Source of the DNA: Oscillospiraceae bacterium | GTDB taxonomy: Bacteria > Bacillota > Clostridia > Oscillospirales > UBA929 | DNA: 57,730 nt | Direction of reading: 5' to 3' | Assembly (NCBI GenBank): GCA_031253545.1 | Contig: JAIRWH010000074.1 | Location: 1 to 57,730, forward strand | Part shown: piece after piece, positions 1 to 57,730 of the stretch | How the letters are laid out: each line of letters starts with the position of its first letter | How positions within the stretch are numbered: position 1 is the first letter of the stretch | The notes under the pieces: model-generated | What the model was told of the DNA's origin: nothing | The model's input: only the letters and a program-made list of their open reading frames with translations | Database searches by the model: none | Translations under genes and position numbers: made by a program

Positions 1-75
1 GTTCAGCGCCGCAACCTTGTGGCAGATACGAAGCCGGAGCTCCACCCCGCGACATCCCGGGGTCCCCGCGAACGT

Positions 76-294
76 TCACGTTCGCGAGGTGGAGCTCATC
101 CGCAACCCGCCAAGCGGAACGGGGAACTTCTCCGGCAGGGTTACGCCGAGGCTGAGCGTGAGCGAGCGCTGAGCGTCCGCGTCAATACACAGTACGCTCT
201 TGCCCTGCCTTGCAAGCCCCGCGCCGAGGCTCGCGGCGGTCATGGTCTTACCCACGCCGCCTTTCATGTTGGAGATTGCCAATACTTTGCCCAT
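76..294 (-). pseudogene. ParA/Soj-family partition ATPase, truncated by a premature TGA after 72 codons
   Basis: The translation MGKVLAISNMKGGVGKTMTAASLGAGLARQGKSVLCIDADAQRSL carries the deviant Walker A KGGVGKT typical of ParA/MinD ATPases. A GGAGGG RBS lies just upstream. Family members are about 250 aa, but this frame hits TGA at 76-78. The same frame then stays open to the window edge (GVEL...AAL). Confidence 0.6.
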
Positions 295-417
295 AGTGTT
301 CCCTCCTTCGTTTTTTGGAGGGGCGGTTTTAGCGTCAATATCACGCCAAGCCTGCCAATCCGAAAAACCGACCCCTCGTTTTGAGTTGGAAAAGAGTGGA
401 GAAAGATAACGCCATAT

Positions 418-514
418 CCGCTACCCCTTGATTACGCAGAGTTTCCCTCTAAGCCTCGCGTGTATCGCCTCTGTACTGCCGCTACCCCTTGATTACGCAA
501 GGTTTACGCAAGGT
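418..514. repeat. Iteron-like direct repeats upstream of the parA remnant
   Basis: An identical 21-mer, CCGCTACCCCTTGATTACGCA, occurs at 418-438 and 479-499, 61 bp apart. The second copy runs into a tandem 11-mer, TTACGCAAGGT x2 (493-503 and 504-514). Confidence 0.8.
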
Positions 515-545
515 TTCCGGATTTGGCGCTATTATACCCTATGGG

Positions 546-587
546 CACTAACCACTAACCACTTACAACTGACAACTAACCACTAAT
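546..587 (-). repeat. Heptanucleotide array, copy C (six tandem 7-mers)
   Basis: The + strand reads CACTAAC CACTAAC CACTTAC AACTGAC AACTAAC CACTAAT. This is the reverse complement of the GGTTAGT/TGTCAGT units seen at 42165-42226 and 43374-43491. The array ends 106 nt upstream of the ATG at 694 and is followed by an unusually AT-rich stretch (588-640). Confidence 0.85.
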
Positions 588-693
588 CTTTAATAAATAC
601 AAAATTATCTTTAATTTTTATATGGATTGTTCTCGCGAGGCGTGATATACTTGCACAGGCTGTACCATCTAATATTTTTGGGAGGTAAATCTT

Positions 694-1416
694 ATGAAAC
701 GTGTCCTTTCTCTCGCGTGTGTCCTCGCGCTCGCGCTTTCCCTGCTCGTCGTCGTCCCCGCCGCCTCTGCTGCGGAGACCGCGCTCAACCTCGGTAGCGC
801 GCTCACCATTTCCGACCCCGGCAATTACATCGGCGCGATGATTGACGCGTCCATCTTCACCGTGGGAAGCGCCTACAAATTGGAGTTCAACGTCACCAGC
901 GCGGGCACCACGGCGTTCCGTGTGCGTTACAGCGAAAACTTCATGGAAAACGGCCCCTTCTACGACGGTGACTTCGTCAGCGCGGACCCGGCGAAAGACC
1001 GCGGCAACCTCGACGCATACCAAATCCCCGCGTTCTTCACCAACGGGCCTATCGCCGACGGCGACACCGTGACGCTCACTGTCTACTTTAAGCACGGCGA
1101 TTTGCAGTCGCAGGGGATTAACTACGTCGGGCTGTTCGGCGGTAGCGGCGGCTCCGATTACATCGTCAACTCCGTGAAGGTCACGGCGATTGAATCGGTG
1201 CCTGATGTACCGCCGCTCCCGGGTGGCACAGACCCCTCCACCCCGCCCACCACCCCGCCCGTTGACCCCTCCACCCCGCCGGTTGACCCCTCCGTGCCCC
1301 CCACCACCGGCCCGGGCGCGCCCACAGGCGATAACGGCTTCGTGTTCGTGGCTCTCGGCCTGCTTGCCCTGACGGGTCTCGGCGTGGTGGTGCTCGTGCG
1401 TAAGAGCAAGGCTTAA
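694..1416 (+). CDS. Secreted cell-surface protein: signal peptide, beta-sandwich (CBM-like) domain, Pro/Thr linker and a TGDN-TM-basic C-terminal sorting signal
   Basis: A GGGAGG RBS lies 8 nt upstream of the ATG. The N-terminus MKRVLSLACVLALALSLLVVVPAASAAE is a Sec signal peptide. A PT-rich linker follows (PSTPPTTPPVDPSTPPVDPSVPPTT). The C-terminus is GAPTGDNGFVFVALGLLALTGLGVVVLVRKSKA, i.e. a motif, a hydrophobic helix and a basic tail. Confidence 0.8.
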   Translation: MKRVLSLACVLALALSLLVVVPAASAAETALNLGSALTISDPGNYIGAMIDASIFTVGSAYKLEFNVTSAGTTAFRVRYSENFMENGPFYDGDFVSADPAKDRGNLDAYQIPAFFTNGPIADGDTVTLTVYFKHGDLQSQGINYVGLFGGSGGSDYIVNSVKVTAIESVPDVPPLPGGTDPSTPPTTPPVDPSTPPVDPSVPPTTGPGAPTGDNGFVFVALGLLALTGLGVVVLVRKSKA

Positions 1417-1441
1417 ACCAATAATATAGGAGGAATGCGAA

Positions 1442-2185
1442 ATGAAAACCCGTAAGCTCATCTCCGCCCTCTGCCTCGCCGCCCTTCTCGCCTTCACGTT
1501 CGCCGCGCCCACCCTCGCCGCCGACGGCGACATCGTGTGGGATATGACCCCGGCGGAGGTTCAGGCAATCGTAGATGCCATAGATGCCGGTCAGGGTGAA
1601 ACCGGCACAACTTGGCTCAAGGCGTGCGGCTACTCCGATGAAGTGAAGTCCGGCAACGCCCTCAAGTTCGAGAACAGAGTCACTTGGTATGACGGCATTG
1701 ACATCAAAACGGGCGAATTAGACGCGAGCAAGGTCTACACCTTCGTCATCAAGGTCAGTTCCGACACGGAGCAAATCTTCGTAATCAACCGCAACGGCGA
1801 TTACGCCAACTACCTCATTTCGCCGAAGGTTAAGAGTTACACGTTTACCCTGAAAACCGACGGCAAAGCGGGCGACAAAATGGGCAGCCTCACGCTCGAA
1901 AGCGACTTCATGTTCGCCTCCTCGCTCGGTGCCATGCGCACGGTACGTGTCGGCACGGAAAACGACAGTAGGGACGGTCATAACGACGGGGTTTCCACAC
2001 ACCCCACTTTCCAAATTGACGGAATCACCATCTACGAAGGAGATGCCCCCGCCGCTCCGAGCACCCCGCCTCAAGGTGGCGGTTCCTCCGCCACGGGCGA
2101 CAACCTCCTCATCTTCGCGGCTCTCGGCATGCTCACGCTCTGCTGCGTGGTATTCGCGCTCACCCGCAGGGTAAAGGCGAAGTAA
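1442..2185 (+). CDS. Paralogous-architecture secreted cell-surface protein with a TGDN-TM-basic C-terminal sorting signal
   Basis: A GGAGGA RBS is present. The signal peptide is MKTRKLISALCLAALLAFTFAAPTLAAD. The globular domain ends in FQIDGITIYEG, which looks like a CBM. The C-terminus is GGGSSATGDNLLIFAALGMLTLCCVVFALTRRVKAK. The gene starts 25 nt after the previous gene, so they probably form an operon. Confidence 0.8.
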   Translation: MKTRKLISALCLAALLAFTFAAPTLAADGDIVWDMTPAEVQAIVDAIDAGQGETGTTWLKACGYSDEVKSGNALKFENRVTWYDGIDIKTGELDASKVYTFVIKVSSDTEQIFVINRNGDYANYLISPKVKSYTFTLKTDGKAGDKMGSLTLESDFMFASSLGAMRTVRVGTENDSRDGHNDGVSTHPTFQIDGITIYEGDAPAAPSTPPQGGGSSATGDNLLIFAALGMLTLCCVVFALTRRVKAK

Positions 2186-2243
2186 GACAAAACAAAAACA
2201 GCCCGGGTCGGCCCTTGCCGGCTCCGAGAACCCCCGGAAATAA

Positions 2244-2275
2244 AACAGCGACCCGTAACGGGTCGCTGTTTCTTA
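2244..2275. terminator. Bidirectional rho-independent terminator between convergent genes
   Basis: The stem AACAGCGACCCG (2244-2255) pairs with CGGGTCGCTGTT (2259-2270) around a TAA loop. It is flanked by TAAAA on the left and TTTCTT on the right. It lies between the stop of 1442..2185 and the stop of the histidine kinase. Confidence 0.8.
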
Positions 2276-3871
2276 TGTCGCCTTGGCAAACTCCGCGTAG
2301 AACTCCACGCCGTCTTCGGTATTGCGGAAACCGAATGGCATACCGTGTATGAGCATATGCGCCTTTACTATGGCAAGCCCCAGGCCCACTTCGCCCGCGT
2401 CGCGGCTGCGGCCCTCGTCCGCGCGGTAGAAGCTCTGCCATATATTCTCCGCCTTGCTTTCGTCAATACGCGAGCCGGAGTTATACACGCCGAGGCGCAG
2501 CCGCCCGCCGCCCGCCACCTCCACGCTCACGCGTATGCGCCCGCCTTCGGGGCAATGGCGCAGCGCGTTGGTGAGGTAATTGCGCAGCACCTGCTCGCAG
2601 CCGTCGCGGTCGGCGCGCGCCATGCGGTCTTCGCGCAGCTCCGCTTTCGCGTCAATGCCTTTTTGGCGCAGCTGCAGCGAAAGCGAGGCGAGCATCCGTT
2701 CGGCAAGCGCCCCTAAGTCCACATCGGCGTAATCCGGCGCGACGCGCCCGCTTTGCAGCCGCGCCAAACGCAGCAGGCTTTGCAGCAAATGCGTCATGCT
2801 GCGGCTTTCTTCCAATATGGCGTCGCAATATTCGTCTCTGGTTTTCTCATCGGCGGCAATACCGTATTTCAAACCCTCCGCGTAGCCGGAGATAATGGAT
2901 ATGGGCGTTTTCAGCTCATGCGAGATGTTGGATACAAGGGCTTTTTGCGCCTGCTCGGCCCTCGCGCGCTCCTCTATGTCGCGCCGCAGCTGTTCGTTAG
3001 CGCCGTAAAGCTCCTGCGTGTAATCTTGCAGCGCGTCGGACATGGCGTTTATGCTGCGCCCCAGTTCGCCCAATTCGTCGCGCGAAGTAGCCGCCACGCG
3101 GCGCGAGAAGTCCAGCCGCGCCAAGTTGCCCGCCACAGCCCGCATCTGCTTTATGGGGCGCGTGAAGAGCACCGAAAGCGCTATGGCCGCCACAAAGCCC
3201 GCCGCAAGCGCAATCAGCCCCGCGAGCAGGGAAAAGCGCGTGGCGAGCCGCGCCGACTCCGACACGGACTCTATGGGTATCTGCATGAGCGCGTAGGTGT
3301 ATTTATCCAACCTGCCGAACAGCGTCAGGCGCGTCTGCGTCTGCGTCTGCGCCGCGCCGAATCCCCGGGAAGGGCCGAAAGCGCCGTCTCCGCCCTCGTC
3401 GCTCACAAGCGCGGACGGCGAATCGCCGAGCGCGGAAACCAAAGCCCGTATATACGCGCTGTCGCTCTGCTTGCGTATGCTGCCGGAAAGCCCCGCCATT
3501 TCCCTGCGAATTTCGCTGAGAAACAGGTATTGCGTCTCGCCGATAACGCCGCCGTACAGCTTGTAGTATTCCTCGCCCATCAGCCCCTCGTTGCGCAGCG
3601 ATTCCGCGCACAGCAGCGTATATATGGTCACGCGGATATTCTTTTCCTCCGCTTGCCGCAGGCTGTTGTATGCCGCGTCGGGGTCGTAGGTGGAATAGGA
3701 CGCGTAGAGGGCATCAAAGCCGCTGATAAGCTGGCTCCTTTTGTGCCTCGCGTAGTAGTCTTCCAAGAAAATGCCGCCAAACGCCCACACAAGCGCGAGG
3801 TTTATGAGCAGCACGAGCGTCATGGCCACGCAGAGCTTGGCGCTCAGGCCGAGGCGCGGCTTCTTTTTCAT
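2273..3871 (-). CDS. Sensor histidine kinase (TM, HAMP, HisKA, HATPase_c)
   Basis: The H-box is SHELKTPISIISGYAEGL, and the G-box is GEVGLGLAIVKAHM. I trimmed the start to MKKKPRLGLSAKLCVAMTLVLL at 3871. That ATG overlaps the response-regulator stop as ATGA. Confidence 0.85.
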   Translation of the reverse strand: MKKKPRLGLSAKLCVAMTLVLLINLALVWAFGGIFLEDYYARHKRSQLISGFDALYASYSTYDPDAAYNSLRQAEEKNIRVTIYTLLCAESLRNEGLMGEEYYKLYGGVIGETQYLFLSEIRREMAGLSGSIRKQSDSAYIRALVSALGDSPSALVSDEGGDGAFGPSRGFGAAQTQTQTRLTLFGRLDKYTYALMQIPIESVSESARLATRFSLLAGLIALAAGFVAAIALSVLFTRPIKQMRAVAGNLARLDFSRRVAATSRDELGELGRSINAMSDALQDYTQELYGANEQLRRDIEERARAEQAQKALVSNISHELKTPISIISGYAEGLKYGIAADEKTRDEYCDAILEESRSMTHLLQSLLRLARLQSGRVAPDYADVDLGALAERMLASLSLQLRQKGIDAKAELREDRMARADRDGCEQVLRNYLTNALRHCPEGGRIRVSVEVAGGGRLRLGVYNSGSRIDESKAENIWQSFYRADEGRSRDAGEVGLGLAIVKAHMLIHGMPFGFRNTEDGVEFYAEFAKAT

Positions 3872-4533
3872 TCCTCCAGCTTGTAGCCGTGGCCGCGCAC
3901 CGTCTTTATCAGCTCGCCGCACGCGCCGAGCTTTGTGCGCATATTTTTCACGTGGGTGTCAATCGTGCGCGCGTCGCCGAAGAAGTCGTAGTTCCACACG
4001 GAGTTGAGGATTTGCTCGCGCGAGAGGGCGATGCCTTTGTTTTTCATGAAGTACAGCAGAAACTCAAACTCCTTGGGTGTCAACTCGGCGGGTTCGCCGT
4101 TGCATTTGACGGTGTAGGCGCGTGTGTCGAGGGTGATACCCCCCGCCGTATACACCGCCGCCTCCGCCTCGCCGCCGCGTTTGAGCAGCGCGCGGATACG
4201 CGCCTGCAACACGGCAAGGGAGAAGGGTTTTGTGAGGTAATCGTCCGTGCCGGACGTAAAAGCGTCTAATTCGTCTTCCTCTTCGCTCTTTGCCGTGAGC
4301 ATGAGCACGGGTATCTTGGAAAAGCCGCGTATCTCCCGCAGGGCGGTGATACCGTCCATTACGGGCATCATTACGTCCATGACCACCAAAGACAGGCCGC
4401 CCGTGCGCGTTACCGCGTCCAAGGCGCTTTTGCCGTTGTCGGCTTCCAGCACCTCGTAGCCTTCCCGGCGCAGGCAATCGCCCACCAAGCGCCGCAGCTT
4501 CGCCTCGTCGTCCACAATGAGGATTTTTACCAT
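3868..4533 (-). CDS. OmpR-family response regulator
   Basis: The receiver domain is MVKILIVDDE...VVMDVMMPVMDG...LTAK. The winged-helix C-terminus is TIDTHVKNMRTKLG...IKTVRGHGYKLEE. I trimmed the start to the ATG at 4533, which has a GGAGGG RBS. Confidence 0.9.
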   Translation of the reverse strand: MVKILIVDDEAKLRRLVGDCLRREGYEVLEADNGKSALDAVTRTGGLSLVVMDVMMPVMDGITALREIRGFSKIPVLMLTAKSEEEDELDAFTSGTDDYLTKPFSLAVLQARIRALLKRGGEAEAAVYTAGGITLDTRAYTVKCNGEPAELTPKEFEFLLYFMKNKGIALSREQILNSVWNYDFFGDARTIDTHVKNMRTKLGACGELIKTVRGHGYKLEE

Positions 4534-4631
4534 GCTCGCCCTCCGCCCCTCCGTATGGGAATGCCGCAATATCTCCGCCCCGGCGCGTTTCGTTCAACGC
4601 CTCCCGTTACCCGGCGGGCGGCGCTTTGCCG

Positions 4632-5852
4632 TCACACCTGCTCGTCGAACGTCAGCGTCAGCACATACTCCCTGCCTTCGCGCCACACGGTCACTCTCAC
4701 CGTGTCGCCCGCTTGGTGCCTGTCCCTTGAGGCGAGCAAGCTGTTTAAGTCGGTGATTTTGTCGCCGTCAAGCTCTGTGATGATGTCGCCGGCAACAATA
4801 CCCGCTTTTTGGGCGCAACTGCCTCCGGTTACTTCGCGCACCATCACGCCCGGCACCAAGCCCTCGTCGTTTGCCCTGCTCTCGCTCACGGTCTCCGCCG
4901 TGATACCCAAGTAGGGGCGGCCGCGCACAAACCCGTGTTCCGTCAGGTCGGCCACGACTTTGGCCGCCGTGTCGGCGGGAATGGCAAAGCCCAAACCCTC
5001 GGCGTAGGTGGAGGTGCTCTTGGCGTTGATAACGCCCACAACCTTGCCGTATCCGTCAATGAGCGGGCCGCCGGAATTGCCGGGGCTCACGGCCGCGTCT
5101 GTCTGCATCAGCACCATTTTTACGTCTTCCACGGTCACGGTGCGGTCTAACCCGCTGATATAACCCACGGTGAGCGTGTTGGCAAGTTCGCCGAGCGGGT
5201 TGCCTATGGCCACCACGGGGTCGCCCACGCGCGCTTCGGCGGAGGAGCCGAACGAGAGGTAATCATACCCTGTGCCGTCTACTTTGAGCAGGGCGATGTC
5301 GGCTTCGGCATCCGAACCGACAAGCCTTGCCGTGAGCTTTGTGCCGTCGTGCATAATGACCTCAATCTTGCTCGCGCCGCTGATAACGTGGTGGTTGGTC
5401 ACGATAAAGCCGTCTTCGGATATGAAAAACCCGGAGCCGGAGCCTTGCAACACGGTGGAGCTGCCGCCCCTGAATCCACCGCCCGCCGCGTAATTGTCAA
5501 TGGCCACCACGGCGCTGTTGCAAAGCTCATAAATCTGCGCCGGTGTCAGCGAGTCCGCAACGTCGTCGGACGCGTCGGTGGACACGGGCTGGAAGGGCGC
5601 GGGGTCGGGGGATACGCTCGGCTGCGACTGCTGCGAAGATTGAGAAGGGGGGTCGCCCTTGTCGGCGAGAAAATACCCGGTCAGCCCGCCGGCCGTGCCC
5701 GCGAGGACAAAACCCGCCAGTATGATGGCCGCCACCGCGAAGGTACGTTTCTTGCGGCGGACGGGCGCGGGCGGAAGCGACGCGGCCTCGGCGGGTCTCG
5801 TGACGGTGAAGTTGTAACGCTGTTCGTTGCCGTTATAATTGTTGTAATCCAT
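4632..5852 (-). CDS. htrA: HtrA/DegP-family serine protease with N-terminal TM anchor and C-terminal PDZ domain
   Basis: The catalytic triad context is TNHHVI, DIALLKV and GNSGGPL. The PDZ segment is GVMVREVTGGSCAQKAGIVAGDIITELDG. I trimmed the start to MDYNNYNG at 5852, which has a GAAAGGAG RBS. Confidence 0.9.
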   Translation of the reverse strand: MDYNNYNGNEQRYNFTVTRPAEAASLPPAPVRRKKRTFAVAAIILAGFVLAGTAGGLTGYFLADKGDPPSQSSQQSQPSVSPDPAPFQPVSTDASDDVADSLTPAQIYELCNSAVVAIDNYAAGGGFRGGSSTVLQGSGSGFFISEDGFIVTNHHVISGASKIEVIMHDGTKLTARLVGSDAEADIALLKVDGTGYDYLSFGSSAEARVGDPVVAIGNPLGELANTLTVGYISGLDRTVTVEDVKMVLMQTDAAVSPGNSGGPLIDGYGKVVGVINAKSTSTYAEGLGFAIPADTAAKVVADLTEHGFVRGRPYLGITAETVSESRANDEGLVPGVMVREVTGGSCAQKAGIVAGDIITELDGDKITDLNSLLASRDRHQAGDTVRVTVWREGREYVLTLTFDEQV

Positions 5853-6049
5853 GATTCTCGCTCCTTTCGGCGTTTTGTCCGGCCGCCCCTGCGCGGCTTG
5901 TCGGTTTTTATTGTATGCCCCGCGTGTGTAGAACGCGTGAAAGAAAACGGGAGTTTTTATGAATATTGCCGCGGGAATCGGCGGTATCGGTTTTGGCGCT
6001 CTCCCCCGAAGGATAGGCAGGCTCCGTCGCCCCGTTGCAACCGCAAGTC

Positions 6050-8128
6050 TCAACGGATGCCGCCGCCCGGCGTTTTGTTTTCGAGCTTAAATTGCGATAT
6101 AAGCCCGTCGAGCATGACGGACTGGCTGCTCATTTCCTCGGATGCGGCCGCGCTCTGCTCGGCTGTGGCGCTGTTTTGTTGCACCACTTGCGCCACTTGG
6201 TCTATGCCTTTGTTTATCTGCGCTATGCCGGCCGACTGCAAGCCTGAGGAACGGGCGATGTCGCCGATTATGGCGTTGCTTTCGTTTACGCCGTGCACTA
6301 TCTTGGCAAGGCTCACGGCCGTTTCTCCCGCGATATGCGTGCCGAGCTCCGCTTTCGTCATTGAGCTTGTAATAAGCTCGCCTGTGTCTTTGGCGGCCGC
6401 CGCGCTCTTTGAGGCAAGGCTGCGCACCTCCTCCGCCACCACGGCGAAGCCCTTGCCGTGTTGCCCGGCGCGCGCGGCCTCCACGGCGGCGTTGAGCGCG
6501 AGTATATTCGTCTGAAACGCGATGTCGTCTATGACCTTGATGACTTTTTGTATATCGCGGCTGGCTTGGTTTATGTCGTTCACGGCGGCGAGCATTTCGT
6601 CCATCTGCCGGCTGCCTTCCTCGGCGCTGCTGCGGATGGAGTTGATGAGCGCGGCGGCGCGCGAGGCCATATCCGCGTTTTCCTTTATTTTTTGCGCGAT
6701 TTCGGATACCGATGCCGAGAGTTCCTGCACGGATGCTGCCTGTTGTGTGCTACCCTGCGCCAGGGATTGCGCGCCGTCGGCAATCTGCTTGGAGCCGGCG
6801 GAAACGAGCGAAGCGGAACGGTTTACGCCGCCGAGCAGGTCGTTGAAGCTGCCGAGCATACTCAACAGGGACTTTGCCATAACGTCGAAGTCGGAAAGCG
6901 TCTCGATTTGTGTGGTCAGGTCGCCCGTGGCAATAGTGCCCAATTCTTCCGCCATATGCGTCACGTGCCTTATAAAGGCAAAGCAATCCCTGATTGTCTG
7001 CCCGATTTCGTCGGTGCCGGCGGCGTACTTTGTCGTGAGGTCGGCATCTTCGGGTTTGAAGTCCAAACCCCCCGTGGAGGCCGCCCGCCTCATGTAGGAG
7101 GAAAGCGCGGAAAGCGGCCTGCTCATTGACCTGCCGATGACAAAAGCTATGACGAGCACAATGGAGAGCGCCACGACGAATATGACGGCAAACCTTATGA
7201 TGGAGGCGTATATCTCGGCGTTGACCTCGTTCTTAGGCGCTAAGACAAACACGGCGTAGCCGTTGAAGAGCGCTGCGGACGCTCCGAGGTAATCGCGCCC
7301 GGCGAGCTTAGTCGGAAACACGCCGCCGCTCTGCTCCGACGCGAGCGAGAGCGCGCTTTTCTCCGCCGCGGAGAGGGTGCCTATCACATCGCCGGTTTCC
7401 ACAAACGCGCCGCCGTTGTCTCGCATCAGCGCGAAGCCCGTATCGTATACCACAACGTTTTTCACCAATTCCCCGACATGGTTCACGGAGATGTCCGCGC
7501 CCACCACGCCGACTATTGCGTGGCCGATGACAACCGGTTCGGAGTAGCTCACCGCGAGGGAACCGTCTACCCATGTGTACACGGGCGACCAGTACGGCGC
7601 GCCGGACGTGTACGCGCCGTAAAACCAGAGCATATCGTCGGAGGATGTGTTTTTGTAGTCGTCGTAAGACTGCGGTTCGGCGGGCGCGACACCGCCGCCG
7701 TCGGTTTTCTCGTAAAACACCTCGCTCACAAGCGGGTGGCCCGCAAGGTCGGGATGCAGGGCGAAATACGCGCCGGAAATGAAGTCGGAGCCGGAGATGA
7801 TATTGCGGATAAACCCGCCCATCACGGGCTCTATGTCCGCGCCGAAGTAGCCTTCGGCATCTTCGCGGTATTTCGCCGGGTCGAAGTAGGCCTCCGCGAA
7901 GTGCCTCATGCCCGCCACGGCGTACGAGGCATCCGTAAACGCCAGAGCGCTCTCGTCCGATATTTCGAGCGCGCGGTATTCAAGGCTCAGGTTGGAATGC
8001 CGCCCCGTCTCCGTGATAATGCGAAACTCCATGTACGCGGCGATTGCTCCTGCCACCACGACCACAAACGCGCCGATGATGAACGCAAACTTCCAAGACA
8101 GCTTCTTGAAGGCAAACAACTTCCCCAT
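6050..8128 (-). CDS. Methyl-accepting chemotaxis protein (Cache-like periplasmic domain, HAMP, MCP signalling domain)
   Basis: The conserved signalling hairpin is [41 protein letters not shown]. Two TM segments flank a domain of about 270 aa. The ATG at 8128 lies 10 nt after a GGGAGG RBS, whereas the ORF-track TTG at 8134 is too close to it. Confidence 0.9.
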
Positions 8129-8150
8129 GCGCAACCAACCTCCCGGGTTT

Positions 8151-8166
8151 ACAGCTCATGAGCTGT
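8151..8166. promoter_or_regulatory. Perfect 16-bp palindrome in the MCP 5' region
   Basis: ACAGCTCATGAGCTGT is fully self-complementary with no spacer. It lies about 10 nt upstream of the MCP RBS. Confidence 0.5.
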
Positions 8167-8276
8167 GTGTTATTGCTTTGGATATTAACGGTATAACGGT
8201 TTATCGGCCTCTTCCCCCGAGGCGGGAAGACACGTCTTTTCGCTCTCGCCGTAACCGTTTATCGCGAGGGCGATAA

Positions 8277-10094
8277 CTATTCGTCTAACTTCAACACGGC
8301 CATGAAAGCCTCTTGCGGCACCTCCACCGCGCCGAGGTTGCGCATGCGTTTTTTGCCTTCCTTCTGTTTTTCAAGCAACTTTTTCTTGCGCGTGATGTCG
8401 CCGCCGTAGCACTTGGCGAGCACGTCTTTGCGCAATGCCCGTACTGTCTCGCGGGCGATGACCTTGCCGCCCACCGCCACCTGCACGGGAATCTCGAAAA
8501 GGCGGCGCGGCAGATGCTCTTTGAGTTTTTCCGCGATGCGGCGCGCGCGGGCATAGGCCTTGTCCGCGTGGACGATAAACGAGAGCGCGTCCACCGGGTC
8601 GCCGAGCAGCAACACGTCTAACTTCACAAGGTCGGATTCGCGGTATTCCAAAAAATCGTAGTCTAACGAGGCATACCCGCGTGTGCGTGATTTGAGCGCG
8701 TCGAAGAAGTCGTAGATAATCTCGCCGAGCGGCAATTCGTAATGCAGCTCCACCCGCCCGTCCGCCTTGCCGTCTATGTAGCTCATGTTCTTGAATACGC
8801 CGCGCCTTTCGTTGCACAGCTCCATGAGGCTGCCCACATATTCCTGCGGCGTGATGATGCCGGCTTTTACATACGGCTCGGAAGACTTGACGATGCGCGA
8901 AGGGTCGGGGTAGTTGAGCGGGTTGTCTATCACGGTCTCGCTGCTGTCGGTGAGGGTAAACTTATATATCACGCTTGGAGCTGTGGTAATGAGGTCTAAG
9001 TTATGCTCGCGTTCCAAGCGTTCCTGCACCACTTCCATGTGCAGTAACCCTAAGTAGCCGCACCTGAAACCGTAACCGAGCGCCACGGAGCTTTCCGGCT
9101 CGAAGCTGAGGGCGGCGTCGTTGAGATACAGCTTCTCCAGCGCCTCGCGCAGGTCGGGGTACTTCGCCCCGTCGGCGGGGTAAATACCGGAAAACACCAT
9201 TGGGCGGCAGGGGCGGAAGCCGGACAACGCCTGCGCGGCGGGGCAATCCGCAAGCGTGACCGTGTCTCCGGCAATGGTGTCGCGCACGGATTTGATGGAG
9301 GCGGTGAAATAGCCGACTTCGCCCGCCGAGAGCGCGTCGCGCGGCTCGTAGCCCATAGGCCGCAGGTAGCCCACCTCCACCACGGTGTGCCGCGCGCCCG
9401 TGGCAAACATCGTGACGGTGTCGCCGGTCGCGAGGGTGCCGTCTTTGACGCGGACGAATACGATAACGCCTTTGTACGGGTCGTAGAGGCTGTCGAAAAT
9501 GAGCGCGCGCAACGGGTCGGCGGGGTCGCCCCGCGGGGCGGGCACACCGCCGACAATCAGTTCGAGTACATCGTCCGTGTTGGTGCCGAGCTTTGCGGAT
9601 ATGCGCGGCGCGGAGTCGGCGGGCAGGCCGATAATGTCTTCAATTTCCTTGGCCGCCCTTTCGGGGTCGGCGGCGGCAAGGTCAATTTTATTGATTACGG
9701 GCAACACCTCAAGCCCGTGCTCCAACGCTAAATAAGCGTTCGCCAAGGTCTGAGCCTCGATGCCCTGCGCCGCGTCCACCACGAGCAACGCGCCTTCGCA
9801 AGCCGACAGGCTGCGCGAGACTTCGTAGTTGAAGTCCACATGGCCGGGGGTATCTATGAGGTTGAGCGCGTATTCGTCTCCGGCGCGGCTTGTGTATTCA
9901 AGGCGCACGGCGCGCGCTTTTATGGTAATGCCGCGTTCGCGTTCCAGGTCCATGTTGTCTAAAAGCTGCTCTGTCATGTCGCGCTTTTCCACAGCGCGCG
10001 TCGCCTCGATGAGGCGGTCGGCAAGGGTGGATTTACCGTGGTCAATATGGGCGATTATGCAAAAATTACGGGTGAGGCTCAAAGATATTACCAC
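8277..10094 (-). CDS. lepA: Translation elongation factor 4 (LepA)
   Basis: The sequence runs [22 protein letters not shown]...[11 protein letters not shown]...NKID, with the LepA-specific C-terminal domain ending [22 protein letters not shown]. Confidence 0.95.
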
Positions 10095-10590
10095 CTTTCC
10101 CGTCTATTGCCGTGATGAGCGGGAAATCCTTCACGGTTAGGCGCAACACGGCCTCGCAGCCAAGCTCCGCAAACGCCTCCACGCGGCAAGCCGTGACGCG
10201 CGCGGCGGCGAGCGCGCCCGCCCCGCCCACGGCGCAAAGATACAGGGAGCCGCCGCGCAGGCACGAGTCGGCCACCTCCGCGCCGCGAGCGCCTTTGCCT
10301 ATGGTGGCCGCCACGCCCAAAGCGTACAGCGCCGGGGCGTAGCAGTCCATGCGGCGCGACGTGGTGGGTCCGCAGGAACCGATGACACGGCCGGGCGGCG
10401 CTTTCGCCGGGCCGCAATAGTAGATGACCGCCCCGTCGAGGGGAAACGGGAGCGGCTCGCCTGCGGCGAGCAATTCGCTCAAACGCCGGTGGGCGGCATC
10501 GCGGGCGGTAAACAGTTCGCCCGAGAGCAATATCATGTCGCCGGCGCGAAGACCGGCGGAGGCAAGCTCCGAGACTTGCAGTTTTTTCAT
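10066..10590 (-). CDS. Fe-S type hydro-lyase beta subunit (class I fumarase / tartrate dehydratase C-terminal-domain family), orphan
   Basis: The sequence [16 protein letters not shown]...[27 protein letters not shown]...TIGKGARG matches the FumA C-terminal/TtdB pattern. No alpha subunit lies adjacent. The start ATGA-overlaps the upstream gene, and the 3' end overlaps lepA by 29 nt. Confidence 0.7.
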
Positions 10591-11315
10591 AGCGGGTCGA
10601 AAAACTCCTCCGGCACAAAGTTGCGCACCACATGCATTTGCGGCGGAGGCGGAGACGGCGGCACGGTGCGCAAGCCGGTATCTTCAAGCGCGGCGATGAT
10701 GTCCGCCAAGCGGTTTTGCAGTTTTTCCACCTCGGCGGCGGCGGAGACGGCGGCGGCTTTGGTTTCGCCGGAGATTCCGGCAATACGCTCCCTGTAGGCG
10801 GCGGCTTGCTGTTCCATGTCTTCGCGCAGCTTTTCGGCCGCTTCGCGGGCACCGTCCTCAATAGCCTCGGCGCGGCGGATGGCGAGGGCTTCCTGATTGC
10901 GGTAGACGGTGGAAATATCCGGGTAGCCGGCCGCGTCTTCGCTGTGTTCGGCAAGACGCATTTCGAGTTCGGCGCACTTTATGTTGAGGCGCGCGAACGC
11001 GCCGTCGGTCTCCTCGAACTGCCTTGTCGCCTCGGCAAGCTCTTTTTGCGCGGCAGACAGGGAGGATTCGCGCACGCGTATGGTTTCTTCGGCGGTTTTA
11101 AGCTGCGAGGCGAGCCTGGTAATCTCGGAGTTGAGCGAACCCATGTTTGCCACAAGCACATTGCGCTCGTTTACGGATTTTTGCAGTTCGGCCTCGGAGG
11201 CTTGCAGCTCGGAAAGGTGGCGTTCGGCGCTGCTGCGGAGGTAACGGTATACGTCCGAAGCGGAAATGCCGCCGAACAGACACTTGCGAAAGGTATGTTC
11301 AGGCTTCGCGCCCAT
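10587..11315 (-). CDS. Coiled-coil protein, possibly DivIVA-domain-like
   Basis: The N-terminal FGGISASDVYRYL segment is followed by about 180 aa of heptad-rich, Glu/Ala/Arg-rich sequence and a proline-rich tail (PPSPPPPQ). No enzymatic motif is visible. Confidence 0.4.
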   Translation of the reverse strand: MGAKPEHTFRKCLFGGISASDVYRYLRSSAERHLSELQASEAELQKSVNERNVLVANMGSLNSEITRLASQLKTAEETIRVRESSLSAAQKELAEATRQFEETDGAFARLNIKCAELEMRLAEHSEDAAGYPDISTVYRNQEALAIRRAEAIEDGAREAAEKLREDMEQQAAAYRERIAGISGETKAAAVSAAAEVEKLQNRLADIIAALEDTGLRTVPPSPPPPQMHVVRNFVPEEFFDPL

Positions 11316-11316
11316 A

Positions 11317-11646
11317 TCAGACCAGCCCTTTCAGCAATTCGGCGTAGGCTTCCTTGGGCTTGACACCCACAAGCCGGGAAAGCTCATTGCCCTCCGAAAA
11401 GAGCAGCACGGTGGGAATACTCATAACGTTGTGCAGGGCGGCAAGCGCGCCGAAGTCGTCCACGTTGAGCTTGCAGACCTTCGCTTTGCCGGCGTAATCG
11501 TCGGCCAATTCGGCGATAACGGGGGCAAGCGCGCGGCACGGGGCGCACCAAGGTGCCCAGAAGTCCACCAATACCGGCTCGGCGGCGAGGATAACTTCGT
11601 CTTCGTAGTTTTCGGAATTGAGGCTTACAATGTTGGTGTCGGACAT
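11317..11646 (-). CDS. trxA: Thioredoxin
   Basis: The protein is 109 aa with the WCAPC active site (VLVDFWAPWCAPCRALAP) and the typical thioredoxin length. Confidence 0.9.
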   Translation of the reverse strand: MSDTNIVSLNSENYEDEVILAAEPVLVDFWAPWCAPCRALAPVIAELADDYAGKAKVCKLNVDDFGALAALHNVMSIPTVLLFSEGNELSRLVGVKPKEAYAELLKGLV

Positions 11647-11685
11647 TCCGGCAGACCCCCCTCATAAAGCGACCGATTTTTACAC

Positions 11686-11715
11686 ATTATAGCGCACGGG
11701 GGTATCTCTTGTCAA
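11686..11715 (-). promoter_or_regulatory. Sigma-A type promoter for the trxA operon
   Basis: On the minus strand, TTGACA (11710-11715), an 18-nt spacer and TATAAT (11686-11691). The promoter lies about 40 nt upstream of the trxA ATG. Confidence 0.6.
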
Positions 11716-11823
11716 CCGAGGGAAAGTTTCGGGGAGCGCCCGCACCGCGCGGAATACAGGAAGCCCGAAGGCGATGACGGCGACTCGCGGTGTTTTGAGT
11801 CGCGTCCGCGACTATATGCGCCA

Positions 11824-13683
11824 TCATTCGGCTTTTTCGTCCCGGTCGTCCATACTACTCTGCAAATCATATATCCTTCTGTAGCTCCCGCCCGCCGCGA
11901 GTAGCTCTTCGTGGCTGCCCATTTCCTCCACCGTGCCGTTATGCAGCACCATAATCCTGTCCGCCTGCATGAGGGTGGATATGCGGTGGGAGATAATGAT
12001 AACGACCGCGTCTTTTGTCTCCTTACGGAGCGCGGCGCGGATTTTGGCATCGGTTTCGGTGTCCACGGCGGAGAGGCTGTCGTCAAAGACCATAATCGGC
12101 GCTTTTGACAAAAGCATACGCGTGATGGCCACACGCTGCTTCTGGCCGCCGGAGAGCGTAACGCCGCGTTCGCCCACGAGCGTGGCGTAGCCCTCGCCGA
12201 AAGACATGACGGAATCGTGCACATAAGCGATTCGCGCCGCCGCGATTATCTCATCTTCCGTGGCGTTTGGCCTTGTAATGGCGATGTTTTCCCTGAGTGT
12301 CTTTGAGAACAAAAACGGTTCCTGGAGCAGCATGCCCACCTTTGAGCGCAGATGGGAGCGGGCGATACGGCGTATGTCCACGCCGTCTATGAGTATCCTG
12401 CCCTGTCCGGGCGGCACATCGTAGAGCCTGCAAAGCAAATGCGCCAAGGTGGATTTTCCGGAGCCCGTGCCGCCCAATACGGCGAGCGTCTGCCCGGGCG
12501 AGAGCGAAAAGCTGACTCCGCGCAGCACGGGCTCGGAGCCATGGTAGCCGAACGTCACGTTGTCGAACGTCACCTCGCCCTTTATGTCGGGGCGCTCGCT
12601 GTCGGGAGCGTCCTCTTCCGGCTCGGCGGCTAAGATTTCGCGTATGCGCCCCGCGGACACGGCCGTTTTGGAAAGCTCCGCGATAATGCGCCCGAGCGCC
12701 CTTACGGGCCATATCATCATGTTGCAGTAGACGTAAAACGCCAAGAACGCTCCGGGCGTGAGGCCGCCGTGGGCGCAGCGGAGTATGCCCGCGCCCACCA
12801 CAAGCGCAATCTGTGTGCCGCTGAGTATGTCGCCCATACCCCAAAAAGTGCCCAGCATTTTACCGATTTTTATCCATAGGTCGGTGTACACGGTCGTTTT
12901 CTCCTCAAACCGCTCCGCCTCAAACCTCTCGCGCCCGAACGCCCTCACCACGCGCACACCCGTGTAGTTTTCCTGGGCGCAGGCTTGCATAGCCCCTTCC
13001 GCGGCGTCCGCCTTGCCGAACTCGATTGCCACAGACCTGAAATACAGCGCGGAAAACACAAAGATTACGGGAAGCAGCGCCAGCGACACCAATGTCATCA
13101 CCGTGTCCATTGAAAACATAATGACAATGGCCGCCGCGAATACGCTCACCGTGCGCAAAAGCTCTGTGAAGTGGTTAGAGAAAAAGTTCCTCACGGTGTC
13201 CACGTCCGACGTGCAGCGCTGGATAATGTCCCCCGTGCGGCACATGACGTGCCATTCGTAGGGCAGGCGCTGTATATGGGCAAACAGCGTGTCGCGCAGC
13301 CTTTGCGCCATGTATTCGGCAATTTCCAGCCCGATATATCGGCGCAGTATGTTAAACACCGCCGACAGGGCGGCCGCGGCGGCGACAGCCGCCGCGGCGA
13401 GCCACAGCGCGGTGCCTTGCGGACTTATCCCGGCAAGCAACGAAAGCGCCGCGCTTTCCCATGAACCCGGCGCGGGCGACACGTCGCCTAAAAGGCTGTC
13501 TATCGTAACGCGGATAATCTGCGGGGTGAGGAAGGCGAGCAACACACCCGCGCCCGTGGCGAACACATACACGGCGAAAGCCGCGTAGCGCCCCCTTGCC
13601 GATTCCGCCAAGAGCGCGAAACGGCCTTTCGCCCAAGGCAGACACATGGGGGGCGCGCCGGAATTAACCCTCCTATGTTTCAT
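11824..13683 (-). CDS. ABC exporter, fused permease/ATPase (MsbA/MdlB-like half transporter)
   Basis: Six predicted TM helices are followed by Walker A GGTGSGKST, the signature LSGGQKQR and Walker B IMVFDD. Confidence 0.85.
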   Translation of the reverse strand: MKHRRVNSGAPPMCLPWAKGRFALLAESARGRYAAFAVYVFATGAGVLLAFLTPQIIRVTIDSLLGDVSPAPGSWESAALSLLAGISPQGTALWLAAAAVAAAAALSAVFNILRRYIGLEIAEYMAQRLRDTLFAHIQRLPYEWHVMCRTGDIIQRCTSDVDTVRNFFSNHFTELLRTVSVFAAAIVIMFSMDTVMTLVSLALLPVIFVFSALYFRSVAIEFGKADAAEGAMQACAQENYTGVRVVRAFGRERFEAERFEEKTTVYTDLWIKIGKMLGTFWGMGDILSGTQIALVVGAGILRCAHGGLTPGAFLAFYVYCNMMIWPVRALGRIIAELSKTAVSAGRIREILAAEPEEDAPDSERPDIKGEVTFDNVTFGYHGSEPVLRGVSFSLSPGQTLAVLGGTGSGKSTLAHLLCRLYDVPPGQGRILIDGVDIRRIARSHLRSKVGMLLQEPFLFSKTLRENIAITRPNATEDEIIAAARIAYVHDSVMSFGEGYATLVGERGVTLSGGQKQRVAITRMLLSKAPIMVFDDSLSAVDTETDAKIRAALRKETKDAVVIIISHRISTLMQADRIMVLHNGTVEEMGSHEELLAAGGSYRRIYDLQSSMDDRDEKAE

Positions 13684-13702
13684 TCAACGCTTCCATGGCG
13701 CT

Positions 13703-15337
13703 CTACTCGGCGGAGACGAGGTAGTGATATATCGGCTGCCCGCCTGAAAGCAACGTAACTTCGGCGGTAGGGCAACTGCGCCTGAATATGGCGGCCGCGT
13801 TGCGCGCGTCGTTTTCTTCCACGTCCTCGCCGAAAAACACGGTGACATATGCCGGTTCGCCTTCGCGCATAACATCGGCCAAGGCGGCCAATGATTCGTA
13901 TATGTCCGTGTGCGTACTGTGCAGCTTACCGTCTATGAGCGCCATGAAGTCGCCCTCGCGGATGTCTTCGCCGGCAAAGCGCGAATCGCGCGCGGCGGAG
14001 GTAACCTGGCCTGTTTTCACGGAGGACATCGCGCCGAGCATGGCCTCTTTGTTTACGTCCGGCTCCGCCGAAGAATCGAACGCCAACAACGCCGACACGC
14101 CTTGCGGTATGGACTTGGATGGCAAAACCACTATTTCTTTTTCGGAAAGGCCCGCGCATTGCTCGGCCGCCATGATTACGTTTTTGTTGTTTGGCAAGAC
14201 GTATACGATGGATGCCGGGGTGGCGTTGACCGCCGCCAAGATGTCTTCCGTGGAGGGGTTCATCGTCTGCCCGCCCTCCACGAAACTCGCCACACCCAAG
14301 TCTTTCATGACCGCCACAATACCGCTGCCGGAGCAGACGGACACGAAACCATAACGCGATTCGGGCGGGGCGGGGGCGGGGGTGGAAGGCTGTGTGTTCA
14401 GCACTTGCTCGGTGTGCTGCTGGCGCATATTTTCAATCTTCACGGTGTCGAGGCTTCCGTAGGTGAGCGCTTCCTCCAACGCTTTACCCGGATTGTTGGT
14501 GTGCACATGAACTTTGATTATGGTCTCGTCGTCCACAAAGACTAAGCTGTCGCCCAAAGCGCCCAAATACGCGCGCAACGAGAGCGGGTCTTTCTTTGCG
14601 GGCTGTTCAAGCGCGACGATAAACTCCGTGCAGTAAGTATATTTAATGTCTTCCCCGCTGAACTCGGCAAAGTCCGCCTTGTCTCTGCGCGTTTCCGGCA
14701 CGGCTTCGCCCACCGCCACGGGGTTGCCTTGCAGGGCGGAGAGCATACCCTCTAAAATTACGGCAAATCCCTTCCCCCCCGCGTCTATCACGCCGGCCTT
14801 TTTCAGCACGGGGTTTTGCTCGATGGTCTCCGGCAGGGCTTCGTTGGCCGCGAGCACAGCCTCCGCGAGCACGGTCTCAAGCGTATTGTCGTTACCCGCG
14901 GTGATAACGGCGCGCGCGGCCGCCATGCGGGAAACGGTGAGCATGGTGCCCTCGGTGGGTTTCATAACCGCCCTGTACGCGGCATCCACCCCTTCGCTCA
15001 GCGCCGCGCCGAAGTCCGCGCCCGTGAGTTTTTCTTTGTCTTTGAGGCTTTTTGCCAACCCCCTGAAAAGCAGGGAGAGGATGACGCCGGAATTGCCGCG
15101 CGCGCCGCGCAACAGGCCCGCCGCCGCCGCTTGGGCCACATTGCCCACGGTCTGATGATTATGTTTGAGCATTTCGGCCACGGCCGACTTCATGGTGAGG
15201 GTCATGTTGATACCGGTGTCGCCGTCCGGCACGGGGAATACATTCAGTTCGTTTACCGCCACACGGGCGTTTTCAATGGCTGCGGCACCGGAAATGAACA
15301 TCTGCGTCAATTCAGCGCCGGAGGCAGACTCTTTCAA
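13703..15337 (-). CDS. yloV: DAK2-domain fusion protein YloV
   Basis: The DAK2 motif is NVFPVPDGDTGINM, followed by a DegV-like C-terminal half. I propose the TTG start at 15337 because the GGAGGGAGG RBS lies 8-10 nt upstream. The N-terminus then aligns with YloV proteins (KESASGAELTQMFISGAAAI). The longer track ORF would overlap asp23. Confidence 0.8.
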   Translation of the reverse strand: MKESASGAELTQMFISGAAAIENARVAVNELNVFPVPDGDTGINMTLTMKSAVAEMLKHNHQTVGNVAQAAAAGLLRGARGNSGVILSLLFRGLAKSLKDKEKLTGADFGAALSEGVDAAYRAVMKPTEGTMLTVSRMAAARAVITAGNDNTLETVLAEAVLAANEALPETIEQNPVLKKAGVIDAGGKGFAVILEGMLSALQGNPVAVGEAVPETRRDKADFAEFSGEDIKYTYCTEFIVALEQPAKKDPLSLRAYLGALGDSLVFVDDETIIKVHVHTNNPGKALEEALTYGSLDTVKIENMRQQHTEQVLNTQPSTPAPAPPESRYGFVSVCSGSGIVAVMKDLGVASFVEGGQTMNPSTEDILAAVNATPASIVYVLPNNKNVIMAAEQCAGLSEKEIVVLPSKSIPQGVSALLAFDSSAEPDVNKEAMLGAMSSVKTGQVTSAARDSRFAGEDIREGDFMALIDGKLHSTHTDIYESLAALADVMREGEPAYVTVFFGEDVEENDARNAAAIFRRSCPTAEVTLLSGGQPIYHYLVSAE

Positions 15338-15357
15338 GAGGTTCGCTCCTCCCTCCG

Positions 15358-15708
15358 TCACGGCCCGCAGTGGACGGAATCCACAAAGACATCCACGGAA
15401 CCTACCGGCACACCCGTGAGTCTTTCCACATTGTAGCGCACTTCGCTGATGATTGATTCGCATACGGCCGGCAGATTGACACCGTATTCCACGGCAATGT
15501 GCAGCTCAATGGCAATTTTGCCCTCGCTCTCGCAGGGGATAATCTTCACGCCTTTGGAGAGATTGTCTTTGCGAAGGAGACGCACAATGCCGTCGCCGCG
15601 CGAGGCCATTCCCTTCACGCCGAAACAGTTGGTAGCGGCGTGGCCGCAAATGGACAGGAATACGTCGTCGGCTATCTTCACGTCACCGTTAGCAGCAGCA
15701 ATTCTCAT
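15358..15708 (-). CDS. asp23: Asp23/Gls24-family envelope stress protein
   Basis: The 116-aa protein contains IADDVFLSICGHAATNCFGVKGM...VEYGVNLPAVCESIISEVRYNVERLTG. It has the typical size and the conserved position upstream of yloV. Confidence 0.85.
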   Translation of the reverse strand: MRIAAANGDVKIADDVFLSICGHAATNCFGVKGMASRGDGIVRLLRKDNLSKGVKIIPCESEGKIAIELHIAVEYGVNLPAVCESIISEVRYNVERLTGVPVGSVDVFVDSVHCGP

Positions 15709-15768
15709 CGTAGCGCCTCACCGCCCCTTTTCGTTTTGAGTACATGCTTTCCGAACACGCACAACGCC

Positions 15769-15797
15769 ATTATACATCGCGTACTTTTGCTTGTCAA
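15769..15797 (-). promoter_or_regulatory. Consensus sigma-A promoter for asp23-yloV
   Basis: On the minus strand, TTGACA (15792-15797), a 17-nt spacer and TATAAT (15769-15774). The promoter lies about 60 nt upstream of the asp23 ATG. Confidence 0.7.
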
Positions 15798-16005
15798 GTT
15801 TTTTGGGTGGGGGCGGCGCGTTACCCAAGGAGCCGCAAGTGCGAGCCGGAATGGACGAGATAACGCGGGCTCTCGATGTTTCCGACAGCGATGCCTGCGG
15901 CATCGGCATCGAGTCGGAAGTAGTCAAGGGTAAACTCGGAGGCAGAAAAGCCAAACCTAAAACAGATGCCGTTATCGGAGCCGCGCCCGCGCAATCGCCG
16001 GATTT

Positions 16006-16638
16006 TTACCCCTCCGAAACCACGGCGAGTTTTTTCATCACCACGGGCTTCACAGGCGAAGAGACGCGCCCGTCGGGGCCGAGCGCGCGTTCGACAAACT
16101 GAAAAGCGTCCACCACGTCCATGCCTTCAACCACCTTGCCGAAGGCGGCGTATTCGCCGTCAAACCGGGTGTAATTATTGGAGAGCAATATAAAAAACTG
16201 GCTTCCGGCGGAGTTCGGGTCGTCGGCGCGCCGTATCATAGACACCACGCCTTTTGTGTGCGAGAGCGTGTTGCCGGCATAGCCGTTTGCGGCAAACTCC
16301 CCCGGCAGGTTGCCGCTGCCGCCCGCGCCCGCCGCGTCCGGCGCGCCGCCCACGGCCATGTAGCCGTCTATAATTCTGTGAAACGTGAGCCCGTCGTAAA
16401 AACCCTCGCCCACGAGGGCGAGAAAGTTTGCCGCAGTGGCGGGGGCGTATTGCGGATACAGCTCGATGACAAATACGCCGCCGCTTTCCATCTCCACCCG
16501 CACACGCGGCAAATCGCCCTCGCGCCTTTCGTCTTCGCCCCCGCCGCGCAAAAAAAGAACGGCGGCGGCGGCCGCGCTCGCAAGCAACCCCGTGATTATG
16601 AGCGCGAGCAGCGCGCGCAGCGCCTTCTTCCTCCTCAT
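16006..16638 (-). CDS. Cyclophilin-type peptidyl-prolyl cis-trans isomerase with an N-terminal membrane anchor
   Basis: The N-terminus MRRKKALRALLALIITGLLASAAAAAVLF is a membrane anchor. The cyclophilin core follows (YDGLTFHRIIDGYM...GSQFFILL...FGKVVEGMDVV). The ATG lies 5 nt after the stop of the 2162-aa gene. Confidence 0.85.
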   Translation of the reverse strand: MRRKKALRALLALIITGLLASAAAAAVLFLRGGGEDERREGDLPRVRVEMESGGVFVIELYPQYAPATAANFLALVGEGFYDGLTFHRIIDGYMAVGGAPDAAGAGGSGNLPGEFAANGYAGNTLSHTKGVVSMIRRADDPNSAGSQFFILLSNNYTRFDGEYAAFGKVVEGMDVVDAFQFVERALGPDGRVSSPVKPVVMKKLAVVSEG

Positions 16639-16643
16639 GGCGA

Positions 16644-19600
16644 TTATTCTTGCGTAAAGCGCAGAATCATGGCCGGGCGTATTCCAATATTCTCGCTCGT
16701 AAACAAAGCCGTTGTGCCGTCCATGGAATCGCCCACGGAGCCGGGGTTTGTGGCCAAAAGGGCCGCCCTCGGAAAACGGTAGGCTCTGTTTCTGTAATTG
16801 TTGTCGGTCGCGTTGTTGCGCGTCCAGTAGAAGCTCGCCTGCGTGCCGCCTTGGCGCTCTTCAAGCGCGCAGAGCAGATACACCGCCCTGATGGCGTTTG
16901 TGAGAGAGGTGTCCGTGGTGCCGTCGTTGTCGCCGGTGCCGCCCCAAAGCGCCGCGTGGGAGTAGGAGTCCCTGTATGAGAGCAAAAACAGCCTGTCTGT
17001 GCCGTCGCCGCCGGTAATCTCCCCGGTAATTCCGTCGTAGGTAAACGGCGGGGTGTACGCGGCGGCGGAGCTTTTGGTGATGTTGTTCGCGAGGCCGTAG
17101 GTGTCGCCCCAACTCAGCGCGCCGCCCCAACCCTGGGCGGGGGTCATATCGGGAAGCACGGCGTAATCATGCGCCCAGCGCAGGCCTTCGAAGATGGCCG
17201 GGAGAGTGACATTGCGCATATCGCTCGCAAGATAGCCGCCGGCGAAAACGGCGGTGGAACCTGTGTCCGTGCCGTGCCACTTTGTAAACTTGCTCTCGCT
17301 CGAGGAGGGCATAATGTATTCCGACACGACGAGCACATCCGAACCGCCGGAGGTGGCGCCGCCGGAAGCGCCCATCGTCTTGGTGAGCACCCGCCATTCC
17401 GTGTTGTCCGCCACAAATGTCTCGGTGTTGTCTTTGTGGTGGCTGCCGGAGGGCATCGCGTCTATGTAATGCCCTATGGGCGTTATGGTAAGGTAAAACG
17501 TCGCCGCGCCCGCCGGAGCGCCCGCCGCGCTGATTGTCACGCCCATAACGCCGGAGTAGCCCGCGTCAATCGGAAGGGCGCATGAAGGCTCGTCCGTGGT
17601 GTATTGCACCGGGAATACGGGCTCGTCGGTGTAATAGGTAACGGTGTGCGCGGCGGCTCCGTTGGTCATAAACTCCAACCTGAGCGTGGAATCATAGGCG
17701 AGGGAAACAATGTTTCCCATCGTGCCGCCGTATGTCACATAGTTGTTGCCGTGGGCGGGCAGTATGTCGGTGAACATGAGCAGCATGGCGGGGCGTATGC
17801 CCGCCGCGGCGGTCACGGCCGAGCGCGTGCCTTGGGCAATCGTGCCCGAGGCGGAGACCGTGTAGGCGTTGGAGGAATCGTACATACTCCGCATCCAGTA
17901 GGCCGCCGCGCCGTAGCTGCCCACAACGCCCCCGTTCCCGTCGGAGGTGCTGTGTATCGTGCTTGCCGCGCGTGAGGTCACGAGGTTGGCGTAGTCGTAA
18001 TACGAGAGCAGGAAAAGCCCGTTTTCCCCGCTTGCGTCCACGGGCAGGCCCGTGTCTTTCGTGGCGTTGTCGGCGTTGCCCTGTTGGTTTGCGCCCGTGC
18101 CCACGGCGGTGTTGGCGCTTGTCCAGTAACCCGAAGCGGCGCTCGGCAGCACGGCGTAACCGTGCGCCCAGGCAAGGCTTTCATATATGCCCGGCAGCGT
18201 GACACCATACATTTCGCTGCCGAGGTAACCGCCGGTAACGGCGCCGCCATGGAAACGGCTCAGGGCGTAAATATATTCCGAAAGGATAAGCACATGGCCG
18301 CCGGAGCCCGCCCCGTTGTTATACGGCGCGCCCGCCGCGCCTGCCGCGCTCATCTGTTTGCCGACAACCCGCCATGCCCAGCTGTCCGCCACAAATACGT
18401 TCCCCTCCGGGTGCTCGTCTATATACCGCCTGATTGGCGTGACATTGATGTAAAACGTGGTCACCGGAATGGCGAGCGGGTCGTTGACAATAACGCCGCC
18501 GAGCACCGTGACCCCGTCTTTCACCGTGACGGTAATAACGCCGGTGTAACCCGCGGGGATAACCACATAGCCGAAGTTAGCCTCGGAATAGGGCGTGGTG
18601 TCCGCCCCGCCGCCGGGCGCGGGGCTGTATTCGGGCTGCACGATGAGCGGGGTGGCGTTATTCTTAAATCGTGACACGCCGAAACTGAACACCGTGGGCT
18701 CATCGGCGGAAACCACGTTGCCGAATACTTCCCCTTGCTTTATATTGCCGTTGCGGTGCGTGGGCTGCACGGCGGGGAAACTCAGCAGCATGGCGGGGCG
18801 CACCCCGATTGGCGTGACGACCGACGACACGGTTACCGATACGGCACCCGCCGGCGCGGAATGGTTCATCGAGCCGTCGCTGCCCGCGTAGTAGGCGGTG
18901 GTGTTGTTGTTCCTGTTGCGAATCCAATAATGCGCGGCGGTATAGCCGGCGATATTGCCCACCGTGGTGTGAATCGGCGCGGATACCCTTGCCGCCGAAG
19001 CGCCGTCGTTTCTGTTTGCCGCGCCCCAGAAATCGTGCGGGCTTTGCCCCCACATCTCCGCGTAAGACGGCGGAAACAAGCCGTTGCTCCCGCCGCTTTC
19101 ATATTCGTCGCCGTTTTTCACCACACTGCTCACGGGTTGAGGCTCCGCCGTGCTTTTGGTCACATTGGCGGCCGCGTTGTAGTTCATGCCGTTGCCCGTC
19201 CAGTAGGAATCGGCGTTCGGCAGAATCGCGTAATTGTGCGCCCATTCGAGCTCCATGTAGAGCCTCGGCAGATAATTATACAGGTCGCTGCCCACATAGC
19301 CCGCGCGGCTTGCGGTATCGTATGGCTGCCCCAATGCCATAATATGCTCGGAAATAATGAGCGCGTTTTCGCCGTCGCTTCCGTCCGCGCTGCGCCCGCT
19401 CGCGCCCACGGAATTGGAAAGCACTCGCCATTCCCAACTGTCGGCGATGAAGGTGGTCACGGAATCATCGCGGGCTATGGCGCCGATAAACATCTGCACG
19501 GGCGTTACCGTCAGGCTGAAAACCATGGCCGCCGCGCCGTCGTTAGCATAGTCGCGCACGGTTACCCTCACCAAACCCGTGAAGTTGGCGGGGATGAGTA

Positions 19601-22600
19601 TCCGCGAAACAAGCTCGTCGGGTGGGTCGTCGTAGTCGTAGGCCTCGAAGGCGGCATCAGAGGGCAGATACTCCGCAAAGACGGTTACGGCGGACGACGG
19701 CAGCCTCGGAATAAAGCGAAACTTGAAAGCCGTGGGTACATTCGACGACACGGTATTGCCGTAGCCCCCGGCTATAATATCGTCGCTGTGGTCCGGTAGC
19801 GCCGTGGCGATATGCAGCAGCAGGGCGGGGCGCACGCCCACGTTTGCGGTGGCGGCGTTCATGTTGTTCACAATAGCGCCCGTTGCGGCGGCCACGGCAT
19901 AGAGCGCCGCGCCGTTGTGGGTGCGCGTCCAGTAGTGCGTGAAGGTAAAGCCGCTGTCTATGTGGCGCACATTTGTGGCTTGCCGCGCGGCGTTAGCCGA
20001 CGAGGACGCGCCGAATCCGAGGGCGGCGGAGAGGAAGTCGGCGTTGGAGAGCAGGAAGCAGGCTCCGGCGGGGTCGGCGGTGGTGTATGTAGGCGCCGAA
20101 TCGGCGGCATCCGGCGCCATGGCGTATTCATGCGCCCACTCCAAGCTATCGTAAAGAGCCGAAAGCACTTCCGCCGCGCCGCCGTAATCGCTCTCGCCCA
20201 AAACACGCTCGGAGAGTAAAAGCACGTCGGTTGCGCCGCCGCGCGGGTTGGTGTCCGTGGTTTTGTTCAGCACACGCCACTCGCGGCTGTCGGCGATGAA
20301 GGTGGCGGCATGGCTGTTCAGGGGTATGGCGTTGATAAACTGTTGCAACGGCGTAACGGTGAGCGTGAAGTTTTCGCTGTAACCGGTGTAATCGTTGGCG
20401 GAATGAACCTGCACGTTCACGGTGCCCGAATAGTCCGGCGGTATGACGACCCTGCCGTGCGAGTCGGTGGGCTCGCCCTCGTGTTCGCAGCTTTCCGCCC
20501 CGTGGCCGCCCATGCCGCAGCCGGGCGCGTATATGGCCTTGACATGGGGCACGTCAACATACGGTGGGGCGGTCTTATAGTTGAAGGTAAACGCGGTTTC
20601 CACGTTAGACGACACGATGTTTGTAATAACTTCGTTATGCACAATGGGTCTGTCCAAGTAGTCGGGAGTGATTTGGTCGTAGGTCACGCTCAGCAACATA
20701 GCCGGGCGGACACCGTAATAAGAGGTGGAAGGCGCGGCGGCGGAAACGCCCAATGTGCCGTTGCCGGCCACATAATACGCCGCGGCGGCGGAGCCGCCGT
20801 CTCTGAGCGAGCGCGTCCACTGTTCCCGGGGCACGCCGGGCTGCGCGCCGGGGTTCACGGCGGCAATCTGCGCGTTTTCGGGAATCTCCGTGCTGTGAAT
20901 CTGCCGCGCGAGCCGCGCGGCGCTTGAGGCGAAAAACGTATTAAGGCCGTAATCGCCGTATGAGAGCAGAAACAGACCGTCTAAGCCGTCTTCGCCCGGC
21001 TTGCCGCCGCCGGAGTCGTATGTGAGCGCATCCCTCGTGTTGTAGGAAGCGCCGGTGTCGGGCAGCACGGCGTAATCGTGCGCCCAGGTGAGCGACCGAT
21101 ATATTTCGGGGAGCGTTTCAAGCCGCATGGAGCTGTCTGAGTAGCCGCTCACGACTCTGCTTGTGTGCCAGCGCTCCATGGTAACGATATATTCCGACAC
21201 AATGAGCACATCCTCGCCCGTGCCGGGCCCCGTCCTGCCCATATCCGTGCTGAGTATACGCCACATCCGGCTGTCCGCCACAAACGTATCGTGGGGAGTA
21301 AGGGGATTTTGCTCGTCTTCCATGAATGACCTGAGGTCTTTGACGTTGAGCGTGAAGCCGAGGCTGTGCGCCCCGTTTTTATCCTGCGCCGCGCCCACGG
21401 TGACGGCAACGGAGCCGTTGTAGCCGGAGGGTATGCTCACGGTAACCCTGTCGCTCAGCGAAGACACGGTGAGCGGCTCGTCGGGGCGCGCCGGGTCCAC
21501 GGCCGTCACCACGGCGTATGTGTCCACCCTACGCGCCGGGCTGCCTTCTATGAAAGTCTTGAAGGTAAACGATGTTTCCACGTCGCTTGATATGATATTG
21601 TCCAACACCGCGTTGTCCTCAATGAAGGCGTTGCCGTGCATGGGCACGGCGGCAACGGCGGTGATGTCCACCCGCCGCAGGGCCTCGTAAAGCTGTTCGG
21701 GCATTTCATCGCGCCATGTGCTGTCGTCGTCCGAAACGTCCTCGCCGTTTTCGTCATACACCGCGTCGTAAGTCAGCTCTTCGAGCGACACGGCCTGCAT
21801 ATCCACATGCGTGGCGTAATAAAACTTGCCGTCCGGGCGGCGTATTAAAGAGATACTTTCCAGGAAGTCCGCGGTTTGCCCGCCGGGGGCAAGCGGCTGC
21901 GCCCAGTAAACCCAAGCGCCCTCGCGCCCGCTGTCGCAAGGCTCGCCCTCGGCGTGGCCGCGCGGGCAATCCGCTTCTCTGTATAACTCCGGGCGGTCAT
22001 CAACAACCCAAACGTCCGAGGGGGGGTCGGACATTTGCGTCCATTCGGTGTAGAGCATGACACCGCCGTAACGCAGCCGCACAAATGTGTCGAAAGTGAC
22101 GCCGCTGTTTGCCCACGGCGCGTTACTGAAAGACGCAAGCCCGCTTTCCCATGTGTGCAGCGTATAATCGCATTCGCCCGTCTTGTCGGGGTTGGGCAAA
22201 TTTGAGTCATATTCGCCGTGCGCCGGACCGGACGGCTCGGCTCTCCCGATACCTTGCACGAGCGGCAGGGGGTTGGTGTCAACGGCCGTGCCGAGGGTGA
22301 CAAACGCGCCGTAGACCCCGTCGGGGTCGCCCTCCATGGTGGGTATATACCACGGCAAATCCGCGTCCGCGCGCCCGCCGCGAGAGCCGCTCGCAATGTC
22401 TAAGAGCATATCGAGCTCTTCAATGTCCGCCGTTATCACGGGATACATATCGAAACCGCCCGCGTAATCGGTAAAGCCCATATCCGCGCACAACGCCGCG
22501 AACTTTTCGAGCGAAGCCGCGCTGTCCGTGTAATCGCCGCCTTCCAAATAGGGAATATCGGCGCGCACTTGCTCCGCCGGGCGGCTCGCGAGGTTGTTCG

Positions 22601-23132
22601 CGGCAAGGTAGGCCCGCGCCTCCGCTTCGCCGTCGAAGACCAAAAACCCGCCGTCCTCGCCCGTCATATAGCGCTCGCGCGAGAGCACCTGCCTTACAGG
22701 AAAAACTTCCATGAACTCTTTGAGCTGCAAGCGCACATACACATCGCCGTATTCGCCGTATTCGCCGTCCTCGCCAAGCGTGCCCGTGTTTTTCACCCGC
22801 ACGGGGTGCGGCAGGGGCGCGTCGCCCGGCTGCCAATTATTATACACGGTTTGCCAGTTTACGGCGCTTTCGGGGTCGCGGTCAAAACGCGCTTTCCAGT
22901 CGTCGAAAAAGGCGTCCCACTCCATATCGTCGCGAGTGAGAAGGGCGGCGCGGAATACGGTAGGCGCGCCGCGCGCGGCGGCATCGCGCGCGGCGATAAA
23001 TTGCACAAGGGCGTATGTGCCCGTCACGGCGAGCGCGGCAAGAGTGAGCGCGGCAAGAGCCGCCGCAAGCCTGCGCCGCGCGGCGCGGCGCGGTCTGCTC
23101 ACATATCCGGCTCTGTTTGTGCGGCTCTTCAT
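16644..23132 (-). CDS. Giant (2162 aa) membrane-anchored or secreted modular surface protein: unique N-terminal region of about 490 aa plus five tandem Ig-like/DUF6273-like modules
   Basis: This is a single uninterrupted ORF with a GAGAGG RBS. The N-terminus RRRLAAALAALTLAALAVTGTYALVQF is a signal or anchor. Each module carries three landmarks. The first is xVSSxVETxFTF. The second is F(V/I)ADSxxWRVL. The third is a closing G(V/I)RPA(M/L)(L/I)L. No LPXTG or other C-terminal anchor is present. Confidence 0.85.
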   Translation of the reverse strand: MKSRTNRAGYVSRPRRAARRRLAAALAALTLAALAVTGTYALVQFIAARDAAARGAPTVFRAALLTRDDMEWDAFFDDWKARFDRDPESAVNWQTVYNNWQPGDAPLPHPVRVKNTGTLGEDGEYGEYGDVYVRLQLKEFMEVFPVRQVLSRERYMTGEDGGFLVFDGEAEARAYLAANNLASRPAEQVRADIPYLEGGDYTDSAASLEKFAALCADMGFTDYAGGFDMYPVITADIEELDMLLDIASGSRGGRADADLPWYIPTMEGDPDGVYGAFVTLGTAVDTNPLPLVQGIGRAEPSGPAHGEYDSNLPNPDKTGECDYTLHTWESGLASFSNAPWANSGVTFDTFVRLRYGGVMLYTEWTQMSDPPSDVWVVDDRPELYREADCPRGHAEGEPCDSGREGAWVYWAQPLAPGGQTADFLESISLIRRPDGKFYYATHVDMQAVSLEELTYDAVYDENGEDVSDDDSTWRDEMPEQLYEALRRVDITAVAAVPMHGNAFIEDNAVLDNIISSDVETSFTFKTFIEGSPARRVDTYAVVTAVDPARPDEPLTVSSLSDRVTVSIPSGYNGSVAVTVGAAQDKNGAHSLGFTLNVKDLRSFMEDEQNPLTPHDTFVADSRMWRILSTDMGRTGPGTGEDVLIVSEYIVTMERWHTSRVVSGYSDSSMRLETLPEIYRSLTWAHDYAVLPDTGASYNTRDALTYDSGGGKPGEDGLDGLFLLSYGDYGLNTFFASSAARLARQIHSTEIPENAQIAAVNPGAQPGVPREQWTRSLRDGGSAAAAYYVAGNGTLGVSAAAPSTSYYGVRPAMLLSVTYDQITPDYLDRPIVHNEVITNIVSSNVETAFTFNYKTAPPYVDVPHVKAIYAPGCGMGGHGAESCEHEGEPTDSHGRVVIPPDYSGTVNVQVHSANDYTGYSENFTLTVTPLQQFINAIPLNSHAATFIADSREWRVLNKTTDTNPRGGATDVLLLSERVLGESDYGGAAEVLSALYDSLEWAHEYAMAPDAADSAPTYTTADPAGACFLLSNADFLSAALGFGASSSANAARQATNVRHIDSGFTFTHYWTRTHNGAALYAVAAATGAIVNNMNAATANVGVRPALLLHIATALPDHSDDIIAGGYGNTVSSNVPTAFKFRFIPRLPSSAVTVFAEYLPSDAAFEAYDYDDPPDELVSRILIPANFTGLVRVTVRDYANDGAAAMVFSLTVTPVQMFIGAIARDDSVTTFIADSWEWRVLSNSVGASGRSADGSDGENALIISEHIMALGQPYDTASRAGYVGSDLYNYLPRLYMELEWAHNYAILPNADSYWTGNGMNYNAAANVTKSTAEPQPVSSVVKNGDEYESGGSNGLFPPSYAEMWGQSPHDFWGAANRNDGASAARVSAPIHTTVGNIAGYTAAHYWIRNRNNNTTAYYAGSDGSMNHSAPAGAVSVTVSSVVTPIGVRPAMLLSFPAVQPTHRNGNIKQGEVFGNVVSADEPTVFSFGVSRFKNNATPLIVQPEYSPAPGGGADTTPYSEANFGYVVIPAGYTGVITVTVKDGVTVLGGVIVNDPLAIPVTTFYINVTPIRRYIDEHPEGNVFVADSWAWRVVGKQMSAAGAAGAPYNNGAGSGGHVLILSEYIYALSRFHGGAVTGGYLGSEMYGVTLPGIYESLAWAHGYAVLPSAASGYWTSANTAVGTGANQQGNADNATKDTGLPVDASGENGLFLLSYYDYANLVTSRAASTIHSTSDGNGGVVGSYGAAAYWMRSMYDSSNAYTVSASGTIAQGTRSAVTAAAGIRPAMLLMFTDILPAHGNNYVTYGGTMGNIVSLAYDSTLRLEFMTNGAAAHTVTYYTDEPVFPVQYTTDEPSCALPIDAGYSGVMGVTISAAGAPAGAATFYLTITPIGHYIDAMPSGSHHKDNTETFVADNTEWRVLTKTMGASGGATSGGSDVLVVSEYIMPSSSESKFTKWHGTDTGSTAVFAGGYLASDMRNVTLPAIFEGLRWAHDYAVLPDMTPAQGWGGALSWGDTYGLANNITKSSAAAYTPPFTYDGITGEITGGDGTDRLFLLSYRDSYSHAALWGGTGDNDGTTDTSLTNAIRAVYLLCALEERQGGTQASFYWTRNNATDNNYRNRAYRFPRAALLATNPGSVGDSMDGTTALFTSENIGIRPAMILRFTQE
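16647..21650 (-). repeat. Five divergent tandem protein-coding modules of about 290-375 codons
   Basis: The RPAMLL-type module ends map near 20691, 19812, 18781, 17776 and 16650. The modules are divergent at the DNA level (old duplications), so boundaries are approximate to within about 30 nt. Confidence 0.7.
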
Positions 23133-23333
23133 GCTTATAGTTACCTCTCACGCGCAAGCGCGGTGTCGGAGCGGCTTCCACGGCGGCGGCAAAGACCCTT
23201 CTCTTTATTTTACAGCACTCGCCGCCCGCTGTCAAACAAACACCCCGCAATCGGGGGAGCGGCCAATCGCACTGATTACAAATTAATCCACCAACCCAAA
23301 CGGCACTTCAGCGCAATTTTGTCAAGATGTGGC

Positions 23334-23510
23334 ATGGATTACATCTCGACGAGAGAAGCCGCCGAAAAATGGGGTATATCCGAGCGGCGGATTCAAAAAC
23401 TATGTGAGGGAGGGCGTATTAGCGATGTTGTCCGTTTTGTCCGGGTCTGGGCGATACCCAAAGACGCGGAAAAGCCAGTGGATGGCAGGCTAAAGAAAAG
23501 GCGCGAATGA
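23334..23510 (+). CDS. Small helix-turn-helix DNA-binding protein (excisionase/MerR-like HTH_17 type)
   Basis: The 58-aa protein MDYISTREAAEKWGISERRIQKLCEGGRISDVVRFVRVWAIPKDAEKP is common on Firmicutes conjugative elements. Only the last 59 codons of track ORF 22569..23510 are credible. Confidence 0.65.
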   Translation: MDYISTREAAEKWGISERRIQKLCEGGRISDVVRFVRVWAIPKDAEKPVDGRLKKRRE

Positions 23511-23614
23511 TTCAATTTTTATTCGCGTGAAAAAACTTTTTGAATCAGGTGAAATCAGGTGAAACTATTTTGCTCTCGACTACGAATACATATACAGAGG
23601 GGTAACAGGAGGTG

Positions 23615-24166
23615 GTGCTGTTGGACGAGTTGCGCCTCATAAACCTAATCTGGCGCAATGGCGACCGCGCCCGCCGACGAGTTGGTACGTCTGTATTACG
23701 ACGCGATTTACGGCTTCGCGAAGAAGCAAATTAGTGATGCGGACTTCGCGCTCGACTTAACGTAGGAGATTTTTATTTCCTGTCTGCGGACTGTTGCGTA
23801 TTACGACCCGAAAAAGACGCAAGCTCCAAGGCATGGTTGTATAAAATTGCTGCGAACAAGGTGGTTGACTACTACCGTTCCCGCGCCTGGCATGAAGAGG
23901 TGAAAACCCTGCCGCTCGACGAGGTGGAGCCGATTGCCGGGGCCGATTTCATTCGAAACTTTGAGGACAGAGACTTTGCCGAGCGGGTATGCGGCCTTGC
24001 CGGCGACCTGCCGCCGGAAACGCAGAAAATCTTCCGGCTGCATATCTTTGGCGGGCATACCTTCACGGAAATAGCGGAATCCGCCGGACTGCCGGAGGGA
24101 AGTGTCAAATCGAAATATTACCGCTTAATCAATCTACTAAGGAAGGAGTTCGGTGATTATGAATGA
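23615..24166 (+). pseudogene. ECF/sigma-70-family sigma factor, inactivated
   Basis: An AGGAGG RBS is present. Region 2 reads ADELVRLYYDAIYGFA...DLT*EIF, with an in-frame TAG at 23763-23765 where Q is expected. Frameshifts occur near 23655 and near 23825 (before KAWLYKIAANKVVDYYR). Region 4 is intact (ETQKIFRLHIFGGHTFTEIAESAGLPEGSVKSKYYR). Confidence 0.75.
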
Positions 24167-24242
24167 AAAGGAAAAGAACGCAAGCATTGAATATATTCTC
24201 GCACAAGGATTGGTCAAGCTGTAAACGACACGGGAGCGAATC

Positions 24243-24743
24243 ATGGAAATGTTCCGTTCGCTTGGATTCCGCTACATTTTTTGGGATACGGGGTACAGCC
24301 TGTTCTTTGCTGCTGTGACCATCGCAGTTGTATTCGCGCTGTTTGCCATTGCACCGAACGTATACCATTATTCCGCATCTGTAGCCGTCGCGCCGCTCAT
24401 GTTCCTGTTGATAGCAGTGTTCGCCGAAACGTCTGAACGCTTTTGCGGTTTGTACAAACTCAGGCAGACTTGTCGCTATACCATACGGCATGTCACCGCG
24501 CTGCGCGTGATATGCTACTCCATCGTTGGCGCGGCGTTCACGGCGGTTGTCGCCGTAATCAACGCAAGGGACGCTTACGTTTTTCTGTTGCTATTCACCC
24601 TGTGGCTGTCGGCGCTGTTCGTTTGCGGCGCGTTTTCGCTGACTGTTCTGCGCTTTTTGCAGAATAGCTGGTTAAACGCAGTGCTTTCGGCTGCGCGGGT
24701 GTTCGTGAACGCCTCGCCGACCTTTTCGCTGAACAGCAAATAG
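24243..24743 (+). CDS. Polytopic membrane protein, probably the remnant of the cognate anti-sigma or accessory protein
   Basis: The ORF has about four hydrophobic helices. A 21-codon ORF (24160-24225, MNEKEKNASIEYILAQGLVKL) overlaps the sigma stop as ATGAATGA but is out of frame with this ORF. That suggests a disrupted longer gene. Confidence 0.4.
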   Translation: MEMFRSLGFRYIFWDTGYSLFFAAVTIAVVFALFAIAPNVYHYSASVAVAPLMFLLIAVFAETSERFCGLYKLRQTCRYTIRHVTALRVICYSIVGAAFTAVVAVINARDAYVFLLLFTLWLSALFVCGAFSLTVLRFLQNSWLNAVLSAARVFVNASPTFSLNSK

Positions 24744-24863
24744 GAAACGCCTCTCAGCGGACTGCCGATTGCCATGTTAGCCATAATCGGCGCTGCTGTG
24801 CCATAATCGGCGCTGCTGTGCTCACGTATCAAACATCAAAAATGCTATCGGAGGTCAAAAAAT

Positions 24864-25603
24864 ATGCTGTCGCTTAACAATGTAACCAAGAAACATGGGA
24901 ACTTCACGGCTTTGGAGGACATATAGCCTTGAATTTTCTGGCGGTGTTTACGCCCTGCTCGCACCGAATGGCGCGGGAAAGACGACGCTGATTAAAATGC
25001 TCACCACTCTGATTTTTCCGACCAAAGGCGAGATTCTCTGGAACGGTGACGAAATCGTCAAACTCGACGCTTCTTGCCGCGATATAATCGGCTATCTGCC
25101 GCAGGATTTCGGCTATTATTAAAACCATTTGCCTTATGAGTTTCTGCTGTATATGTCAGCGGTGAAGTGCATAGACCACCGCGCGGCAAAGAAAAAAGCG
25201 GATGAACTGCTTGAAACTGTGGGCTTGTCGGATGTCTGTGATAAAAAATGAAGAAGTTTTCAGGCGGCATGATTCAGCGTGTGGGTATCGCCCAAGCTAT
25301 GCTGAATGACCCGAAAATCCTTATACTCGACGAACCAACGGCGGGACTCGACCCGAAAGAGCGCGTCCGTTTCCGCAACCTGATTTCGTCGTTGCCAAAG
25401 GATAGGATAGTGATTCTCTCAACGCATATTGTCAGCGACACTGAAGCAATAGCAAAACGCGTGATTATCTTCAAGAATCAAAGGCTGTTTGCAAATGACG
25501 AACCAGCCGCGCTATGTGCGATGATAACGGGAAAGATCTATGAAACAGAAAGGTCTGTTCCACAAAACAGCCTCGCGCTCACAGAGCGGCAGGAGAGCGG
25601 CAA
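24864..25603 (+). pseudogene. ABC transporter ATP-binding protein, inactivated
   Basis: Walker A is LAPNGAGKTT, the signature is FSGGMIQR and Walker B is ILILDEPTAGLD. The gene carries three lesions and a 3' truncation. A 1-nt insertion creates a TAG at 24924-24926. There is an in-frame TAA at 25120-25122. There is a -1 shift in the A6 tract at 25243-25248. The 3' end is cut off at a junction near 25600. Confidence 0.8.
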
Positions 25604-25789
25604 AACCGTCACGCGCTTGCCTTCGTGTTCCTCCTTGCCGCCTGCTCCGGCACTTCGCCTTCACCCTCGCCCTCGCCGTCAACACCGAGCGAGAACCCGC
25701 CCGGCAACACGCCGAGCCAATCGGGCGACCCCGACGACTGTTGTCAAGGGTGTAAATCACCGATTGGGGCAGAATTAACAGAACATTAA
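25604..25789 (+). pseudogene. Start-less fragment of a lipoprotein N-terminus
   Basis: The frame reads NRHALAFVFLLAACSGTSPSPSPSPSTPSENPPGNTPSQSGDPDD. It has a lipobox (LLAAC) and a Ser/Pro linker resembling the 42227..43296 lipoprotein. No start codon or RBS is present, and the fragment ends after 61 codons. Confidence 0.45.
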
Positions 25790-25915
25790 CAATTTCGTCC
25801 TGCGCTTATCATCAGGAGCCGGTTGCGAAACTCCGCAACAAAATGGCAGTACAACAATTTTGTCCGAGCGTTCGTCTGAATTGCGCTTGGTGTCGGATAC
25901 CGCCACGAAAATACA

Positions 25916-25946
25916 CCCGACGGCTGCGTCTGCGCAAACCGTCGGG
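25916..25946. terminator. Stem-loop terminator downstream of 25963..26331
   Basis: CCCGACGG (25916-25923) pairs with CCGTCGGG (25939-25946) around a 15-nt loop. T-rich runs follow on both strands. Confidence 0.55.
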
Positions 25947-25962
25947 CGTTTTCCCGTATCCC

Positions 25963-26331
25963 CTACCGCATCAACTCGTCGCCGAGTTTCAGGATTTGCG
26001 GCGCAAGCCTCTCGCGCCGTTTCCTTGTCATGGCTGCGTAAACGGGATACGCAACCGACATCAGGGCGATGCCGACCACGCCGGCGGCGATGCCGTGTGC
26101 GAAGAAATCCGTCCACTCCGTCACGCAGGCCATGCCGACCCCAAGCAACAGAGAGCCGACCGTACCGATTGCGATTGACGCGACCGTGCCGGGCGACTTC
26201 GTGCTTCTGTCGAGCCTGCGGAGCAGGTCTATCTTGCTTTCCTCGCGTGCGGTGTACTTCTCCATAATGCCCTTGATTTCCTCTTGCTGCTGCGCGGAGT
26301 AGGTGTAGTTGAACGTCCCAGTGTTTTCCAT
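25963..26331 (-). CDS. Small two-TM membrane protein of unknown function
   Basis: The 122-aa protein has a soluble N-terminal part (FNYTYSAQQQEEIKGIMEKYTAREESKIDLLRRLDRS). Two hydrophobic helices and a basic tail follow. Confidence 0.6.
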   Translation of the reverse strand: MENTGTFNYTYSAQQQEEIKGIMEKYTAREESKIDLLRRLDRSTKSPGTVASIAIGTVGSLLLGVGMACVTEWTDFFAHGIAAGVVGIALMSVAYPVYAAMTRKRRERLAPQILKLGDELMR

Positions 26332-26450
26332 CGTGGTAGCCCCCTTAAAGTAAGATTGTGGCTACAGTATAGACCCCAGATGTTTGAGAAGTGTTTGCGT
26401 AGCGTTTCCGAATTGCTAAAATTGTGCGTTTTTGATTGTTCCACAAATAA

Positions 26451-27182
26451 TCACTCGCTCCCTGAGTATGGCGGATTTCCTGCGCTGTTGTCTGGATTTT
26501 TCAGTTTCCTGTTTGCGCGGACAATCATATACACTGCCATTGCGAACATCACGAAACACACACCGCCGCCTGTCAGGCTTTTCATCAACCCTTCGAAGGT
26601 TTCGCTGTCGCTGTCGCCAAAGGAAGCGAACATGGCGGTTTGGAGTGCGAAAACCGCGACCAACGCTTGGGCGAAGCTGGTCATCTTCACGGCGGACACA
26701 AGCGGTCTGGGCGTTTTTGCGTATCGCACGACGTTGACAATCGCGGTCACAAGGTATGCGAAAGTAAACGTCGCAACGGCGTAGATGACGAGTCCGGGGT
26801 ATTCATATCCCATGTTATGATTGACGATTTGAAAGACAACGCCCGTAAGCGTTGCGTTTAGTGCAAGAAGCAGATAACCGCAAAAACGGTATTGCCGGTA
26901 TTCTTTTTCCAAAGTGCTGTTTTCATTCCTGACATGACGAAGAAGCAGCGCCCGAACCATGCTCAGCACGGTATAATACAAGGCATCAGCGCCGTACCAA
27001 AACGAGGCGTAGTATAGCCCCGCTGTGAGCTTGAAAGCCGCATACAGCAAGTTCAACGATAACGACATATACAAGAACGCTTTTTCGCGATGGGGAGCGT
27101 CCGTTATTATGCGGCCAACGTGCCTGTTCCCGCGCAGGCGGGATTTCATCGTTGACACCGTGCGTGGGAGGATAGGTTTCAT
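26451..27182 (-). CDS. Polytopic membrane protein of unknown function (about 6 TM)
   Basis: The 243-aa protein is hydrophobic throughout (LNLLYAAFKLTAGLYYASFWYGADALYYTVLSMV...). Its start lies 1 nt after the histidine kinase stop, consistent with translational coupling. Confidence 0.6.
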   Translation of the reverse strand: MKPILPRTVSTMKSRLRGNRHVGRIITDAPHREKAFLYMSLSLNLLYAAFKLTAGLYYASFWYGADALYYTVLSMVRALLLRHVRNENSTLEKEYRQYRFCGYLLLALNATLTGVVFQIVNHNMGYEYPGLVIYAVATFTFAYLVTAIVNVVRYAKTPRPLVSAVKMTSFAQALVAVFALQTAMFASFGDSDSETFEGLMKSLTGGGVCFVMFAMAVYMIVRANRKLKNPDNSAGNPPYSGSE

Positions 27183-27183
27183 T

Positions 27184-28242
27184 TCATGCCCCCCGCAGCC
27201 TCACGGTGAACGTGCTGCCATTGCCCACCGCGCTCGTCACCGAGATTTCGCCGCCGACTATGTCAACGACGCGCTTGACCAGGGCGAGTCCAAGACCGTT
27301 CCCGCGTGTGGCGTGGGACTTGTCGCCTTGGTAGAACTTCTCGAATATGTGCCGCCCGACCTCCTGTGTCATCCCGCAACCGGTGTCGGACACTTTCGCC
27401 ACGGCGCAGCCGCTTTCCTCTTTCAGGCTGACCGAAATGCTGCCGCCCTCGCCCGTGAATTTGATTGCGTTGGAAAAGAGGTTGTTCCAGACGATCGTCA
27501 GCAGTTCCTCGTCCGCCTTGACGGTCAAATCGTCGATGTCTATGTCCAAGGCGAGGCGTTTCCCCTCCCACGCATCCTCGAACGCCAACAGGCATTCGCG
27601 CAACTGCTCGCCCAAATCGTACTCGCGCGCCTCGGGAAAAATCTGCTGGTTTTCCAGCATGTTCAGCTTCAGTATGTTCGTGACCAACTCCGAGAGCCGG
27701 GCGGAAGCGGCGCCTATGGTTTTGGCGTGTTCGACCCGCTTTTCCTCCGGCAGCGCGGGGTCTTGGAGCATGGCCGAGTAGTTCTGGATCACGGCGAGAG
27801 GCGTTTTCAATTCGTGTGACACGTTGGCTATGAAGTCCGACCGCAGGGTTTCGATGCCCTCCAGTTCCTCCGCCATTTTGTTGAAGTCCGCGATGATGGC
27901 GTCGAACTCGTTCACGCGACCGCCGCTGTGGAGCGGCGCGATCCGCACGGAGAGGTCGCCATGCGTCAACTGCCGCGTCGCGCTTAGAATGCGTTTCACG
28001 GGTCGCTGTACCGCATACTTGCGTCGGATGCCGTCGATGATTGTGCAAATCAGGCTCAACGCCAAGACGTTTGCGAATGTGAGCCTCGCGCTGTTCCGAA
28101 TCCCGATGTCAAGCTCGATGTCAACTGTCATCAGGAACACCAGAAAAGAGCAGGTCACAAGCCCTGCGACAAGCAGGAAGAATATCAGGTAGTTCCATAT
28201 CGAGAACAGGCTCCGCCCGCCACTGCCCGCCGTCCTTTTCAT
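27184..28242 (-). CDS. Sensor histidine kinase (2 TM, HAMP-like, HisKA, HATPase_c)
   Basis: The H-box is SHELKTPLAVIQNYSAML, the N-box is WNNLFSNAIKFT and the G-box is GNGLGLALVKRVV. I trimmed the start to MKRTAGSGG at 28242, which ATGA-overlaps the regulator stop. Confidence 0.85.
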   Translation of the reverse strand: MKRTAGSGGRSLFSIWNYLIFFLLVAGLVTCSFLVFLMTVDIELDIGIRNSARLTFANVLALSLICTIIDGIRRKYAVQRPVKRILSATRQLTHGDLSVRIAPLHSGGRVNEFDAIIADFNKMAEELEGIETLRSDFIANVSHELKTPLAVIQNYSAMLQDPALPEEKRVEHAKTIGAASARLSELVTNILKLNMLENQQIFPEAREYDLGEQLRECLLAFEDAWEGKRLALDIDIDDLTVKADEELLTIVWNNLFSNAIKFTGEGGSISVSLKEESGCAVAKVSDTGCGMTQEVGRHIFEKFYQGDKSHATRGNGLGLALVKRVVDIVGGEISVTSAVGNGSTFTVRLRGA

Positions 28243-28910
28243 TTCAGCACCGCCTTGTAGCCGAGCCCGTGGACGGTGACGATCTCGAAATCGGGGCACG
28301 CCGAGAGTTTGTCGCGGAGCTTCGTGATATACACATCCACGGCGCGCGGCCCGGTGGACGTTTCGATGTCCCAAAACTCGTCCATCAACTGCGACCGTGT
28401 GAAGGTTTTCTTCGGGTACGACAGCAACTTGTACAGCAGGTTGAACTCCCTCGGGGTCAGGGGGATTTCCACGTTGCCGGCGTATGCCGAGCGTTCCTCC
28501 GCGTCCATGACGAGGCTTCCCACGGTCAGTCGCTTGTTGCTCGCGATTTTGGCGCGGCGCATGAGCGCGCCGACCCGCAGCACAAGCTCGTCAAGTTCGA
28601 TTGGTTTCACCATGTAATCGTCTATGCCGGCGCGGAACCCACGCTGCTTGGATGCCAAATCGTCGCGGGCTGTCACGAAGAGGATAGGAATTTCTTGATC
28701 CAGTCCCCGCACCGTCTCCGCGAACTCGAAGCCGTCAATTTCGGACATCATAACGTCCGACACGATTAGGTCGAAGAAGTTGCCGTACATGGCATCATAG
28801 GCCTCGCTCGCGCCGAGGCAGCCTACGGTATCGTAGCCGCTCTCCGTCATGCGCGCGCAGACGGCCTTGTTGAGTTCGCGGTCGTCCTCGACGACGAGAA
28901 TTTTGAACAT
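28239..28910 (-). CDS. OmpR-family response regulator
   Basis: The receiver domain is MFKILVVEDD...LIVSDVMMSEIDG. The winged-helix C-terminus is RAVDVYITKLRDKL...TVHGLGYKAV. I trimmed the start to 28910. Confidence 0.9.
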   Translation of the reverse strand: MFKILVVEDDRELNKAVCARMTESGYDTVGCLGASEAYDAMYGNFFDLIVSDVMMSEIDGFEFAETVRGLDQEIPILFVTARDDLASKQRGFRAGIDDYMVKPIELDELVLRVGALMRRAKIASNKRLTVGSLVMDAEERSAYAGNVEIPLTPREFNLLYKLLSYPKKTFTRSQLMDEFWDIETSTGPRAVDVYITKLRDKLSACPDFEIVTVHGLGYKAVLK

Positions 28911-29065
28911 CGGTGTCGCCCCCTGTTGCGTTTTTCCATGCATTGTATCATGGATATGTTAAGATTATGTTTCTGTTTTGCCTTTGCCGTGCGAAATTCG
29001 TTTTTCAAAATAAGTGCTGTCAAGTTGCCTCGTCCGATTATTACGAAAATCTCATGTTTCAAGGC

Positions 29066-29098
29066 GCGAAAACAAGGCAGGGCATGAGTCGCCCTGCC
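29066..29098 (-). terminator. Rho-independent terminator after the sfsA remnant
   Basis: On the minus strand, GGCAGGGC, a GACTCAT loop and GCCCTGCC are followed by TTGTTTTCG. Confidence 0.7.
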
Positions 29099-29113
29099 CG
29101 TCAACTGGGTTGG

Positions 29114-29853
29114 CTATAACGAGAGCCTGAAATACTTTGCCAATTCAACCCCGCCCGGGGTAATCCTGAAATTCGCCTGCCAGCTTTCGACGCGCGCCGC
29201 TTCCGCCCTGCCGACCGCCGCGCTGACCTCCTCGTAATTCGTGTTGCGCTCCACGACTTGAAAGCCGGGGTTGTCGTACAGGAAACAAGTCAGAAGAATC
29301 GCCCGTTGGTGGCTTTGCAGGCTGTTAGCCAGTTCCGTGATGTGCTTGACAAACCGCTCCGTCGAGGAAAACGGCGCGGTCTTCTTCGTTTTCACGTAAT
29401 CGGGGATGTCCAACTGCAAGGACTGCAAAGGCGTTTTCACCTCAACGTAGGTGTCCCCGACGAGAAAATCCAGTTTCGACGAGCCGAGGATTTTCTCCCT
29501 ATGCACCGCGCCGCCCGCTGCGACCATATCGCCAAAACCGCCGTTTTCCAAGTAATGCCCGCGTAGCGGTTTGCCGCGTTCTGGTTGATGCCGATCCAAG
29601 ATTTCGCCGCGTCCTCTGGGCGGTTCAGCGACACAGCCTCCACGGTGTAAGGCGTTTTGCGCGAGGGGTCGGTCGATTTCGACAACAGGCAGGGTCGCCC
29701 GCCGAGTTCTATGTTGCCGATGCGCCCCGTCGTGGGGCAATGGCAGGCGACGACCTCGCCGCCCGCTTCGACGCTCATCGTGTACTGGGTCTTGCGGTTC
29801 TGGATGACACCCTCGACCAACGGGGGATTGAAGACGTATGCGGATTCTGTCAT
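29114..29853 (-). pseudogene. sfsA: Sugar fermentation stimulation protein SfsA, frameshifted
   Basis: The N-terminal half (MTESAYVFNPPLVEGVIQNRKTQYTMSV...CHCPTTGRIGN...WIGINQNAANRY) and the C-terminal half (HYLENGGFGDMV...SKLDFLVGDTYVEVKTPL...) lie in different frames. The switch falls near 29570-29580. The combined length of about 235 aa fits SfsA. A sequencing error cannot be excluded. Confidence 0.7.
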
Positions 29854-29869
29854 TGCCGCCAACCTCAAA

Positions 29870-30337
29870 TCATTTCTGTTTCTTTGGCCTGTCTATGAAT
29901 TTCGCCGTCACCTGTTCCGTTTTCAACTGGTATGCAATGATAGCGTCCTGCGCAGTCGATATGCCGGATTTCGCTGGTTTCCATGCGAATTTCGGCACAA
30001 ATTTCTCGACCAGTCTTTCGAGGACGGCAACCCTCATATCGGGGAGGGATTCAATCGTCCCGAGCACAATTGCGCTGCGCGCCTTTATCCCGTTTTTCGT
30101 CTCGACGACCGTGAAACTCGCTTTTGGCTTGTTGGCGAAGCGCTCGGTCTTGTGGCCGCCTTCGGCGGCGCTGTGGAAGTGGGCGTCGCCGTCGATGAGG
30201 ACGTAATGGAGCGGGACACCGTAAGGGTAACCGTCCTCCCCGACCACCGACAGCACGCCGTATTTTCCGCTGTTCAGGATTTCATTGGCCGCCTCGCGGG
30301 GCAGTTCGCGGTCTTTCCTGCGCATCGCCTTGAACAT
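29870..30337 (-). CDS. Pyridoxamine 5'-phosphate oxidase-fold flavoprotein, Nim (5-nitroimidazole reductase)-like
   Basis: The 155-aa protein reads MFKAMRRKDRELPREAANEILNSGKYGVLSVVGEDGYPYGVPLHYVL...FHSA. The N-terminal pattern and size are typical of the Nim/PNPOx-like family. Confidence 0.65.
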   Translation of the reverse strand: MFKAMRRKDRELPREAANEILNSGKYGVLSVVGEDGYPYGVPLHYVLIDGDAHFHSAAEGGHKTERFANKPKASFTVVETKNGIKARSAIVLGTIESLPDMRVAVLERLVEKFVPKFAWKPAKSGISTAQDAIIAYQLKTEQVTAKFIDRPKKQK

Positions 30338-30341
30338 TTTG

Positions 30342-30382
30342 TTGACCTCCCAGGCGTTGTGTGGTATAGTTGCATAAGCAAC
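30342..30382 (+). promoter_or_regulatory. Promoter plus palindromic operator in the divergent Nim-like/TetR intergenic region
   Basis: TTGACC (30342-30347), a 17-nt spacer and TATAGT (30365-30370). The promoter overlaps the palindrome GTTGC-ATAA-GCAAC (30369-30382). A minus-strand TTGATA-17-TAATAT lies at about 30395-30423. Confidence 0.5.
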
Positions 30383-30482
30383 GATTGTCGCATAACCATA
30401 TTACCATTTCCGCCACAGGATATCAAGGGGAAAACCGCGCAAACGCCTTAATTGCAACAACCGCCGGAGGTTTGTCGCTAAA

Positions 30483-31121
30483 ATGAAACGGAAAAACACC
30501 ACCACCCAAATGATGAAAGGCTACATCGCTGAAAGCCTCTTGCTGCTGATAATCCAAAAGGCGTACAGCGATATTTCGATTGGGGAGATCGCGGGCAGGG
30601 CGGGGGTGAACCGCTCGACTTACTACCGCAATTTCGCGTTGAAGGAAGGAATCGTCGATTTCTGATTTTCCGGCGTCATGGACGAGTACATAGGCGAGTA
30701 CCGCAGGTCCGCGGACAGTTCCACGGAAAACTATTTCAGCGTGATATTCAACTGCTTCCACAAGCACAGGGAAGCTCTTTTGTCCATTCACGCGAACGGC
30801 TTGTCGCACATCATCCTCTCCGTCCTGAACCGGATGTTCGAGGAAAGCGTGGGGAGCAGTGGGTTGCAGATCGCCGAGAGGTACAGGCGGTACTTTCATA
30901 CTGGCGGCATATACAATTTCCTTTTGCTGTGGCTGTCAAACGGCATGGACGAACCGCCTGATGCATGGTACCCATCGCGATTTCCTGCTTTCACGGAAAC
31001 CCGGTGCCAAGGTTGTTGGCGTGAGTACGCGGGCGATAATCAGTCCCAGGCAAACGCCATAACAGTACGGCAGTATAAGCAAACTCCCGTCTGCCTCACG
31101 GCAAAACGGCATCCCAGATAA
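30483..31121 (+). pseudogene. TetR/AcrR-family regulator interrupted by an in-frame TGA
   Basis: The HTH is ISIGEIAGRAGVNRSTYYRNF. An in-frame TGA at 30663-30665 separates IVDF from FSGVMDEYIGEY, and both parts are in the same frame. The C-terminal tail after LWLSNGMDEPPD looks non-native, so a further shift is possible. Confidence 0.65.
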
Positions 31122-31137
31122 CCCGGACTATCACACC

Positions 31138-31166
31138 CACGGAGGGCGGTCAAAGGCCGCCCTCCG
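31138..31166. terminator. Strong 11-bp GC-rich stem-loop
   Basis: ACGGAGGGCGG (31138-31148) pairs with CCGCCCTCCGT (31156-31166) around a 7-nt loop. It lies between the convergent TetR remnant and relaxase remnant. No clear U-tract is present. Confidence 0.5.
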
Positions 31167-31172
31167 TAACCA

Positions 31173-31939
31173 TCTACAACTCGGCTTCTTGCGCTCTTTT
31201 CGCCGTCTGCTCTCGCTCCGTCGCCGCCGTCCGCTCCGCCATTTCGTCATCGGCGGCAGCCTGCTTGGGTCGAACCGCCCCTGCAAAACGTCGCGGAGGT
31301 ACCGCTCCGCGGCATCGTAAAGCGTGAGTTCGTCCTGCGGTGGCGTTTGTAGTTCTCGCTCTGGGCTATGTGCTCGTCGAGCGTTTTGAGCCTCCGTTCA
31401 ATGGGTTTCAGTTTCTCGCCGATGGAGCAAACCTCGCCGTGCATGGAGTTCACTTTCCGCTCCAAACCCGCTATGTCGGTTATGCTGTTCTCTTGGAGGA
31501 ACAGGAGCGTTTGGGACGCGGCTTTCAGTCGTGCTACGCCCGATTGGCTTTGCCTGTTCAGGATGTCGGAGATTACGTCGGCGAGGGTCGGCGGTCCTGC
31601 GTTCGCGGTTTCTGAATTCAGCCAGTCGGAGAGTTTGTTTATCCTCGCGCGCAACTGCCTGATTTGGCTGTCGGTAACGGCTGCTTGGCGGTTGGTGTCG
31701 CCAAGTTCCGTGCGTTTGCCTTTCCGCTCCATCCGCGAGGCGGCGGGTCCGAGGTGGACGGTCGGGATTTTCTACACGCCCTGCCTCGCGTAGCTGCGGT
31801 GGTCGATCGCGCCGCCGTCGGAAAGCGCCCCGCTGATGCGCAGCGCGTCGTTGCATACGTCCGCCCACGCCTTACGCCACTCCTCCGCTTTGGAGTGTTC
31901 GTTCCAGTCGGTCGTGTAAATTGCTTTCCTCCCTCCTTG
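31173..31939 (-). pseudogene. Conjugative relaxase (MobA/VirD2-type) C-terminal fragment
   Basis: The sequence is IYTTDWNEHSKAEEWRKAWADVCNDAL...IDHRSYARQGV*KIPTVHLGPAASRMERKGKRTELGDTNRQ...KLKPIERRLKTLDEHIAQSENYK. An in-frame TAG lies at 31772-31774. At least one frameshift occurs near 31330; the alternative frame gives ELTLYDAAERYLRDVLQGRFDPSRLPP. The catalytic N-terminal domain is absent. Confidence 0.7.
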
Positions 31940-32234
31940 TCAGTATATATCCTCAAGGAGCGCCTTGGTGTTCCCGTTCAGGACGGGAGGGAGGTCCGCG
32001 ATTTGCAGGCCATATCCTGTAGCACTCGTTTGCCCTTACTACCTCAAAGGTAAGATGCTGGCCGACAATCCGGTAGATGCGAACCTCTCGATTCAATGCG
32101 GAATTTGCGGACAGTATTACCGAAGGAATCCGCAAACGCGCAGAACTGAGAAAGCGAGAGCATCTCCAAGCAAATCAAAAAGTAAATAGTTTAGTGGTTT
32201 TACTGACTGAGTCGAATCGGGGTACATACCGCCG

Positions 32235-32852
32235 TTGAATGAAATACCGTACGCCGCATACGGCTCCAACATGAACACGCAGCAGATGGCGCGCCGCTGC
32301 CCCACCGCTACGCCGGCGGGGACAGCCGAGCTGCAGGGTTACCGGCTGCTGTTCCGAGGCTCACGCGAGAGTGCCGTGGCCACAGTGGAGCCATACACGG
32401 GAGGGAGAGTCCCCGTGCTGCTGTGGGAGCTTACGCCCGCCGACGAGTACTACCTTGACCGCTACGAGGGGTATCCGTATTTCTACCGCAAGGAGAGCGT
32501 CCCCCTCACCCTCGGCGGCAAGGCGGTCACCGCCATGCTGTATGTCATGAACGCCGAGGGCGGGCGCTACCCCCTCGGACAGCCGCACCCGCGCTACTAC
32601 GCGGGCTACCCAATAGCCTTGTACCCCCTGCTGCCGTGCAATATGTCCGTGGAGCGGGACAGGGACACAAAGAAAATCGTTTACACCTACCACGGCGACG
32701 AGGGGGCGGTGAAACTCGACCGCCGGCACGTCCTCCACGTTCCGGGGCTTGGCTTCGACGGGCTGGTCGGCTACTCGCCGATTGCGCTTGTCAAGGCTAT
32801 AAAAGGATATTCCCATGACAAACCGGGTCAAAAAGAAGGCACTACCCCATGA
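32235..32852 (+). CDS. Chimeric ORF: gamma-glutamylcyclotransferase (AIG2/GGCT-like) domain fused to a fragment of about 60 aa of an HK97-type phage portal protein
   Basis: The ORF uses a TTG start. The N-terminal IPYAAYGSNMNTQQMARRCP...LDRYEGYP is GGCT-like. From about residue 130, LYPLLPCNMSVERDRDTKKIVYTYHGDEGAVKLDRRHVLHVPGLGFDGLVGYSPIALVK matches the portal motif (...vlHi.g...dG..G.SPI). A non-native tail follows. Confidence 0.55.
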   Translation: MNEIPYAAYGSNMNTQQMARRCPTATPAGTAELQGYRLLFRGSRESAVATVEPYTGGRVPVLLWELTPADEYYLDRYEGYPYFYRKESVPLTLGGKAVTAMLYVMNAEGGRYPLGQPHPRYYAGYPIALYPLLPCNMSVERDRDTKKIVYTYHGDEGAVKLDRRHVLHVPGLGFDGLVGYSPIALVKAIKGYSHDKPGQKEGTTP

Positions 32853-33149
32853 CAAACGGGGGCTTCGCCCCCGTTTGTTCCCCGTGTCCCTTCCTGTCCC
32901 TTTACTTTCCCCGCCCATCGGGGGTACAATGTCCGCATACCCACGCATGCGCGCGCACACGCGCACACCCACGCGGCGGCGCGGGCCCGCGCGCGAGGCG
33001 GAGGGACAAAGCGAGACAGGGGAAAAGCGTTTGTGGAAAATGCACAAAGCCCGCCGGGAAAGTTTGTGCAAATAGCACGTGGCAAAAGCGGAAGGGCGAT
33101 GGTATGATTAAATCGTCACAGCGCAATACTTTTGACGGGAGTGGTTATC

Positions 33150-34262
33150 TTGGCAAGCCTCAATCTGAAAGGCATCTACAAAAAGTACCCCGGCGGCGTG
33201 GTGGCCGTGTCCGACTTCAACCTCGACATCGAGGACAAAGAATTCATCATCTTAGTCGGGCCGTCCGGCTGCGGCAAGTCCACTACCCTGCGCATGGTGG
33301 CGGGCTTGGAGGAGATTACCGAAGGCGAGCTGTATATAGACAACAAGCTCGTCAACGACACGCCCCCCAAAGACCGCGACATCGCCATGGTGTTCCAGAA
33401 CTACGCCCTCTACCCGCACATGACGGTGTTTGAGAACATGGCGTTCGGCTTGAAGCTCCGCAAAACCCCCAAAGACGAAATCAAGCGCCGCGTCAGCGAA
33501 GCGGCCAAGATTTTGGAAATCGAGCACCTGCTCGACCGCAAGCCCAAGGCTCTCTCCGGCGGTCAGCGCCAGCGCGTTGCGCTTGGGCGCGCCATAGTGC
33601 GTAACCCCAAGGTGTTCCTGCTCGACGAGCCGCTCTCCAACCTCGACGCCAAGCTCCGCGCCCAGATGCGCACAGAGCTTACCAAGCTGCACCAGCGCCT
33701 TGCCACCACATTCATCTACGTTACGCACGACCAAGTGGAAGCCATGACAATGGGCACGCGCATTGTGGTTATGAAAGACGGCTTTATCCAGCAAATCTCC
33801 TCGCCGCAGGTGCTGTACGAAACACCATGCAACCTCTTCGTGGCGGGCTTCATCGGCTCCCCGCAGATGAACTTCTTCGACGCGAAAGTCACCGACGAAG
33901 GCGGCGTTACCTACCTCGTGTTCGGCAACAGCAAAATCGCGCTGCCGGAGGCGAAAGGGCGCAAGCCCGAAGTGCTCGCCTACGCCGGCAAGGAAGTTGT
34001 GGTGGGCATCCGCCCCGAATGTATACACGACGAAGACATCTTCCTTTCGCAGTTCCCCAATTCGCTCGTGTATATGGACGTGGAAGTTGTGGAGATGATG
34101 GGCGCGGAGACATACCTCTACATGACTTGCGAGACCTATAACTTCACGGCTCGCGTATCCAACCGCTCCGTGGCCAAGAGCGGCGACCACATAAAGCTCG
34201 CCCTCGATGCCAAAAAGATTCACCTCTTCGACAAAGAGACGGAAAAGACCATTACCAATTAG
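33150..34262 (+). CDS. msmK: Sugar ABC transporter ATP-binding protein (MsmK/MalK/UgpC type), orphan
   Basis: Walker A is GPSGCGKST, the signature is LSGGQRQR and Walker B is VFLLDEPLSNLD. A MalK-like regulatory C-terminal domain is present. The TTG start at 33150 (MASLNLKGIYKKY) lies 9 nt after GGGAG. No permease or binding-protein genes are adjacent. Confidence 0.85.
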   Translation: MASLNLKGIYKKYPGGVVAVSDFNLDIEDKEFIILVGPSGCGKSTTLRMVAGLEEITEGELYIDNKLVNDTPPKDRDIAMVFQNYALYPHMTVFENMAFGLKLRKTPKDEIKRRVSEAAKILEIEHLLDRKPKALSGGQRQRVALGRAIVRNPKVFLLDEPLSNLDAKLRAQMRTELTKLHQRLATTFIYVTHDQVEAMTMGTRIVVMKDGFIQQISSPQVLYETPCNLFVAGFIGSPQMNFFDAKVTDEGGVTYLVFGNSKIALPEAKGRKPEVLAYAGKEVVVGIRPECIHDEDIFLSQFPNSLVYMDVEVVEMMGAETYLYMTCETYNFTARVSNRSVAKSGDHIKLALDAKKIHLFDKETEKTITN

Positions 34263-34325
34263 AAACGCCGAATATACAGCCGCGCCGTTTGACACGGCGC
34301 GGCTGTATATTTTTTTCGGAACGTA

Positions 34326-36569
34326 TTAACCCACCGTCACCCTGTCGAGCGCGTTCCCCTCCGAATCGGAGAGAATAAGCACACTGCCGCTTCGCACGGG
34401 GAATCCGATTTGGATTTTCAGCAGGTCGTTCTTGTCCGCGCTGCCCTTGCCCGCCAAAGTCAGCGAACCGCCCGCCGCTATCCGCGCGTCGGGCAGCCGC
34501 CACATAAAGGGGTTGGCGGCGTTGTCGCTCAGATAGTAACCCTCCGTGATAAGCAAGCCGCCCGTGGTGTTGCGGAGCACACAGCCGTTGCGCTCGCGCG
34601 AGGAATACGCGCCGTCTATCACCAGCGCGGGCGGCTCGTAATGCGACACAAGCTCAATCTTCACCTCGGACTCGTACATGCCGGTCTCAATAACGGTATT
34701 CGGCTCATACACCGTCTTACCGTTGATTTTCCAATAGTCAAACACATAATGCTCCGGCAGCGCCGGCGCGAGCGGCACATCCATGCCGTAAAAATATGTG
34801 GCGCTCTCCCCGCGCTGTGTGCCGATTACGGCCCGCCCGCCCGTCACATTGAGCGTGACCGTGGCCGAGGGGAGCTTGAAGTATTTCGCCAAGGCCTCGA
34901 ATATATATTCGCCGCGCCGTGTGGCGAAGGTTATCATGTTGCGGTGGTTGTCCGCCACGGTGTTTACGGAAACCCAACCGGAATAGCGCCGCGCCGCGAA
35001 GGCTTCGCCGATTTCGTTTTCCGCCTCGCCGTAGAGGCGGCGTATCAGCTCCGTCACCGTGTCCTTCGTCACCACGTTGGAGGCTATGTCGCACATTATG
35101 GTGATAAACTTTTCCGCCGCGCCGGGGTTCTTCAATACGGCCGCGAGCAGGCGGCTGTTTTTCGAGCCGCCGAGCACGGTCTCAAACGTGGGAATCCTGT
35201 AATTCTCGCCATACAACCCCAGCGTCCAGTCCACATCGTAGATGATATACCGCCACCGCCCGTCTAATTGCGGCGGGTCGCCCTCCGAGCGCGGCCCCGT
35301 GTAACGCCAGCGTTTCAGGTTGCCCCCCGGCCAGTCGCCGTTGCCCATGTATATGTTGAAGGCGTAGTAGAACAAAAGGTTGTCCACGTCCACGAGAGAG
35401 GCGAACTCCGCGAAGGTCTTTTCGTCGGAAAGGTCTTTTGACGCGTAAGCGTACATCGCCTTCAAGTCCGCCACAGCCTTGGTGTTGTCGCTCACATACC
35501 ATTGCTCTCCGTCGCCCACAATGTCGAAGTCGGAGGTACGCGCGCCGTATACGTCTTGCAGATATTGCTCGTTTATGTCCGTAATCAGCCACGCGAAACC
35601 GTAATAGGCGCCGTTGAGGAAGACCGCCGCCGCGCGCGAGGGCGTGACCTCGCGGAACTCGGCGCTTCGCGCAAGTTCGGAGGCCACCTCGCTGCGCAGC
35701 ATGGCAAAGTCGCGGTCGTTGCCGCCGTTGCGCAGCGTCAGCGTGTCGTACTTACGCAGGGCCTCGCCGCCGCTCGTGTAATCGTCGCCGAAAGCGTCGT
35801 AGTGAAACTTGCCGAAGCCGGGCTCATATTCGTTGCGGGCAATCAACCGCAGCGACTTTTGGTTTGCCGAGCGCGACCAGCCCCCCATAACGCGCACGCC
35901 CGCCGCCTGGGCGATAACCCGCTCGCCGCCGGGCGTATACGCCTCCACGTATACCGGGCGTTCCCCCTCGCGCCCGCGTATGTTGTAATTCGCGGGCGAA
36001 GGCGGCTGGATTATGGCGTTGGGGTTGGCCTTCCTGTATTCCGCCCGCAGCCTGCCCTCCACGAGTATGCCCGTGTCGTAGTCGTAGAGGTGCTCACTGT
36101 CGGTGGAGAGCGAAAACACCAAGGTGTCGAAGCGCGTATCCACGCCCGCGCCCATGAAGTATGTATGCACGGCGGCGCGCGTCTGCACGTCTCCGAGCAC
36201 GGCGATAGCCTTTACCACGGTAACCCTCAGCGCGGTAAAGGCGCGCAGCGCGATGGGTTCGGTATATTCATCGGAGGCACTTGTCGGCTCCGACCCGTCT
36301 GTGGTATAATAGACGGAAGCCCCGCTCGCGGAGGCCGTTATCTCCAGCGCGATGTCCTCGGAGTAGAAGCCGCCCGGCTCGGAAAACGCCACGCGCAGCC
36401 TGCCCTCCGACGCGGCCGCCAAGTCCGCGCCCAGCGCCGGCCTGTTCGCTCCGACGGGTGTTTGCGCCACTTCGCCGCCCGCGGGGTATATGGTGAGCAG
36501 CACACCCGAACCGGCCAGCAGCGCCGCGCACAGCGAAAGCACCGCCACCCTCTTGCCAAACGCGGTCAT
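34326..36569 (-). CDS. Secreted CotH-family atypical kinase with an N-terminal chitobiase-C-like domain and a C-terminal lamin-tail-like domain
   Basis: The signal peptide is MTAFGKRVAVLSLCAALLAGSG. The CotH core is QKSLRLIARNEYEPGFGKFHY...LRNGGNDRDFAMLRSEVASELAR...VFLNGAYYGFAWLITDINEQYL. The C-terminus is YYLSDNAANPFMWRLPDARIAAGGSLTL. The ATG at 36569 is preferred over the track GTG at 36578 on RBS spacing. Confidence 0.8.
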   Translation of the reverse strand: MTAFGKRVAVLSLCAALLAGSGVLLTIYPAGGEVAQTPVGANRPALGADLAAASEGRLRVAFSEPGGFYSEDIALEITASASGASVYYTTDGSEPTSASDEYTEPIALRAFTALRVTVVKAIAVLGDVQTRAAVHTYFMGAGVDTRFDTLVFSLSTDSEHLYDYDTGILVEGRLRAEYRKANPNAIIQPPSPANYNIRGREGERPVYVEAYTPGGERVIAQAAGVRVMGGWSRSANQKSLRLIARNEYEPGFGKFHYDAFGDDYTSGGEALRKYDTLTLRNGGNDRDFAMLRSEVASELARSAEFREVTPSRAAAVFLNGAYYGFAWLITDINEQYLQDVYGARTSDFDIVGDGEQWYVSDNTKAVADLKAMYAYASKDLSDEKTFAEFASLVDVDNLLFYYAFNIYMGNGDWPGGNLKRWRYTGPRSEGDPPQLDGRWRYIIYDVDWTLGLYGENYRIPTFETVLGGSKNSRLLAAVLKNPGAAEKFITIMCDIASNVVTKDTVTELIRRLYGEAENEIGEAFAARRYSGWVSVNTVADNHRNMITFATRRGEYIFEALAKYFKLPSATVTLNVTGGRAVIGTQRGESATYFYGMDVPLAPALPEHYVFDYWKINGKTVYEPNTVIETGMYESEVKIELVSHYEPPALVIDGAYSSRERNGCVLRNTTGGLLITEGYYLSDNAANPFMWRLPDARIAAGGSLTLAGKGSADKNDLLKIQIGFPVRSGSVLILSDSEGNALDRVTVG

Positions 36570-36610
36570 ATCCGCCACATCCTTTCTGTCAATCGCGGGA
36601 GGTTATCATT

Positions 36611-37261
36611 GTGCGTTACAGACACGAACTGAAATACGCCATCGGCAATCACGACGCGCACATCATCTCGCGGAGGCTGTCCGCCGTCATGCGCCCGGAC
36701 AGCCACGGCGGGGTGTACCGGGTGCACAACCTCTACTTCGACGACATGTACGGCTCGGCCTACCACGACAAAATGCGCGGTTGCCTGCGCCGCAGCAAGT
36801 GGCGCGTGCGCTACTACAACGGGGACCTCGGCTTCATACGCCTGGAGCGTAAGGCAAGGGAGGGGCAGCTGACATATAAGGAAAGCGCGCCGCTCACGCC
36901 TGAGCAGCTTTGCCGCCTGCGCCGGTGCGACTTCGGCTGCATAACGCCGCCGGTCTCGCCCCTGCTCGCTTCTTTCCTCGCCGCCCGCGCCGTCCGCCGC
37001 CTGCGCCCGGCGGCCGAGTTTTCCTATGTGCGGCAAGCGTACACCTACGCTCCTGGCGATGTGCGCGTGACGTTAGACAGCGGCGTGGGCACGGGGGTGC
37101 CGGGGCTTGCGCCGACGGGCATATTGGAGCTGAAATACGGCTCGTTTCTGCCGCGCGTCATCTCCGACATACTGGGCGGGGTGGGGCTGCGGCGCACGGA
37201 GATGTCCAAATACTGCTATGTGGCCGGATATGAAAGGAGCATGAAACCCCATGCGCGATAG
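36611..37261 (+). CDS. VTC-domain protein (polyphosphate polymerase-like, triphosphate-tunnel fold)
   Basis: The gene uses a GTG start 8 nt after GGGAGG. The sequence MRYRHELKYAI...YRVHNLYFDDMYGSAYHDKMRG...KWRVRYYNGDLGFIRLERKAREGQLTYKES matches bacterial VTC-domain proteins. Confidence 0.8.
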   Translation: MRYRHELKYAIGNHDAHIISRRLSAVMRPDSHGGVYRVHNLYFDDMYGSAYHDKMRGCLRRSKWRVRYYNGDLGFIRLERKAREGQLTYKESAPLTPEQLCRLRRCDFGCITPPVSPLLASFLAARAVRRLRPAAEFSYVRQAYTYAPGDVRVTLDSGVGTGVPGLAPTGILELKYGSFLPRVISDILGGVGLRRTEMSKYCYVAGYERSMKPHAR

Positions 37262-37910
37262 AATCTGGGAACTCATCACGGGAAGCGCGCAGTTTGCCAG
37301 CCTCGACGCGCTGAACATTATCGTGACTATGGCAATCTCGGCCGTGTGCGCCTTGGTGATTTACTTAGTATACCGTTTCTTCCATAAGGGGGCGGTATAC
37401 AGTCCGAGTTTCGCGCTGCTCATCGTCATGGTTTGCGCCGTCACGGCGTTTATCATCATCACCATAGGCGCGAACCTCGTGCTCTCGCTCGGCATGGTGG
37501 GCGCTTTGAGCATCGTGCGTTTCCGCGCCGCCGTGAAGGACCCGCTTGACGTGGGGTTTTTGTTTTGGTCCGTGGCCTCCGGGCTCACGGCGGGCGCGCA
37601 GCTGCACCTTGTGGCGCTGATGGGCACGGCGTTCATCGCCTTGCTGTATATACTCTTCACATTGACCCGCTCCGGCAGGCACACTTACCTGCTCATCGTG
37701 CGCTACGGCGCGGATGCCGAGGAACCCGTGCTGCGGTCCGTCGCCCCGTTAAGGCCCGCGCTGAAAAACAAAACGCTCACGCCCGATGCCACGGAGCTGA
37801 CCGTGGAGATAAAGACACGGCGCGGGGACGTGTCGTTTTTGGAGCAGCTGCGGCGCACGGACGGCGTGAGCGATGTCACGCTTGTGGAGTATACGGGCGA
37901 CTACACTTAG
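37251..37910 (+). CDS. DUF4956-family membrane protein
   Basis: The protein has four TM helices and the hallmark LSLGMVGALSIVRFRAAVKDPLDVGFLFWSVASGLTAGA. It overlaps the VTC gene by 11 nt. Confidence 0.8.
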   Translation: MRDRIWELITGSAQFASLDALNIIVTMAISAVCALVIYLVYRFFHKGAVYSPSFALLIVMVCAVTAFIIITIGANLVLSLGMVGALSIVRFRAAVKDPLDVGFLFWSVASGLTAGAQLHLVALMGTAFIALLYILFTLTRSGRHTYLLIVRYGADAEEPVLRSVAPLRPALKNKTLTPDATELTVEIKTRRGDVSFLEQLRRTDGVSDVTLVEYTGDYT

Positions 37911-38007
37911 CCATTATACCACGCGGCGGCGCGGGTTGTCAAAGGGGAAACACCGGGGGAGCGTTGAGCAATACGCGCCGCGTGATTATTCTGGGGGGTA
38001 ACGCCGT

Positions 38008-38964
38008 TTGGACAACAAAATGCTCACGGTATCCTCGCCGCCGCACATATACGGCCCGGACACGGTGGTGCGGCGTATGCGCGACGTGCTCGTCGCCCTC
38101 GCCCCCTCCTGCGTCCTCGGCGTGTATTACTACGGCACCCACGCCCTCTTTCTCATGCTCATCTCGGCGGGCTCCGCCGTCATATCGGAGTTCCTATACC
38201 AACGCGTGGCCGGCAAGAGGGTTACGATAGACGATTTCTCCGCCGTGGTCACCGGCGTGCTCCTCGCGCTCAACCTGCCGCCGGACGCGCCCTACTGGCT
38301 TCCCGCCGTAGGCGGCGTGTTCGCCATCGTGGCGGTTAAGCAGCTCTTCGGCGGTCTGGGGGCAAACTTCGTAAACCCCGCCTTGGCGGCGAGGGCGTTT
38401 CTTTTGGCCTCGTTCCCGGCGTTCATGACCTACTGGACCCTGCCCGACACCTCCGCCGGCGCCACATATCTGGCTCTCATCAAGTCAGACGCGGGCTTTA
38501 CGCCGCGGGCGGCCGATTACCACGCGCTTATCTTCGGCAAAATAGGCGGCTGCATAGGCGAAACCTCCGCCTTGGCCATCGTCGCCGGCGGGGCGTACCT
38601 GCTCGCCAGAAGGGTAATATCCTGGCATATACCCGCCTGCTTCGTCGGCTCGTTTGCCCTGCTGTCCTTCCTGCTCGGCAGAGACGGCCCCTTCTACACG
38701 GGCACCCCCTTCGAGCTGCTTGCCGGGGGGTTGCTGCTCGGCGCGTTCTTCATGGCCACAGACTACGCCACATCGCCCATTTCGCCCGCGGGCAAGATTA
38801 TCATGGGCGTTGGCTGCGGCCTCCTCACGGTAATCATACGTTTCCACAGCGGCTACCCGGAGGGCGTGTGCTTCGCCATTCTGATTATGAATCTCTTCGT
38901 GCCGCTGATAGATAAATACGTCCGGCCGCGCATATACGGGAAAAAGAGGGGGAAGAGAGCGTGA
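38008..38964 (+). CDS. rnfD: Rnf electron-transport complex subunit D
   Basis: The N-terminus is MLTVSSPPHI...MRDVLVALAP. The FMN-attachment region is TDYATSP and the protein is polytopic. The start could be the TTG at 38008 or the ATG at 38020. Confidence 0.9.
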   Translation: MDNKMLTVSSPPHIYGPDTVVRRMRDVLVALAPSCVLGVYYYGTHALFLMLISAGSAVISEFLYQRVAGKRVTIDDFSAVVTGVLLALNLPPDAPYWLPAVGGVFAIVAVKQLFGGLGANFVNPALAARAFLLASFPAFMTYWTLPDTSAGATYLALIKSDAGFTPRAADYHALIFGKIGGCIGETSALAIVAGGAYLLARRVISWHIPACFVGSFALLSFLLGRDGPFYTGTPFELLAGGLLLGAFFMATDYATSPISPAGKIIMGVGCGLLTVIIRFHSGYPEGVCFAILIMNLFVPLIDKYVRPRIYGKKRGKRA

Positions 38965-39530
38965 AACACACCATACGTTCCGCCCTCGCGCTCTTCATCA
39001 TCGCGGGCGCGGTCATGGCGGCGCTCGGCGTCACGCACGCGCTCACGCGGGAAGCCGCCGCCGGTCAGGAAGCGAAACAACGCGCAAAGGTCATGGGGCA
39101 AGTGCTGCCTTCCGCCTCGGAGTTCGCGGCGGTGGAGGCGGATAATTTCCCCGACTTTGTGGTGGCGGCGCACGAAGGCTTTGCCGGCGGCGTGAGCGTG
39201 GGCTTCGTTGTCGAAGTGCTGCCTCACGGCTACGGCGGGCCCATTGACATGATGGTGGGCATATCCTCCGGGGAGCCCGGCTTTATAACGGGCGTACGCA
39301 TACTCCGCCATTCCGAAACACCCGGCTTGGGCGCATTGGCCGTAAAGGAGCGTTTCCGCAGCCAGTTCGCGGGCAAGGAGCTAATCGAGCTTACCGTGGT
39401 GAAAGGCTCCCCCCGTGAAGACGAGATAGACGCCATCGCCGGCTCCACCATCACCTCCAAAGCCGTGACAAACGGTGTCAACATCGCCGTGCGCTGGTAT
39501 TCGGAGAACTCGGAGAGGATTGGGGGGTAA
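38961..39530 (+). CDS. rnfG: Rnf complex subunit G (FMN-binding)
   Basis: The protein has an N-terminal TM and the FMN_bind motif IDAIAGSTITSKAV. Its GTG start overlaps the rnfD stop. Confidence 0.85.
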   Translation: MKHTIRSALALFIIAGAVMAALGVTHALTREAAAGQEAKQRAKVMGQVLPSASEFAAVEADNFPDFVVAAHEGFAGGVSVGFVVEVLPHGYGGPIDMMVGISSGEPGFITGVRILRHSETPGLGALAVKERFRSQFAGKELIELTVVKGSPREDEIDAIAGSTITSKAVTNGVNIAVRWYSENSERIGG

Positions 39531-39584
39531 CGGTTTTGGGTGCCACAGGCAGGGTTTGCGGAGCCGTCGGGGATAATTTTCCTT

Positions 39585-39609
39585 TCCTCTCCCCCCTTTC
39601 GGGGGAGAG
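39585..39609 (+). promoter_or_regulatory. Intra-operon 10-bp GC stem-loop between rnfG and rnfE
   Basis: CCTCTCCCCC (39585-39594) pairs with GGGGGAGAGG (39600-39609) around a 5-nt loop. No U-tract follows. It lies in a 127-nt gap, unusual in an otherwise overlapping operon. Confidence 0.5.
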
Positions 39610-39657
39610 GCGCAACGTTCGCCGCGCGCCGGTATTCGGAAAGAACGGAGGGCTGAC

Positions 39658-40269
39658 ATGAAAAAGTACGCGTTACTCATAAAACGGGGCTTGTTAGACG
39701 AAAACCCCGTGTTTGTGCAGCTCATCGCCCTCTGCCCGCTGCTTGCCGTCACCACCTCCGCCGTCAACGCCGTGATGATGGGCCTGTCCACGGCGGCGGT
39801 CATGCTGTGCGCCTGCGTGGCCATCTCGCTCCTGCGCCGCCTCATACCCGCCGATGTCCGCATCGCCGCGTACGTGATTATCGTATCGGGCTTCGTCACG
39901 GTCTTGCAGCTGCTGCTGCAAGCCTACGCCCCGCCGGAGCTGTTTGAGGCGCTGGGCATCTACATACCGCTCATCGTGGTAAACTGCATACTCTTTGCCC
40001 GCATAGAGTCGTTCGCCTCGAAGAACGATGCCGTGGCCTCGTTTTTCGACGCGCTCGGCATGGGTCTCGGCTTCACCCTCGGCCTTGTGGTCATCGGCGT
40101 AATCCGCGAGTTTTTTGGCAGCGGCTCGGTGTTCGGCGTGGAGATTATCAAAGACACAAGCTCCCACCTCCTCATCATGGTCATGGCGCCCGGCGCGTTC
40201 TTCACCTTAGGTGTCATCATCATGCTCAGAAAATACTTCATGCTGAGGAAGGGGGTGCCGCACAGGTGA
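39658..40269 (+). CDS. rnfE: Rnf complex subunit E
   Basis: The sequence GLLDENPVFVQLIALCPLLAVTTS...IPLIVVNCIL is typical of RnfE/NqrD. Confidence 0.9.
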   Translation: MKKYALLIKRGLLDENPVFVQLIALCPLLAVTTSAVNAVMMGLSTAAVMLCACVAISLLRRLIPADVRIAAYVIIVSGFVTVLQLLLQAYAPPELFEALGIYIPLIVVNCILFARIESFASKNDAVASFFDALGMGLGFTLGLVVIGVIREFFGSGSVFGVEIIKDTSSHLLIMVMAPGAFFTLGVIIMLRKYFMLRKGVPHR

Positions 40270-40850
40270 ACATCATACTCATGTTCGTGAGCGCCGCCCT
40301 CATCAACAACTACGTGCTGACGCAGTTTCTCGGCATGTGCCCCTTCTTCGGTGTCACGAAGAAAGTGGACGCGGCCGCGGGCATGGGCATTTCCGTGCTC
40401 TTCGTCACCACCCTCTCGTCCGTGCTCACATTGGTTTTTTACGTCTATGTGCTTCGGCCGCTGGGTCTGGAATATTTGCAAACCCCGGCGTTCATACTCA
40501 TCATCGCCTCCATCGTGCAGTTCGTGGAGCTGTACATGAAAAAATCCCTCGGTTCGCTCTACTCCACATTGGGCATTTACCTGCCGATGATTACGGTAAA
40601 CTGCGTCATCCTCGGCGTGGCGCTCATCAATACGCGCTATGTTTCCGACGAGCACCCCTTTTTGGAGGCGCTCGCAAACAGCGTGGGAGCGGGCGCGGGT
40701 TTCCTGCTCGCGCTTGTGCTGCTCGCCGCCATACGCGAAAAATACGAAAACCACCCCGATGTGCCGTGGATATTCCAAGGCTTCCCGCTGGCACTGTTTT
40801 CGGCGGGGCTTATGAGCATAGCGTTCATGGGTTTCCAAGGGCTGATATAG
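40266..40850 (+). CDS. rnfA: Rnf complex subunit A
   Basis: The sequence NNYVLTQFLGMCPFFGV...LGIYLPMITVNCVILGVAL is typical of RnfA/NqrE. Its GTG start overlaps the rnfE stop. Confidence 0.9.
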   Translation: MNIILMFVSAALINNYVLTQFLGMCPFFGVTKKVDAAAGMGISVLFVTTLSSVLTLVFYVYVLRPLGLEYLQTPAFILIIASIVQFVELYMKKSLGSLYSTLGIYLPMITVNCVILGVALINTRYVSDEHPFLEALANSVGAGAGFLLALVLLAAIREKYENHPDVPWIFQGFPLALFSAGLMSIAFMGFQGLI

Positions 40851-40952
40851 CCCCCGCGGCAGGTTGCGGGGCTTCGCCCCCCCCGAAGGGGGAGCAAGGA
40901 GAATACCTGCGTCGGTTTCGTCGGTTTCTAAAAGTAACGGTCGGCAAAGGCG

Positions 40953-41762
40953 GTGGGTTCCATGCTTCCGGAGATACTATACCCGTTTATCAGCATCGGC
41001 GCGCTCGCGCTCTGCTTCGGCGCGCTGCTGGGCTTTTCGGCCAAGAAGTTCGCCGTGGTGCCAAACGAAAAGGCCGAGCGTATCAAGGGCATTTTGCCCG
41101 GCGCCAACTGCGCCGCCTGCGGCTACGCCGGCTGCGCCGCGTTTGCCCTTGCCGTGGCCGAAGAGCCCGGCATATACACCTACACGACCTGCCCCGTGGG
41201 CGGCCCGGACACAGCCGCCGCCATAGCGCGGGTGCTGGGGGTGGAGGCCGCCGCCGCGAACCGCTGCGCCGCCTTCATCAAGTGCAACGGCAAAGACGAA
41301 AACGTGAAGCGCAACTACATCTACGACGGCCCGAAGAGCTGCATCGCCGCCTCCCAGCTTGCCACGGGCGGCAACAAGTCCTGCGCGTACAGCTGCATAG
41401 GCCTCGCGAGCTGCAAAAACGCCTGTCCCTTCGATGCCATACGCATTGTAGACAGCATCGCCGTGGTAAACCCCAAAAAGTGCATGGCCTGCGGCAAATG
41501 CGTGGCCGTGTGCCCCAAAAAGCTCATCGAGATTGTGCCGAACAAAAACCGCGTGCGGGTGCTCTGCAATTCCGGCGACACCAGCAAATTAGTCCGCGCG
41601 AACTGCCGCGCCGGCTGCATCGGTTGCACACTCTGCCAAAAGGCGTGCGAGGCGGGGGCCATCACCGTGAAGGACAACATCGCGCATATAGACTACGAAA
41701 AATGCACCCTCTGCAATAAATGCGCGCAGAAGTGCCCCGCGAAGGCCATCATCGGCGCGTGA
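40953..41762 (+). CDS. rnfB: Rnf complex subunit B (polyferredoxin)
   Basis: The protein has an N-terminal TM and the cluster motif LPGANCAACGYAGC. Several CxxCxxCxxxCP ferredoxin motifs follow (CMACGKCVAVCP, CIGCTLCQKACE, CTLCNKCAQKCP). Confidence 0.9.
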   Translation: MGSMLPEILYPFISIGALALCFGALLGFSAKKFAVVPNEKAERIKGILPGANCAACGYAGCAAFALAVAEEPGIYTYTTCPVGGPDTAAAIARVLGVEAAAANRCAAFIKCNGKDENVKRNYIYDGPKSCIAASQLATGGNKSCAYSCIGLASCKNACPFDAIRIVDSIAVVNPKKCMACGKCVAVCPKKLIEIVPNKNRVRVLCNSGDTSKLVRANCRAGCIGCTLCQKACEAGAITVKDNIAHIDYEKCTLCNKCAQKCPAKAIIGA

Positions 41763-42136
41763 TGCTCAGTTACGCCGAAACGGGCGACCTGCTCGACGCC
41801 ATGGCCGAGGAGCTGCCGGAGGAGTTTTTCAACGACTTAAACGGCGGTATCGTGCTGCTGCCGCAAAGCAAGCTCCACCCCGAATCCGGCGGCGGCGATG
41901 TCTACATCCTCGGCGAATACCACCGCGACGCCGTCTTGGGCAGGCGTATCGTCATCTATTACGGCTCGTTCGAGGCCGTCTATCCGCTCGCCGGGCGCGA
42001 GGCGGTCACGCGTGAGCTACGCAAAACGCTGCGCCATGAGTTTACGCACCACATAGAATCGCTCGCGGGCGAGCGCGGCTTGGAGCGCAAAGACGAAGAG
42101 GATATGCTGCGTTATTACTTCGGGCATTACCGATAG
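41762..42136 (+). CDS. Small zincin-like metallopeptidase-family protein (HExxH)
   Basis: I trimmed the start to MLSYAETGDLLD; its ATG overlaps the rnfB stop as GTGATG. The motif LRHEFTHHIE lies in a 124-aa protein, as in the Zincin_1/DUF1025-type family. Confidence 0.55.
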   Translation: MLSYAETGDLLDAMAEELPEEFFNDLNGGIVLLPQSKLHPESGGGDVYILGEYHRDAVLGRRIVIYYGSFEAVYPLAGREAVTRELRKTLRHEFTHHIESLAGERGLERKDEEDMLRYYFGHYR

Positions 42137-42164
42137 AAAGCGCCGCCGCGCGGTGTGGAGTGGT

Positions 42165-42226
42165 GGTTAGTTGTTAGTTGTCAGTTGTTAGGGGTTAGGA
42201 GACGGGGGTTGCGGGGGTTTTGCGGG
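42165..42226 (+). repeat. Heptanucleotide array, copy A, with a G-run tail
   Basis: The array reads GGTTAGT TGTTAGT TGTCAGT TGTTAGG GGTTAGG AGACGGG GGTTGCG GGGGTTT TGCGGG. It ends exactly at the stop codon (42227-42229) of the minus-strand lipoprotein gene. The G-runs are GGGG(42191-94), GGGGG(42204-08), GGGGG(42213-17) and GGG(42224-26). Confidence 0.85.
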
Positions 42227-43296
42227 TTATGGCGTTATCCACATGGCGGGGCGAACGCCGGCGCTGCCGCCGCCGTAGCCGCCGCCGCCGTAGAAGAAGC
42301 CGTCGCCGCTGACGTTGCCGTCGTCGTAGACGATGGCGGCGTAGTAGCTGTCGAAGCCGGGGGACCGCAGCCACCAGTAGGAAGTATTCCCATTTGCATT
42401 GTATGCTATTCGGGCTGTAACATTGGACAGATAGAGATTCACCTCGTCTATGCTGAGCAGAAACACTTTGTCGGTCGTGTCGTTGCCACCGGGTGTGCCG
42501 TAATCTGGGTTGTCACCATTCACGACCCTTGTGTCCGCTATCCTTGACCTATCGCCCGCGTCGAAGCCGTTGTAGAAGTCGCCGTTGAGGTATTGCCTGG
42601 TCGTGCTGTTCTCCCAAGTAATCTCTCCCCCCGGTTCGTGGTAAGGCCTGTTTTCAAGAACGCCCATGCTCAGCAGGAGGACGCTGTTGCCCGCCCTGTC
42701 GAGGACTGCCCAGTTGTAGCCTCCGAACTGCATTTGTTCGTAGCCCATTTCGGACAATGCGACTGCGGTTATCGCTTCGTTGCCCTTGAACCCAAAGCCT
42801 TTGAATGTGACCGCGAGGTTTGGTGTGCCGCTAAATGCGTAGCTACCGATTGAGGTCACGCCGTCGGGCAAAGTCACACTCGTGAGTCCTTTGCAATCGA
42901 TGAACACTTCATGGCCGATTGAGGTCACGCCGTCTGGGATATACACATACGCAATCCCTGCGCCCGCGAACGCCCCATTTCCAATCGCCTTTACGGTTTC
43001 GCCCTCTATCTTCTCGGGTATCCGCACCTTGATTGTCGTTCCGATGTACTCGTTAATCACGATCCCGCCGAGCGCGGCGTCGTATCCGTACTTGAAGTCG
43101 CTCGCTTGCGTTTCAGGCAGGTCGTCCGGGGAAGGGCTTCTGCTGCGCGAAGGCGAGGGGGAAGCGTCGGAGCAAGCGGAAAACAGCAAAGCGAACACAA
43201 GCGCGAAGGCGAGGAAAGCGGCGCGGGGCTTTCTCAGCAGGCTATTTTCGCGGGCGCGGTGTGTGTGTGTGTGTGTGTGTGGCGGGTGGCTTTCAT
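42227..43296 (-). CDS. Surface lipoprotein with BspA-type leucine-rich repeats and a DUF6273-like domain. Its 5' end is out of frame at a (GT)11 tract (phase-OFF as sequenced)
   Basis: The lipobox is LLFSAC, followed by the linker SPSPSRSRSPSPDD. The LRR units are VKAIGNGAFAGAG.../VTSIGHEVFIDCKGLTSVTLPDGVTSIGSYAF. The DUF6273-like hallmarks are YNWAVLDR...VFLLSIDEV...YWWLRSPG...GVRPAMWI. The only RBS-preceded start (43296) is separated from the ORF by a frameshift inside the dinucleotide repeat. Confidence 0.75.
43259..43280. repeat. Perfect (GT)11 / (AC)11 dinucleotide microsatellite
   Basis: This is a run of 22 nt, gtgtgtgtgtgtgtgtgtgtgt. It lies between the ATG (43296) and the signal-peptide hydrophobic core of the lipoprotein gene. 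Confidence 0.95.
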
Positions 43297-43344
43297 TTTA
43301 CAAGCACCTCTTTTATTTATTATTGCGGGTATTCCTAAAAGGTG

Positions 43345-43373
43345 AGTATAACCCGGAACGGCGAAAGTCGCAA
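43345..43373 (-). promoter_or_regulatory. Sigma-A type promoter of the lipoprotein gene
   Basis: On the minus strand, TTGCGA (43368-43373), a 17-nt spacer and TATACT (43345-43350). The -35 element abuts the first heptad of array B. Confidence 0.55.
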
Positions 43374-43491
43374 GGTTAGTTGTCAGTGGTTAGTGGTTAG
43401 TGGTTAGGAGACGGGGTGCGCGCCTGCGGCGCGTTAGTGGTTAGTGGTTAGGGGACGGGGGTTAGGGGACTTAGTGGTTAGGGGACGGGGG
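43374..43491 (+). repeat. Heptanucleotide array, copy B (two blocks split by a short GC hairpin)
   Basis: Block 1 (43374-43416) reads GGTTAGT TGTCAGT GGTTAGT GGTTAGT GGTTAGG AGACGGG G. A hairpin, CGCGCC-TGC-GGCGCG, lies at 43419-43433. Block 2 (43434-43491) reads TTAGTGG TTAGTGG TTAGGGG ACGGGGG TTAGGGG AC TTAGTGG TTAGGGG ACGGGGG. Five G4-G5 runs lie between 43451 and 43491. Confidence 0.9.
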
Positions 43492-43527
43492 TGAGTAAGG
43501 TTGCCGTGACCCGTGCCGCTTGCGCGG

Positions 43528-43556
43528 TTGACACGCCCGCCCTTTTGCATTACAAT
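43528..43556 (+). promoter_or_regulatory. Sigma-A type promoter of the GH94 phosphorylase gene
   Basis: TTGACA (43528-43533), a 17-nt spacer and TACAAT (43551-43556). The promoter lies about 60 nt upstream of the ATG at 43616. Confidence 0.65.
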
Positions 43557-43615
43557 GGTTACGGCGCGCGGGCTTTGGCCTGCGCACCCATATCACGCCG
43601 ATGCGGAGGTCGGAC

Positions 43616-46066
43616 ATGGTGGAGGATAATTACGGCTTTTTCGACGACGGGGCGGAGGAATACTGCGTTACGCGCCCGGACACGCCCTACCCTTGGATTA
43701 ACTACCTCGGTTCGCAAGACTTTTTCGGCCTGTTTTCCAACACGGCGGGGGGTTACTGCTTCTATCGCGACGCGCGGCTTTTGCGCCTTACCCGCTACCG
43801 CTACAACAACGTGCCCGCCGACGTGGGCGGGCGTTACTTCTATATTAACGACGGCGGCGACGTATGGAACCCCGGCTGGCAGCCCTGCAAAACGCCGCTT
43901 GACAGCTACGAGTGCCGCCACGGCCTCGGCTACTCCGTCATTCGCGGCTCACGGGGCGGCATTGCGGCGGAGCACACGGCTTTTGTGCCGGTGGACGCGG
44001 CGGCGGAGGTACACCGCCTGCGCCTGACCAACACCACCTCCGCCGAAAAGAGCTTTACCCTCTTTTCTTTCGTGGAGTTCTGCCTGTGGAACGCCATGGA
44101 CGATTCCACCAACTTCCAGCGCAATTATTCCATCGGCGAAGTGGAGGTGCACGGCGGCGTTATATACCACAAAACGGAGTACCGCGAGCGCCGCAACCAT
44201 TACGCCGTGTTTGCCGCCAACCGCCCCGCCGACGGTTTTGACACCGACCGCGAGAGCTTCATGGGTTTATACGGCGGTTTCCACGAACCCGCAGCCGTGT
44301 TGGAGGGCGTTTCGCGCGGCAGCGTCGCCTCCGGCTGGGCACCCATCGGTTCCCACAGCTTCCGCCTCACGCTCGCCCCCGGGCAGACCGAGAGCCTTAT
44401 ATTCGTGCTCGGCTACTGCGAAAACCCCGACGGCGAAAAGTTTGAGTCTCTCGGCGTTATCAACAAAGCCCCCGCCTCCGCCCTGCTCTCGCGCTTTCGC
44501 GCCGACGGGCAGGTTGACGCGGCGCTGCTTGCCCTGAAAGAATACTGGGGGCGCCTGCTCTCGCGTTACAGGCTGACCTCGTGCCTCGGCGACGAACGTC
44601 TGGAGAAGGCCTCGCGCATGGTAAACGTCTGGAACCAGTACCAGTGCATGGTCACGTTTAATATGTCGCGCTCGGCATCGTATTTCGAGTCCGGCATTGG
44701 CAGGGGCATGGGCTTCCGCGACTCTTCGCAGGACCTGCTCGGATTTGTGCATTTGGTGCCGGAACGCGCGCGCGAGCGTATTCTCGACATCGCCGCCACG
44801 CAGTTTCCAGACGGCTCCGCCTACCACCAATATCAACCGCTCACGAAGAAGGGCAATTCCGAGGTGGGTTCCGGGTTCAACGACGACCCGCTCTGGCTCA
44901 TTATCGGCACGGCGGCCTACGTCAAAGAGACGGGCGATTGGGCTGTGCTGCGCGAACAGGTGCCGTTTGACTGTCAAAAAGGCTCGGAAGCGCCGCTCTT
45001 GGAGCACTTGCGCCGCTCGTTCAATTACACCGCCACGCACAAAGGCCCCCACGGCTTGCCGCTCATAGGCCGCGCCGACTGGAACGACTGCCTTAACCTC
45101 AACTGCTTTTCCTCTGTGCCGGGCGAGAGTTTTCAGACTACGGAAAACTTCGAGTCCGGCGTGGCGGAGTCTGTGCTCATAGCGGGCATTTTCCTCTACT
45201 GCGCCCCGGACTACATAGAGATGTGCCGCCGCGAGGGCGACACGGAGAGCGCGGAAAAGGGCGAGGCCGCCGCCGCCGCCATGCGCGAGGCTGTGGACAA
45301 ACACGGCTGGGACGGCAAATGGTTCCTCCGCGCCTACGATGCTCACGGGGAGAAAATCGGCAGCCACAGCTGCGAAGAGGGGCAAATCTTCATTGAGCCG
45401 CAGGGCTTCATGGGCATGGCGGGCGTGGGCATGGACGACGGGCGCGCCATAGCGGCCTTAGACAGCGTGGCAGAGCGCTTGGATACCCCGTTTGGCATTG
45501 TTTTGCAGCAGCCGGCTTATTCCTCCTACCGCCTCAACTTGGGGGAAATATCCAGCTACCCGCCCGGCTACAAGGAAAACGCCGGTATCTTCTGCCACAA
45601 TAACCCGTGGATTTCCATCGCCGAATGTATCGCCGGGCGCGGACAGCGGGCGTTTGAGGTCTACCGCAAGACCTGCCCCGCGTTTCTTGAAGGCGTGGCA
45701 AAACTCCACCGCACGGAGCCTTACGTCTATTCGCAAATGGTGGCCGGGCGGGACGCGGCGCGGCACGGCGAAGCGAAAAACTCCTGGCTCACGGGCACGG
45801 CGGCGTGGACTTTTGTGAATATTTCGCAGTATATCTTGGGCATAAGGGCGGGCTTCGACGGGCTGATAATTGACCCGTGCCTGCCGCCCGACGTGAAGGG
45901 CTTCACGGTGGAGCGCTATTTCAGGGGCACGCGCTATGTTATAACCGTGGACAACGGCGCGGGCAAAGAAAAAGGCGTGGTGTCCATTACGCTCAACGGC
46001 GAAAAGGTGAGCGGGCAGCTGCTTGCCTCCGGCACCGCGGCCGAGGTGCGCGTTGTGATGGGCTGA
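43616..46066 (+). CDS. GH94-family cellobiose/cellodextrin (or chitobiose) phosphorylase
   Basis: The N-terminus [65 protein letters not shown] matches the cellobiose phosphorylase N-terminus. The length of about 816 aa fits. The ATG at 43616 lies 7 nt after GGAGGT, and the track start at 43601 is also possible. Confidence 0.85.
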
Positions 46067-46306
46067 CAGCGTCCGCTCACAAGCCCATAGATTGAAATAC
46101 CGCGATTTGCTTGTCAGGTAGATAATGCCCTCTCGCTCACACCGATACGCTCCGTAGGCCATAACGTCCGAAACACCGCCGCCCCTAACCGCCTTTTCGT
46201 ATAAGGCAAAAGTTGCGAAGCCGGAAAGTGGCTAATTTCAAGTGTTTCGGGCAAAACAAAACCACCTACGGACAAAATTTCTTTTATCAACAGATGGCAG
46301 ATGTTT

Positions 46307-46382
46307 TGGCTGAGCCGGGAGGACTCGAACCTCCGCATACCGGAGTCAAAGTCCGGTGCCTTACCTGCTTGGCTACGGCTCA
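46307..46382 (-). tRNA. tRNA-Gln (anticodon UUG), CCA encoded
   Basis: The minus strand reads TGAGCCG TA GCCAAGCAGGTAAGGC A CCGGA CTTTGAC TCCGG TATGC GGAGG TTCGAGT CCTCC CGGCTCA G CCA. The 7-bp acceptor, 5-bp anticodon and 5-bp T stems all pair. The anticodon loop is CU-UUG-AC. Confidence 0.9.
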
Positions 46383-46519
46383 CTATACGGTAAATTGCCG
46401 CCTCGCACGGCGACAGCCCGACCGCCGCGCGAGGCGGACAAACGAACTCAAAGCGCCGACTTTCGGTTTTTACAATCCGGCGCTCGAAGCAACTGAGTTA
46501 TACCCGCCGCGCCGAGAGT

Positions 46520-46548
46520 ATCTTAGCACACTCCCGTAGCCCTGTCAA
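46520..46548 (-). promoter_or_regulatory. Sigma-A type promoter driving the tRNA-Gln transcript
   Basis: On the minus strand, TTGACA (46543-46548), a 17-nt spacer and TAAGAT (46520-46525). This implies a leader of about 130 nt before the mature tRNA. Confidence 0.55.
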
Positions 46549-46632
46549 GCATTTTACCCGGCAGGGCGGCGCGCGTCCGCGCCGCGCTTCGGTCACCCGG
46601 AAAACCGGACGGCACGCGTTGTTTAACGCTTC

Positions 46633-47970
46633 CTACTGCCGGCCGGCAGAACGGCGGGTTGCCGCGAACGCCAGCAGCGCCTCTCTTTCGTTGGGTAGCT
46701 CGCCGTCCATCACCTTTTGCAGCAGTTCGGTAAGTATCTCCCCCATCCGCTTGCCGGGTTGTATGCCGATACCTTCCAAGTCGCGCCCGTTTACCGCGAG
46801 GCTTTTGAGGGAAAAACACTGCCCTTCGGCGAGCGCATTGTCAATCGCTTGCGCGAGCGCGTCAACCTGCGGCAATTCCTCGCGCGCCAAGGCCGACTGC
46901 GCCATCCTGTCCGCCCGCCGCACGGCCGTAAGCTGCCTCATGCGCCGCGCGCCGAGCTTGTTCAGCCAGCGCCTCACCGAAGCGGCATCGGCGTTGATTT
47001 TCGCGTCGTGGTGTAAAATAAGCTCGCATATCGCCTTTATCGCGGCGTTATCATATTTCAGGCCGCGCAATATATCCCTTGCCATATCCGCGCCCACCGC
47101 GCCGTGGCCGTGAAAATGACCCCTGCCGTTCTCGTCCGCCGTATAGCAGGCGGGTTTGCCTATATCGTGCAAGAGCATTGTCAGCCGCACCGTCAAGTCT
47201 TTCGGGGCGGCATCCGCGGAAACAAGCAAATGCGTGTACACGTCGTATATATGGTACGGGTTGCGCTGCTCGAAGCCGTCCGCAGGCGATAGGGGCGGTA
47301 TTATCTCAAACATAATCCGCTTATGGCGCGTGAGCAGCTCCGTCAGACCTTCTCCCATCACCAACCCGTTTAGCTCGGTCGACACGCGTTCGCGGGCGAT
47401 ATTGCCCGCCAAACCGCAGCAGCGTTCCATGGCGAGGGCGGTGTCGGGGGCTATGGCAAAACCGAGCGTGGCGGCAAAGCGCAACGCCCGCAATATGCGC
47501 AGCGAGTCTTCGCGGAACCTGCAGTCGGGGTCGCCCACACAGCGCAGCAATTTGCGCTTTATGTCGCCCGCGCCGCCGAATGGGTCTGTGAAACCGCTCG
47601 ACGGGTTGTATGCGATGGCGTTGCAAGTGAAATCGCGCCTTGCCAGGTCCTCGCGCAGGGAGCAACCAAACGCCACGGAGTCCGGCCTTCTGCCGTCGCC
47701 GTAAGCGCCGTCTATTCTGAAAGCCGTCACCTCATATGGCTGCGCGCCGAGCATAACCGTGACCGAGCCGTGCTTTGCTCCCGTGTTTATGACCTTTTCG
47801 CCCGCAAATACGGCCGCCACGCGCGAGGGCGGCGCGTTTGTGCATATATCCCAATCCTTGGGCGTTTGCCCCAGCAAACTGTCTCTGACGCAGCCGCCCA
47901 CCGCGTAAGCCTCGTGGCCGGCCGCCTCAAGGGCGGCGATTACCCTGCGGGCACCGTCGGAAATAAGCAC
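46633..47970 (-). CDS. cca: CCA-adding tRNA nucleotidyltransferase (PolyA_pol head plus HD domain)
   Basis: The head domain is AYAVGGCVRDSLLGQTPKDWDICT...TFRIDG...RRDFTCNA. The HD region is MLLHDIGKP. The gene uses a GTG start. Confidence 0.85.
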   Translation of the reverse strand: MLISDGARRVIAALEAAGHEAYAVGGCVRDSLLGQTPKDWDICTNAPPSRVAAVFAGEKVINTGAKHGSVTVMLGAQPYEVTAFRIDGAYGDGRRPDSVAFGCSLREDLARRDFTCNAIAYNPSSGFTDPFGGAGDIKRKLLRCVGDPDCRFREDSLRILRALRFAATLGFAIAPDTALAMERCCGLAGNIARERVSTELNGLVMGEGLTELLTRHKRIMFEIIPPLSPADGFEQRNPYHIYDVYTHLLVSADAAPKDLTVRLTMLLHDIGKPACYTADENGRGHFHGHGAVGADMARDILRGLKYDNAAIKAICELILHHDAKINADAASVRRWLNKLGARRMRQLTAVRRADRMAQSALAREELPQVDALAQAIDNALAEGQCFSLKSLAVNGRDLEGIGIQPGKRMGEILTELLQKVMDGELPNEREALLAFAATRRSAGRQ

Positions 47971-48001
47971 CCGCCGTCACCGCCTTGCGGGCGGGACCGC
48001 G

Positions 48002-48559
48002 CTAACCATGCAACGTGAAGTCATTAAAGCGCAGCCAGAGGGAAATGTCGTTGACATACACCTCATATTCCTTGTTTAGCATGGAATGGAACCTTTCCAC
48101 CCTCAACCCCCCTTGCTCCGGCCTGTGGCCCTCGCCCTCGATGGTGACGGTGAGTTTGGAATGGAGCGGGCGCGTGGTCATTACAATCTCGCCTTGCGCG
48201 TTGGTGGTATAGACCAGCGAAGGCTCAATCAGGATGTCGGTGATAACGCCAAGTACCACGCCGGTGTTTTTGTCCACCATTTCATCGCCCGCGGCAATCT
48301 TACCCTCAAAGCGTTCGGTCATCAGTTCGTTTGTGGCGAACACCGCCGTGAAGCGCACGTCTTCCGGCGAGGGCGAGGGCTCTTCCGAAAGCGAGGGTTC
48401 CTCGGAGGGCGACCCTTCCGGCGGCGGCGGGGATTTCATCGCGTAGCGCATGACGAAGAAGCCCGCGGCCAAGACGACCAACACGATGATGACGATGTCC
48501 GCGATGTTCAGGCGCTTTTTGCGGAGCGGCGGCTGCTGCGAGGCGGGTGGTTGTTCCAT
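48002..48559 (-). CDS. DUF4330-like single-pass membrane protein
   Basis: A GGGAGG RBS is present. The sequence KKRLNIADIVIIVLVVLAAGFFV is followed by a beta-rich domain of about 120 aa. The family assignment is from memory. Confidence 0.5.
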   Translation of the reverse strand: MEQPPASQQPPLRKKRLNIADIVIIVLVVLAAGFFVMRYAMKSPPPPEGSPSEEPSLSEEPSPSPEDVRFTAVFATNELMTERFEGKIAAGDEMVDKNTGVVLGVITDILIEPSLVYTTNAQGEIVMTTRPLHSKLTVTIEGEGHRPEQGGLRVERFHSMLNKEYEVYVNDISLWLRFNDFTLHG

Positions 48560-48586
48560 AGGTGTTTCCTCCCGTGTCTTTTGTTG

Positions 48587-49597
48587 TTACGGCGGTTGTT
48601 CGCCCGTTTCGAAGGCGGATACATTCGGCAGTATTTTCTCAAACGCGGAGCCGACCACCGCGCGCGCGCGCGCAAAGTCCGCTTCGGGCACACCGTCGTT
48701 GACGCACACCGTCAAATACTTTTGCCGCGCGATACCCCGCGCGGCGGCTTCGGCATCTTGCGGCGAGCTTATCCAGTACGCCTTGCCGCGCCTGTAACGC
48801 GCGGGGCAAAACGCGCCCTTGCAGAGCTGATTATAGCGCACGAGCCAGATGCTCACGTCGCCCTCGCCGCGAAACTTATTTTGGCAGGTTTTGCGGATAA
48901 TGTCGCCGTTTTCGCTCCAAGCCTCGGCAAACGCGCTCTTGAGGTACGGCAACGGTTGGTGGGTGTCTATGAACCCCGTGAAGTCTTGCCAGGGCAGCAG
49001 GGCGAACGTGCGGTAGAGCTGCGCGCCGTAGCGCAACCTAAACCATTTGCCCCTGTGGGCTTTGAGCGTTTCGCGCTTTGAGTGGCGGGCGTTTACGGCC
49101 CTGATGTTGTTTGCCGCAATGAACGAAAAGCCGTCTTTCGGCGCCACGGCGTTTAGTATGGCCACATCGCGCGGCAGGCCATTTACGAAGAAGTCGGAGG
49201 GCTTGGCGCGGCGAGTGAGGAACATATCGTCGTTGAAGTAGACAAACTGCTCGGCAAGGCCGGGCAGGCGGTGTAAATGCCATTCTATGGGGTGGGAACT
49301 GAATGTGGGGAGGTATTCGCCCGGCATAAAGTCCGAGTGCCGCGCTACGCGCAGGCGCGGGTGGGAAAGGTTTAGCCGGGGCGGCAAGTGCCCGTGCGTG
49401 ACCAAATACACGTTTCGCGCCCAAGGCGCGAAAGATTCTATGCCCCGGAAGAGGTAGCGCAGCAACCCCCAGTCGCGGTAACGGAGCGGCCTGTCGTCGG
49501 CGTCTGCGGCAAGGGGGGCGTACCGCGCCTTTTCGGCGAGCCACGCCTTGTCGCCGCCGTCTACCCATGTGATGACGATGTCTATATCGCCGCTCAT
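48587..49597 (-). CDS. Stealth-family (CR1-CR4) hexose-1-phosphoryltransferase-like protein
   Basis: CR1 is DIDIVITWVDGGDKAW. CR2 is LRYRDWGLLRYLFRGIESFAPWARNVYLVTHGHLPPRLN...LPTFSSHPIEWHLHRLPGLAEQFVYFNDDMFL. Confidence 0.75.
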   Translation of the reverse strand: MSGDIDIVITWVDGGDKAWLAEKARYAPLAADADDRPLRYRDWGLLRYLFRGIESFAPWARNVYLVTHGHLPPRLNLSHPRLRVARHSDFMPGEYLPTFSSHPIEWHLHRLPGLAEQFVYFNDDMFLTRRAKPSDFFVNGLPRDVAILNAVAPKDGFSFIAANNIRAVNARHSKRETLKAHRGKWFRLRYGAQLYRTFALLPWQDFTGFIDTHQPLPYLKSAFAEAWSENGDIIRKTCQNKFRGEGDVSIWLVRYNQLCKGAFCPARYRRGKAYWISSPQDAEAAARGIARQKYLTVCVNDGVPEADFARARAVVGSAFEKILPNVSAFETGEQPP

Positions 49598-50988
49598 GCG
49601 CTATTTGCCGCCTGAGCCTCATCCGGCCTCAGCGCCCGTAATGTGACACCCGTCACGAGCCAAAACAGCAGCATGGTGCGCGGGTAAAACCAGATGTAGT
49701 CGAAGAACCCGAAAAACAGCGAGGAAACTATGCAGGCAAAGCCCGCCGTGAGCATATAGTCGCGCCGTCGGCGCAATGTATCCGCGCAGCGCCGCAGGAG
49801 CGCGGCGGCGGCACCGCAGAAAGAGGCCACGCCCGCGATGCCCGTTTCGAGCCAAACTTGAAGGTATATGTTGTGCGTGTGCGGCGGCACGCCCCACTCG
49901 AAAGAGGTAAACTCCGGCAGGGTGGCGTAGTATCGCATTATGGCGTAGCGCAGCGATTCCGTGCCGAGACCCGTGCCGAAGAGCCAGTGTTTTTCCAAGA
50001 CGGGGAAGACAAGGTTGTAAATGTAGGCGCGGTGAGACGCGGAGGAGTCGCTTGAAGTGAATATGCCGAACAGGCTGAACAGGCGCGTGTGTATGCTTGA
50101 CGGCAGCAGCGGAAGGGTTATGAGCGCGGCGGCGAACAAATACGGTATGACCCTGCGGTGCGTGAAAAACAAAAATACCAACACGCCCACGGCAAAAGAC
50201 GCCCAGCCGGCGCGCGAAAAAGTGAGCAGCAGGGCGAGCGCCGGAGGCAGGAAGCAGAGCGCCGCCGCGCGCCGCGCAAGCCCGCTCTTGCTCTCGAAGA
50301 ACACGGCGGCGTACAGGGGCAGCACCATAACGAGCATCATGGCGTAGTTGTTGGGGTTGGTGAAAAACGAATACACGCGCCCGGGCATATCGGGGTTTTG
50401 CGAAAGGTCCGTCTGCCGCGAACTCACGTCTAAACCCACATAGGCCTGATAGCAGGCATACAGCCCCGACACGGTGACGGCGGCGAGCAGTATTACCACA
50501 AAGAGCCGCAAATCGCGCCGTGAGCGCAACACGAAATACGCCAAGGCGCAAGCCATGAACGCCGTGAGTAAAAACAGCAGCGAGCGGAAGCTGACAAGCG
50601 GAAGCGGCGAAGCGACCACGGAGAACAACACGACCGCTAAGAAGAGCAGCGCGTATATGCCGCTCCCGCCGATAGCGGAAAAGCGCGGCTTATTGATGCC
50701 GCGACTGTTTGCGGCAGGGGTAAAATAACCGCCGAGCAAGGCGAGCGCCGTGAGCGCGGTCATGGCGTATAGGCTGTAAAGGTTGTCGAACACCGGGCCG
50801 GGTATGACAAACAACGCGGCCGTGACAAGGGAAAAAACCGCGGGCAGACGCGCGCAGGCAAAGCCCAACACAAAGCTGCCGCGCAACAAACCAAAGAGCG
50901 CGCTCTGCCGCGCCTGCGCGAGGGAAAGCCGCAAAAACCGCGCGAGAGAGCGCAATATAACGCTGCCGCGCAGCGCGCGAGTTATCAA
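49594..50988 (-). CDS. O-antigen ligase / Wzy-like polytopic membrane protein
   Basis: The protein has about 12 TM helices with a central loop (SFFTNPNNYAMMLVMVLPL...FSRAGWASFAVGVLVFLF). The gene uses a TTG start 7 nt after GGGAGGTGG. It ATGA-overlaps the Stealth gene. Confidence 0.65.
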   Translation of the reverse strand: MITRALRGSVILRSLARFLRLSLAQARQSALFGLLRGSFVLGFACARLPAVFSLVTAALFVIPGPVFDNLYSLYAMTALTALALLGGYFTPAANSRGINKPRFSAIGGSGIYALLFLAVVLFSVVASPLPLVSFRSLLFLLTAFMACALAYFVLRSRRDLRLFVVILLAAVTVSGLYACYQAYVGLDVSSRQTDLSQNPDMPGRVYSFFTNPNNYAMMLVMVLPLYAAVFFESKSGLARRAAALCFLPPALALLLTFSRAGWASFAVGVLVFLFFTHRRVIPYLFAAALITLPLLPSSIHTRLFSLFGIFTSSDSSASHRAYIYNLVFPVLEKHWLFGTGLGTESLRYAIMRYYATLPEFTSFEWGVPPHTHNIYLQVWLETGIAGVASFCGAAAALLRRCADTLRRRRDYMLTAGFACIVSSLFFGFFDYIWFYPRTMLLFWLVTGVTLRALRPDEAQAANSA

Positions 50989-51362
50989 AGCAAAGCCACC
51001 TCCCGGAATGGAAAGCAGTGTAGTTTCCGCACCGCCGCGCTTCCGCCGTCAAGCCCCGCGTTCTACGCGCGCCGCCACATTAAGTTGCGCGCAAGATTTC
51101 CGTTTTTATTTCGCCCGCAGGGGCTTCCGCTTCAAGGGAGAGAACGCCGCGCGTATTCGGCGCGCACACCGCACCCGCATTATACCGCGCGGCGCGTACC
51201 CGTGTCAAGCTACCCGAGGGGCGGGTTCGCGTTGCCCTGCGGCAAATTGCAGATTGGCCGTTCCGATGGACTTTCCCCTTCGGCGGAGGCAAGGCAGAAA
51301 ACTCCGCTTGCAGTTACCGAAGCGGCGTACCGTAAGTAGCGCCGCCCGCGCTCCTTTGGCGG

Positions 51363-51391
51363 TTGACAGAACCTCGCGTGTTGCTTATAAT
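51363..51391 (+). promoter_or_regulatory. Consensus sigma-A promoter of the radical SAM gene
   Basis: TTGACA (51363-51368), a 17-nt spacer and TATAAT (51386-51391). Confidence 0.7.
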
Positions 51392-51436
51392 AACAGCGGC
51401 GGGTTCCTCAAACTGAAACAACGGGGTGACCGGACA

Positions 51437-52933
51437 TTGGCCGCACAAAAAATCGCGCTGATTAACTTTTACAACCAAAAAGCATTGGCGATTCGATACA
51501 TAGAAGGGGCGCTCACGGCCGCGGGCTTCGATGTGGCGGTGCTTCACATCGGCGGCTACCGCGCCCAGCGCTCCTCCGAGCCCGACGAAGCCGGCGTGCT
51601 GCGTTTTTTGGAAACATTGGGTGCCTCGCCGCTCTGGATAGGCCTGAGCGTCACCTCCTCGTTTTTCCTCGGCATCGCTGAAAGCGTGAGCGACTTAATA
51701 AAAAAACACACCGGCGCTCCCATAGTCTGGGGCGGGGTATACGCTACGTTGCTCGCCGAGCGTTGCCTCGCGCATTGCGACTATGTAATCCGGGGCGAAG
51801 GCGAATACGCCGCCGCGCATTTTTCGCGGCGCTTGGCCTCCGGGTCGGGCGTGGGCGATGTGCCCAACTTGGTTTACCGCAAAAACGGGAAGATTATAAC
51901 CAACCCCATGCGCCCGTTCGACATGGACCTCGGCACGCTCCCCATCGCCGAGCTGGGGCTGCCGAATAAGTATTACCTTGACGACGACACCGGCCGGCTG
52001 CACCACATGGACCCTTATGTCAATTCATCCAGCTACGAGACCGCCGCGTCGCGGGGTTGCCCTTTCGCTTGCTCGTTTTGCTCTGCCGTCAGCATAAAGC
52101 GCCTTTACCCCAACGCCGCCCACTACACGCGCACCCGCGCCCCCGGCGACGTGATTGACGAACTGAAAAGCGCCAAGGCGAAGATGAAGAGGCTGTCCTT
52201 TATCCGCTTTTGGGACGAAATCTTCTCCACAGACCCCCTGTGGGTAGACGAGTTCGCCGCCCGATATAAGACCGAGATAAACCTTCCTTTCGAGGCGTGG
52301 ACACACCCGCTGAAAACGGACGCGGAATTGCTTGCAAAGTTGCGGGCCGTGGGTCTGCGCTGCGTCAGCATGGGCATCCAAAGCGGCTCGCCCGAAGTGC
52401 GCAAAAAGGTGTTTCGCCGCGCGGAGTCGCAGGAGCAAATCCTCGCCGCCGCCAATATGCTCACAAAAAGCCGCATACCTTACGTAACCTACGACTTCAT
52501 CCTCGGCCACCCGCTTGAAACCCCGGAGCAGCTCAAAGAAAGCTACGAGCTTTGCACCCGGCTGCCCGGCAGGTTTCTGCTGCAGCTCCACGGCTTGAGT
52601 TTCCTGCCCGGCACAGACATTGTGGAAGAGGCGGTAAAACAAGGCTTATATACCCGCGAAGCGATGGAAGAGATGATATATTTGCCGATGGAACGGCAAT
52701 ACTCCCTGTGGAACGAGGCGAAGAACGCCAACCCGGAGATAGAGTTTTGGTATAATCTCATATTCATGACCCAGTTTCCCCTGTTTCGGGCAATAGCCCG
52801 CCGCTTGGCAAAGCATTCGCAATCCCCGAAACACCGCGCGAAGGCGGCGCGCCGCTACCGCCTGAGCAAGCTCTTTCTCAGCCTGCGCCATATACGCCAG
52901 AAGGGGCTGAATGTGGTGTTGGAGCGGAGGTAA
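51437..52933 (+). CDS. B12-binding-domain radical SAM protein
   Basis: The N-terminal cobalamin-binding Rossmann segment is KIALINFYNQ...IGLSVTSS...IVWGGVYAT. The radical SAM cluster motif is RGCPFACSFCS. I trimmed the start to the TTG at 51437, downstream of the promoter. The 218 upstream codons in the track ORF are non-coding-like. Confidence 0.8.
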   Translation: MAAQKIALINFYNQKALAIRYIEGALTAAGFDVAVLHIGGYRAQRSSEPDEAGVLRFLETLGASPLWIGLSVTSSFFLGIAESVSDLIKKHTGAPIVWGGVYATLLAERCLAHCDYVIRGEGEYAAAHFSRRLASGSGVGDVPNLVYRKNGKIITNPMRPFDMDLGTLPIAELGLPNKYYLDDDTGRLHHMDPYVNSSSYETAASRGCPFACSFCSAVSIKRLYPNAAHYTRTRAPGDVIDELKSAKAKMKRLSFIRFWDEIFSTDPLWVDEFAARYKTEINLPFEAWTHPLKTDAELLAKLRAVGLRCVSMGIQSGSPEVRKKVFRRAESQEQILAAANMLTKSRIPYVTYDFILGHPLETPEQLKESYELCTRLPGRFLLQLHGLSFLPGTDIVEEAVKQGLYTREAMEEMIYLPMERQYSLWNEAKNANPEIEFWYNLIFMTQFPLFRAIARRLAKHSQSPKHRAKAARRYRLSKLFLSLRHIRQKGLNVVLERR

Positions 52934-53052
52934 TAGACAATCGGCCGCCAAAGCCCATATGCCGGATGCGCCGTTTTTTGTGGAAACCGCGCTTGCGCGT
53001 GGGGGTTTGCGGGTTGCGCGCCCTCTTTGTTTGTTTTATTGAGAAATTATGC

Positions 53053-53082
53053 TTGACATTGCGGCGGGAAGCCTGCTATACT
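53053..53082 (+). promoter_or_regulatory. Sigma-A type promoter of the phosphorelay operon
   Basis: TTGACA (53053-53058), an 18-nt spacer and TATACT (53077-53082). Confidence 0.6.
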
Positions 53083-53170
53083 GTATACGCTTATTCTGCT
53101 TGCGCTTTCCGCGTTATCTGCCGCGTACGCGCAAGACGTGTATCCGAACGTGCGAAGAGGGGATGAGCGT

Positions 53171-54013
53171 ATGTGTGACGCGCGTGATTTGCGCAGGATA
53201 CGAGACCTTAATCTGGACATAATGCCGGTGGACAGCAGCGGCAATCTGTCGGAAAACTATATGAAGTCCATAGACAGATTCATCGAGGGCTTCCCTGCCG
53301 AAAAGGATGTACTGCTGAAATCGTTTCACGCGGACAACGCGAAAGCCGCCACAAAATCACTCTTAGCCATCAGGGTTATGCTCGAAGGTGTCCACGCCGA
53401 CGAGTTGGCCAAGGAGTGTTTGCTGTATTCCAACAAGATGGGCAAAGGCGACGAGAAGATTCCCGAAAGGACAAAGGCGTATGTCAGTGTTTTGCTGTCG
53501 TCGGCGGTATCGCTTTCCATAGACCTCCAAATGGCAATCCTCGGCAAAGACGCGTCGAACACGGTGTTTGCGCGCGAAGAAAGCGCCGCCCCCGTCCGTT
53601 CCGCGCCGCCCGAGCCTCGCAACGCGGCCGTGGGACTTGACATTCTCCCACCGGAGAAGAAAAAAGAGATATTGGCGGTGGACGACGACACATATTGCTT
53701 AGACACTTTCAAGGAAGCGTTGAAAGACGTTCCGTGCAAGGTGATTTGCGTAACGTCAGGCAAGGCCGCGCTGAATGTGCTCAACGCCCGCAACCCCGAT
53801 TTGTTTGCTCTCGACATCGAGATGCCGGACATGGACGGCCTCACCCTTGCCAAGAACATCAGGAAACGTGGCATAAAAGCTCCCATCGTCTTCATAACCG
53901 GTAACTCCACCAAGGAGTTCGTGATAAGAGCCGTAAAAGAAGGGGCATCGGACTTCATTGTCAAACCCATCAACCCAAAACGCGCCGTGGAGAGGATAAA
54001 CAGGTTTCTGTGA
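53171..54013 (+). CDS. Response-regulator receiver protein with an N-terminal four-helix (HPt-like, His-less) domain
   Basis: The C-terminal REC domain is KEILAVDDDT...LFALDIEMPDMDG...FITGNS...DFIVKP. The N-terminal helical domain of about 150 aa aligns loosely to HPt but has T/K at the phospho-His position. The ATG at 53171 lies 8 nt after AGAGGGGA. Confidence 0.7.
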   Translation: MCDARDLRRIRDLNLDIMPVDSSGNLSENYMKSIDRFIEGFPAEKDVLLKSFHADNAKAATKSLLAIRVMLEGVHADELAKECLLYSNKMGKGDEKIPERTKAYVSVLLSSAVSLSIDLQMAILGKDASNTVFAREESAAPVRSAPPEPRNAAVGLDILPPEKKKEILAVDDDTYCLDTFKEALKDVPCKVICVTSGKAALNVLNARNPDLFALDIEMPDMDGLTLAKNIRKRGIKAPIVFITGNSTKEFVIRAVKEGASDFIVKPINPKRAVERINRFL

Positions 54014-54071
54014 CGGACCGCGGTCGCCTTGGCTGGGACGCGGCGCGGCGCACATTTGAGGGAGTGGTAAA

Positions 54072-56834
54072 ATGGCGCGTCTGTCAAGGCTCAGGAATCA
54101 TTCATCCATAATGCTGCAATGTATGCTGGTGGTTGCCACTTTCGCGGTCATGATAATTATCGGCGGGTATTTCGGCACAAGGCTTGTATCCAAATACCTC
54201 GTGTCATACGGCGAAAAGGTTATCAACGCCTCCGCCGAGACGTTGCGCACATACTTCGACGGCCATCAGGCAAAGTTTGAGGATATTGTGTTTATCGTCG
54301 AGGATATGCACGCTCGCGGCGACGACCCGGCGAAGATACAAGACGAAATCGCAAAGTGGGAATACCACATGAATAACGGCAACGACAGATACCACGGCGT
54401 TTTGTTTATATACGGCGTGGTGGACGGCAAGCTGATACACGGCACCCCGTGGGACGTGCCCGCCGATTATGTGGCGGAGACCCGTGTCTGGTATACGGGA
54501 GCGCGTGAACACCCCGGGCAAATATATTACAGCGACCCGTATATAGACGCGCATACCGGGGAATGGGTCCTGTCTATGTCGCAGGTGCTGTATGACGCGA
54601 ACGGCGGCGAGTTTGGGGTGCTGTCTTTTGACATTATCCTTTCGGCAATTACCGAATACATAAAGGATATGGAACTTATCAGCCTCGGCTTCGGGGCGTT
54701 GCTCGACTCGGAAATGCGGTTTGTCGTACACCCCGACGAAACCGTTTTTGGCGTGAAAATGGAAGACGTGGAAAACGAACCCGACGAGTATAAGCGTTTG
54801 GCGGCTATGATACGCGACAACGACGAACTGAATGCCTACAACTACAAATCCATGTTCGGCGTAGACAGCATCCTCTTCAGCAGGAAGCTGTTCAACGGTT
54901 GGTACATATATTTGTCCACGCCATACAGCGAATATAACAGAGACGTCAACGTTATGCTGGCCGTGCTGATTATTACCGGGGTAGTGTCAACCCTGGCGCT
55001 TTGCGCGTTCTTAACGCTTATGTACATAGCTAAACTGCGTTCCGACGAGGCGAACCGCTTCAAGTCCTCCTTCTTGGCAAATATGTCGCATGAAATCAGA
55101 ACCCCCATGAACGCCATCATCGGCATGACCGAGCTATTGTCGCATTCCGCCCTTTCGAGGCGCGACGCGGAATATGTCGGCGATATAAATACATCCGCCC
55201 ATTCGTTGTTGACGATTATCAACGACATATTGGACCTCGCGAAAGTCGAATCCGGCAAGCTGACGCTCAGCCCCGTCAACTACGATTTCCGTTCGCTCGT
55301 AGACAATGTGGCATCTATGTTCACTTATATGGCGCAAAAGAAAGGGCTTGAATTTGCGTTCGAAAGCGAAGGGGAGATGCCGCCGCATCTGTACGGCGAC
55401 GATGTCAAGCTGCGGCAGGTGCTGACCAACATTTGCGGCAACGCGGTCAAGTATACCGAAAAAGGGTCTGTCCGGCTGAAAGTAATCACATCGCGAGCGA
55501 AGGAAACGGTGACGTTTGAGATAAAAGATACCGGCATGGGCATTCGCAAAGAGGACATACCAAAGCTGTTCAACGCCTTCGAGCAGTCTAAGACAGAGCA
55601 AAACAGGGGAGTGGTGGGCACGGGCTTGGGTCTTGCCATCAGCAGGGTATTCGCGGAGATGATGGGCGGAAAAGTGTCGCTTGAGAGCGAATACGGCATG
55701 GGAAGCGTTTTCAGGCTCACTATCCCCCTGGTCGAAGGTGTCGCTTCAGATGATACCGCGCGCGGCGGCGGGCAAGACAACGCGCAGCCGTTTAGGGCCC
55801 CGGAAGCAAAAGTCTTGATTGTAGACGACAACGAGTTTAACCTGAGGGTGGCCCACGGTATGTTGGGGCTGTTCGGAATAAACGCCATGACGGTCTCGTC
55901 CGGCGCGGATGCCATTAAGGCGGTGCAAGACGGCGATTTTGACATCGTTTTCATGGACCACATGATGCCGGAAATGGACGGAATTGAGGCGACGGCAAGA
56001 ATCAGGAAACTTGAAGGCAGGCGCAAGCGCCTCACCGTCATCGCGCTGACCGCCAACGCGATAAAGGGCGCGATGGAAATGTTCTTGGAAAATGGGTTCG
56101 ACGGCTTTATACCGAAACCGGTTGAAATTCCGTTGCTGGTCAGGGCGCTCAGAGACCACTTGCCGCCCGAAAAAATAGTCCCTGTGGCGCAAATGCCGCC
56201 ATACGCGAAAGACGCGGGAAATGACGGCGGCGAGTTTTGGCAAGCGCTCGGCGGTATCGGGGATATTGATGTCGAGATTGGCCTACGCCGTGTGGACGGC
56301 ATGAAAGAGATGTATCGCGGCAATTTAGAGCTGTTTTATGAGAAACTTGCGGCGGAAGCGGATATGATGAAGGGTTTTATGAACGGCGGCGACTTGAAAG
56401 GTTTCTCCATCTCCGTCCATTCCATGAAATCGGCGCTCGCGAGCGTGGGGGCAATGGCTTTGTCTGACGCGGCGCAAACATTGGAGACAGCCGCCAAGGG
56501 CGGCGACGCCGCCTACTGCGCGGCGAACTTCCCGCAGTTTGCGGGCAGGCTCCTGTCGCTGCATGAACAATTAAAAACCGTGTTCCCGTCCGGCGGCGGT
56601 GCCTCCGCGCCTAGCAGAACACCCGGCGATGTCGCGAAGCTGCGAAAAGCCGCGCGCGAGGCGTTGGAAGCCGTGGAAAACTACGATGCCGACACGGGGT
56701 TGGAGGTTATCGCTCTATTACGCGCCTACGATTACGGCACGGAGATAAACGACCTGATAGACGGCGCGGCGGCGGCGCTTAAAAAATACGAATACGACAA
56801 CGCGGTAGAACTCTTATGGAAGGTTTTAAGCTGA
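54072..56834 (+). CDS. Hybrid sensor histidine kinase (Cache-like sensor, TM, HisKA, HATPase_c, REC, C-terminal HPt)
   Basis: The H-box is SHEIRTPMNAIIGMTELL, the N-box is NICGNAVKYT and the G-box is GTGLGLAISRVFAEMMGG. The REC domain is KVLIVDDNEFN...DIVFMDHMMPEMDG...ALTAN. The HPt motif is SVHSMKSALASVGA. Confidence 0.9.
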   Translation: MARLSRLRNHSSIMLQCMLVVATFAVMIIIGGYFGTRLVSKYLVSYGEKVINASAETLRTYFDGHQAKFEDIVFIVEDMHARGDDPAKIQDEIAKWEYHMNNGNDRYHGVLFIYGVVDGKLIHGTPWDVPADYVAETRVWYTGAREHPGQIYYSDPYIDAHTGEWVLSMSQVLYDANGGEFGVLSFDIILSAITEYIKDMELISLGFGALLDSEMRFVVHPDETVFGVKMEDVENEPDEYKRLAAMIRDNDELNAYNYKSMFGVDSILFSRKLFNGWYIYLSTPYSEYNRDVNVMLAVLIITGVVSTLALCAFLTLMYIAKLRSDEANRFKSSFLANMSHEIRTPMNAIIGMTELLSHSALSRRDAEYVGDINTSAHSLLTIINDILDLAKVESGKLTLSPVNYDFRSLVDNVASMFTYMAQKKGLEFAFESEGEMPPHLYGDDVKLRQVLTNICGNAVKYTEKGSVRLKVITSRAKETVTFEIKDTGMGIRKEDIPKLFNAFEQSKTEQNRGVVGTGLGLAISRVFAEMMGGKVSLESEYGMGSVFRLTIPLVEGVASDDTARGGGQDNAQPFRAPEAKVLIVDDNEFNLRVAHGMLGLFGINAMTVSSGADAIKAVQDGDFDIVFMDHMMPEMDGIEATARIRKLEGRRKRLTVIALTANAIKGAMEMFLENGFDGFIPKPVEIPLLVRALRDHLPPEKIVPVAQMPPYAKDAGNDGGEFWQALGGIGDIDVEIGLRRVDGMKEMYRGNLELFYEKLAAEADMMKGFMNGGDLKGFSISVHSMKSALASVGAMALSDAAQTLETAAKGGDAAYCAANFPQFAGRLLSLHEQLKTVFPSGGGASAPSRTPGDVAKLRKAAREALEAVENYDADTGLEVIALLRAYDYGTEINDLIDGAAAALKKYEYDNAVELLWKVLS

Positions 56835-57245
56835 GCCCGTAGCAACAACGCCGGCCACTTGCCGGGCGCGGCGCGTATGGCCGCGTCGAGCCGTGTTTCG
56901 CGGAGTATGCGCGGTTGCGGGAGACGAGGCAGTTACAGTAAACACATGACAGTCGGGACGCGAGATTGAGACGGTGAGCGAGAAGTTATGCTGTAAAGGG
57001 GAAATGTCCAATTTCCTACTAAACAGCATGGCAGCCAGCCCATCCGTAGCAGTTTGCGGCGTGGACAGCCGGAAGGAGGCGATAAGAGAACGGACGTGTA
57101 ATATCGGAAGCCGCTTCCAATATTACAAAACAGGGCGCGTCTGTGGCGCAACCTTTGCCCTATACGCGCCCGAAACCATCAACGAGGGGAGTATATCCCC
57201 CGTTCAGCACAGGCGGCCACAAGCCGCAGAGAGGAGGCCCAAACG

Positions 57246-57599
57246 ATGTTGATTGAATACATCAGCCACGGCGATTATCTCCTGCCAAATATCGTATTGG
57301 ACGAACCGCCGAGGGAATTGGCTGAACCTATCACCCGATATGGCGCGATGAGGCGGGCATATCTCCGGGAGCATCACCCAATCACATACAATCAGCTTTT
57401 GCTGACGGAGCGGCTATTCCCGCACCTGCGCGAAGTCCAATCGGACGCACATAAACGGCTTGACTGCATCATGTCTGATATACTGGTGTTTAGGCCACCG
57501 CCAGATAAAGCCGCCGACGGGCTTGCTTGGGCGGCGCACATGACAGACGTGCATCGGACAGCGGAAAAGATGATGCTTGACGAAATCGTATACGCCTAA
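57246..57599 (+). CDS. tnpV: TnpV-family transposon-associated protein
   Basis: The sequence GDYLLPNIVLDEPPRELAEPITRYGAMRRAYLREHHPITYNQLLLTERLFPHLREV...AWAAHMTDVHRTAEKMMLDEIVYA matches the TnpV pattern found on clostridial mobilisable transposons. A GAGAGGAGG RBS is present. Confidence 0.75.
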   Translation: MLIEYISHGDYLLPNIVLDEPPRELAEPITRYGAMRRAYLREHHPITYNQLLLTERLFPHLREVQSDAHKRLDCIMSDILVFRPPPDKAADGLAWAAHMTDVHRTAEKMMLDEIVYA

Positions 57600-57600
57600 A

Positions 57601-57642
57601 AGCGAAAGTGGAACGCTCCGAAAGGAGCGTTTTGCTTTCGCT
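57601..57642 (+). terminator. Nested stem-loop terminator after tnpV
   Basis: The outer stem is AGCGAAAG...CTTTCGCT. The inner stem is AACGCTCC-GAAA-GGAGCGTT, followed by TTTG. Confidence 0.7.
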
Positions 57643-57730
57643 GTATCACAGATAATAGCTCTACCCATTTTACAAAACGGCCATTAGTGATTCCATGTGT
57701 TATGCTTAACAGGCATTGTTATCGCTCAAG

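Follow-up and report, generated by a model that had tools for sequence, protein, structure and literature searches.

What do neighbouring genes for a CotH-family kinase-fold protein, a VTC-domain enzyme and a DUF4956 membrane protein do together in a termite-gut Clostridia genome? A first-pass annotation of the 57.7-kb stretch of DNA analysed here (the window) proposed that the enzyme and membrane protein export a phosphate compound for the kinase, and stated that no such function was known to have been demonstrated for the trio in bacteria. Our literature search gave no paper demonstrating one either. The three genes are intact neighbours, as annotated, with ORFs and Pfam families that bear them out, and all three ORFs have GC3 of 0.80–0.82 versus GC2 of 0.43–0.49, matching other real genes in the window. 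The set is indeed a compact divergent unit, with cotH opposite VTC-DUF4956, but the intergenic gap (36570..36610) is merely 41 bp. Both ribosome-binding sites sit inside it, and promoters cannot fit there. The three-gene set is a widely conserved module spanning the membrane.

The VTC gene (36611..37261, + strand) starts at a GTG with GGGAGG 8 nt upstream and encodes a stand-alone, Vtc4-type triphosphate-tunnel enzyme (216 aa; Pfam VTC 7e-23). No signal sequence was found in the protein, in keeping with its earlier assignment to the cytoplasm. Profile comparison favours the active Vtc4 (3g3q, E 1.7e-10, over about two thirds of the domain) over the inactive Vtc2 (6.8e-5) and Vtc3 (0.0085). Residues R4, E6, K8, R65, R67, E79, K81, K90, Y139, R141, R152, E173, K175, S199 and K200 are invariant among homologues (alignment A1). 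K8, R65/R67, Y139/R141 and R152 align with Vtc4 K200, R264/R266, Y359/R361 and R373; the final two tunnel strands (E173/K175, S199/K200) failed to align. Most Vtc4 tunnel residues, on which the first-pass annotation had staked its reading, are thus kept, namely the alignable ones. In the literature searched, no experiment shows a bacterial VTC protein making polyphosphate.

Other triphosphate-tunnel chemistry is possible because the protein has no SPX or TM domain and retains, as an invariant R-x-E-x-K, one Glu of the ancestral CYTH ExExK motif that Vtc4 lacks. The enzyme could be a hydrolase or cyclase acting on tripolyphosphate, NTP or thiamine triphosphate, and the ACT-like domain of the DUF4956 protein (below) could sense the small molecule that the enzyme makes or consumes. 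Small ligands are what ACT domains usually bind, and the partial Vtc4 match would suit such an enzyme. We nevertheless consider this non-polymerase reading quite unlikely: VTC is the sole Pfam family at E <=0.01, with no CYTH match returned, the basic residues lining the Vtc4 tunnel are invariant, and active Vtc4 is matched better than its inactive paralogues.

The DUF4956 gene (37251..37910, + strand; Pfam DUF4956 3.3e-9) overlaps the VTC ORF by 11 nt, as previously noted. Its product has more than 7586 homologues, the best 73% identical, which is the highest value of the three proteins (55% and 60% for the other two). It had been described as a four-TM protein, but the AlphaFold model (pLDDT 78.8) has five membrane-region helices (residues 20–44, 52–72, 75–94, 98–115 and 119–139) and a C-terminal ACT-like domain (residues 144–213). 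Alignments show an invariant motif, LSLGMVGALSIVRFRxAxKDPLD, containing R90, R92, K96 and D100. Foldseek matches the C-terminal domain to those of MgtC proteins (2lqj and 7qa5, TM 0.56–0.59). Relatives have weak Pfam MgtC matches below cut-off (E 0.0017 and 0.065), and the window protein has none at E <=10. Foldseek found no match between the model and the DUF202 helices of yeast VTC. The architecture is that of MgtC, which speaks against the suggested yeast-like conduit.

Known MgtC actions are regulatory (summarised in PMC12345266), which raises the possibility of a regulatory or homeostatic VTC-DUF4956 pair that exports nothing. VTC would then make or hydrolyse a cytoplasmic phosphate compound, and DUF4956, as an MgtC-like anchor or regulator, would use its ACT-like domain as a ligand sensor and control another membrane machine. 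CotH would be an independent surface protein, co-regulated with the pair, that draws its phosphate donor from elsewhere or serves as an adhesin. We regard this as possible but doubtful. The products divide strictly between cytoplasm, membrane and outside, and an exported kinase fold would still require a phosphate donor. Such a topology fits a trans-membrane process.

The outside component is encoded by cotH (34326..36569, - strand), identified from its ORF, Pfam, AlphaFold and Foldseek as a CotH-family kinase-fold protein of 747 aa. A GTG at 36578 would give a 750-aa form (34326-36578, - strand); the ATG at 36569, with AAAGGA 11 nt upstream, is the likelier start, so the annotated length stands. 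The protein belongs to a subfamily of 681 clusters. Its Pfam CotH match (9.7e-27) covers residues 228–559, with the kinase domain at 34902..35897 (-), and its AlphaFold model (pLDDT 90) matches Bacillus cereus CotH 5jd9 (Foldseek E 5.7e-12, TM 0.74). The profile of the family also hits 5jd9 (E 8.5e-29), and the alignment pairs the NFD...N and WDYD motifs. The catalytic residues, whose presence had been assumed, are there: Asp D415 (35334-35336, -), Asn N420 (35319-35321, -) and the metal-binding Asp D448 (35235-35237, -) in 750-aa numbering. Within the subfamily the first two (D412 and N417 in 747-aa numbering) are invariant and the third (D445) nearly so. In Bacillus subtilis, either of the changes D228Q and D251A leaves CotH inactive (PMC7821199).

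An N-terminal hydrophobic helix (residues 3–27 of the 747-aa form; 36489..36569, -), seen in the sequence and in the AlphaFold secondary structure and pLDDT profile, is a signal peptide or signal anchor. A disordered linker follows it, and from helix and linker together we take CotH to be exported or membrane-tethered. Elsewhere, CotH proteins of the majority type have TM anchors at both ends and those of the Pel type a lipoprotein-like signal. The chitobiase-C-like domain of the first-pass annotation is confirmed as a CHB_HEX_C_1/Fn3_assoc beta domain (residues 68–125 in 750-aa numbering; 36204..36377, -; Pfam 2e-15 and 2.9e-11). Its lamin-tail-like C-terminus (34332..34577, -) is below cut-off in Pfam (LTD, E 0.0089) but holds in structure: Foldseek matches this beta-sandwich to the lamin Ig domains 3gef, 3jt0 and 1ifr (TM 0.57–0.63; for 3gef, E 8.9e-4 and TM 0.60). 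A second beta-sandwich precedes it at about residues 570–645, and PF00932 is present in two relatives.

We surveyed how often the three families occur together from two anchors. In genome contigs from at least 580 species genomes, anchored on VTC, the next gene downstream is DUF4956 in 51/51 well-flanked loci, and 43/51 have an adjacent CotH. With DUF4956 as the anchor, metagenomes (more than 570 loci) have VTC as the gene directly upstream in 50/51 well-flanked loci, and 20 of 26 contain CotH. All 58 CotH matches in 1.19 Mb of VTC-anchored DNA fall within 1.8 kb of VTC. Gene order, strand and flanking genes vary between loci, yet the trio persists. The synteny check suggested by the first-pass annotation therefore shows strong linkage over hundreds of genomes, far beyond chance. 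About 80% of loci have CotH adjacent, over three different gene orders, which co-regulation alone explains poorly. In the remaining 20% or so the VTC-DUF4956 pair has no neighbouring CotH, so the pair is the core and CotH an accessory user, not an obligate partner. Pairs without CotH occur among housekeeping genes, and two-component systems adjoin the majority-type operon; both observations suit a regulatory pair.

The trio itself is not new: papers on Pel polysaccharide from 2020 and 2025 describe its members as accessory genes, with partial knockout data. In streptococci, clostridia and bifidobacteria, Gram-positive Pel loci come with cotH, a ‘polyphosphate polymerase’ gene and DUF4956, with or without DUF4832 (Whitfield et al. 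2020, PMC7112168). In Streptococcus intermedius (SIR_1594-1592), deleting DUF4956 or CotH changes Pel level, in opposite directions, and aggregation, and deleting VTC gives no aggregation phenotype (PMC12345266). These phenotypes argue against the simple linear path from VTC through a conduit to the kinase that had been envisaged, and also agree with a regulatory pair. Polyphosphate export feeding the CotH kinase is plausible but weakened by the silent VTC deletion. The 2025 paper did not find the trio outside Pel loci (PMC12345266), a restriction that the window and most recovered loci contradict.

The S. intermedius phenotypes and Pel-linked trios, including our locus L005 (pelA-like, pelF and pelG genes plus DUF4832), would also suit an exopolysaccharide accessory module that tunes synthesis, modification or retention of a polymer whose synthase genes lie elsewhere in the genome. 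The Clostridium perfringens NELoc-2 trio beside a glycosyltransferase (PMC2879425), the carbohydrate-associated domains of CotH and a Stealth sugar-phosphate transferase in the window, 11 kb from the trio, point the same way. In some loci a carbohydrate-binding Cthe_2159 protein takes the place of CotH; together with the Pel loci, this directs attention to a surface glycan. However, we found no pel genes in the 57.7-kb window, and none flanks L003 or any of the six closest divergent-type loci; most of the 80 genome loci have the operon together with a two-component system, not a polysaccharide synthase. We rate such a module as unlikely. It has more to say about the target than about the mechanism and does not conflict with the explanation we prefer.

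Expression offers a further clue. A scan found a promoter-like site, TTGTCG-18-TGgTATAAT (36281..36310, +), within the cotH coding sequence and some 300 nt ahead of VTC, a candidate VTC-DUF4956 promoter. It is kept in five divergent-type loci, with synonymous codons fixed. The co-directional L003 has lost it, and in L088 the distal cotH paralogue has a degraded version. A perfect (12/12) sigma-70-type site, TTGACA-18-TGnTATAAT (37913..37942, -), lies 3 nt past the DUF4956 stop codon and reads antisense through DUF4956-VTC towards cotH, as a candidate distal cotH promoter. It scores at least 10/12 in 4/6 divergent-type loci, with a perfect -10 hexamer in 6/6, versus 2/77 control loci. In this lineage, these sites suggest complete overlap of the two transcription units, and expression of cotH and VTC-DUF4956 is therefore probably coupled through antisense transcription. 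In B. subtilis, the cotH promoter is located beyond the 3' end of the divergent cotG (PMC7821199).

That layout recalls the spore coat, where CotH would phosphorylate coat proteins during sporulation and VTC-DUF4956 would serve the spore. Coat-protein phosphorylation is the sole characterised CotH function (PMC7821199), and Coat_F, SpoIIGA and sigma-E genes occur near the trio in relatives. Yet both promoter-like sites fit the sigma-A consensus, not sigma-K, the window CotH has a TM helix or signal sequence, no Ser/Lys/Arg-repeat substrate gene adjoins the trio, and streptococci and bifidobacteria, which do not sporulate, have the trio too (PMC7112168). A spore function is very unlikely.

We tentatively favour the reading that the trio works as a single module for trans-membrane phosphate transfer, by which a polymer of the cell surface is supplied or modified. 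Its core would be the obligate pair of a cytoplasmic Vtc4-type enzyme and a translationally coupled DUF4956 protein, whose invariant Arg/Arg/Lys/Asp motif is predicted at the inner membrane face and whose ACT-like domain would be cytoplasmic. VTC may dock on DUF4956 and, at the inner face, turn nucleoside triphosphate into a phosphate polymer (most likely polyphosphate), which the pair would deliver to or across the membrane. Outside, the accessory CotH-fold phosphotransferase, exported and membrane-tethered, would act on a surface glycan or protein and would use the exported phosphate compound or attach it; the cell surface or matrix would thereby become phosphorylated or charged. The first-pass interpretation thus keeps its linkage, residues and topology, and loses the yeast-like channel, the linear pathway and the obligate CotH. 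New here are a trio standing alone, with pel genes absent from 57.7 kb; a CotH from a divergent 750-aa subfamily; the MgtC-like architecture of DUF4956, unlike the yeast VTC channel; and two conserved promoter-like sites that imply fully overlapping divergent transcripts, as in B. subtilis cotG/cotH.

Among known systems, Pel loci share with the window three contiguous genes of the same Pfam families and an exported CotH. The window differs in having neither pel genes nor DUF4832, in a cotH divergent from VTC-DUF4956, and in a CotH only 16–22% identical to the other CotH types, from the 750-aa subfamily with CHB_HEX_C_1 and lamin-tail-like domains. In C. perfringens NELoc-2 (Lepp et al. 2010, PMC2879425), VTC-domain genes are followed by genes for ~225-aa cytoplasmic-membrane proteins, annotated ‘tubulin/FtsZ’, beside a CotH gene; unlike in the window, this pair is duplicated around a resolvase, and the cluster lies on a pathogenicity locus adjoining a chitin-synthase-like glycosyltransferase. 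In the yeast VTC complex (3g3q, 7ytj, 8i6v), the catalytic tunnel domain of Vtc4 is joined to a TM channel of Vtc1/2/3/4. The bacterial pair resembles it in a triphosphate-tunnel domain with aligned Lys/Arg/Tyr and in an obligatory membrane partner, but its enzyme is separate, soluble, 216 aa long, free of SPX and TM domains and retains the ExExK Glu, and its partner is unrelated to the DUF202 helices by Foldseek. CotH has the same kinase fold as Bacillus CotH (5jd9/5jda; TM 0.74) and the same catalytic and metal-binding Asp residues, yet is about 13% identical and twice as long, and it adds an export signal and three beta domains. As in B. subtilis cotG-cotH (PMC7821199), the divergent neighbour has the apparent cotH promoter past its 3' end; here VTC-DUF4956 takes the place of the substrate gene cotG, and the promoter-like sites are of sigma-A type. 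Finally, DUF4956 shares with MgtC of Salmonella, Mycobacterium tuberculosis and Pseudomonas aeruginosa five predicted TM helices and a cytoplasmic ACT-like C-terminal domain, but differs in having its own invariant motif, LSLGMVGALSIVRFRxAxKDPLD, and in being paired with a VTC enzyme.

All three genes lie on a chromosomal stretch of about 60% G+C and are marked as real by their codon-position G+C. Read from a GTG, cotH occupies 34326-36578 on the minus strand; the ATG at 36569, which has an AAAGGA ribosome-binding site, is the likelier start and gives a protein of 747 aa. The VTC gene (36611-37261, plus strand) begins at a GTG preceded by GGGAGG. The DUF4956 gene (37251-37910, plus strand) overlaps it by 11 nt. 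ORF calls thus agree with the first-pass annotation on both the coordinates and the overlap. DNA runs containing the window sequence come from termite-gut and gut metagenomes, and the closest relatives of the window proteins are from MAGs labelled Oscillospiraceae, Defluviitaleaceae or Clostridiales. The sole record of an identical VTC protein is a 2.7-kb contig. NCBIfam holds no model for the CotH, VTC or DUF4956 protein of the window. An anti-phage defence system was considered and ruled out, as PADLOC gave no match at E <=0.01 for any of the three proteins.

The three families are strongly linked. A scan with two VTC peptide patterns, derived from a 15-sequence alignment and run on one genome per species, yielded at least 580 confirmed relatives, and 80 loci were kept. 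Among the matches listed, DUF4956 lies directly 3' of VTC in 51 of 51 loci with enough flank, and a CotH gene adjoins in 43 of these 51. CotH genes were called by clustering and Pfam; jackhmmer started from the window subfamily reached only four loci because this subfamily is too distant from the majority type (only 16-22% identity to the CotH of most other VTC-DUF4956 pairs). All CotH matches in the 1.19 Mb of VTC-anchored loci (58/58) fall within 1.8 kb of VTC. In a reciprocal scan of metagenomes anchored on DUF4956 (more than 570 loci), VTC was directly upstream in 50 of 51 loci and CotH was found in 20 of 26. The linkage supposed by the first-pass annotation therefore extends well beyond the window.

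Three gene orders occur: VTC-DUF4956-cotH, which is the majority, cotH-VTC-DUF4956 and the divergent form of the window. The majority order is often found 3' of a generic OmpR-type two-component system; none of these systems scored at PhoB/PhoR cut-offs, and they could not be tied directly to the Pho regulon. The loci nearest to the window (L002 and L087-L090) retain the divergent trio with different flanking genes. At one of them (L089, 3501-5973), cotH is called as two overlapping pieces of 555 and 322 aa, probably a frameshift or assembly error. Some loci carry a Cthe_2159 carbohydrate-binding protein in place of CotH, and others have the VTC-DUF4956 pair alone amid housekeeping genes. The pair thus forms the constant core, which CotH often supplements. 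A typical Clostridia-type VTC-DUF4956(-cotH) operon also appears in MAGs labelled Methanocorpusculum or Anaerolineaceae (L049, L050, L020, L065); mis-binning is the likely explanation and, failing that, transfer between distant groups.

As single-sequence queries, the three proteins found nothing useful among PDB sequences; the CotH and VTC matches came with profiles. The VTC protein belongs to PF09359 (81.8 bits against a cut-off of 23, E 7e-23). Across 28 relatives, R4, E6, K8, R61, K63, R65, R67, E79, K81 and K90 are invariant, as are Y139, R141, R152, E173, K175, S199 and K200 in the C-terminal part. A profile of these 28 sequences finds the catalytic domain of yeast Vtc4 (3g3q, E 1.7e-10), with the inactive Vtc2 and Vtc3 ranking behind. 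HMMER pairs K8 with Vtc4 K200, R65/R67 with R264/R266, Y139/R141 with Y359/R361 and R152 with R373. These Vtc4 positions are tunnel residues, numbered as in Hothorn et al. (2009) and 8i6v. The alignment stops before the last two strands, where the family has E173/K175 and S199/K200, also with a profile of the C-terminal third; the C-terminal tunnel residues of Vtc4 are E426 and S457/K458. The first-pass annotation had named missing tunnel residues as grounds for dropping its proposal; at K8, R65/R67, Y139/R141 and R152 they are aligned and invariant. The protein might instead be a tunnel enzyme that is not a polymerase. Our literature search found no experimental report of polyphosphate synthesis by any bacterial VTC member. 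The ranking of Vtc4 ahead of its inactive paralogues speaks against a non-polymerase, and we consider this explanation decidedly unlikely.

DUF4956 is the best conserved member of the trio, with more than 7586 homologues (top identity 73%), a Pfam match of 3.3e-9 for the window protein and the invariant motif LSLGMVGALSIVRFRxAxKDPLD. Four transmembrane helices were originally proposed; the AlphaFold model (pLDDT 78.8) has five membrane-region helices and a C-terminal beta-alpha-beta-beta-alpha-beta domain. Foldseek matched the C-terminal domain alone, to ACT and ferredoxin-like folds, with the MgtC C-domains 2lqj and 7qa5 (M. tuberculosis, P. aeruginosa) at ranks 2 and 4 (TM 0.56-0.59). Five transmembrane helices and a cytoplasmic ACT-like C-terminal domain liken the model to the MgtC family, as the authors of a Streptococcus intermedius study had already seen (PMC12345266). 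The window protein has no Pfam match to MgtC (PF02308) at E <=10, its relatives score 19.1 and 14 bits, under the cut-off of 31.4, and a DUF4956 profile gave zero matches to PDB sequences. If the C-terminal domain is cytoplasmic, the Arg/Arg/Lys/Asp motif would be at the inner membrane face. The likeness raises the possibility that the pair is regulatory, in the manner of MgtC, and that the surface protein acts independently of it. The loci where the pair occurs without CotH fit this explanation, the tight clustering of CotH around VTC fits it poorly, and we regard it as possible though rather unlikely.

The CotH protein matches PF08757 over the whole profile (1-322 of 322, 94.7 bits against a cut-off of 23.8, E 9.7e-27). 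Pfam also finds CHB_HEX_C_1 (2e-15), which bears out the proposed chitobiase-C-like N-terminal domain, and Fn3_assoc (2.9e-11). An AlphaFold model built with 44 relatives as input (pLDDT 90, pTM 0.83) runs from a hydrophobic N-terminal helix (3-27) through a disordered linker to a small beta domain in the CHB_HEX_C_1 region, a large alpha/beta domain and two C-terminal beta-sandwiches. The last sandwich, at the lamin-like C-terminus of the first-pass annotation, is matched by lamin tail domains in Foldseek; the Pfam lamin-tail match is sub-threshold. The top Foldseek match of the model is the Bacillus cereus CotH kinase 5jd9 (E 5.7e-12, TM 0.74 on the target), followed by other atypical kinases; the family profile matches 5jd9 at E 8.5e-29.

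The catalytic residues, whose absence would have counted against the original proposal, are in place. Numbered from the GTG, D415 falls on the 'NFD' Asp of 5jd9 and D448 on the 'WDYD' Asp, and N420 is five residues past D415, the same spacing as the Asn of 5jd9. In an alignment of the window subfamily (n=44), D415 and N420 are invariant and D448 is almost invariant. Mutation of the equivalent D228 and D251 inactivates the Bacillus subtilis kinase (PMC7821199). The window-type subfamily comprises 681 clusters. The modelled N-terminal helix or signal argues for a location outside the cytoplasm, and export signals are present in all three CotH subtypes. A spore-coat role would suit the resemblance to the Bacillus kinases; set beside these export signals, it seems very improbable.

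The start codons of cotH and VTC are 41 bp apart, and the gap is filled by the two ribosome-binding sites, so promoters must lie elsewhere. One sigma-70-like candidate (TTGTCG-18-TGgTATAAT, 36281-36310, plus strand) lies within cotH, about 300 nt 5' of VTC and antisense to the cotH codons for YYTT...EPTS. It is found in five of the six divergent-type loci with identical synonymous choices (TAT TAT ACC ACA ... GAG CCG ACA); neither the scan nor a search for the YYT motif found it at the sixth, L090. It is absent from the co-directional relative L003. L088 has two tandem window-type cotH genes (1549-6002), and the embedded site is kept only in the VTC-adjacent copy and degraded in the distal one. 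Rfam finds nothing within or near the trio, hence no known riboswitch in the 300-nt VTC leader. A second candidate, a perfect TTGACA-18-TGnTATAAT (37942-37913, minus strand), starts 3 nt past the DUF4956 stop codon and points back across DUF4956 and VTC toward cotH, with no other minus-strand gene between. Of the six divergent-type loci, four score at least 10/12 at this position and every one has a perfect -10 hexamer within 25 nt. Among 77 control loci, a score of at least 10/12 was reached in only 2, despite more A+T-rich control regions. According to the account in PMC7821199 citing Giglio 2011, the B. subtilis cotH promoter lies past the 3' end of the divergent cotG and has a long leader. 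The candidate cotH promoter of the window is likewise beyond the 3' end of its divergent neighbour. From the two oddly placed sites and this precedent, we infer two divergent transcripts that overlap completely, over about 1.65 kb. A search for RNA runs covering the window or the Ruminiclostridium papyrosolvens locus found none. The shared layout suggests conserved coupling of cotH to a divergent neighbour.

The trio has been described beside Pel exopolysaccharide genes. In streptococci, clostridia and bifidobacteria, pelDEADAFG is adjoined by conserved accessory genes: cotH, a 'polyphosphate polymerase' gene, DUF4956 and DUF4832 (Whitfield et al., 2020, PMC7112168). VTC, a membrane protein and CotH were seen in Clostridium perfringens NELoc-2 (Lepp et al., 2010). 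Our analysis recovered one such Pel-linked locus (L005). In S. intermedius, deletion of the DUF4956 gene raises Pel and lowers aggregation, deletion of cotH lowers both and deletion of the VTC gene has no measurable effect (PMC12345266). The same authors state that the trio is absent outside Pel loci, which is contradicted by the window and most collected loci. Pfam found no PelF, PelG, PelA-like or DUF4832 protein among the 43 window gene calls scanned (45 in all, less two under 100 aa). An exopolysaccharide accessory role, compatible with the reading we prefer below, would fit the deletion phenotypes; with so many carriers free of Pel, we think it unlikely. No paper found by our literature searches assigns the trio a biochemical function, in line with the first-pass annotation.

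Three compartments (VTC in the cytoplasm, DUF4956 in the membrane, CotH outside), near-absolute adjacency and translational coupling argue for one trans-membrane process. We tentatively prefer a reading in which the VTC enzyme would dock on DUF4956 and assemble a polymer of phosphate on the inner side of the membrane; the pair would pass it to or across the membrane, and the CotH-fold enzyme would use it, or attach it, on a surface polymer. A glycan is the surface target suggested by the carbohydrate-associated domains of CotH, by Cthe_2159 as its alternative and by the link with Pel. Against this reading stand the lack of any reported bacterial VTC activity in the literature found, a DUF4956 protein that is MgtC-like rather than channel-like, the silent VTC deletion in S. 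intermedius and the occurrence of the pair without CotH. The phosphate-polymer idea of the first-pass annotation is thus partly supported: it gains from the linkage, the residues and the topology, and the unlikeness of DUF4956 to the yeast channel and the silent deletion count against it. With still less confidence, VTC and DUF4956 might be a two-piece bacterial polyphosphate synthase-translocase, delivering polymer to the outer face for exported CotH-fold enzymes to use in place of ATP, phosphorylating surface glycans or proteins or attaching polyphosphate to them.

Several other features of the window were recorded. An rnf operon (38008-41762) begins 97 nt past DUF4956 with rnfD, followed by rnfG, E, A and B; rnfC, the usual first gene, was not found upstream of rnfD or elsewhere in the window. 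A Stealth-family protein (CR1, CR2, CR4; 48587-49597, minus strand) lies 11 kb away from the trio, with a DUF4330 protein (48002-48559) and a CCA-adding enzyme (46633-47970) after it. Stealth proteins are sugar-1-phosphate transferases of phosphoglycan capsules, and this one might likewise provide phosphate-containing polymer for the surface. An MsmK/MalK-type ABC ATPase with OB and TOBE domains (33132-34262, plus strand) is convergent with cotH and has no adjoining permease or binding-protein gene. The region 30678-33100, with many overlapping ORFs and few family matches, resembles the decayed remains of a prophage or mobile element; its ORF at 32235-32852 fuses a GGACT (gamma-glutamyl cyclotransferase-like) N-terminus to a phage portal protein fragment. 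G+C falls to 0.52 at 24-26 kb. A 2162-aa protein whose sole Pfam match is DUF6273 (16644-23132, minus strand) and another DUF6273 protein, which also has BspA-type leucine-rich repeats (42227-43198, minus strand), are probably surface proteins. At the window edge, a TnpV transposon-protein gene (57246-57599, plus strand), where a mobile element may begin, lies beside a hybrid histidine kinase and response regulator.

CotH-type kinases that are exported occur commonly among Firmicutes of the gut and rumen, and also in some pathogens and in fungi. Such a kinase has to work outside the bacterial cell, where ATP is scarce. The prevailing view is that bacterial polyphosphate comes from PPK enzymes only. 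If a VTC-type polymerase worked together with a dedicated membrane partner, this view would change, and the role of MgtC-like membrane domains would become easier to approach. If the synthase-translocase reading is true, polyphosphate could be made without PPK1 or PPK2. Extended further, this reading would make the MgtC-type membrane domain a conduit or gate through which phosphate polymers pass, and would give a biochemical footing to the links of MgtC with phosphate and ATP homeostasis, which have long been puzzling. The VTC-DUF4956 pair merits biochemical testing. As the invariant core of a module not tied to Pel, with CotH as accessory, this pair is the one to reconstitute first, and the Pel-free culturable carriers Ruminiclostridium papyrosolvens C7 and Anaerovorax odorimutans can be used.

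Compared with eukaryotic VTC subunits, the window VTC protein is a single domain of 216 aa without attached SPX or transmembrane (DUF202) domains, and every relative among those listed has 179-282 aa and PF09359 only. Bacterial VTC proteins retain the Glu of R-x-E-x-K, which Vtc4 lacks, and DUF4956 does not resemble the membrane portion of the yeast VTC complex. As in the Pel accessory set of Whitfield et al. (2020), cotH, VTC and DUF4956 are contiguous in the window; unlike that set, they lack contiguous pelDEADAFG and an accompanying DUF4832 or DGC/PDE gene. The trio is already known as a gene set; what is new here is a Pel-free form with divergent cotH and a new CotH subfamily.

Follow-up and report, generated by a model that had tools for sequence, protein, structure and literature searches.

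Whether a long dinucleotide repeat lying between the probable start codon of a surface-protein gene and its signal peptide is an expression switch, or an accident that has silenced the gene, is the question raised by a minus-strand locus in a contig from an uncultured Oscillospiraceae bacterium. The window analysed here, i.e. the whole stretch of 57,730 bases, contains a single perfect (GT)11 on the plus strand at 43259–43281, located by TRF and by a regex scan, which corresponds to C(AC)11 on the minus strand (43281–43259). The perfect (AC)11 of 22 nt (43259–43280, minus strand) is the site proposed for slippage and encodes (His-Thr)n in every frame. The gene that follows encodes an LRR_5/DUF6273 protein.

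Repeat tract, start signals and reading frames

The (AC)11 tract is the sole non-CG dinucleotide run of more than five units within the 57,730 bases. Tracts of three, four and five units number 168, 20 and one, respectively, and the only others are one (CG)7 and the one tract of 11 units. The first-order Markov expectation per window is 5.6e-5 tracts of at least 11 units when all types are counted and about 1e-9 when AC/GT alone is considered. The (AC)11 tract is no chance feature.

On the minus strand, a promoter-like pair of hexamers, TTGCGA (−35) and TATACT (−10) with a 17-nt spacer (43345–43373), precedes a Shine–Dalgarno (SD) sequence GAGGTG (43305–43310), which in turn lies 8 nt (cttgtaaa) before the ATG at 43296 (43294–43296), the proposed true start. 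The promoter is a consensus match only, at 9 of 12 positions, and is one of two matches in the 1.7-kb region that was scanned. From the SD sequence onwards the order is GAGGTG-cttgtaaa-ATG AAA GCC ACC CGC C(AC)11 CGC GCC CGC GAA AAT AGC CTG CTG AGA AAG, in which the (AC)11 begins 16 nt past the ATG, at nucleotide 17 of the ATG-initiated frame, and spans codons 6–13. The tract, the ATG, GAGGTG and the two hexamers had all been listed in a preliminary description of this DNA, and each was recovered in its place. The ATG is the sole candidate start with a ribosome-binding site, with an anti-SD duplex energy of −9.4 kcal/mol, compared with 0 or higher at CTG 43240, CTG 43237 and GTG 43198.

The frame of the long ORF is open from 43297 and, as had been claimed, continues through the repeat, in a frame different from that of the ATG. 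Between 43297 and GTG 43198, which lies 98 nt from ATG 43296, this frame contains no ATG, GTG or TTG. When tract lengths of 6–17 units were simulated, the ATG was fused to the 323-codon ORF at 7, 10, 13 and 16 units, giving products of 353–359 residues (ON), whereas at every other length the frame closes 5 or 7 codons past the tract (OFF). The earlier expectation that removing one unit or adding two joins the ATG to the ORF agrees with the ON states at 10 and 13 units. The assembled allele of 11 units is OFF and one unit from ON: its ATG frame reads MKATRHTHTHTHTAPAKIAC, 20 codons, and ends at TGA 43236–43234. The TAG after 18 codons previously assigned to this allele (43244–43242) is instead the stop of the simulated 12-unit form. 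These two OFF-frame stops (43234–43244, minus strand) flank or overlap an in-frame CTG CTG at 43240–43235. Among the 21 long ORFs of the window, an off-frame meets a stop after a median of 27 codons, and both off-frames are closed within 7 codons at just 3% of positions; the early closure of both OFF frames is unusual for the GC-rich DNA here. As judged from its sequence, the locus is built like a translational simple-sequence-repeat (SSR) switch: the repeat is perfect and 11 units long, lies in the translated 5′ part of a gene and has a unit that is not a multiple of three.

The gene and its candidate promoter are together bracketed by two copies of a 43-nt direct repeat (family D2), which are 88% identical. 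The upstream copy (43374–43416), consisting of a heptamer array and GGAGACGGGG, abuts the −35 hexamer, and the downstream copy (42165–42207) lies 20 nt past the stop codon. The heptamer repeats are absent from the 133 other loci fetched. A 28-nt inverted repeat involving the tract (I1, 79% complementary) was treated as chance, and a search of Rfam returned one tRNA only in the window and no known RNA element at the analogous leaders described below.

Encoded lipoprotein and comparison with homologues

The ORF body (42227–43198, minus strand) comprises 323 residues from the annotated GTG 43198 and contains a BspA-type LRR_5 region (approximately 42815–42988, minus strand; Pfam score of 49.6 bits, cut-off 27.7) and a DUF6273 domain (approximately 42233–42688, minus strand; 105 bits, cut-off 23.5), the latter covering profile positions 2–171 of 172. 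The AlphaFold (AF2) model has a pLDDT of 82, and Foldseek matched it to TpLRR from T. pallidum (6mlx), to the gut-bacterial LRR proteins 4oju, 4fs7 and 4gt6 (titled cell surface protein) and, over 253 alignment columns, to an IgA peptidase from Thomasclavelia ramosa (9qa6). Because the gene body is otherwise intact, with a full-length DUF6273, an LRR_5 above threshold and a confident AF2 model, the tract is its only lesion.

The core of the signal peptide, RKPRAAFLAFALVFALLFSAC (43172–43234, minus strand), consists of basic residues, a hydrophobic region and the lipobox LFSA-C, with the Cys codon at 43174–43172, and is mostly located upstream of the annotated GTG. The segment AAFLAFALVFAL-LFSA-C fits the PROSITE-like lipobox core [LVI..][ASTV..][GAS]-C. 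The lipobox, a Ser/Pro linker, the BspA-type LRR and DUF6273 are features of an environment-facing product, and the gene product is predicted to be a surface-anchored, adhesin-like lipoprotein with a BspA-type LRR and DUF6273. The signal had been called textbook, which is correct for the hydrophobic region and the lipobox but not for the n-region. In the 10-unit ON form the n-region is 24 residues long and the lipobox Cys is at position 41; across the ON forms the Cys falls at positions 39–43, outside the range of 15–35 set by PROSITE, and G+LPP is not matched, the last K/R being preceded by at least 20 residues. The over-long n-region is the repeat-bearing insertion. Hypothetical forms initiated at the CTG codons alone comply with both the 15–35 rule for the Cys and G+LPP. 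The form initiated at the GTG has 8 residues before the Cys and no n-region, and failed every lipoprotein test.

The closest homologues are 42–52% identical by BLASTP or alignment, and none is above about 52%. All 13 homologues checked begin with M-K-(K/R)-hydrophobic-L(A/T/V)AC, a canonical lipoprotein signal with the Cys at position 20–26. As seen in alignment A1, the lipobox Cys does not vary and, in eight of eight homologues, falls at C41 of the 10-unit form, the homologue M-K aligns with M1-K2, again in eight of eight, and the homologue hydrophobic regions align with K22–A40, mostly upstream of the GTG. Because M-K, the hydrophobic region and the Cys of the homologues align with M1-K2 and K22–C41, the residues upstream of the GTG are read as coding, and the earlier view that GTG 43198 is no functional export start agrees with this alignment, with the lack of an SD sequence and with the lipoprotein tests. 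The motifs WLRSP and RPA.W are invariant in the family. Compared with the family, the window protein carries a lineage-specific insertion of about 20 residues in the n-region, ATR(HT)nRARENSLLR, of which the tract is the core.

No SSR was found in the closest LRR_5/DUF6273 homologues (42–52% identity), which have plain SD-ATGAAA starts; those encoded at two Oscillospiraceae MAG loci are among them. The window protein was found only on its own contig among 5.8 billion protein clusters and the JGI metagenome contigs, and the exact flanks of the tract, separated by a variable gap, gave no match in the JGI metagenome contigs.

Comparable (AC)n tracts in other genomes

A scan for ATGAAA-N(0–30)-(AC)8 in one genome per GTDB species returned at least 120 loci, with counts that may be biased. 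Among the matches listed, 87 of 120 are, by the titles their depositors gave, labelled Clostridia, Clostridium, Eubacteriales, Lachnospiraceae or Oscillospiraceae, and several genomes contribute 2–5 loci each. The 120 matches listed contain 123 tracts, 26 of which directly precede an ORF of at least 100 codons; within these listed matches, 22 of the 26 ORFs start with a strongly hydrophobic N-terminus, and the 26 ORF-joined tracts divide into 11 ON and 15 OFF. Identity as pilins was considered for the N-termini of the type 'KGITLIALV' and was rejected, as the NCBIfam matches were insignificant only.

The closest analogue among the matches listed is an Oscillospiraceae termite-gut MAG locus (L018), MKNDKKNL-(AC)16-EGKVPIIRKVITLILASVIMITATAVGA..., in which the tract lies ahead of the signal peptide of an LRR protein of 428 codons; this allele, too, is OFF, and a change of one unit would turn it ON. 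A search for polymorphism of this tract returned its own contig only. Long (His-Thr)n n-regions are carried by intact ON alleles, because in other phyla loci in Pseudomonadales, Saprospiraceae and Alphaproteobacteria MAGs (L017, L004 and L114) are ON with such an n-region in the signal peptide. A further ON locus, from a low-GC bacterium labelled Clostridia and encoding a BspA-type LRR_5 protein (L099), belongs by protein search to a large family, the members of which either contain 2–6 HT or TH pairs or have an internal Met as their annotated start.

Variation in tract length was seen at an orthologous BspA-type LRR locus of a low-GC gut species labelled Clostridia, with the same neighbours and pheS downstream, for which DNA from independent gut assemblies was compared. 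Seven of the places shown (L124–L128, L130 and L133) have (AC)10 and are OFF, L129 has (AC)7 and is OFF, L132 has (AC)11 and is ON, and L131 has (AC)5TC(AC)11 and is ON. Four further pairs of loci have near-identical 240-nt flanks and different unit numbers. AC tracts at this 5′ gene position thus vary in Clostridia, on genes of the BspA-type LRR class.

The low-GC loci labelled Clostridia resemble the window locus in the class label, in the AC unit, in the position of the tract a few codons past ATGAAA and before an N-terminal hydrophobic anchor, and in having LRR_5 proteins among their targets; between samples they show both ON and OFF alleles. They differ in a conserved leader, MKK..ESLEAV, without sequence similarity to the window leader; in the anchor, which is 'KGITLIALV..LLILAG' in place of a lipobox; and in a GC content of 24–33%, compared with 59% in the window. 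In many of them the tract is located in a separate short ORF that is followed by a hairpin and a T-run. In this second architecture only one of the three frames would enter the terminator hairpin, which would make it a phase-variable, ribosome-dependent attenuator. No publication describing (AC)n leaders in low-GC gut bacteria labelled Clostridia was found. We put forward, tentatively and by analogy, that the window locus could be one instance of a largely unrecognised (AC)n switch system together with a leader-ORF attenuator architecture. Such a system may place (AC)n just past the start of surface-protein genes, notably of the BspA-type LRR class, and may be widespread in the uncultured Clostridia of termite, rabbit and human guts.

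Relation to known phase-variable systems

Both components of the design are found in published systems. In 'Candidatus Mycoplasma girerdii', BspA-like genes carry CA and other dinucleotide repeats with length variants in the reads; tracts of at least 5 units varied, the consensus is predominantly OFF, and the homologous ORF of a second strain carries CA(10) (PMC5476646). This system shares with the window a BspA/TpLRR-type surface protein, a CA/AC repeat, the logic of an ON/OFF frameshift and, in a metagenome-derived genome, a dominant allele that is often OFF (PMC5476646). It differs in that variants were counted in reads, whereas the window is known from one assembled allele, and in that 'Ca. 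M. girerdii' is a Mollicute with many such genes, whereas the window is from a 59% GC Oscillospiraceae genome with one locus visible. Unlike in 'Ca. M. girerdii', the tract in the window lies between the start codon and a lipoprotein signal peptide, and DUF6273 is added. The other component is seen in oipA of H. pylori, which has CT repeats in the region coding for the signal peptide, and babA and sabA are also regulated by slippage (PMC10564699). In oipA, as in the window, a dinucleotide tract is located at the 5′ signal-peptide region, and in oipA slipped-strand mispairing sets the frame (PMC10564699). OipA is a Gram-negative outer-membrane protein with a CT unit, whereas the window encodes a Gram-positive-type lipoprotein with an AC unit, and the oipA switch has been validated across hundreds of strains, whereas that of the window is predicted from sequence. 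Because these precedents cover both halves of the design, the locus would be a new case of a known mechanism.

As a rule, long mono- and dinucleotide SSRs are counter-selected, presumably owing to their high mutability, and their enrichment at N-termini is regarded as a mark of phase variation (PMC3315296). The contingency loci of Neisseria, Haemophilus and Campylobacter, to which the window had initially been compared, share the principle of a hypermutable SSR that gives stochastic, reversible ON/OFF expression of surface genes. Their repeats are mostly homopolymers, tetranucleotides and pentanucleotides, and not AC in a lipoprotein signal peptide, so that the comparison stands for the principle but not for the repeat class, in which oipA and the 'Ca. 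M. girerdii' genes are closer. A 2025 review mentions Clostridia only for the invertible elements of C. difficile, and the literature searched yielded no account of SSR switches in Oscillospiraceae or in any other Clostridia. The preliminary description had regarded such a switch as rarely described in Clostridia, which agrees with the literature searched; the design itself, however, proved common in genomes of uncultured gut Clostridia among the matches listed.

Proposed mechanism and alternative explanations

The most likely reading, which we hold with moderate confidence, is that the locus is a slipped-strand translational switch that was caught in the OFF state. Translation would initiate at ATG 43296, the sole start with a ribosome-binding site. 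With 7, 10, 13 or 16 units the ATG would read through the signal peptide into the 323-codon body (ON), and with other lengths translation would terminate 5–7 codons past the tract (OFF); the assembled 11-unit allele would yield a 20-residue peptide and leave the body without a start of its own. Slipped-strand mispairing at replication would add or remove 2-nt units, and because the unit is 2 nt each such event would shift the frame. The population would then be a mixture of cells that do and do not express the surface protein, which may serve as bet-hedging against phage, host immunity or changes of niche. Phase variation at this locus is what we infer from its design and from analogy. Counting against the switch, the single assembled allele is OFF, as a dead gene would look; the Cys of the 10-unit ON form is at position 41, so that strict G+LPP and the PROSITE position rules are failed; the homologues at 42–52% identity carry no repeat, so that conservation of the switch is not seen; and the polymorphism that supports switching all comes from other lineages and other genes.

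The single OFF allele would also fit a non-adaptive frameshift, which we consider rather unlikely: the tract would be a neutral or accidental expansion, in a recently fixed pseudogene or in a truly in-frame gene miscalled in consensus or assembly, with no selected switching. The OFF allele alone is seen, on one metagenome-derived contig, and the tract occurs in no orthologue. For the GH94 phosphorylase encoded next to the gene, homologues reach at most 78% identity; the best of them with a named source are called Oscillospiraceae or Clostridiales MAGs, one from a termite-gut project, which places the window in an Oscillospiraceae species sampled once. The two nearest GH94 loci have unrelated genes at the position of the window gene, without the lipoprotein gene. 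A dispensable accessory cassette is suggested, because the gene is bracketed by the 43-nt repeats and is absent beside the GH94 of these nearest relatives. However, the body of 323 codons is undamaged and matches its domains over their full length, the tract is perfect and without interruptions, both OFF frames close early (empirical probability 0.03), and the layout recurs, in polymorphic form, on surface-protein genes of other Clostridia. An 11-unit dinucleotide tract, moreover, slips whether or not it was 'designed'.

The unusual position of the Cys in the ON forms, together with the two OFF-frame stops that abut the CTG pair, would be accounted for if translation started at CTG 43240 or CTG 43237. 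This would give a canonical signal peptide of 22–23 residues, MLRKPRAAFLAFALVFALLFSAC, that passes both lipoprotein patterns and places the Cys at 22–23, matching the homologues, in contrast to the ON form, which breaks the position rules. ATG-(AC)n would then be an upstream ORF with a stop 1–4 nt from the CTG codons, permitting termination–reinitiation, and the tract length would tune expression without fully switching it. Such a start is nevertheless improbable, as the CTG codons have no SD sequence (duplex energy of 0 or higher), CTG is a very weak bacterial start, the M-K read from the ATG is matched by that of the homologues, and ON alleles with a long His-Thr n-region occur elsewhere.

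Expression of the 11-unit allele from unchanged DNA, by a ribosomal slip (+2/−1) on CACACA or by slippage of RNA polymerase, appears less credible still and is judged very improbable. A dinucleotide repeat does let the tRNA re-pair perfectly after a 2-nt shift, and the shift needed is exactly +2/−1, but neither a stimulatory downstream structure nor an internal SD sequence was seen, efficient ribosomal slippage is known mainly at homopolymer or heptanucleotide sites, and polymorphism at the DNA level accounts for the analogous loci. Finally, it is extremely improbable that the public annotation is right in starting the protein at GTG 43198, without lipoprotein export: although both public records (JGI/IMG and NCBI) give 323 residues from this codon, the first canonical start in the ORF, it was rejected as the true start on its SD energy (+1.9 kcal/mol, no Shine–Dalgarno), on the lipoprotein patterns (8 residues before the Cys, no n-region) and on alignment A1, in which the 14 upstream codons (LLRKPRAAFLAFAL), a basic patch and a hydrophobic stretch, align with the homologue signal peptides.

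Conclusion

In conclusion, this study describes a perfect (AC)11 tract just past the start codon of a predicted adhesin-like lipoprotein gene, for which a slipped-strand translational switch in the OFF state is the probable reading. Phase variation known in gut Firmicutes consists mostly of invertible promoters, as in C. difficile. If this locus and its analogues do switch in this way, the adhesin-like surface proteins of uncultured Oscillospiraceae and other gut Clostridia would differ from cell to cell through a slippage mechanism that is invisible to standard annotation. In both public records the window gene begins at the internal GTG, so that the signal peptide is lost, and OFF alleles of the gut analogue are stored as products from an internal Met; the reading of MAG gene catalogues, pseudogene counts and surface-protein repertoires would be affected in turn. 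Proteins of this kind would be candidate phage receptors or host-interaction proteins under fluctuating selection. As the mechanism is classical, the gain from the single locus is modest, and the (AC)n pattern seen more widely in uncultured gut Clostridia may prove the more important lead.

A conserved (AC)n leader in low-GC gut genomes

Among the matches listed from the genome scan (one genome per GTDB species) for ATGAAA followed within 0–30 nt by (AC)8, at least about 70 loci (for example L088:3312-3700, L019, L031 and L118) share a leader in which a Shine–Dalgarno sequence is followed by ATGAAA.., ..GAAAGCCTTGAGGCTGT and then (AC)8-36, so that the encoded product reads MKK..ESLEAV(HT)n. 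These loci belong to low-GC (24–33%) gut MAGs labelled Clostridia or Clostridium, from rabbit samples and from human ones, including Hadza and Brazilian samples, and up to at least five were found per genome among the matches listed. As seen by comparison from locus to locus, leaders with near-identical flanks differ in the length of (AC)n. No published description of the low-GC (AC)n leader loci was found in the literature search.

In at least 51 of the low-GC loci among the matches listed (L088:3312-3520 and 50 similar loci), a hairpin followed by a T-run is located about 25–150 nt 3' of the (AC)n tract, mostly with a stability of −12 to −25 kcal/mol, and on its 3' side a Shine–Dalgarno sequence precedes the gene for a protein anchored by 'KGITLIALV..LLILAG'. 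Exactly one of the three frames enters the hairpin in 46 of these 51 loci, the remaining frames ending within a few codons; in their current alleles the hairpin is reached in 14 and translation meets an early stop in 37, these loci being kin rather than independent cases. These features suggest that the low-GC leader and hairpin form a candidate phase-variable, ribosome-dependent attenuator. The leader and hairpin loci gave no match in Rfam.

(AC)n tracts at LRR genes

At one orthologous BspA-type LRR_5 gene (L124–L133), independent human-gut assemblies carry the tract alleles (AC)10, (AC)7, (AC)11 and (AC)5TC(AC)11, the tract of the human-gut assembly L124 being located at about 1054-1073. 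In the OFF alleles, in which the start codon is not joined to the gene body, the recorded product comprises 619 residues from an internal Met. The starts ATGAAA.. and GTGAAAGCC overlap in different frames, and two of the three length classes may be translatable from these two starts. In an Oscillospiraceae MAG from termite gut (L018:5261-6700, also L123), (AC)16 follows MKNDKKNL and precedes the signal peptide of an internalin-like LRR protein of 428 codons whose C-terminus resembles a dockerin. This allele, known from one contig, is OFF at 16 units, and the ON state is expected at 15 or 18.

Surroundings of the LRR gene in the window

The heptamer CTAACCA/CTGACAA forms arrays, joined to CCCCGTC(T/C)CC, at 42165-42207, 43374-43416, 43418-43495 and 546-587, with 16 matches in the window against 1.9 expected; no such array occurred in the other loci examined. 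The LRR gene and its promoter are flanked on both sides by a 43 nt direct repeat with 88% identity (42165-42207 and 43374-43416), and the surface-protein gene at 694 has a third array directly 5' of its AT-rich promoter region. In each of the six frames the arrays place a stop codon, TAA or, on the opposite strand, TAG. They may function as a cassette boundary or an insulator, or form a G-rich structure.

The tandem plus-strand genes 694-1416 and 1442-2185 code for secreted proteins, each with an N-terminal signal peptide, a Pro/Thr-rich stalk and a sorting-signal-like C-terminus ('TGDN', a hydrophobic stretch and a basic tail). These products are probably surface proteins anchored in the cell wall or the membrane. 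The remaining simple repeats of the window both lie outside the 5'-coding position typical of a switch: (CG)7 at 48659-48673 is inside overlapping ORFs on both strands, close to where the minus-strand ORF 48587-49597 has its 3' end, and a run of eight C at 40877-40884 is about 70 nt upstream of the Fe–S (RnfB-like) ORF at 40953.

Possible structural relationship to an IgA peptidase

In a Foldseek search, 253 columns of the AlphaFold model of the window's lipoprotein, with DUF6273 encoded at 42233-42688, were aligned to the IgA peptidase from Thomasclavelia ramosa (9qa6). The catalytic part of the peptidase is missing from the window's protein. This alignment of the predicted model hints that the LRR and DUF6273 module is also present in an enzyme that targets host immunoglobulin.

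Follow-up and report, generated by a model that had tools for sequence, protein, structure and literature searches.

Background

Bacterial genomes have been known since 1990 to contain arrays of tandem heptanucleotides, which, to our knowledge, have no accepted function. In that year, Mazel et al. reportedly described the cyanobacterial STRR heptamers CCCCAGT, TTGGTCA and CAACAGT.

Several kinds of heptamer repeat have since been described. Heptanucleotides are the most abundant long SSRs, and polymerase slippage has been proposed for them, according to the accounts of Mrazek, Guo and Shah (2007) given in PMC4679880 and PMC4692102; the latter paper also includes the cyanobacterial STRR heptamers among the known repeats. 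Repeats of TAACTGA are found in Beggiatoaceae, Cyanobacteria and Bacteroidetes, where they stand just before start codons and show 7-nt indels between sister strains (PMC4679880). The repeats GGGAATC of Xanthomonas and GGGGAYT of Nostoc form G-quadruplexes (G4) in vitro and are located either antisense before ORFs or in sense orientation after stop codons; they are seldom situated between divergent ORFs, most of them are transcribed, and no function has been assigned to them (PMC4692102). A regulatory role is established for the (ATCTTTC)n repeats of hmw1A and hmw2A in Haemophilus influenzae, in which the repeat number alters expression of a surface adhesin (PMC12721329, PMC8262952). The hmw1A repeat forms part of the transcribed 5'UTR, and its effect depends on a hairpin that has a G-rich arm and is cleaved by RNase III (PMC12721329).

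Here we describe a heptad array, array 3, from an uncultured Oscillospiraceae-like Firmicute, and compare it with these systems. The window, by which we mean the whole stretch of DNA that was analysed, is 57,730 nucleotides long.

Structure of array 3

Read directly from the sequence, array 3 (43374-43491, 118 bp) consists of about 14 units of the types GGTTAGT, TGTCAGT, TTAGGGG and ACGGGGG; it includes a 6-bp GC hairpin and five runs of four or five Gs, and occupies the gap between two divergent sigma-70-like promoters. Tandem Repeats Finder reported period 7 at 43374-43407 (consensus GGTTAGT, 4.9 copies) and periods 7 and 14 at 43433-43492, and a period-7 self-match scan of the window concurred. 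Block 1 (43374-43416) reads GGTTAGT TGTCAGT GGTTAGT GGTTAGT GGTTAGG AGACGGG G, and block 2 (43434-43491) reads TTAGTGG TTAGTGG TTAGGGG ACGGGGG TTAGGGG AC TTAGTGG TTAGGGG ACGGGGG, with 2-nt phase breaks between the sub-blocks. When up to two mismatches were allowed, GGTTAGTGGTTAG matched 14 sites in the window against 0.5 expected, a number reached in none of 100 shuffles.

The array is made up of three tandem modules, each of which has heptads followed by a G-rich terminus and is shifted in phase by 2 nt, with the hairpin placed after the first. Module 1 (43374-43416, + strand) comprises GGTTAGT TGTCAGT GGTTAGT GGTTAGT and then the terminus GGTTAGGAGACGGGG, an exact match at 43402-43416. The hairpin that separates modules 1 and 2, GCGCGCC-TGC-GGCGCG (43418-43433, + strand), was recognized from both the sequence and its folding; it has a 3-nt loop and a stem formed by 43419-24 and 43428-33, and it puts the heptads out of phase by 2 nt. 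Modules 2 and 3 (43434-43491, + strand) contain two copies of the terminus GGTTAGGGGACGGGG (43446-60 and 43476-90), all five runs of four or five Gs and a relaxed G4 motif. The original prediction had described the heptads, the hairpin, the five G-runs (43451-43491) and the position beside the -35 hexamer in this way, and all of them are present as claimed.

Folding of both strands of array 3 yielded the 6-bp hairpin only, with z-scores of -1.2 and -1.6 relative to shuffled controls. No Rfam family was detected in the window at the gathering threshold, and none in 42000-43700 even at an E-value of up to 1. The hairpin has one exact copy in the window, and its other matches there (up to three mismatches) look like chance matches in GC-rich sequence.

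Flanking genes and predicted promoters

On the left, array 3 abuts the -35 hexamer of a sigma-70-like site, TTGCGA-17-TATACT (43345-43373, - strand), assigned to a lipoprotein gene. On the right, 37 nt past the array, lies TTGACA-17-TACAAT (43528-43556, + strand), assigned to a GH94 gene. The two divergent promoters of the original prediction are thus present as matches to the sigma-70 consensus only (9/12 and 11/12, respectively), and a consensus scan found no further promoter-like site in 42000-43800.

Domain matches identify the lipoprotein gene (42227-43296, - strand) as a BspA-type protein with LRR_5 and DUF6273 domains. Its ATG at 43296, 78 nt from array 3, is out of frame with the gene body owing to (GT)11 at 43259-43281, which confirms the frame disruption noticed originally. 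The GH94 gene (43616-46066, + strand) is of the cellobiose-phosphorylase type, its product being called at 816 aa; the probable start is the ATG at 43616, with GGAGG at 43605-09. The GH94 product has no record elsewhere in the searched collections, so that no conspecific copy of the locus is available there. Its best homologue is 78% identical and comes from Oscillospiraceae MAGs, and close relatives include a MAG, GCA_009777255.1 (WRMG series), whose accession is similar to that of the termite-gut MAG of L044 (WRMI). These two MAGs probably belong to one project, and the window is therefore likely to derive from a termite-gut Firmicute. The contig of the best homologue has a different gene order and no heptads upstream of GH94. 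Four homologous LRR_5 and DUF6273 lipoprotein loci in relatives (around 42-46% identity) lack both the heptads and the GT tract. The array is thus not specific to the lipoprotein promoter: besides these homologous genes that do without it, the two other arrays of the window stand in other contexts.

Related arrays in the window

Three arrays of the same family exist in 57.7 kb, all of them between ORFs, and no further intergenic period-7 array was found in the window. Array 2 (42165-42222, + strand) has the same orientation as array 3 and reads GGTTAGT TGTTAGT TGTCAGT TGTTAGG GGTTAGGAGACGGGGG TTGCGGGGG TTTTG. It begins 29 nt past the TAG stop codon (42134-36) of the ORF at 41720-42136, and ends just short of the point where the lipoprotein ORF terminates (42227). 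Array 1 (546-588, - strand) is opposite in orientation to array 3 and lacks the G-rich terminus. The ATG at 694 of a secreted-protein ORF follows 106 nt downstream of it, a divergent ParA-like gene is on its other side, and no promoter-like site was found near the array.

In orientation, all three arrays follow the rule of the family, with the G-rich strand antisense before an ORF or in sense orientation after a stop codon. As to the distance of about 50 bp given for such repeats in PMC4692102, array 2 lies within it (29 nt), and array 3 (78 nt) and array 1 (106 nt) lie beyond it. Arrays 1 and 3 are both situated between divergent genes and are farther from the ATG than the typical arrays of our survey (see below).

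The 15-mer GGTTAGGRGACGGGG has four exact copies in the window, all on the + strand; one of them ends array 2 and the other three are in array 3. Direct copies of GGTTAGGAGACGGGG are found on both sides of the lipoprotein gene.

Distribution across genomes, phages and metagenomes

An exact 20-mer of about three GGTTAGT units was found at no fewer than 120 loci, i.e. at least 120, in a collection of species-representative genomes; by our own arithmetic, a random 20-mer would be expected about once in as much sequence. Judging from record titles, the matches listed represent around 13 phyla: they include Cyanobacteriota, Chloroflexota, Planctomycetota, Victivallales, Acidobacteriota, Bacteroidota and several Bacillota, as well as Pseudomonadota, Desulfobacterota, Bdellovibrionota, Fibrobacterota, Gemmatimonadota and Cloacimonadota. 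In the loci that were fetched, GGTTAGT is mixed with the sibling units TGTTAGT, GATTAGT, GGTCAGT, GGTTGGT and GGATAGT. The same 20-mer is present in 54 viral contigs. Control scans, which covered viral contigs only, gave 21, 13, 13 and 3 loci for composition-matched permutations of the heptad, which are therefore 2.5-18 times rarer than GGTTAGT. Heptad arrays in general are common, and the GGTTAGT unit is 2.5-18 times commoner than its own permutations.

The G-rich terminus has a narrower distribution. A metagenome scan with TTAGKGGTTAGGRGACGGGG recovered 48 loci that, by the design of the search, carry the terminus GGTTAGGRGACGGGG, and their G+C contents vary from 45 to 63%. Most of these loci come from gut samples of higher termites; Ga0099364, for example, is the Th196 P3 sample (record title of L044; PMC7024585). 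In the termite-gut loci, TTAGGAG, TTAGGAT and TTAGGGG heptads start at a stop codon and finish in the GGTTAGGRGACGGGG terminus. The terminus as a general trait of GGTTAGT arrays was rejected, as it is missing from nearly all loci in both sets, the genome loci listed (at least 120) and the 54 viral loci. In the termite-gut contigs, a hairpin element of around 110 nt travels with the heptads; it is absent from the window.

Position relative to genes

Each surveyed array was oriented with its G/T-rich strand on top, and its neighbouring genes were called by a crude longest-ORF rule. Among the matches listed, no array (0/122) is contained in an ORF of at least 100 aa, and 68 of 92 arrays have a gene boundary within 30 nt of their left end, against 15 of 92 for the right end. 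The left end is nearer to a gene than the right end in 75 of the 92 listed cases (p = 2.7e-10), and for 33 of 68 upstream genes the array itself supplies the stop codon. Arrays adjacent to a stop codon carry the G/T strand in sense orientation in 56 listed cases and antisense in 10. Those adjacent to a start codon (0-30 nt upstream of it) have the C/A strand as the sense of the leader in 27 of the listed matches and the G/T strand in seven. A C/A-rich period-7 partner within 200 nt, giving the arrangement (GGTTAGT)n...(ACTAACC)n, was recognized on the right side of 27 listed arrays and on the left side of none. The mean C content of the listed arrays is 3%. Divergent genes form the rarest context, at 13 of 92 listed arrays, or six of 72 pairs when both neighbours are within 300 nt. 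The permuted control heptads, in contrast, showed no anchoring (19/32, p = 0.38), and some of them lie within ORFs. The possibility that the distribution is a property of any G/T-rich heptad was rejected, because the composition-matched permutations, as scanned in viral contigs, are both rarer and without gene anchoring.

Length variation

The original prediction had proposed that the number of units changes, and family members, at loci other than that of array 3 itself, indeed differ from one near-identical genome to another by gains and losses of whole 7-nt units. L174 and L203, which are 98.8% identical, differ by one unit at an orthologous site; at another, L183 and L204 have five units and L196 has four. 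Between L141 and L159, the differences are two TTAGGAG units and a duplication of 8 nt in the terminus. In the related phage contigs L171, L191, L206 and L221, the arrays begin at the same stop codon and differ in the number and sequence of their units, at two sites. Six metagenome contigs that are 99-100% identical have identical arrays. The original prediction had set against its own proposal a generic intergenic repeat of fixed length; the family turns out to be generic at gene ends, but it is not fixed in length.

Comparison with described heptamer repeats

Array 3 has three or more head-to-tail 7-nt units, is one of several dispersed arrays and is non-coding, as are heptanucleotide SSRs. 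It belongs to the bacterial intergenic heptamer repeats (STRR-like repeats, or long SSRs), with the unit GGTTAGT, siblings of the form TTAG+NNN and modules capped by GGTTAGGRGACGGGG. The family is multi-copy within this fragment, extends across phyla and into phages, lies between genes, is anchored at gene boundaries by the 5' end of the G/T strand, and changes by whole units. A text search of the literature for the unit strings did not turn up any bacterial repeat family listed by these sequences. Thus, the GGTTAGT unit is unreported in the searched literature and the kind of repeat is already described; the original statement that no described family matches was wrong, since dispersed intergenic heptanucleotide repeats have been published (PMC4679880, PMC4692102).

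The long heptanucleotide SSRs of Mrazek (2007), as far as they are represented in the citing papers, share with array 3 the tandem 7-nt units, the many arrays per genome, the intergenic bias and the sporadic phylogenetic distribution, and the origin proposed for them there is replication slippage. The examples given in those accounts include neither the unit GGTTAGT nor an uncultured Oscillospiraceae-like Firmicute host, and gene polarity and a G-rich terminus are likewise not described in them. The cyanobacterial STRR repeats are also dispersed tandem heptamers, and the shape NNNYAGT is common to GGTTAGT, CCCCAGT and CAACAGT; among the matches listed, cyanobacterial genomes carry GGTTAGT arrays mixed with sibling units. 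In the strict sense, STRR repeats belong to heterocystous cyanobacteria and have the units CCCCAGT, TTGGTCA and CAACAGT, so that both units and phylum differ from those of array 3. An assignment to STRR1-3 was rejected: the units here are GGTTAGT, TGTCAGT, TTAGGGG and ACGGGGG, and the GH94 protein is nearest to those of Oscillospiraceae MAGs.

The reverse complement of TAACTGA, TCAGTTA, is one base away from the TCAGTTG units of the window. Both the TAACTGA repeats (PMC4679880) and the GGTTAGT family are intergenic, have the TAAC strand as sense before start codons, are spread patchily across phyla and show 7-nt indels. However, TAACTGA arrays in the Beggiatoaceae genome mostly have 2-6 units and overlap the ribosome-binding site (PMC4679880), whereas the arrays of the window are 78-106 nt from an ATG or follow a stop codon. 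The GGGAATC and GGGGA(C/T)T repeats (PMC4692102) are oriented toward genes as the arrays of the window are, are similarly rare in divergent contexts and are variable in length, and GGGGAC(T) units are present in block 2, as in the Nostoc GGGGA(C/T)T repeats (PMC4692102). In contrast to these repeats, array 3 has G-runs in only five of its approximately 14 units, shows no preference for four units and does not contain the canonical G4 pattern. Array 3 was accordingly rejected as a G4-forming heptamer repeat with a tract of three or more Gs in every unit.

The hmw1A (ATCTTTC)n repeat is, like array 3, a heptamer SSR upstream of a surface-protein gene, and is the nearest working model for the tuning of a promoter by unit number. 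Unlike that repeat, array 3 is upstream of its predicted promoter, is without a pairing partner and is part of a genome-wide family. An hmw1A-type promoter or 5'UTR SSR was rejected on predicted placement, as the array precedes each of the two predicted -35 hexamers and no other promoter-like site was found in 42000-43800. REP/BIME elements and MITEs are likewise dispersed, intergenic and located at gene ends, and a small GC hairpin amid heptads, a REP/BIME-like trait, is found in array 3 and in the Victivallales loci L005 and L038. The unit of array 3, however, is a direct tandem heptad and not a palindrome, with neither terminal inverted repeats nor target duplications. Both of these classes were rejected, the hairpin being single-copy in the window and the array having no Rfam family.

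Possible roles of array 3

Array 3 is probably one locus of a dispersed, strand-asymmetric, slippage-prone heptad SSR family that is tolerated only intergenically, and serves here as a passive spacer. Replication slippage or unequal recombination would lengthen and shorten the arrays of the family. They would be tolerated only between genes, because a 7-nt unit does not preserve the triplet frame and each unit brings a TAG on one strand and a TAA on the opposite one, so that three units close all six reading frames. They are unstructured because they are nearly C-free on one strand. The three modules of array 3 would then form mainly a passive, unstructured spacer of variable length between two divergent promoters, and any effect on expression would be incidental and not that of a dedicated switch.

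A regulatory role of array 3 at the promoter pair is unproven, and such a reading is weakened because the repeat is generic and is absent from homologous lipoprotein loci. In its most specific form, array 3 would be a contingency locus, in which a 7-bp change of unit number shifts the distance or helical phase of an upstream-bound factor relative to the lipoprotein or the GH94 promoter, and which adds a second, graded control layer to the (GT)n switch in the coding region. We consider this unlikely. It accords with the contact between the array and the predicted -35 hexamer, with whole-unit changes among family members in near-identical genomes, with the frame-shifting (GT)11 in the adjacent surface lipoprotein gene, with the same geometry of array 1 upstream of another secreted-protein gene, and with the precedent of a regulatory heptamer SSR at H. 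influenzae hmw1A (PMC12721329). But array 2 follows a stop codon, and the cross-phylum arrays, among the matches listed, adjoin many unrelated genes and mostly stop codons. No association of such repeats with phase-variable gene classes was detected in PMC4692102, and homologous lipoprotein genes do without heptads. Furthermore, the array is upstream of the promoter, not in the spacer or 5'UTR as at hmw1A; no upstream activator site is known, and none of the predicted promoter-like sites would place it within a transcript. An element acting at the RNA level is another alternative. A transcribed array could provide a G-free (ACUAACC)n leader or standby site, a C-rich Rho-loading site in the lipoprotein sense, or a platform for an RNA-binding protein. 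An array located 0-30 nt before a start codon is necessarily part of the leader, and among the matches listed 27 such arrays have the C/A strand as sense against seven with the opposite strand; the TAACTGA repeats are arranged likewise (PMC4679880), the majority of the heptamer repeats in Xanthomonas are transcribed (PMC4692102), and the array RNA is predicted to be unstructured. Array 3, however, is upstream of both predicted promoters in a region (42000-43800) with no other promoter-like site, and is 78 nt from the ATG, as against 0-30 nt in arrays of the leader type. At several phage loci, moreover, the array appears from our reading of the sequences to lie just downstream of a terminator-like hairpin and T-run, and hence outside the transcript. 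We regard an RNA-level role of array 3 as very improbable.

Folding of block 2 into a G4, in DNA or, if transcribed, in RNA, could block or stimulate transcription from the flanking promoters. The five runs of four or five Gs invite this reading, and in the ViennaRNA G-quadruplex model block 2 has -22.1 kcal/mol with a four-layer G4 against -5.6 kcal/mol without it, a stabilization of around 16 kcal/mol. The relaxed G4 pattern (loops of up to 12 nt) is present in arrays 2 and 3, and the G-rich heptamers GGGAATC and GGGGAYT form G4 in vitro (PMC4692102). The strict pattern (loops of 1-7 nt) is not found in array 3, in which one loop is 12 nt long, so the original claim of a strong G-quadruplex motif holds for the relaxed pattern but not for the strict one. 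G4 motifs are also not unusual in this window of 60% GC, which has nine canonical ones elsewhere, and no regulatory role was found for G4-forming heptamer repeats (PMC4692102). Since not only block 1 but also array 1 and most family members elsewhere are without G-runs, G4 cannot be the common function of the family. We consider a G4 role of array 3 very improbable. The polarity of the family could alternatively point to an unrecognised DNA process that is polar and common to phages and many phyla, so that local slippage would not be the sole source of the arrays. Repeats might be added by 3'-end-directed synthesis at an intergenic break that is then rejoined, or the arrays might be minimal mobile modules, one end of which is defined and G-rich. 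The G/T strand has its 5' end toward the flanking gene, paired arrays are distributed 27 to 0 among the matches listed, and arrays start at or in a stop codon. The terminus GGTTAGGRGACGGGG is conserved in termite-gut contigs over the full G+C range given above, three modules are stacked in tandem in array 3, each 2 nt out of phase, and one unit is common to the phyla listed and to phages. On the other hand, no enzyme or element was found to be associated with the arrays, the hairpin does not recur as a dispersed element in the window, and no pair of empty and filled sites was found, all four of the related phage contigs already carrying the array. Selection on RNA or translation could give the same polarity, and a polar process of this kind seems to us highly unlikely.

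Array 3 contributes a Firmicute case to the known heptamer repeats, built in modules of heptads and a G-rich cap. The shared unit, the strict gene polarity and the rapid turnover of units are constraints for any model, whether it invokes slippage and selection, an RNA function or directional synthesis. In annotation, heptad arrays adjacent to promoters should not be taken as locus-specific switches without population data.

Pure slippage would leave the recurrence of one unit across phyla, the strict polarity toward genes and the conserved module terminus all unexplained. The position of array 3 between divergent genes also counts against the favoured reading, this context being the rarest in our survey and under-represented in PMC4692102 too. 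A local effect of array 3 is conceivable, given that it abuts a -35 hexamer. The location rule of the family has a parallel in PMC4692102, and the abundance of heptanucleotides and their slippage (Mrazek 2007) are reported, as far as that work is cited there, in PMC4679880.

Genes adjoining the heptad arrays

A (GT)11 tract separates the ATG of the BspA-type lipoprotein gene, at 43296, from the sequence for its lipoprotein signal peptide (window 43259-43296, minus strand). The frame opened by this ATG comprises 20 codons followed by a stop (MKATRHTHTHTHTAPAKIAC*), so the gene is OFF in the sequence as assembled, and frame arithmetic indicates that (GT)10 or (GT)13 would regain the frame. Exact direct copies of GGTTAGGAGACGGGG, at 42193-42207 and 43402-43416 (about 1.2 kb apart), enclose the lipoprotein gene together with its predicted promoter. 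Deletion or duplication could use this pair as a substrate; alternatively, the pair could have been left behind when a cassette was inserted. For the divergent GH94 gene, whose called product has 816 amino acids, the ATG at 43616 is a more likely start than the first ATG, at 43601 (window 43601-43620); a GGAGG at 43605-43609 precedes the ATG at 43616.

At the left end of the window, a ParA/Soj-type ATPase gene with a KGGVGKT motif occupies positions 1-291 of the minus strand and continues past the window edge; array 1 (546-588) therefore also lies between divergent genes. Tandem C-rich repeats of 12 and 21 nt (CCCACCACCCCG and CCCTCCACCCCGCCCGTTGAC; window 1234-1293) fall within the secreted-protein ORF 694..1416, where they probably code for a proline-rich repeat, and the opposite strand carries G4-type motifs.

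Heptad arrays in other genomes and contigs

Eight termite-gut contigs (L133, L142, L139, L146, L163, L165, L170 and L126) contain a dispersed element of about 110 nt, TTAGGAGRCGGGCTATGTGATTCCGGAAAGCGGAGC...GGAACACATAGCTCGGCGACGGCT, located for example at about 7280-7400 in L133 and at about 6060-6190 and 11700-11797 in L142. Heptad arrays flank it in every case. Its left end is similar to the terminus motif, the G-rich 15-mer that closes heptad modules, and it is closed by the inverted repeat GCTATGTG / CACATAGC. No Rfam family matched the element at the gathering threshold, and the 57.7-kb window lacks it. One of its carriers, L142, also bears an OLE RNA (RF01071, 399 bits) at 7548-8384; because OLE RNA is not known to occur outside Firmicutes, this suggests that the contig comes from a Firmicute.

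GGTTAGT arrays of the Planctomycetaceae MAG Pcl387_bin71 are joined to a conserved element, about 45 nt long (TTCGCATGCGGA..TTAG.ACC.GTTATAAGTTCGAATCACTAA), which recurs on several contigs of that genome (L004, L025, L086 and L094); this may be an element of composite type, either mobile or structured. In the Victivallales MAG RGIG7794 (L005, about 4530-4640; L038, about 4800-4900), a GC hairpin module, GGGAGGGCYGCGCTCCTGCGCGGCC, alternates with heptads. The resulting heptad-hairpin-heptad order is that of array 3 in the window, although the hairpin sequences differ. On the viral contigs L171, L206, L176, L177 and L200, the array begins directly after a terminator-like hairpin and T-run, and such phage arrays would thus lie just outside the predicted transcript.
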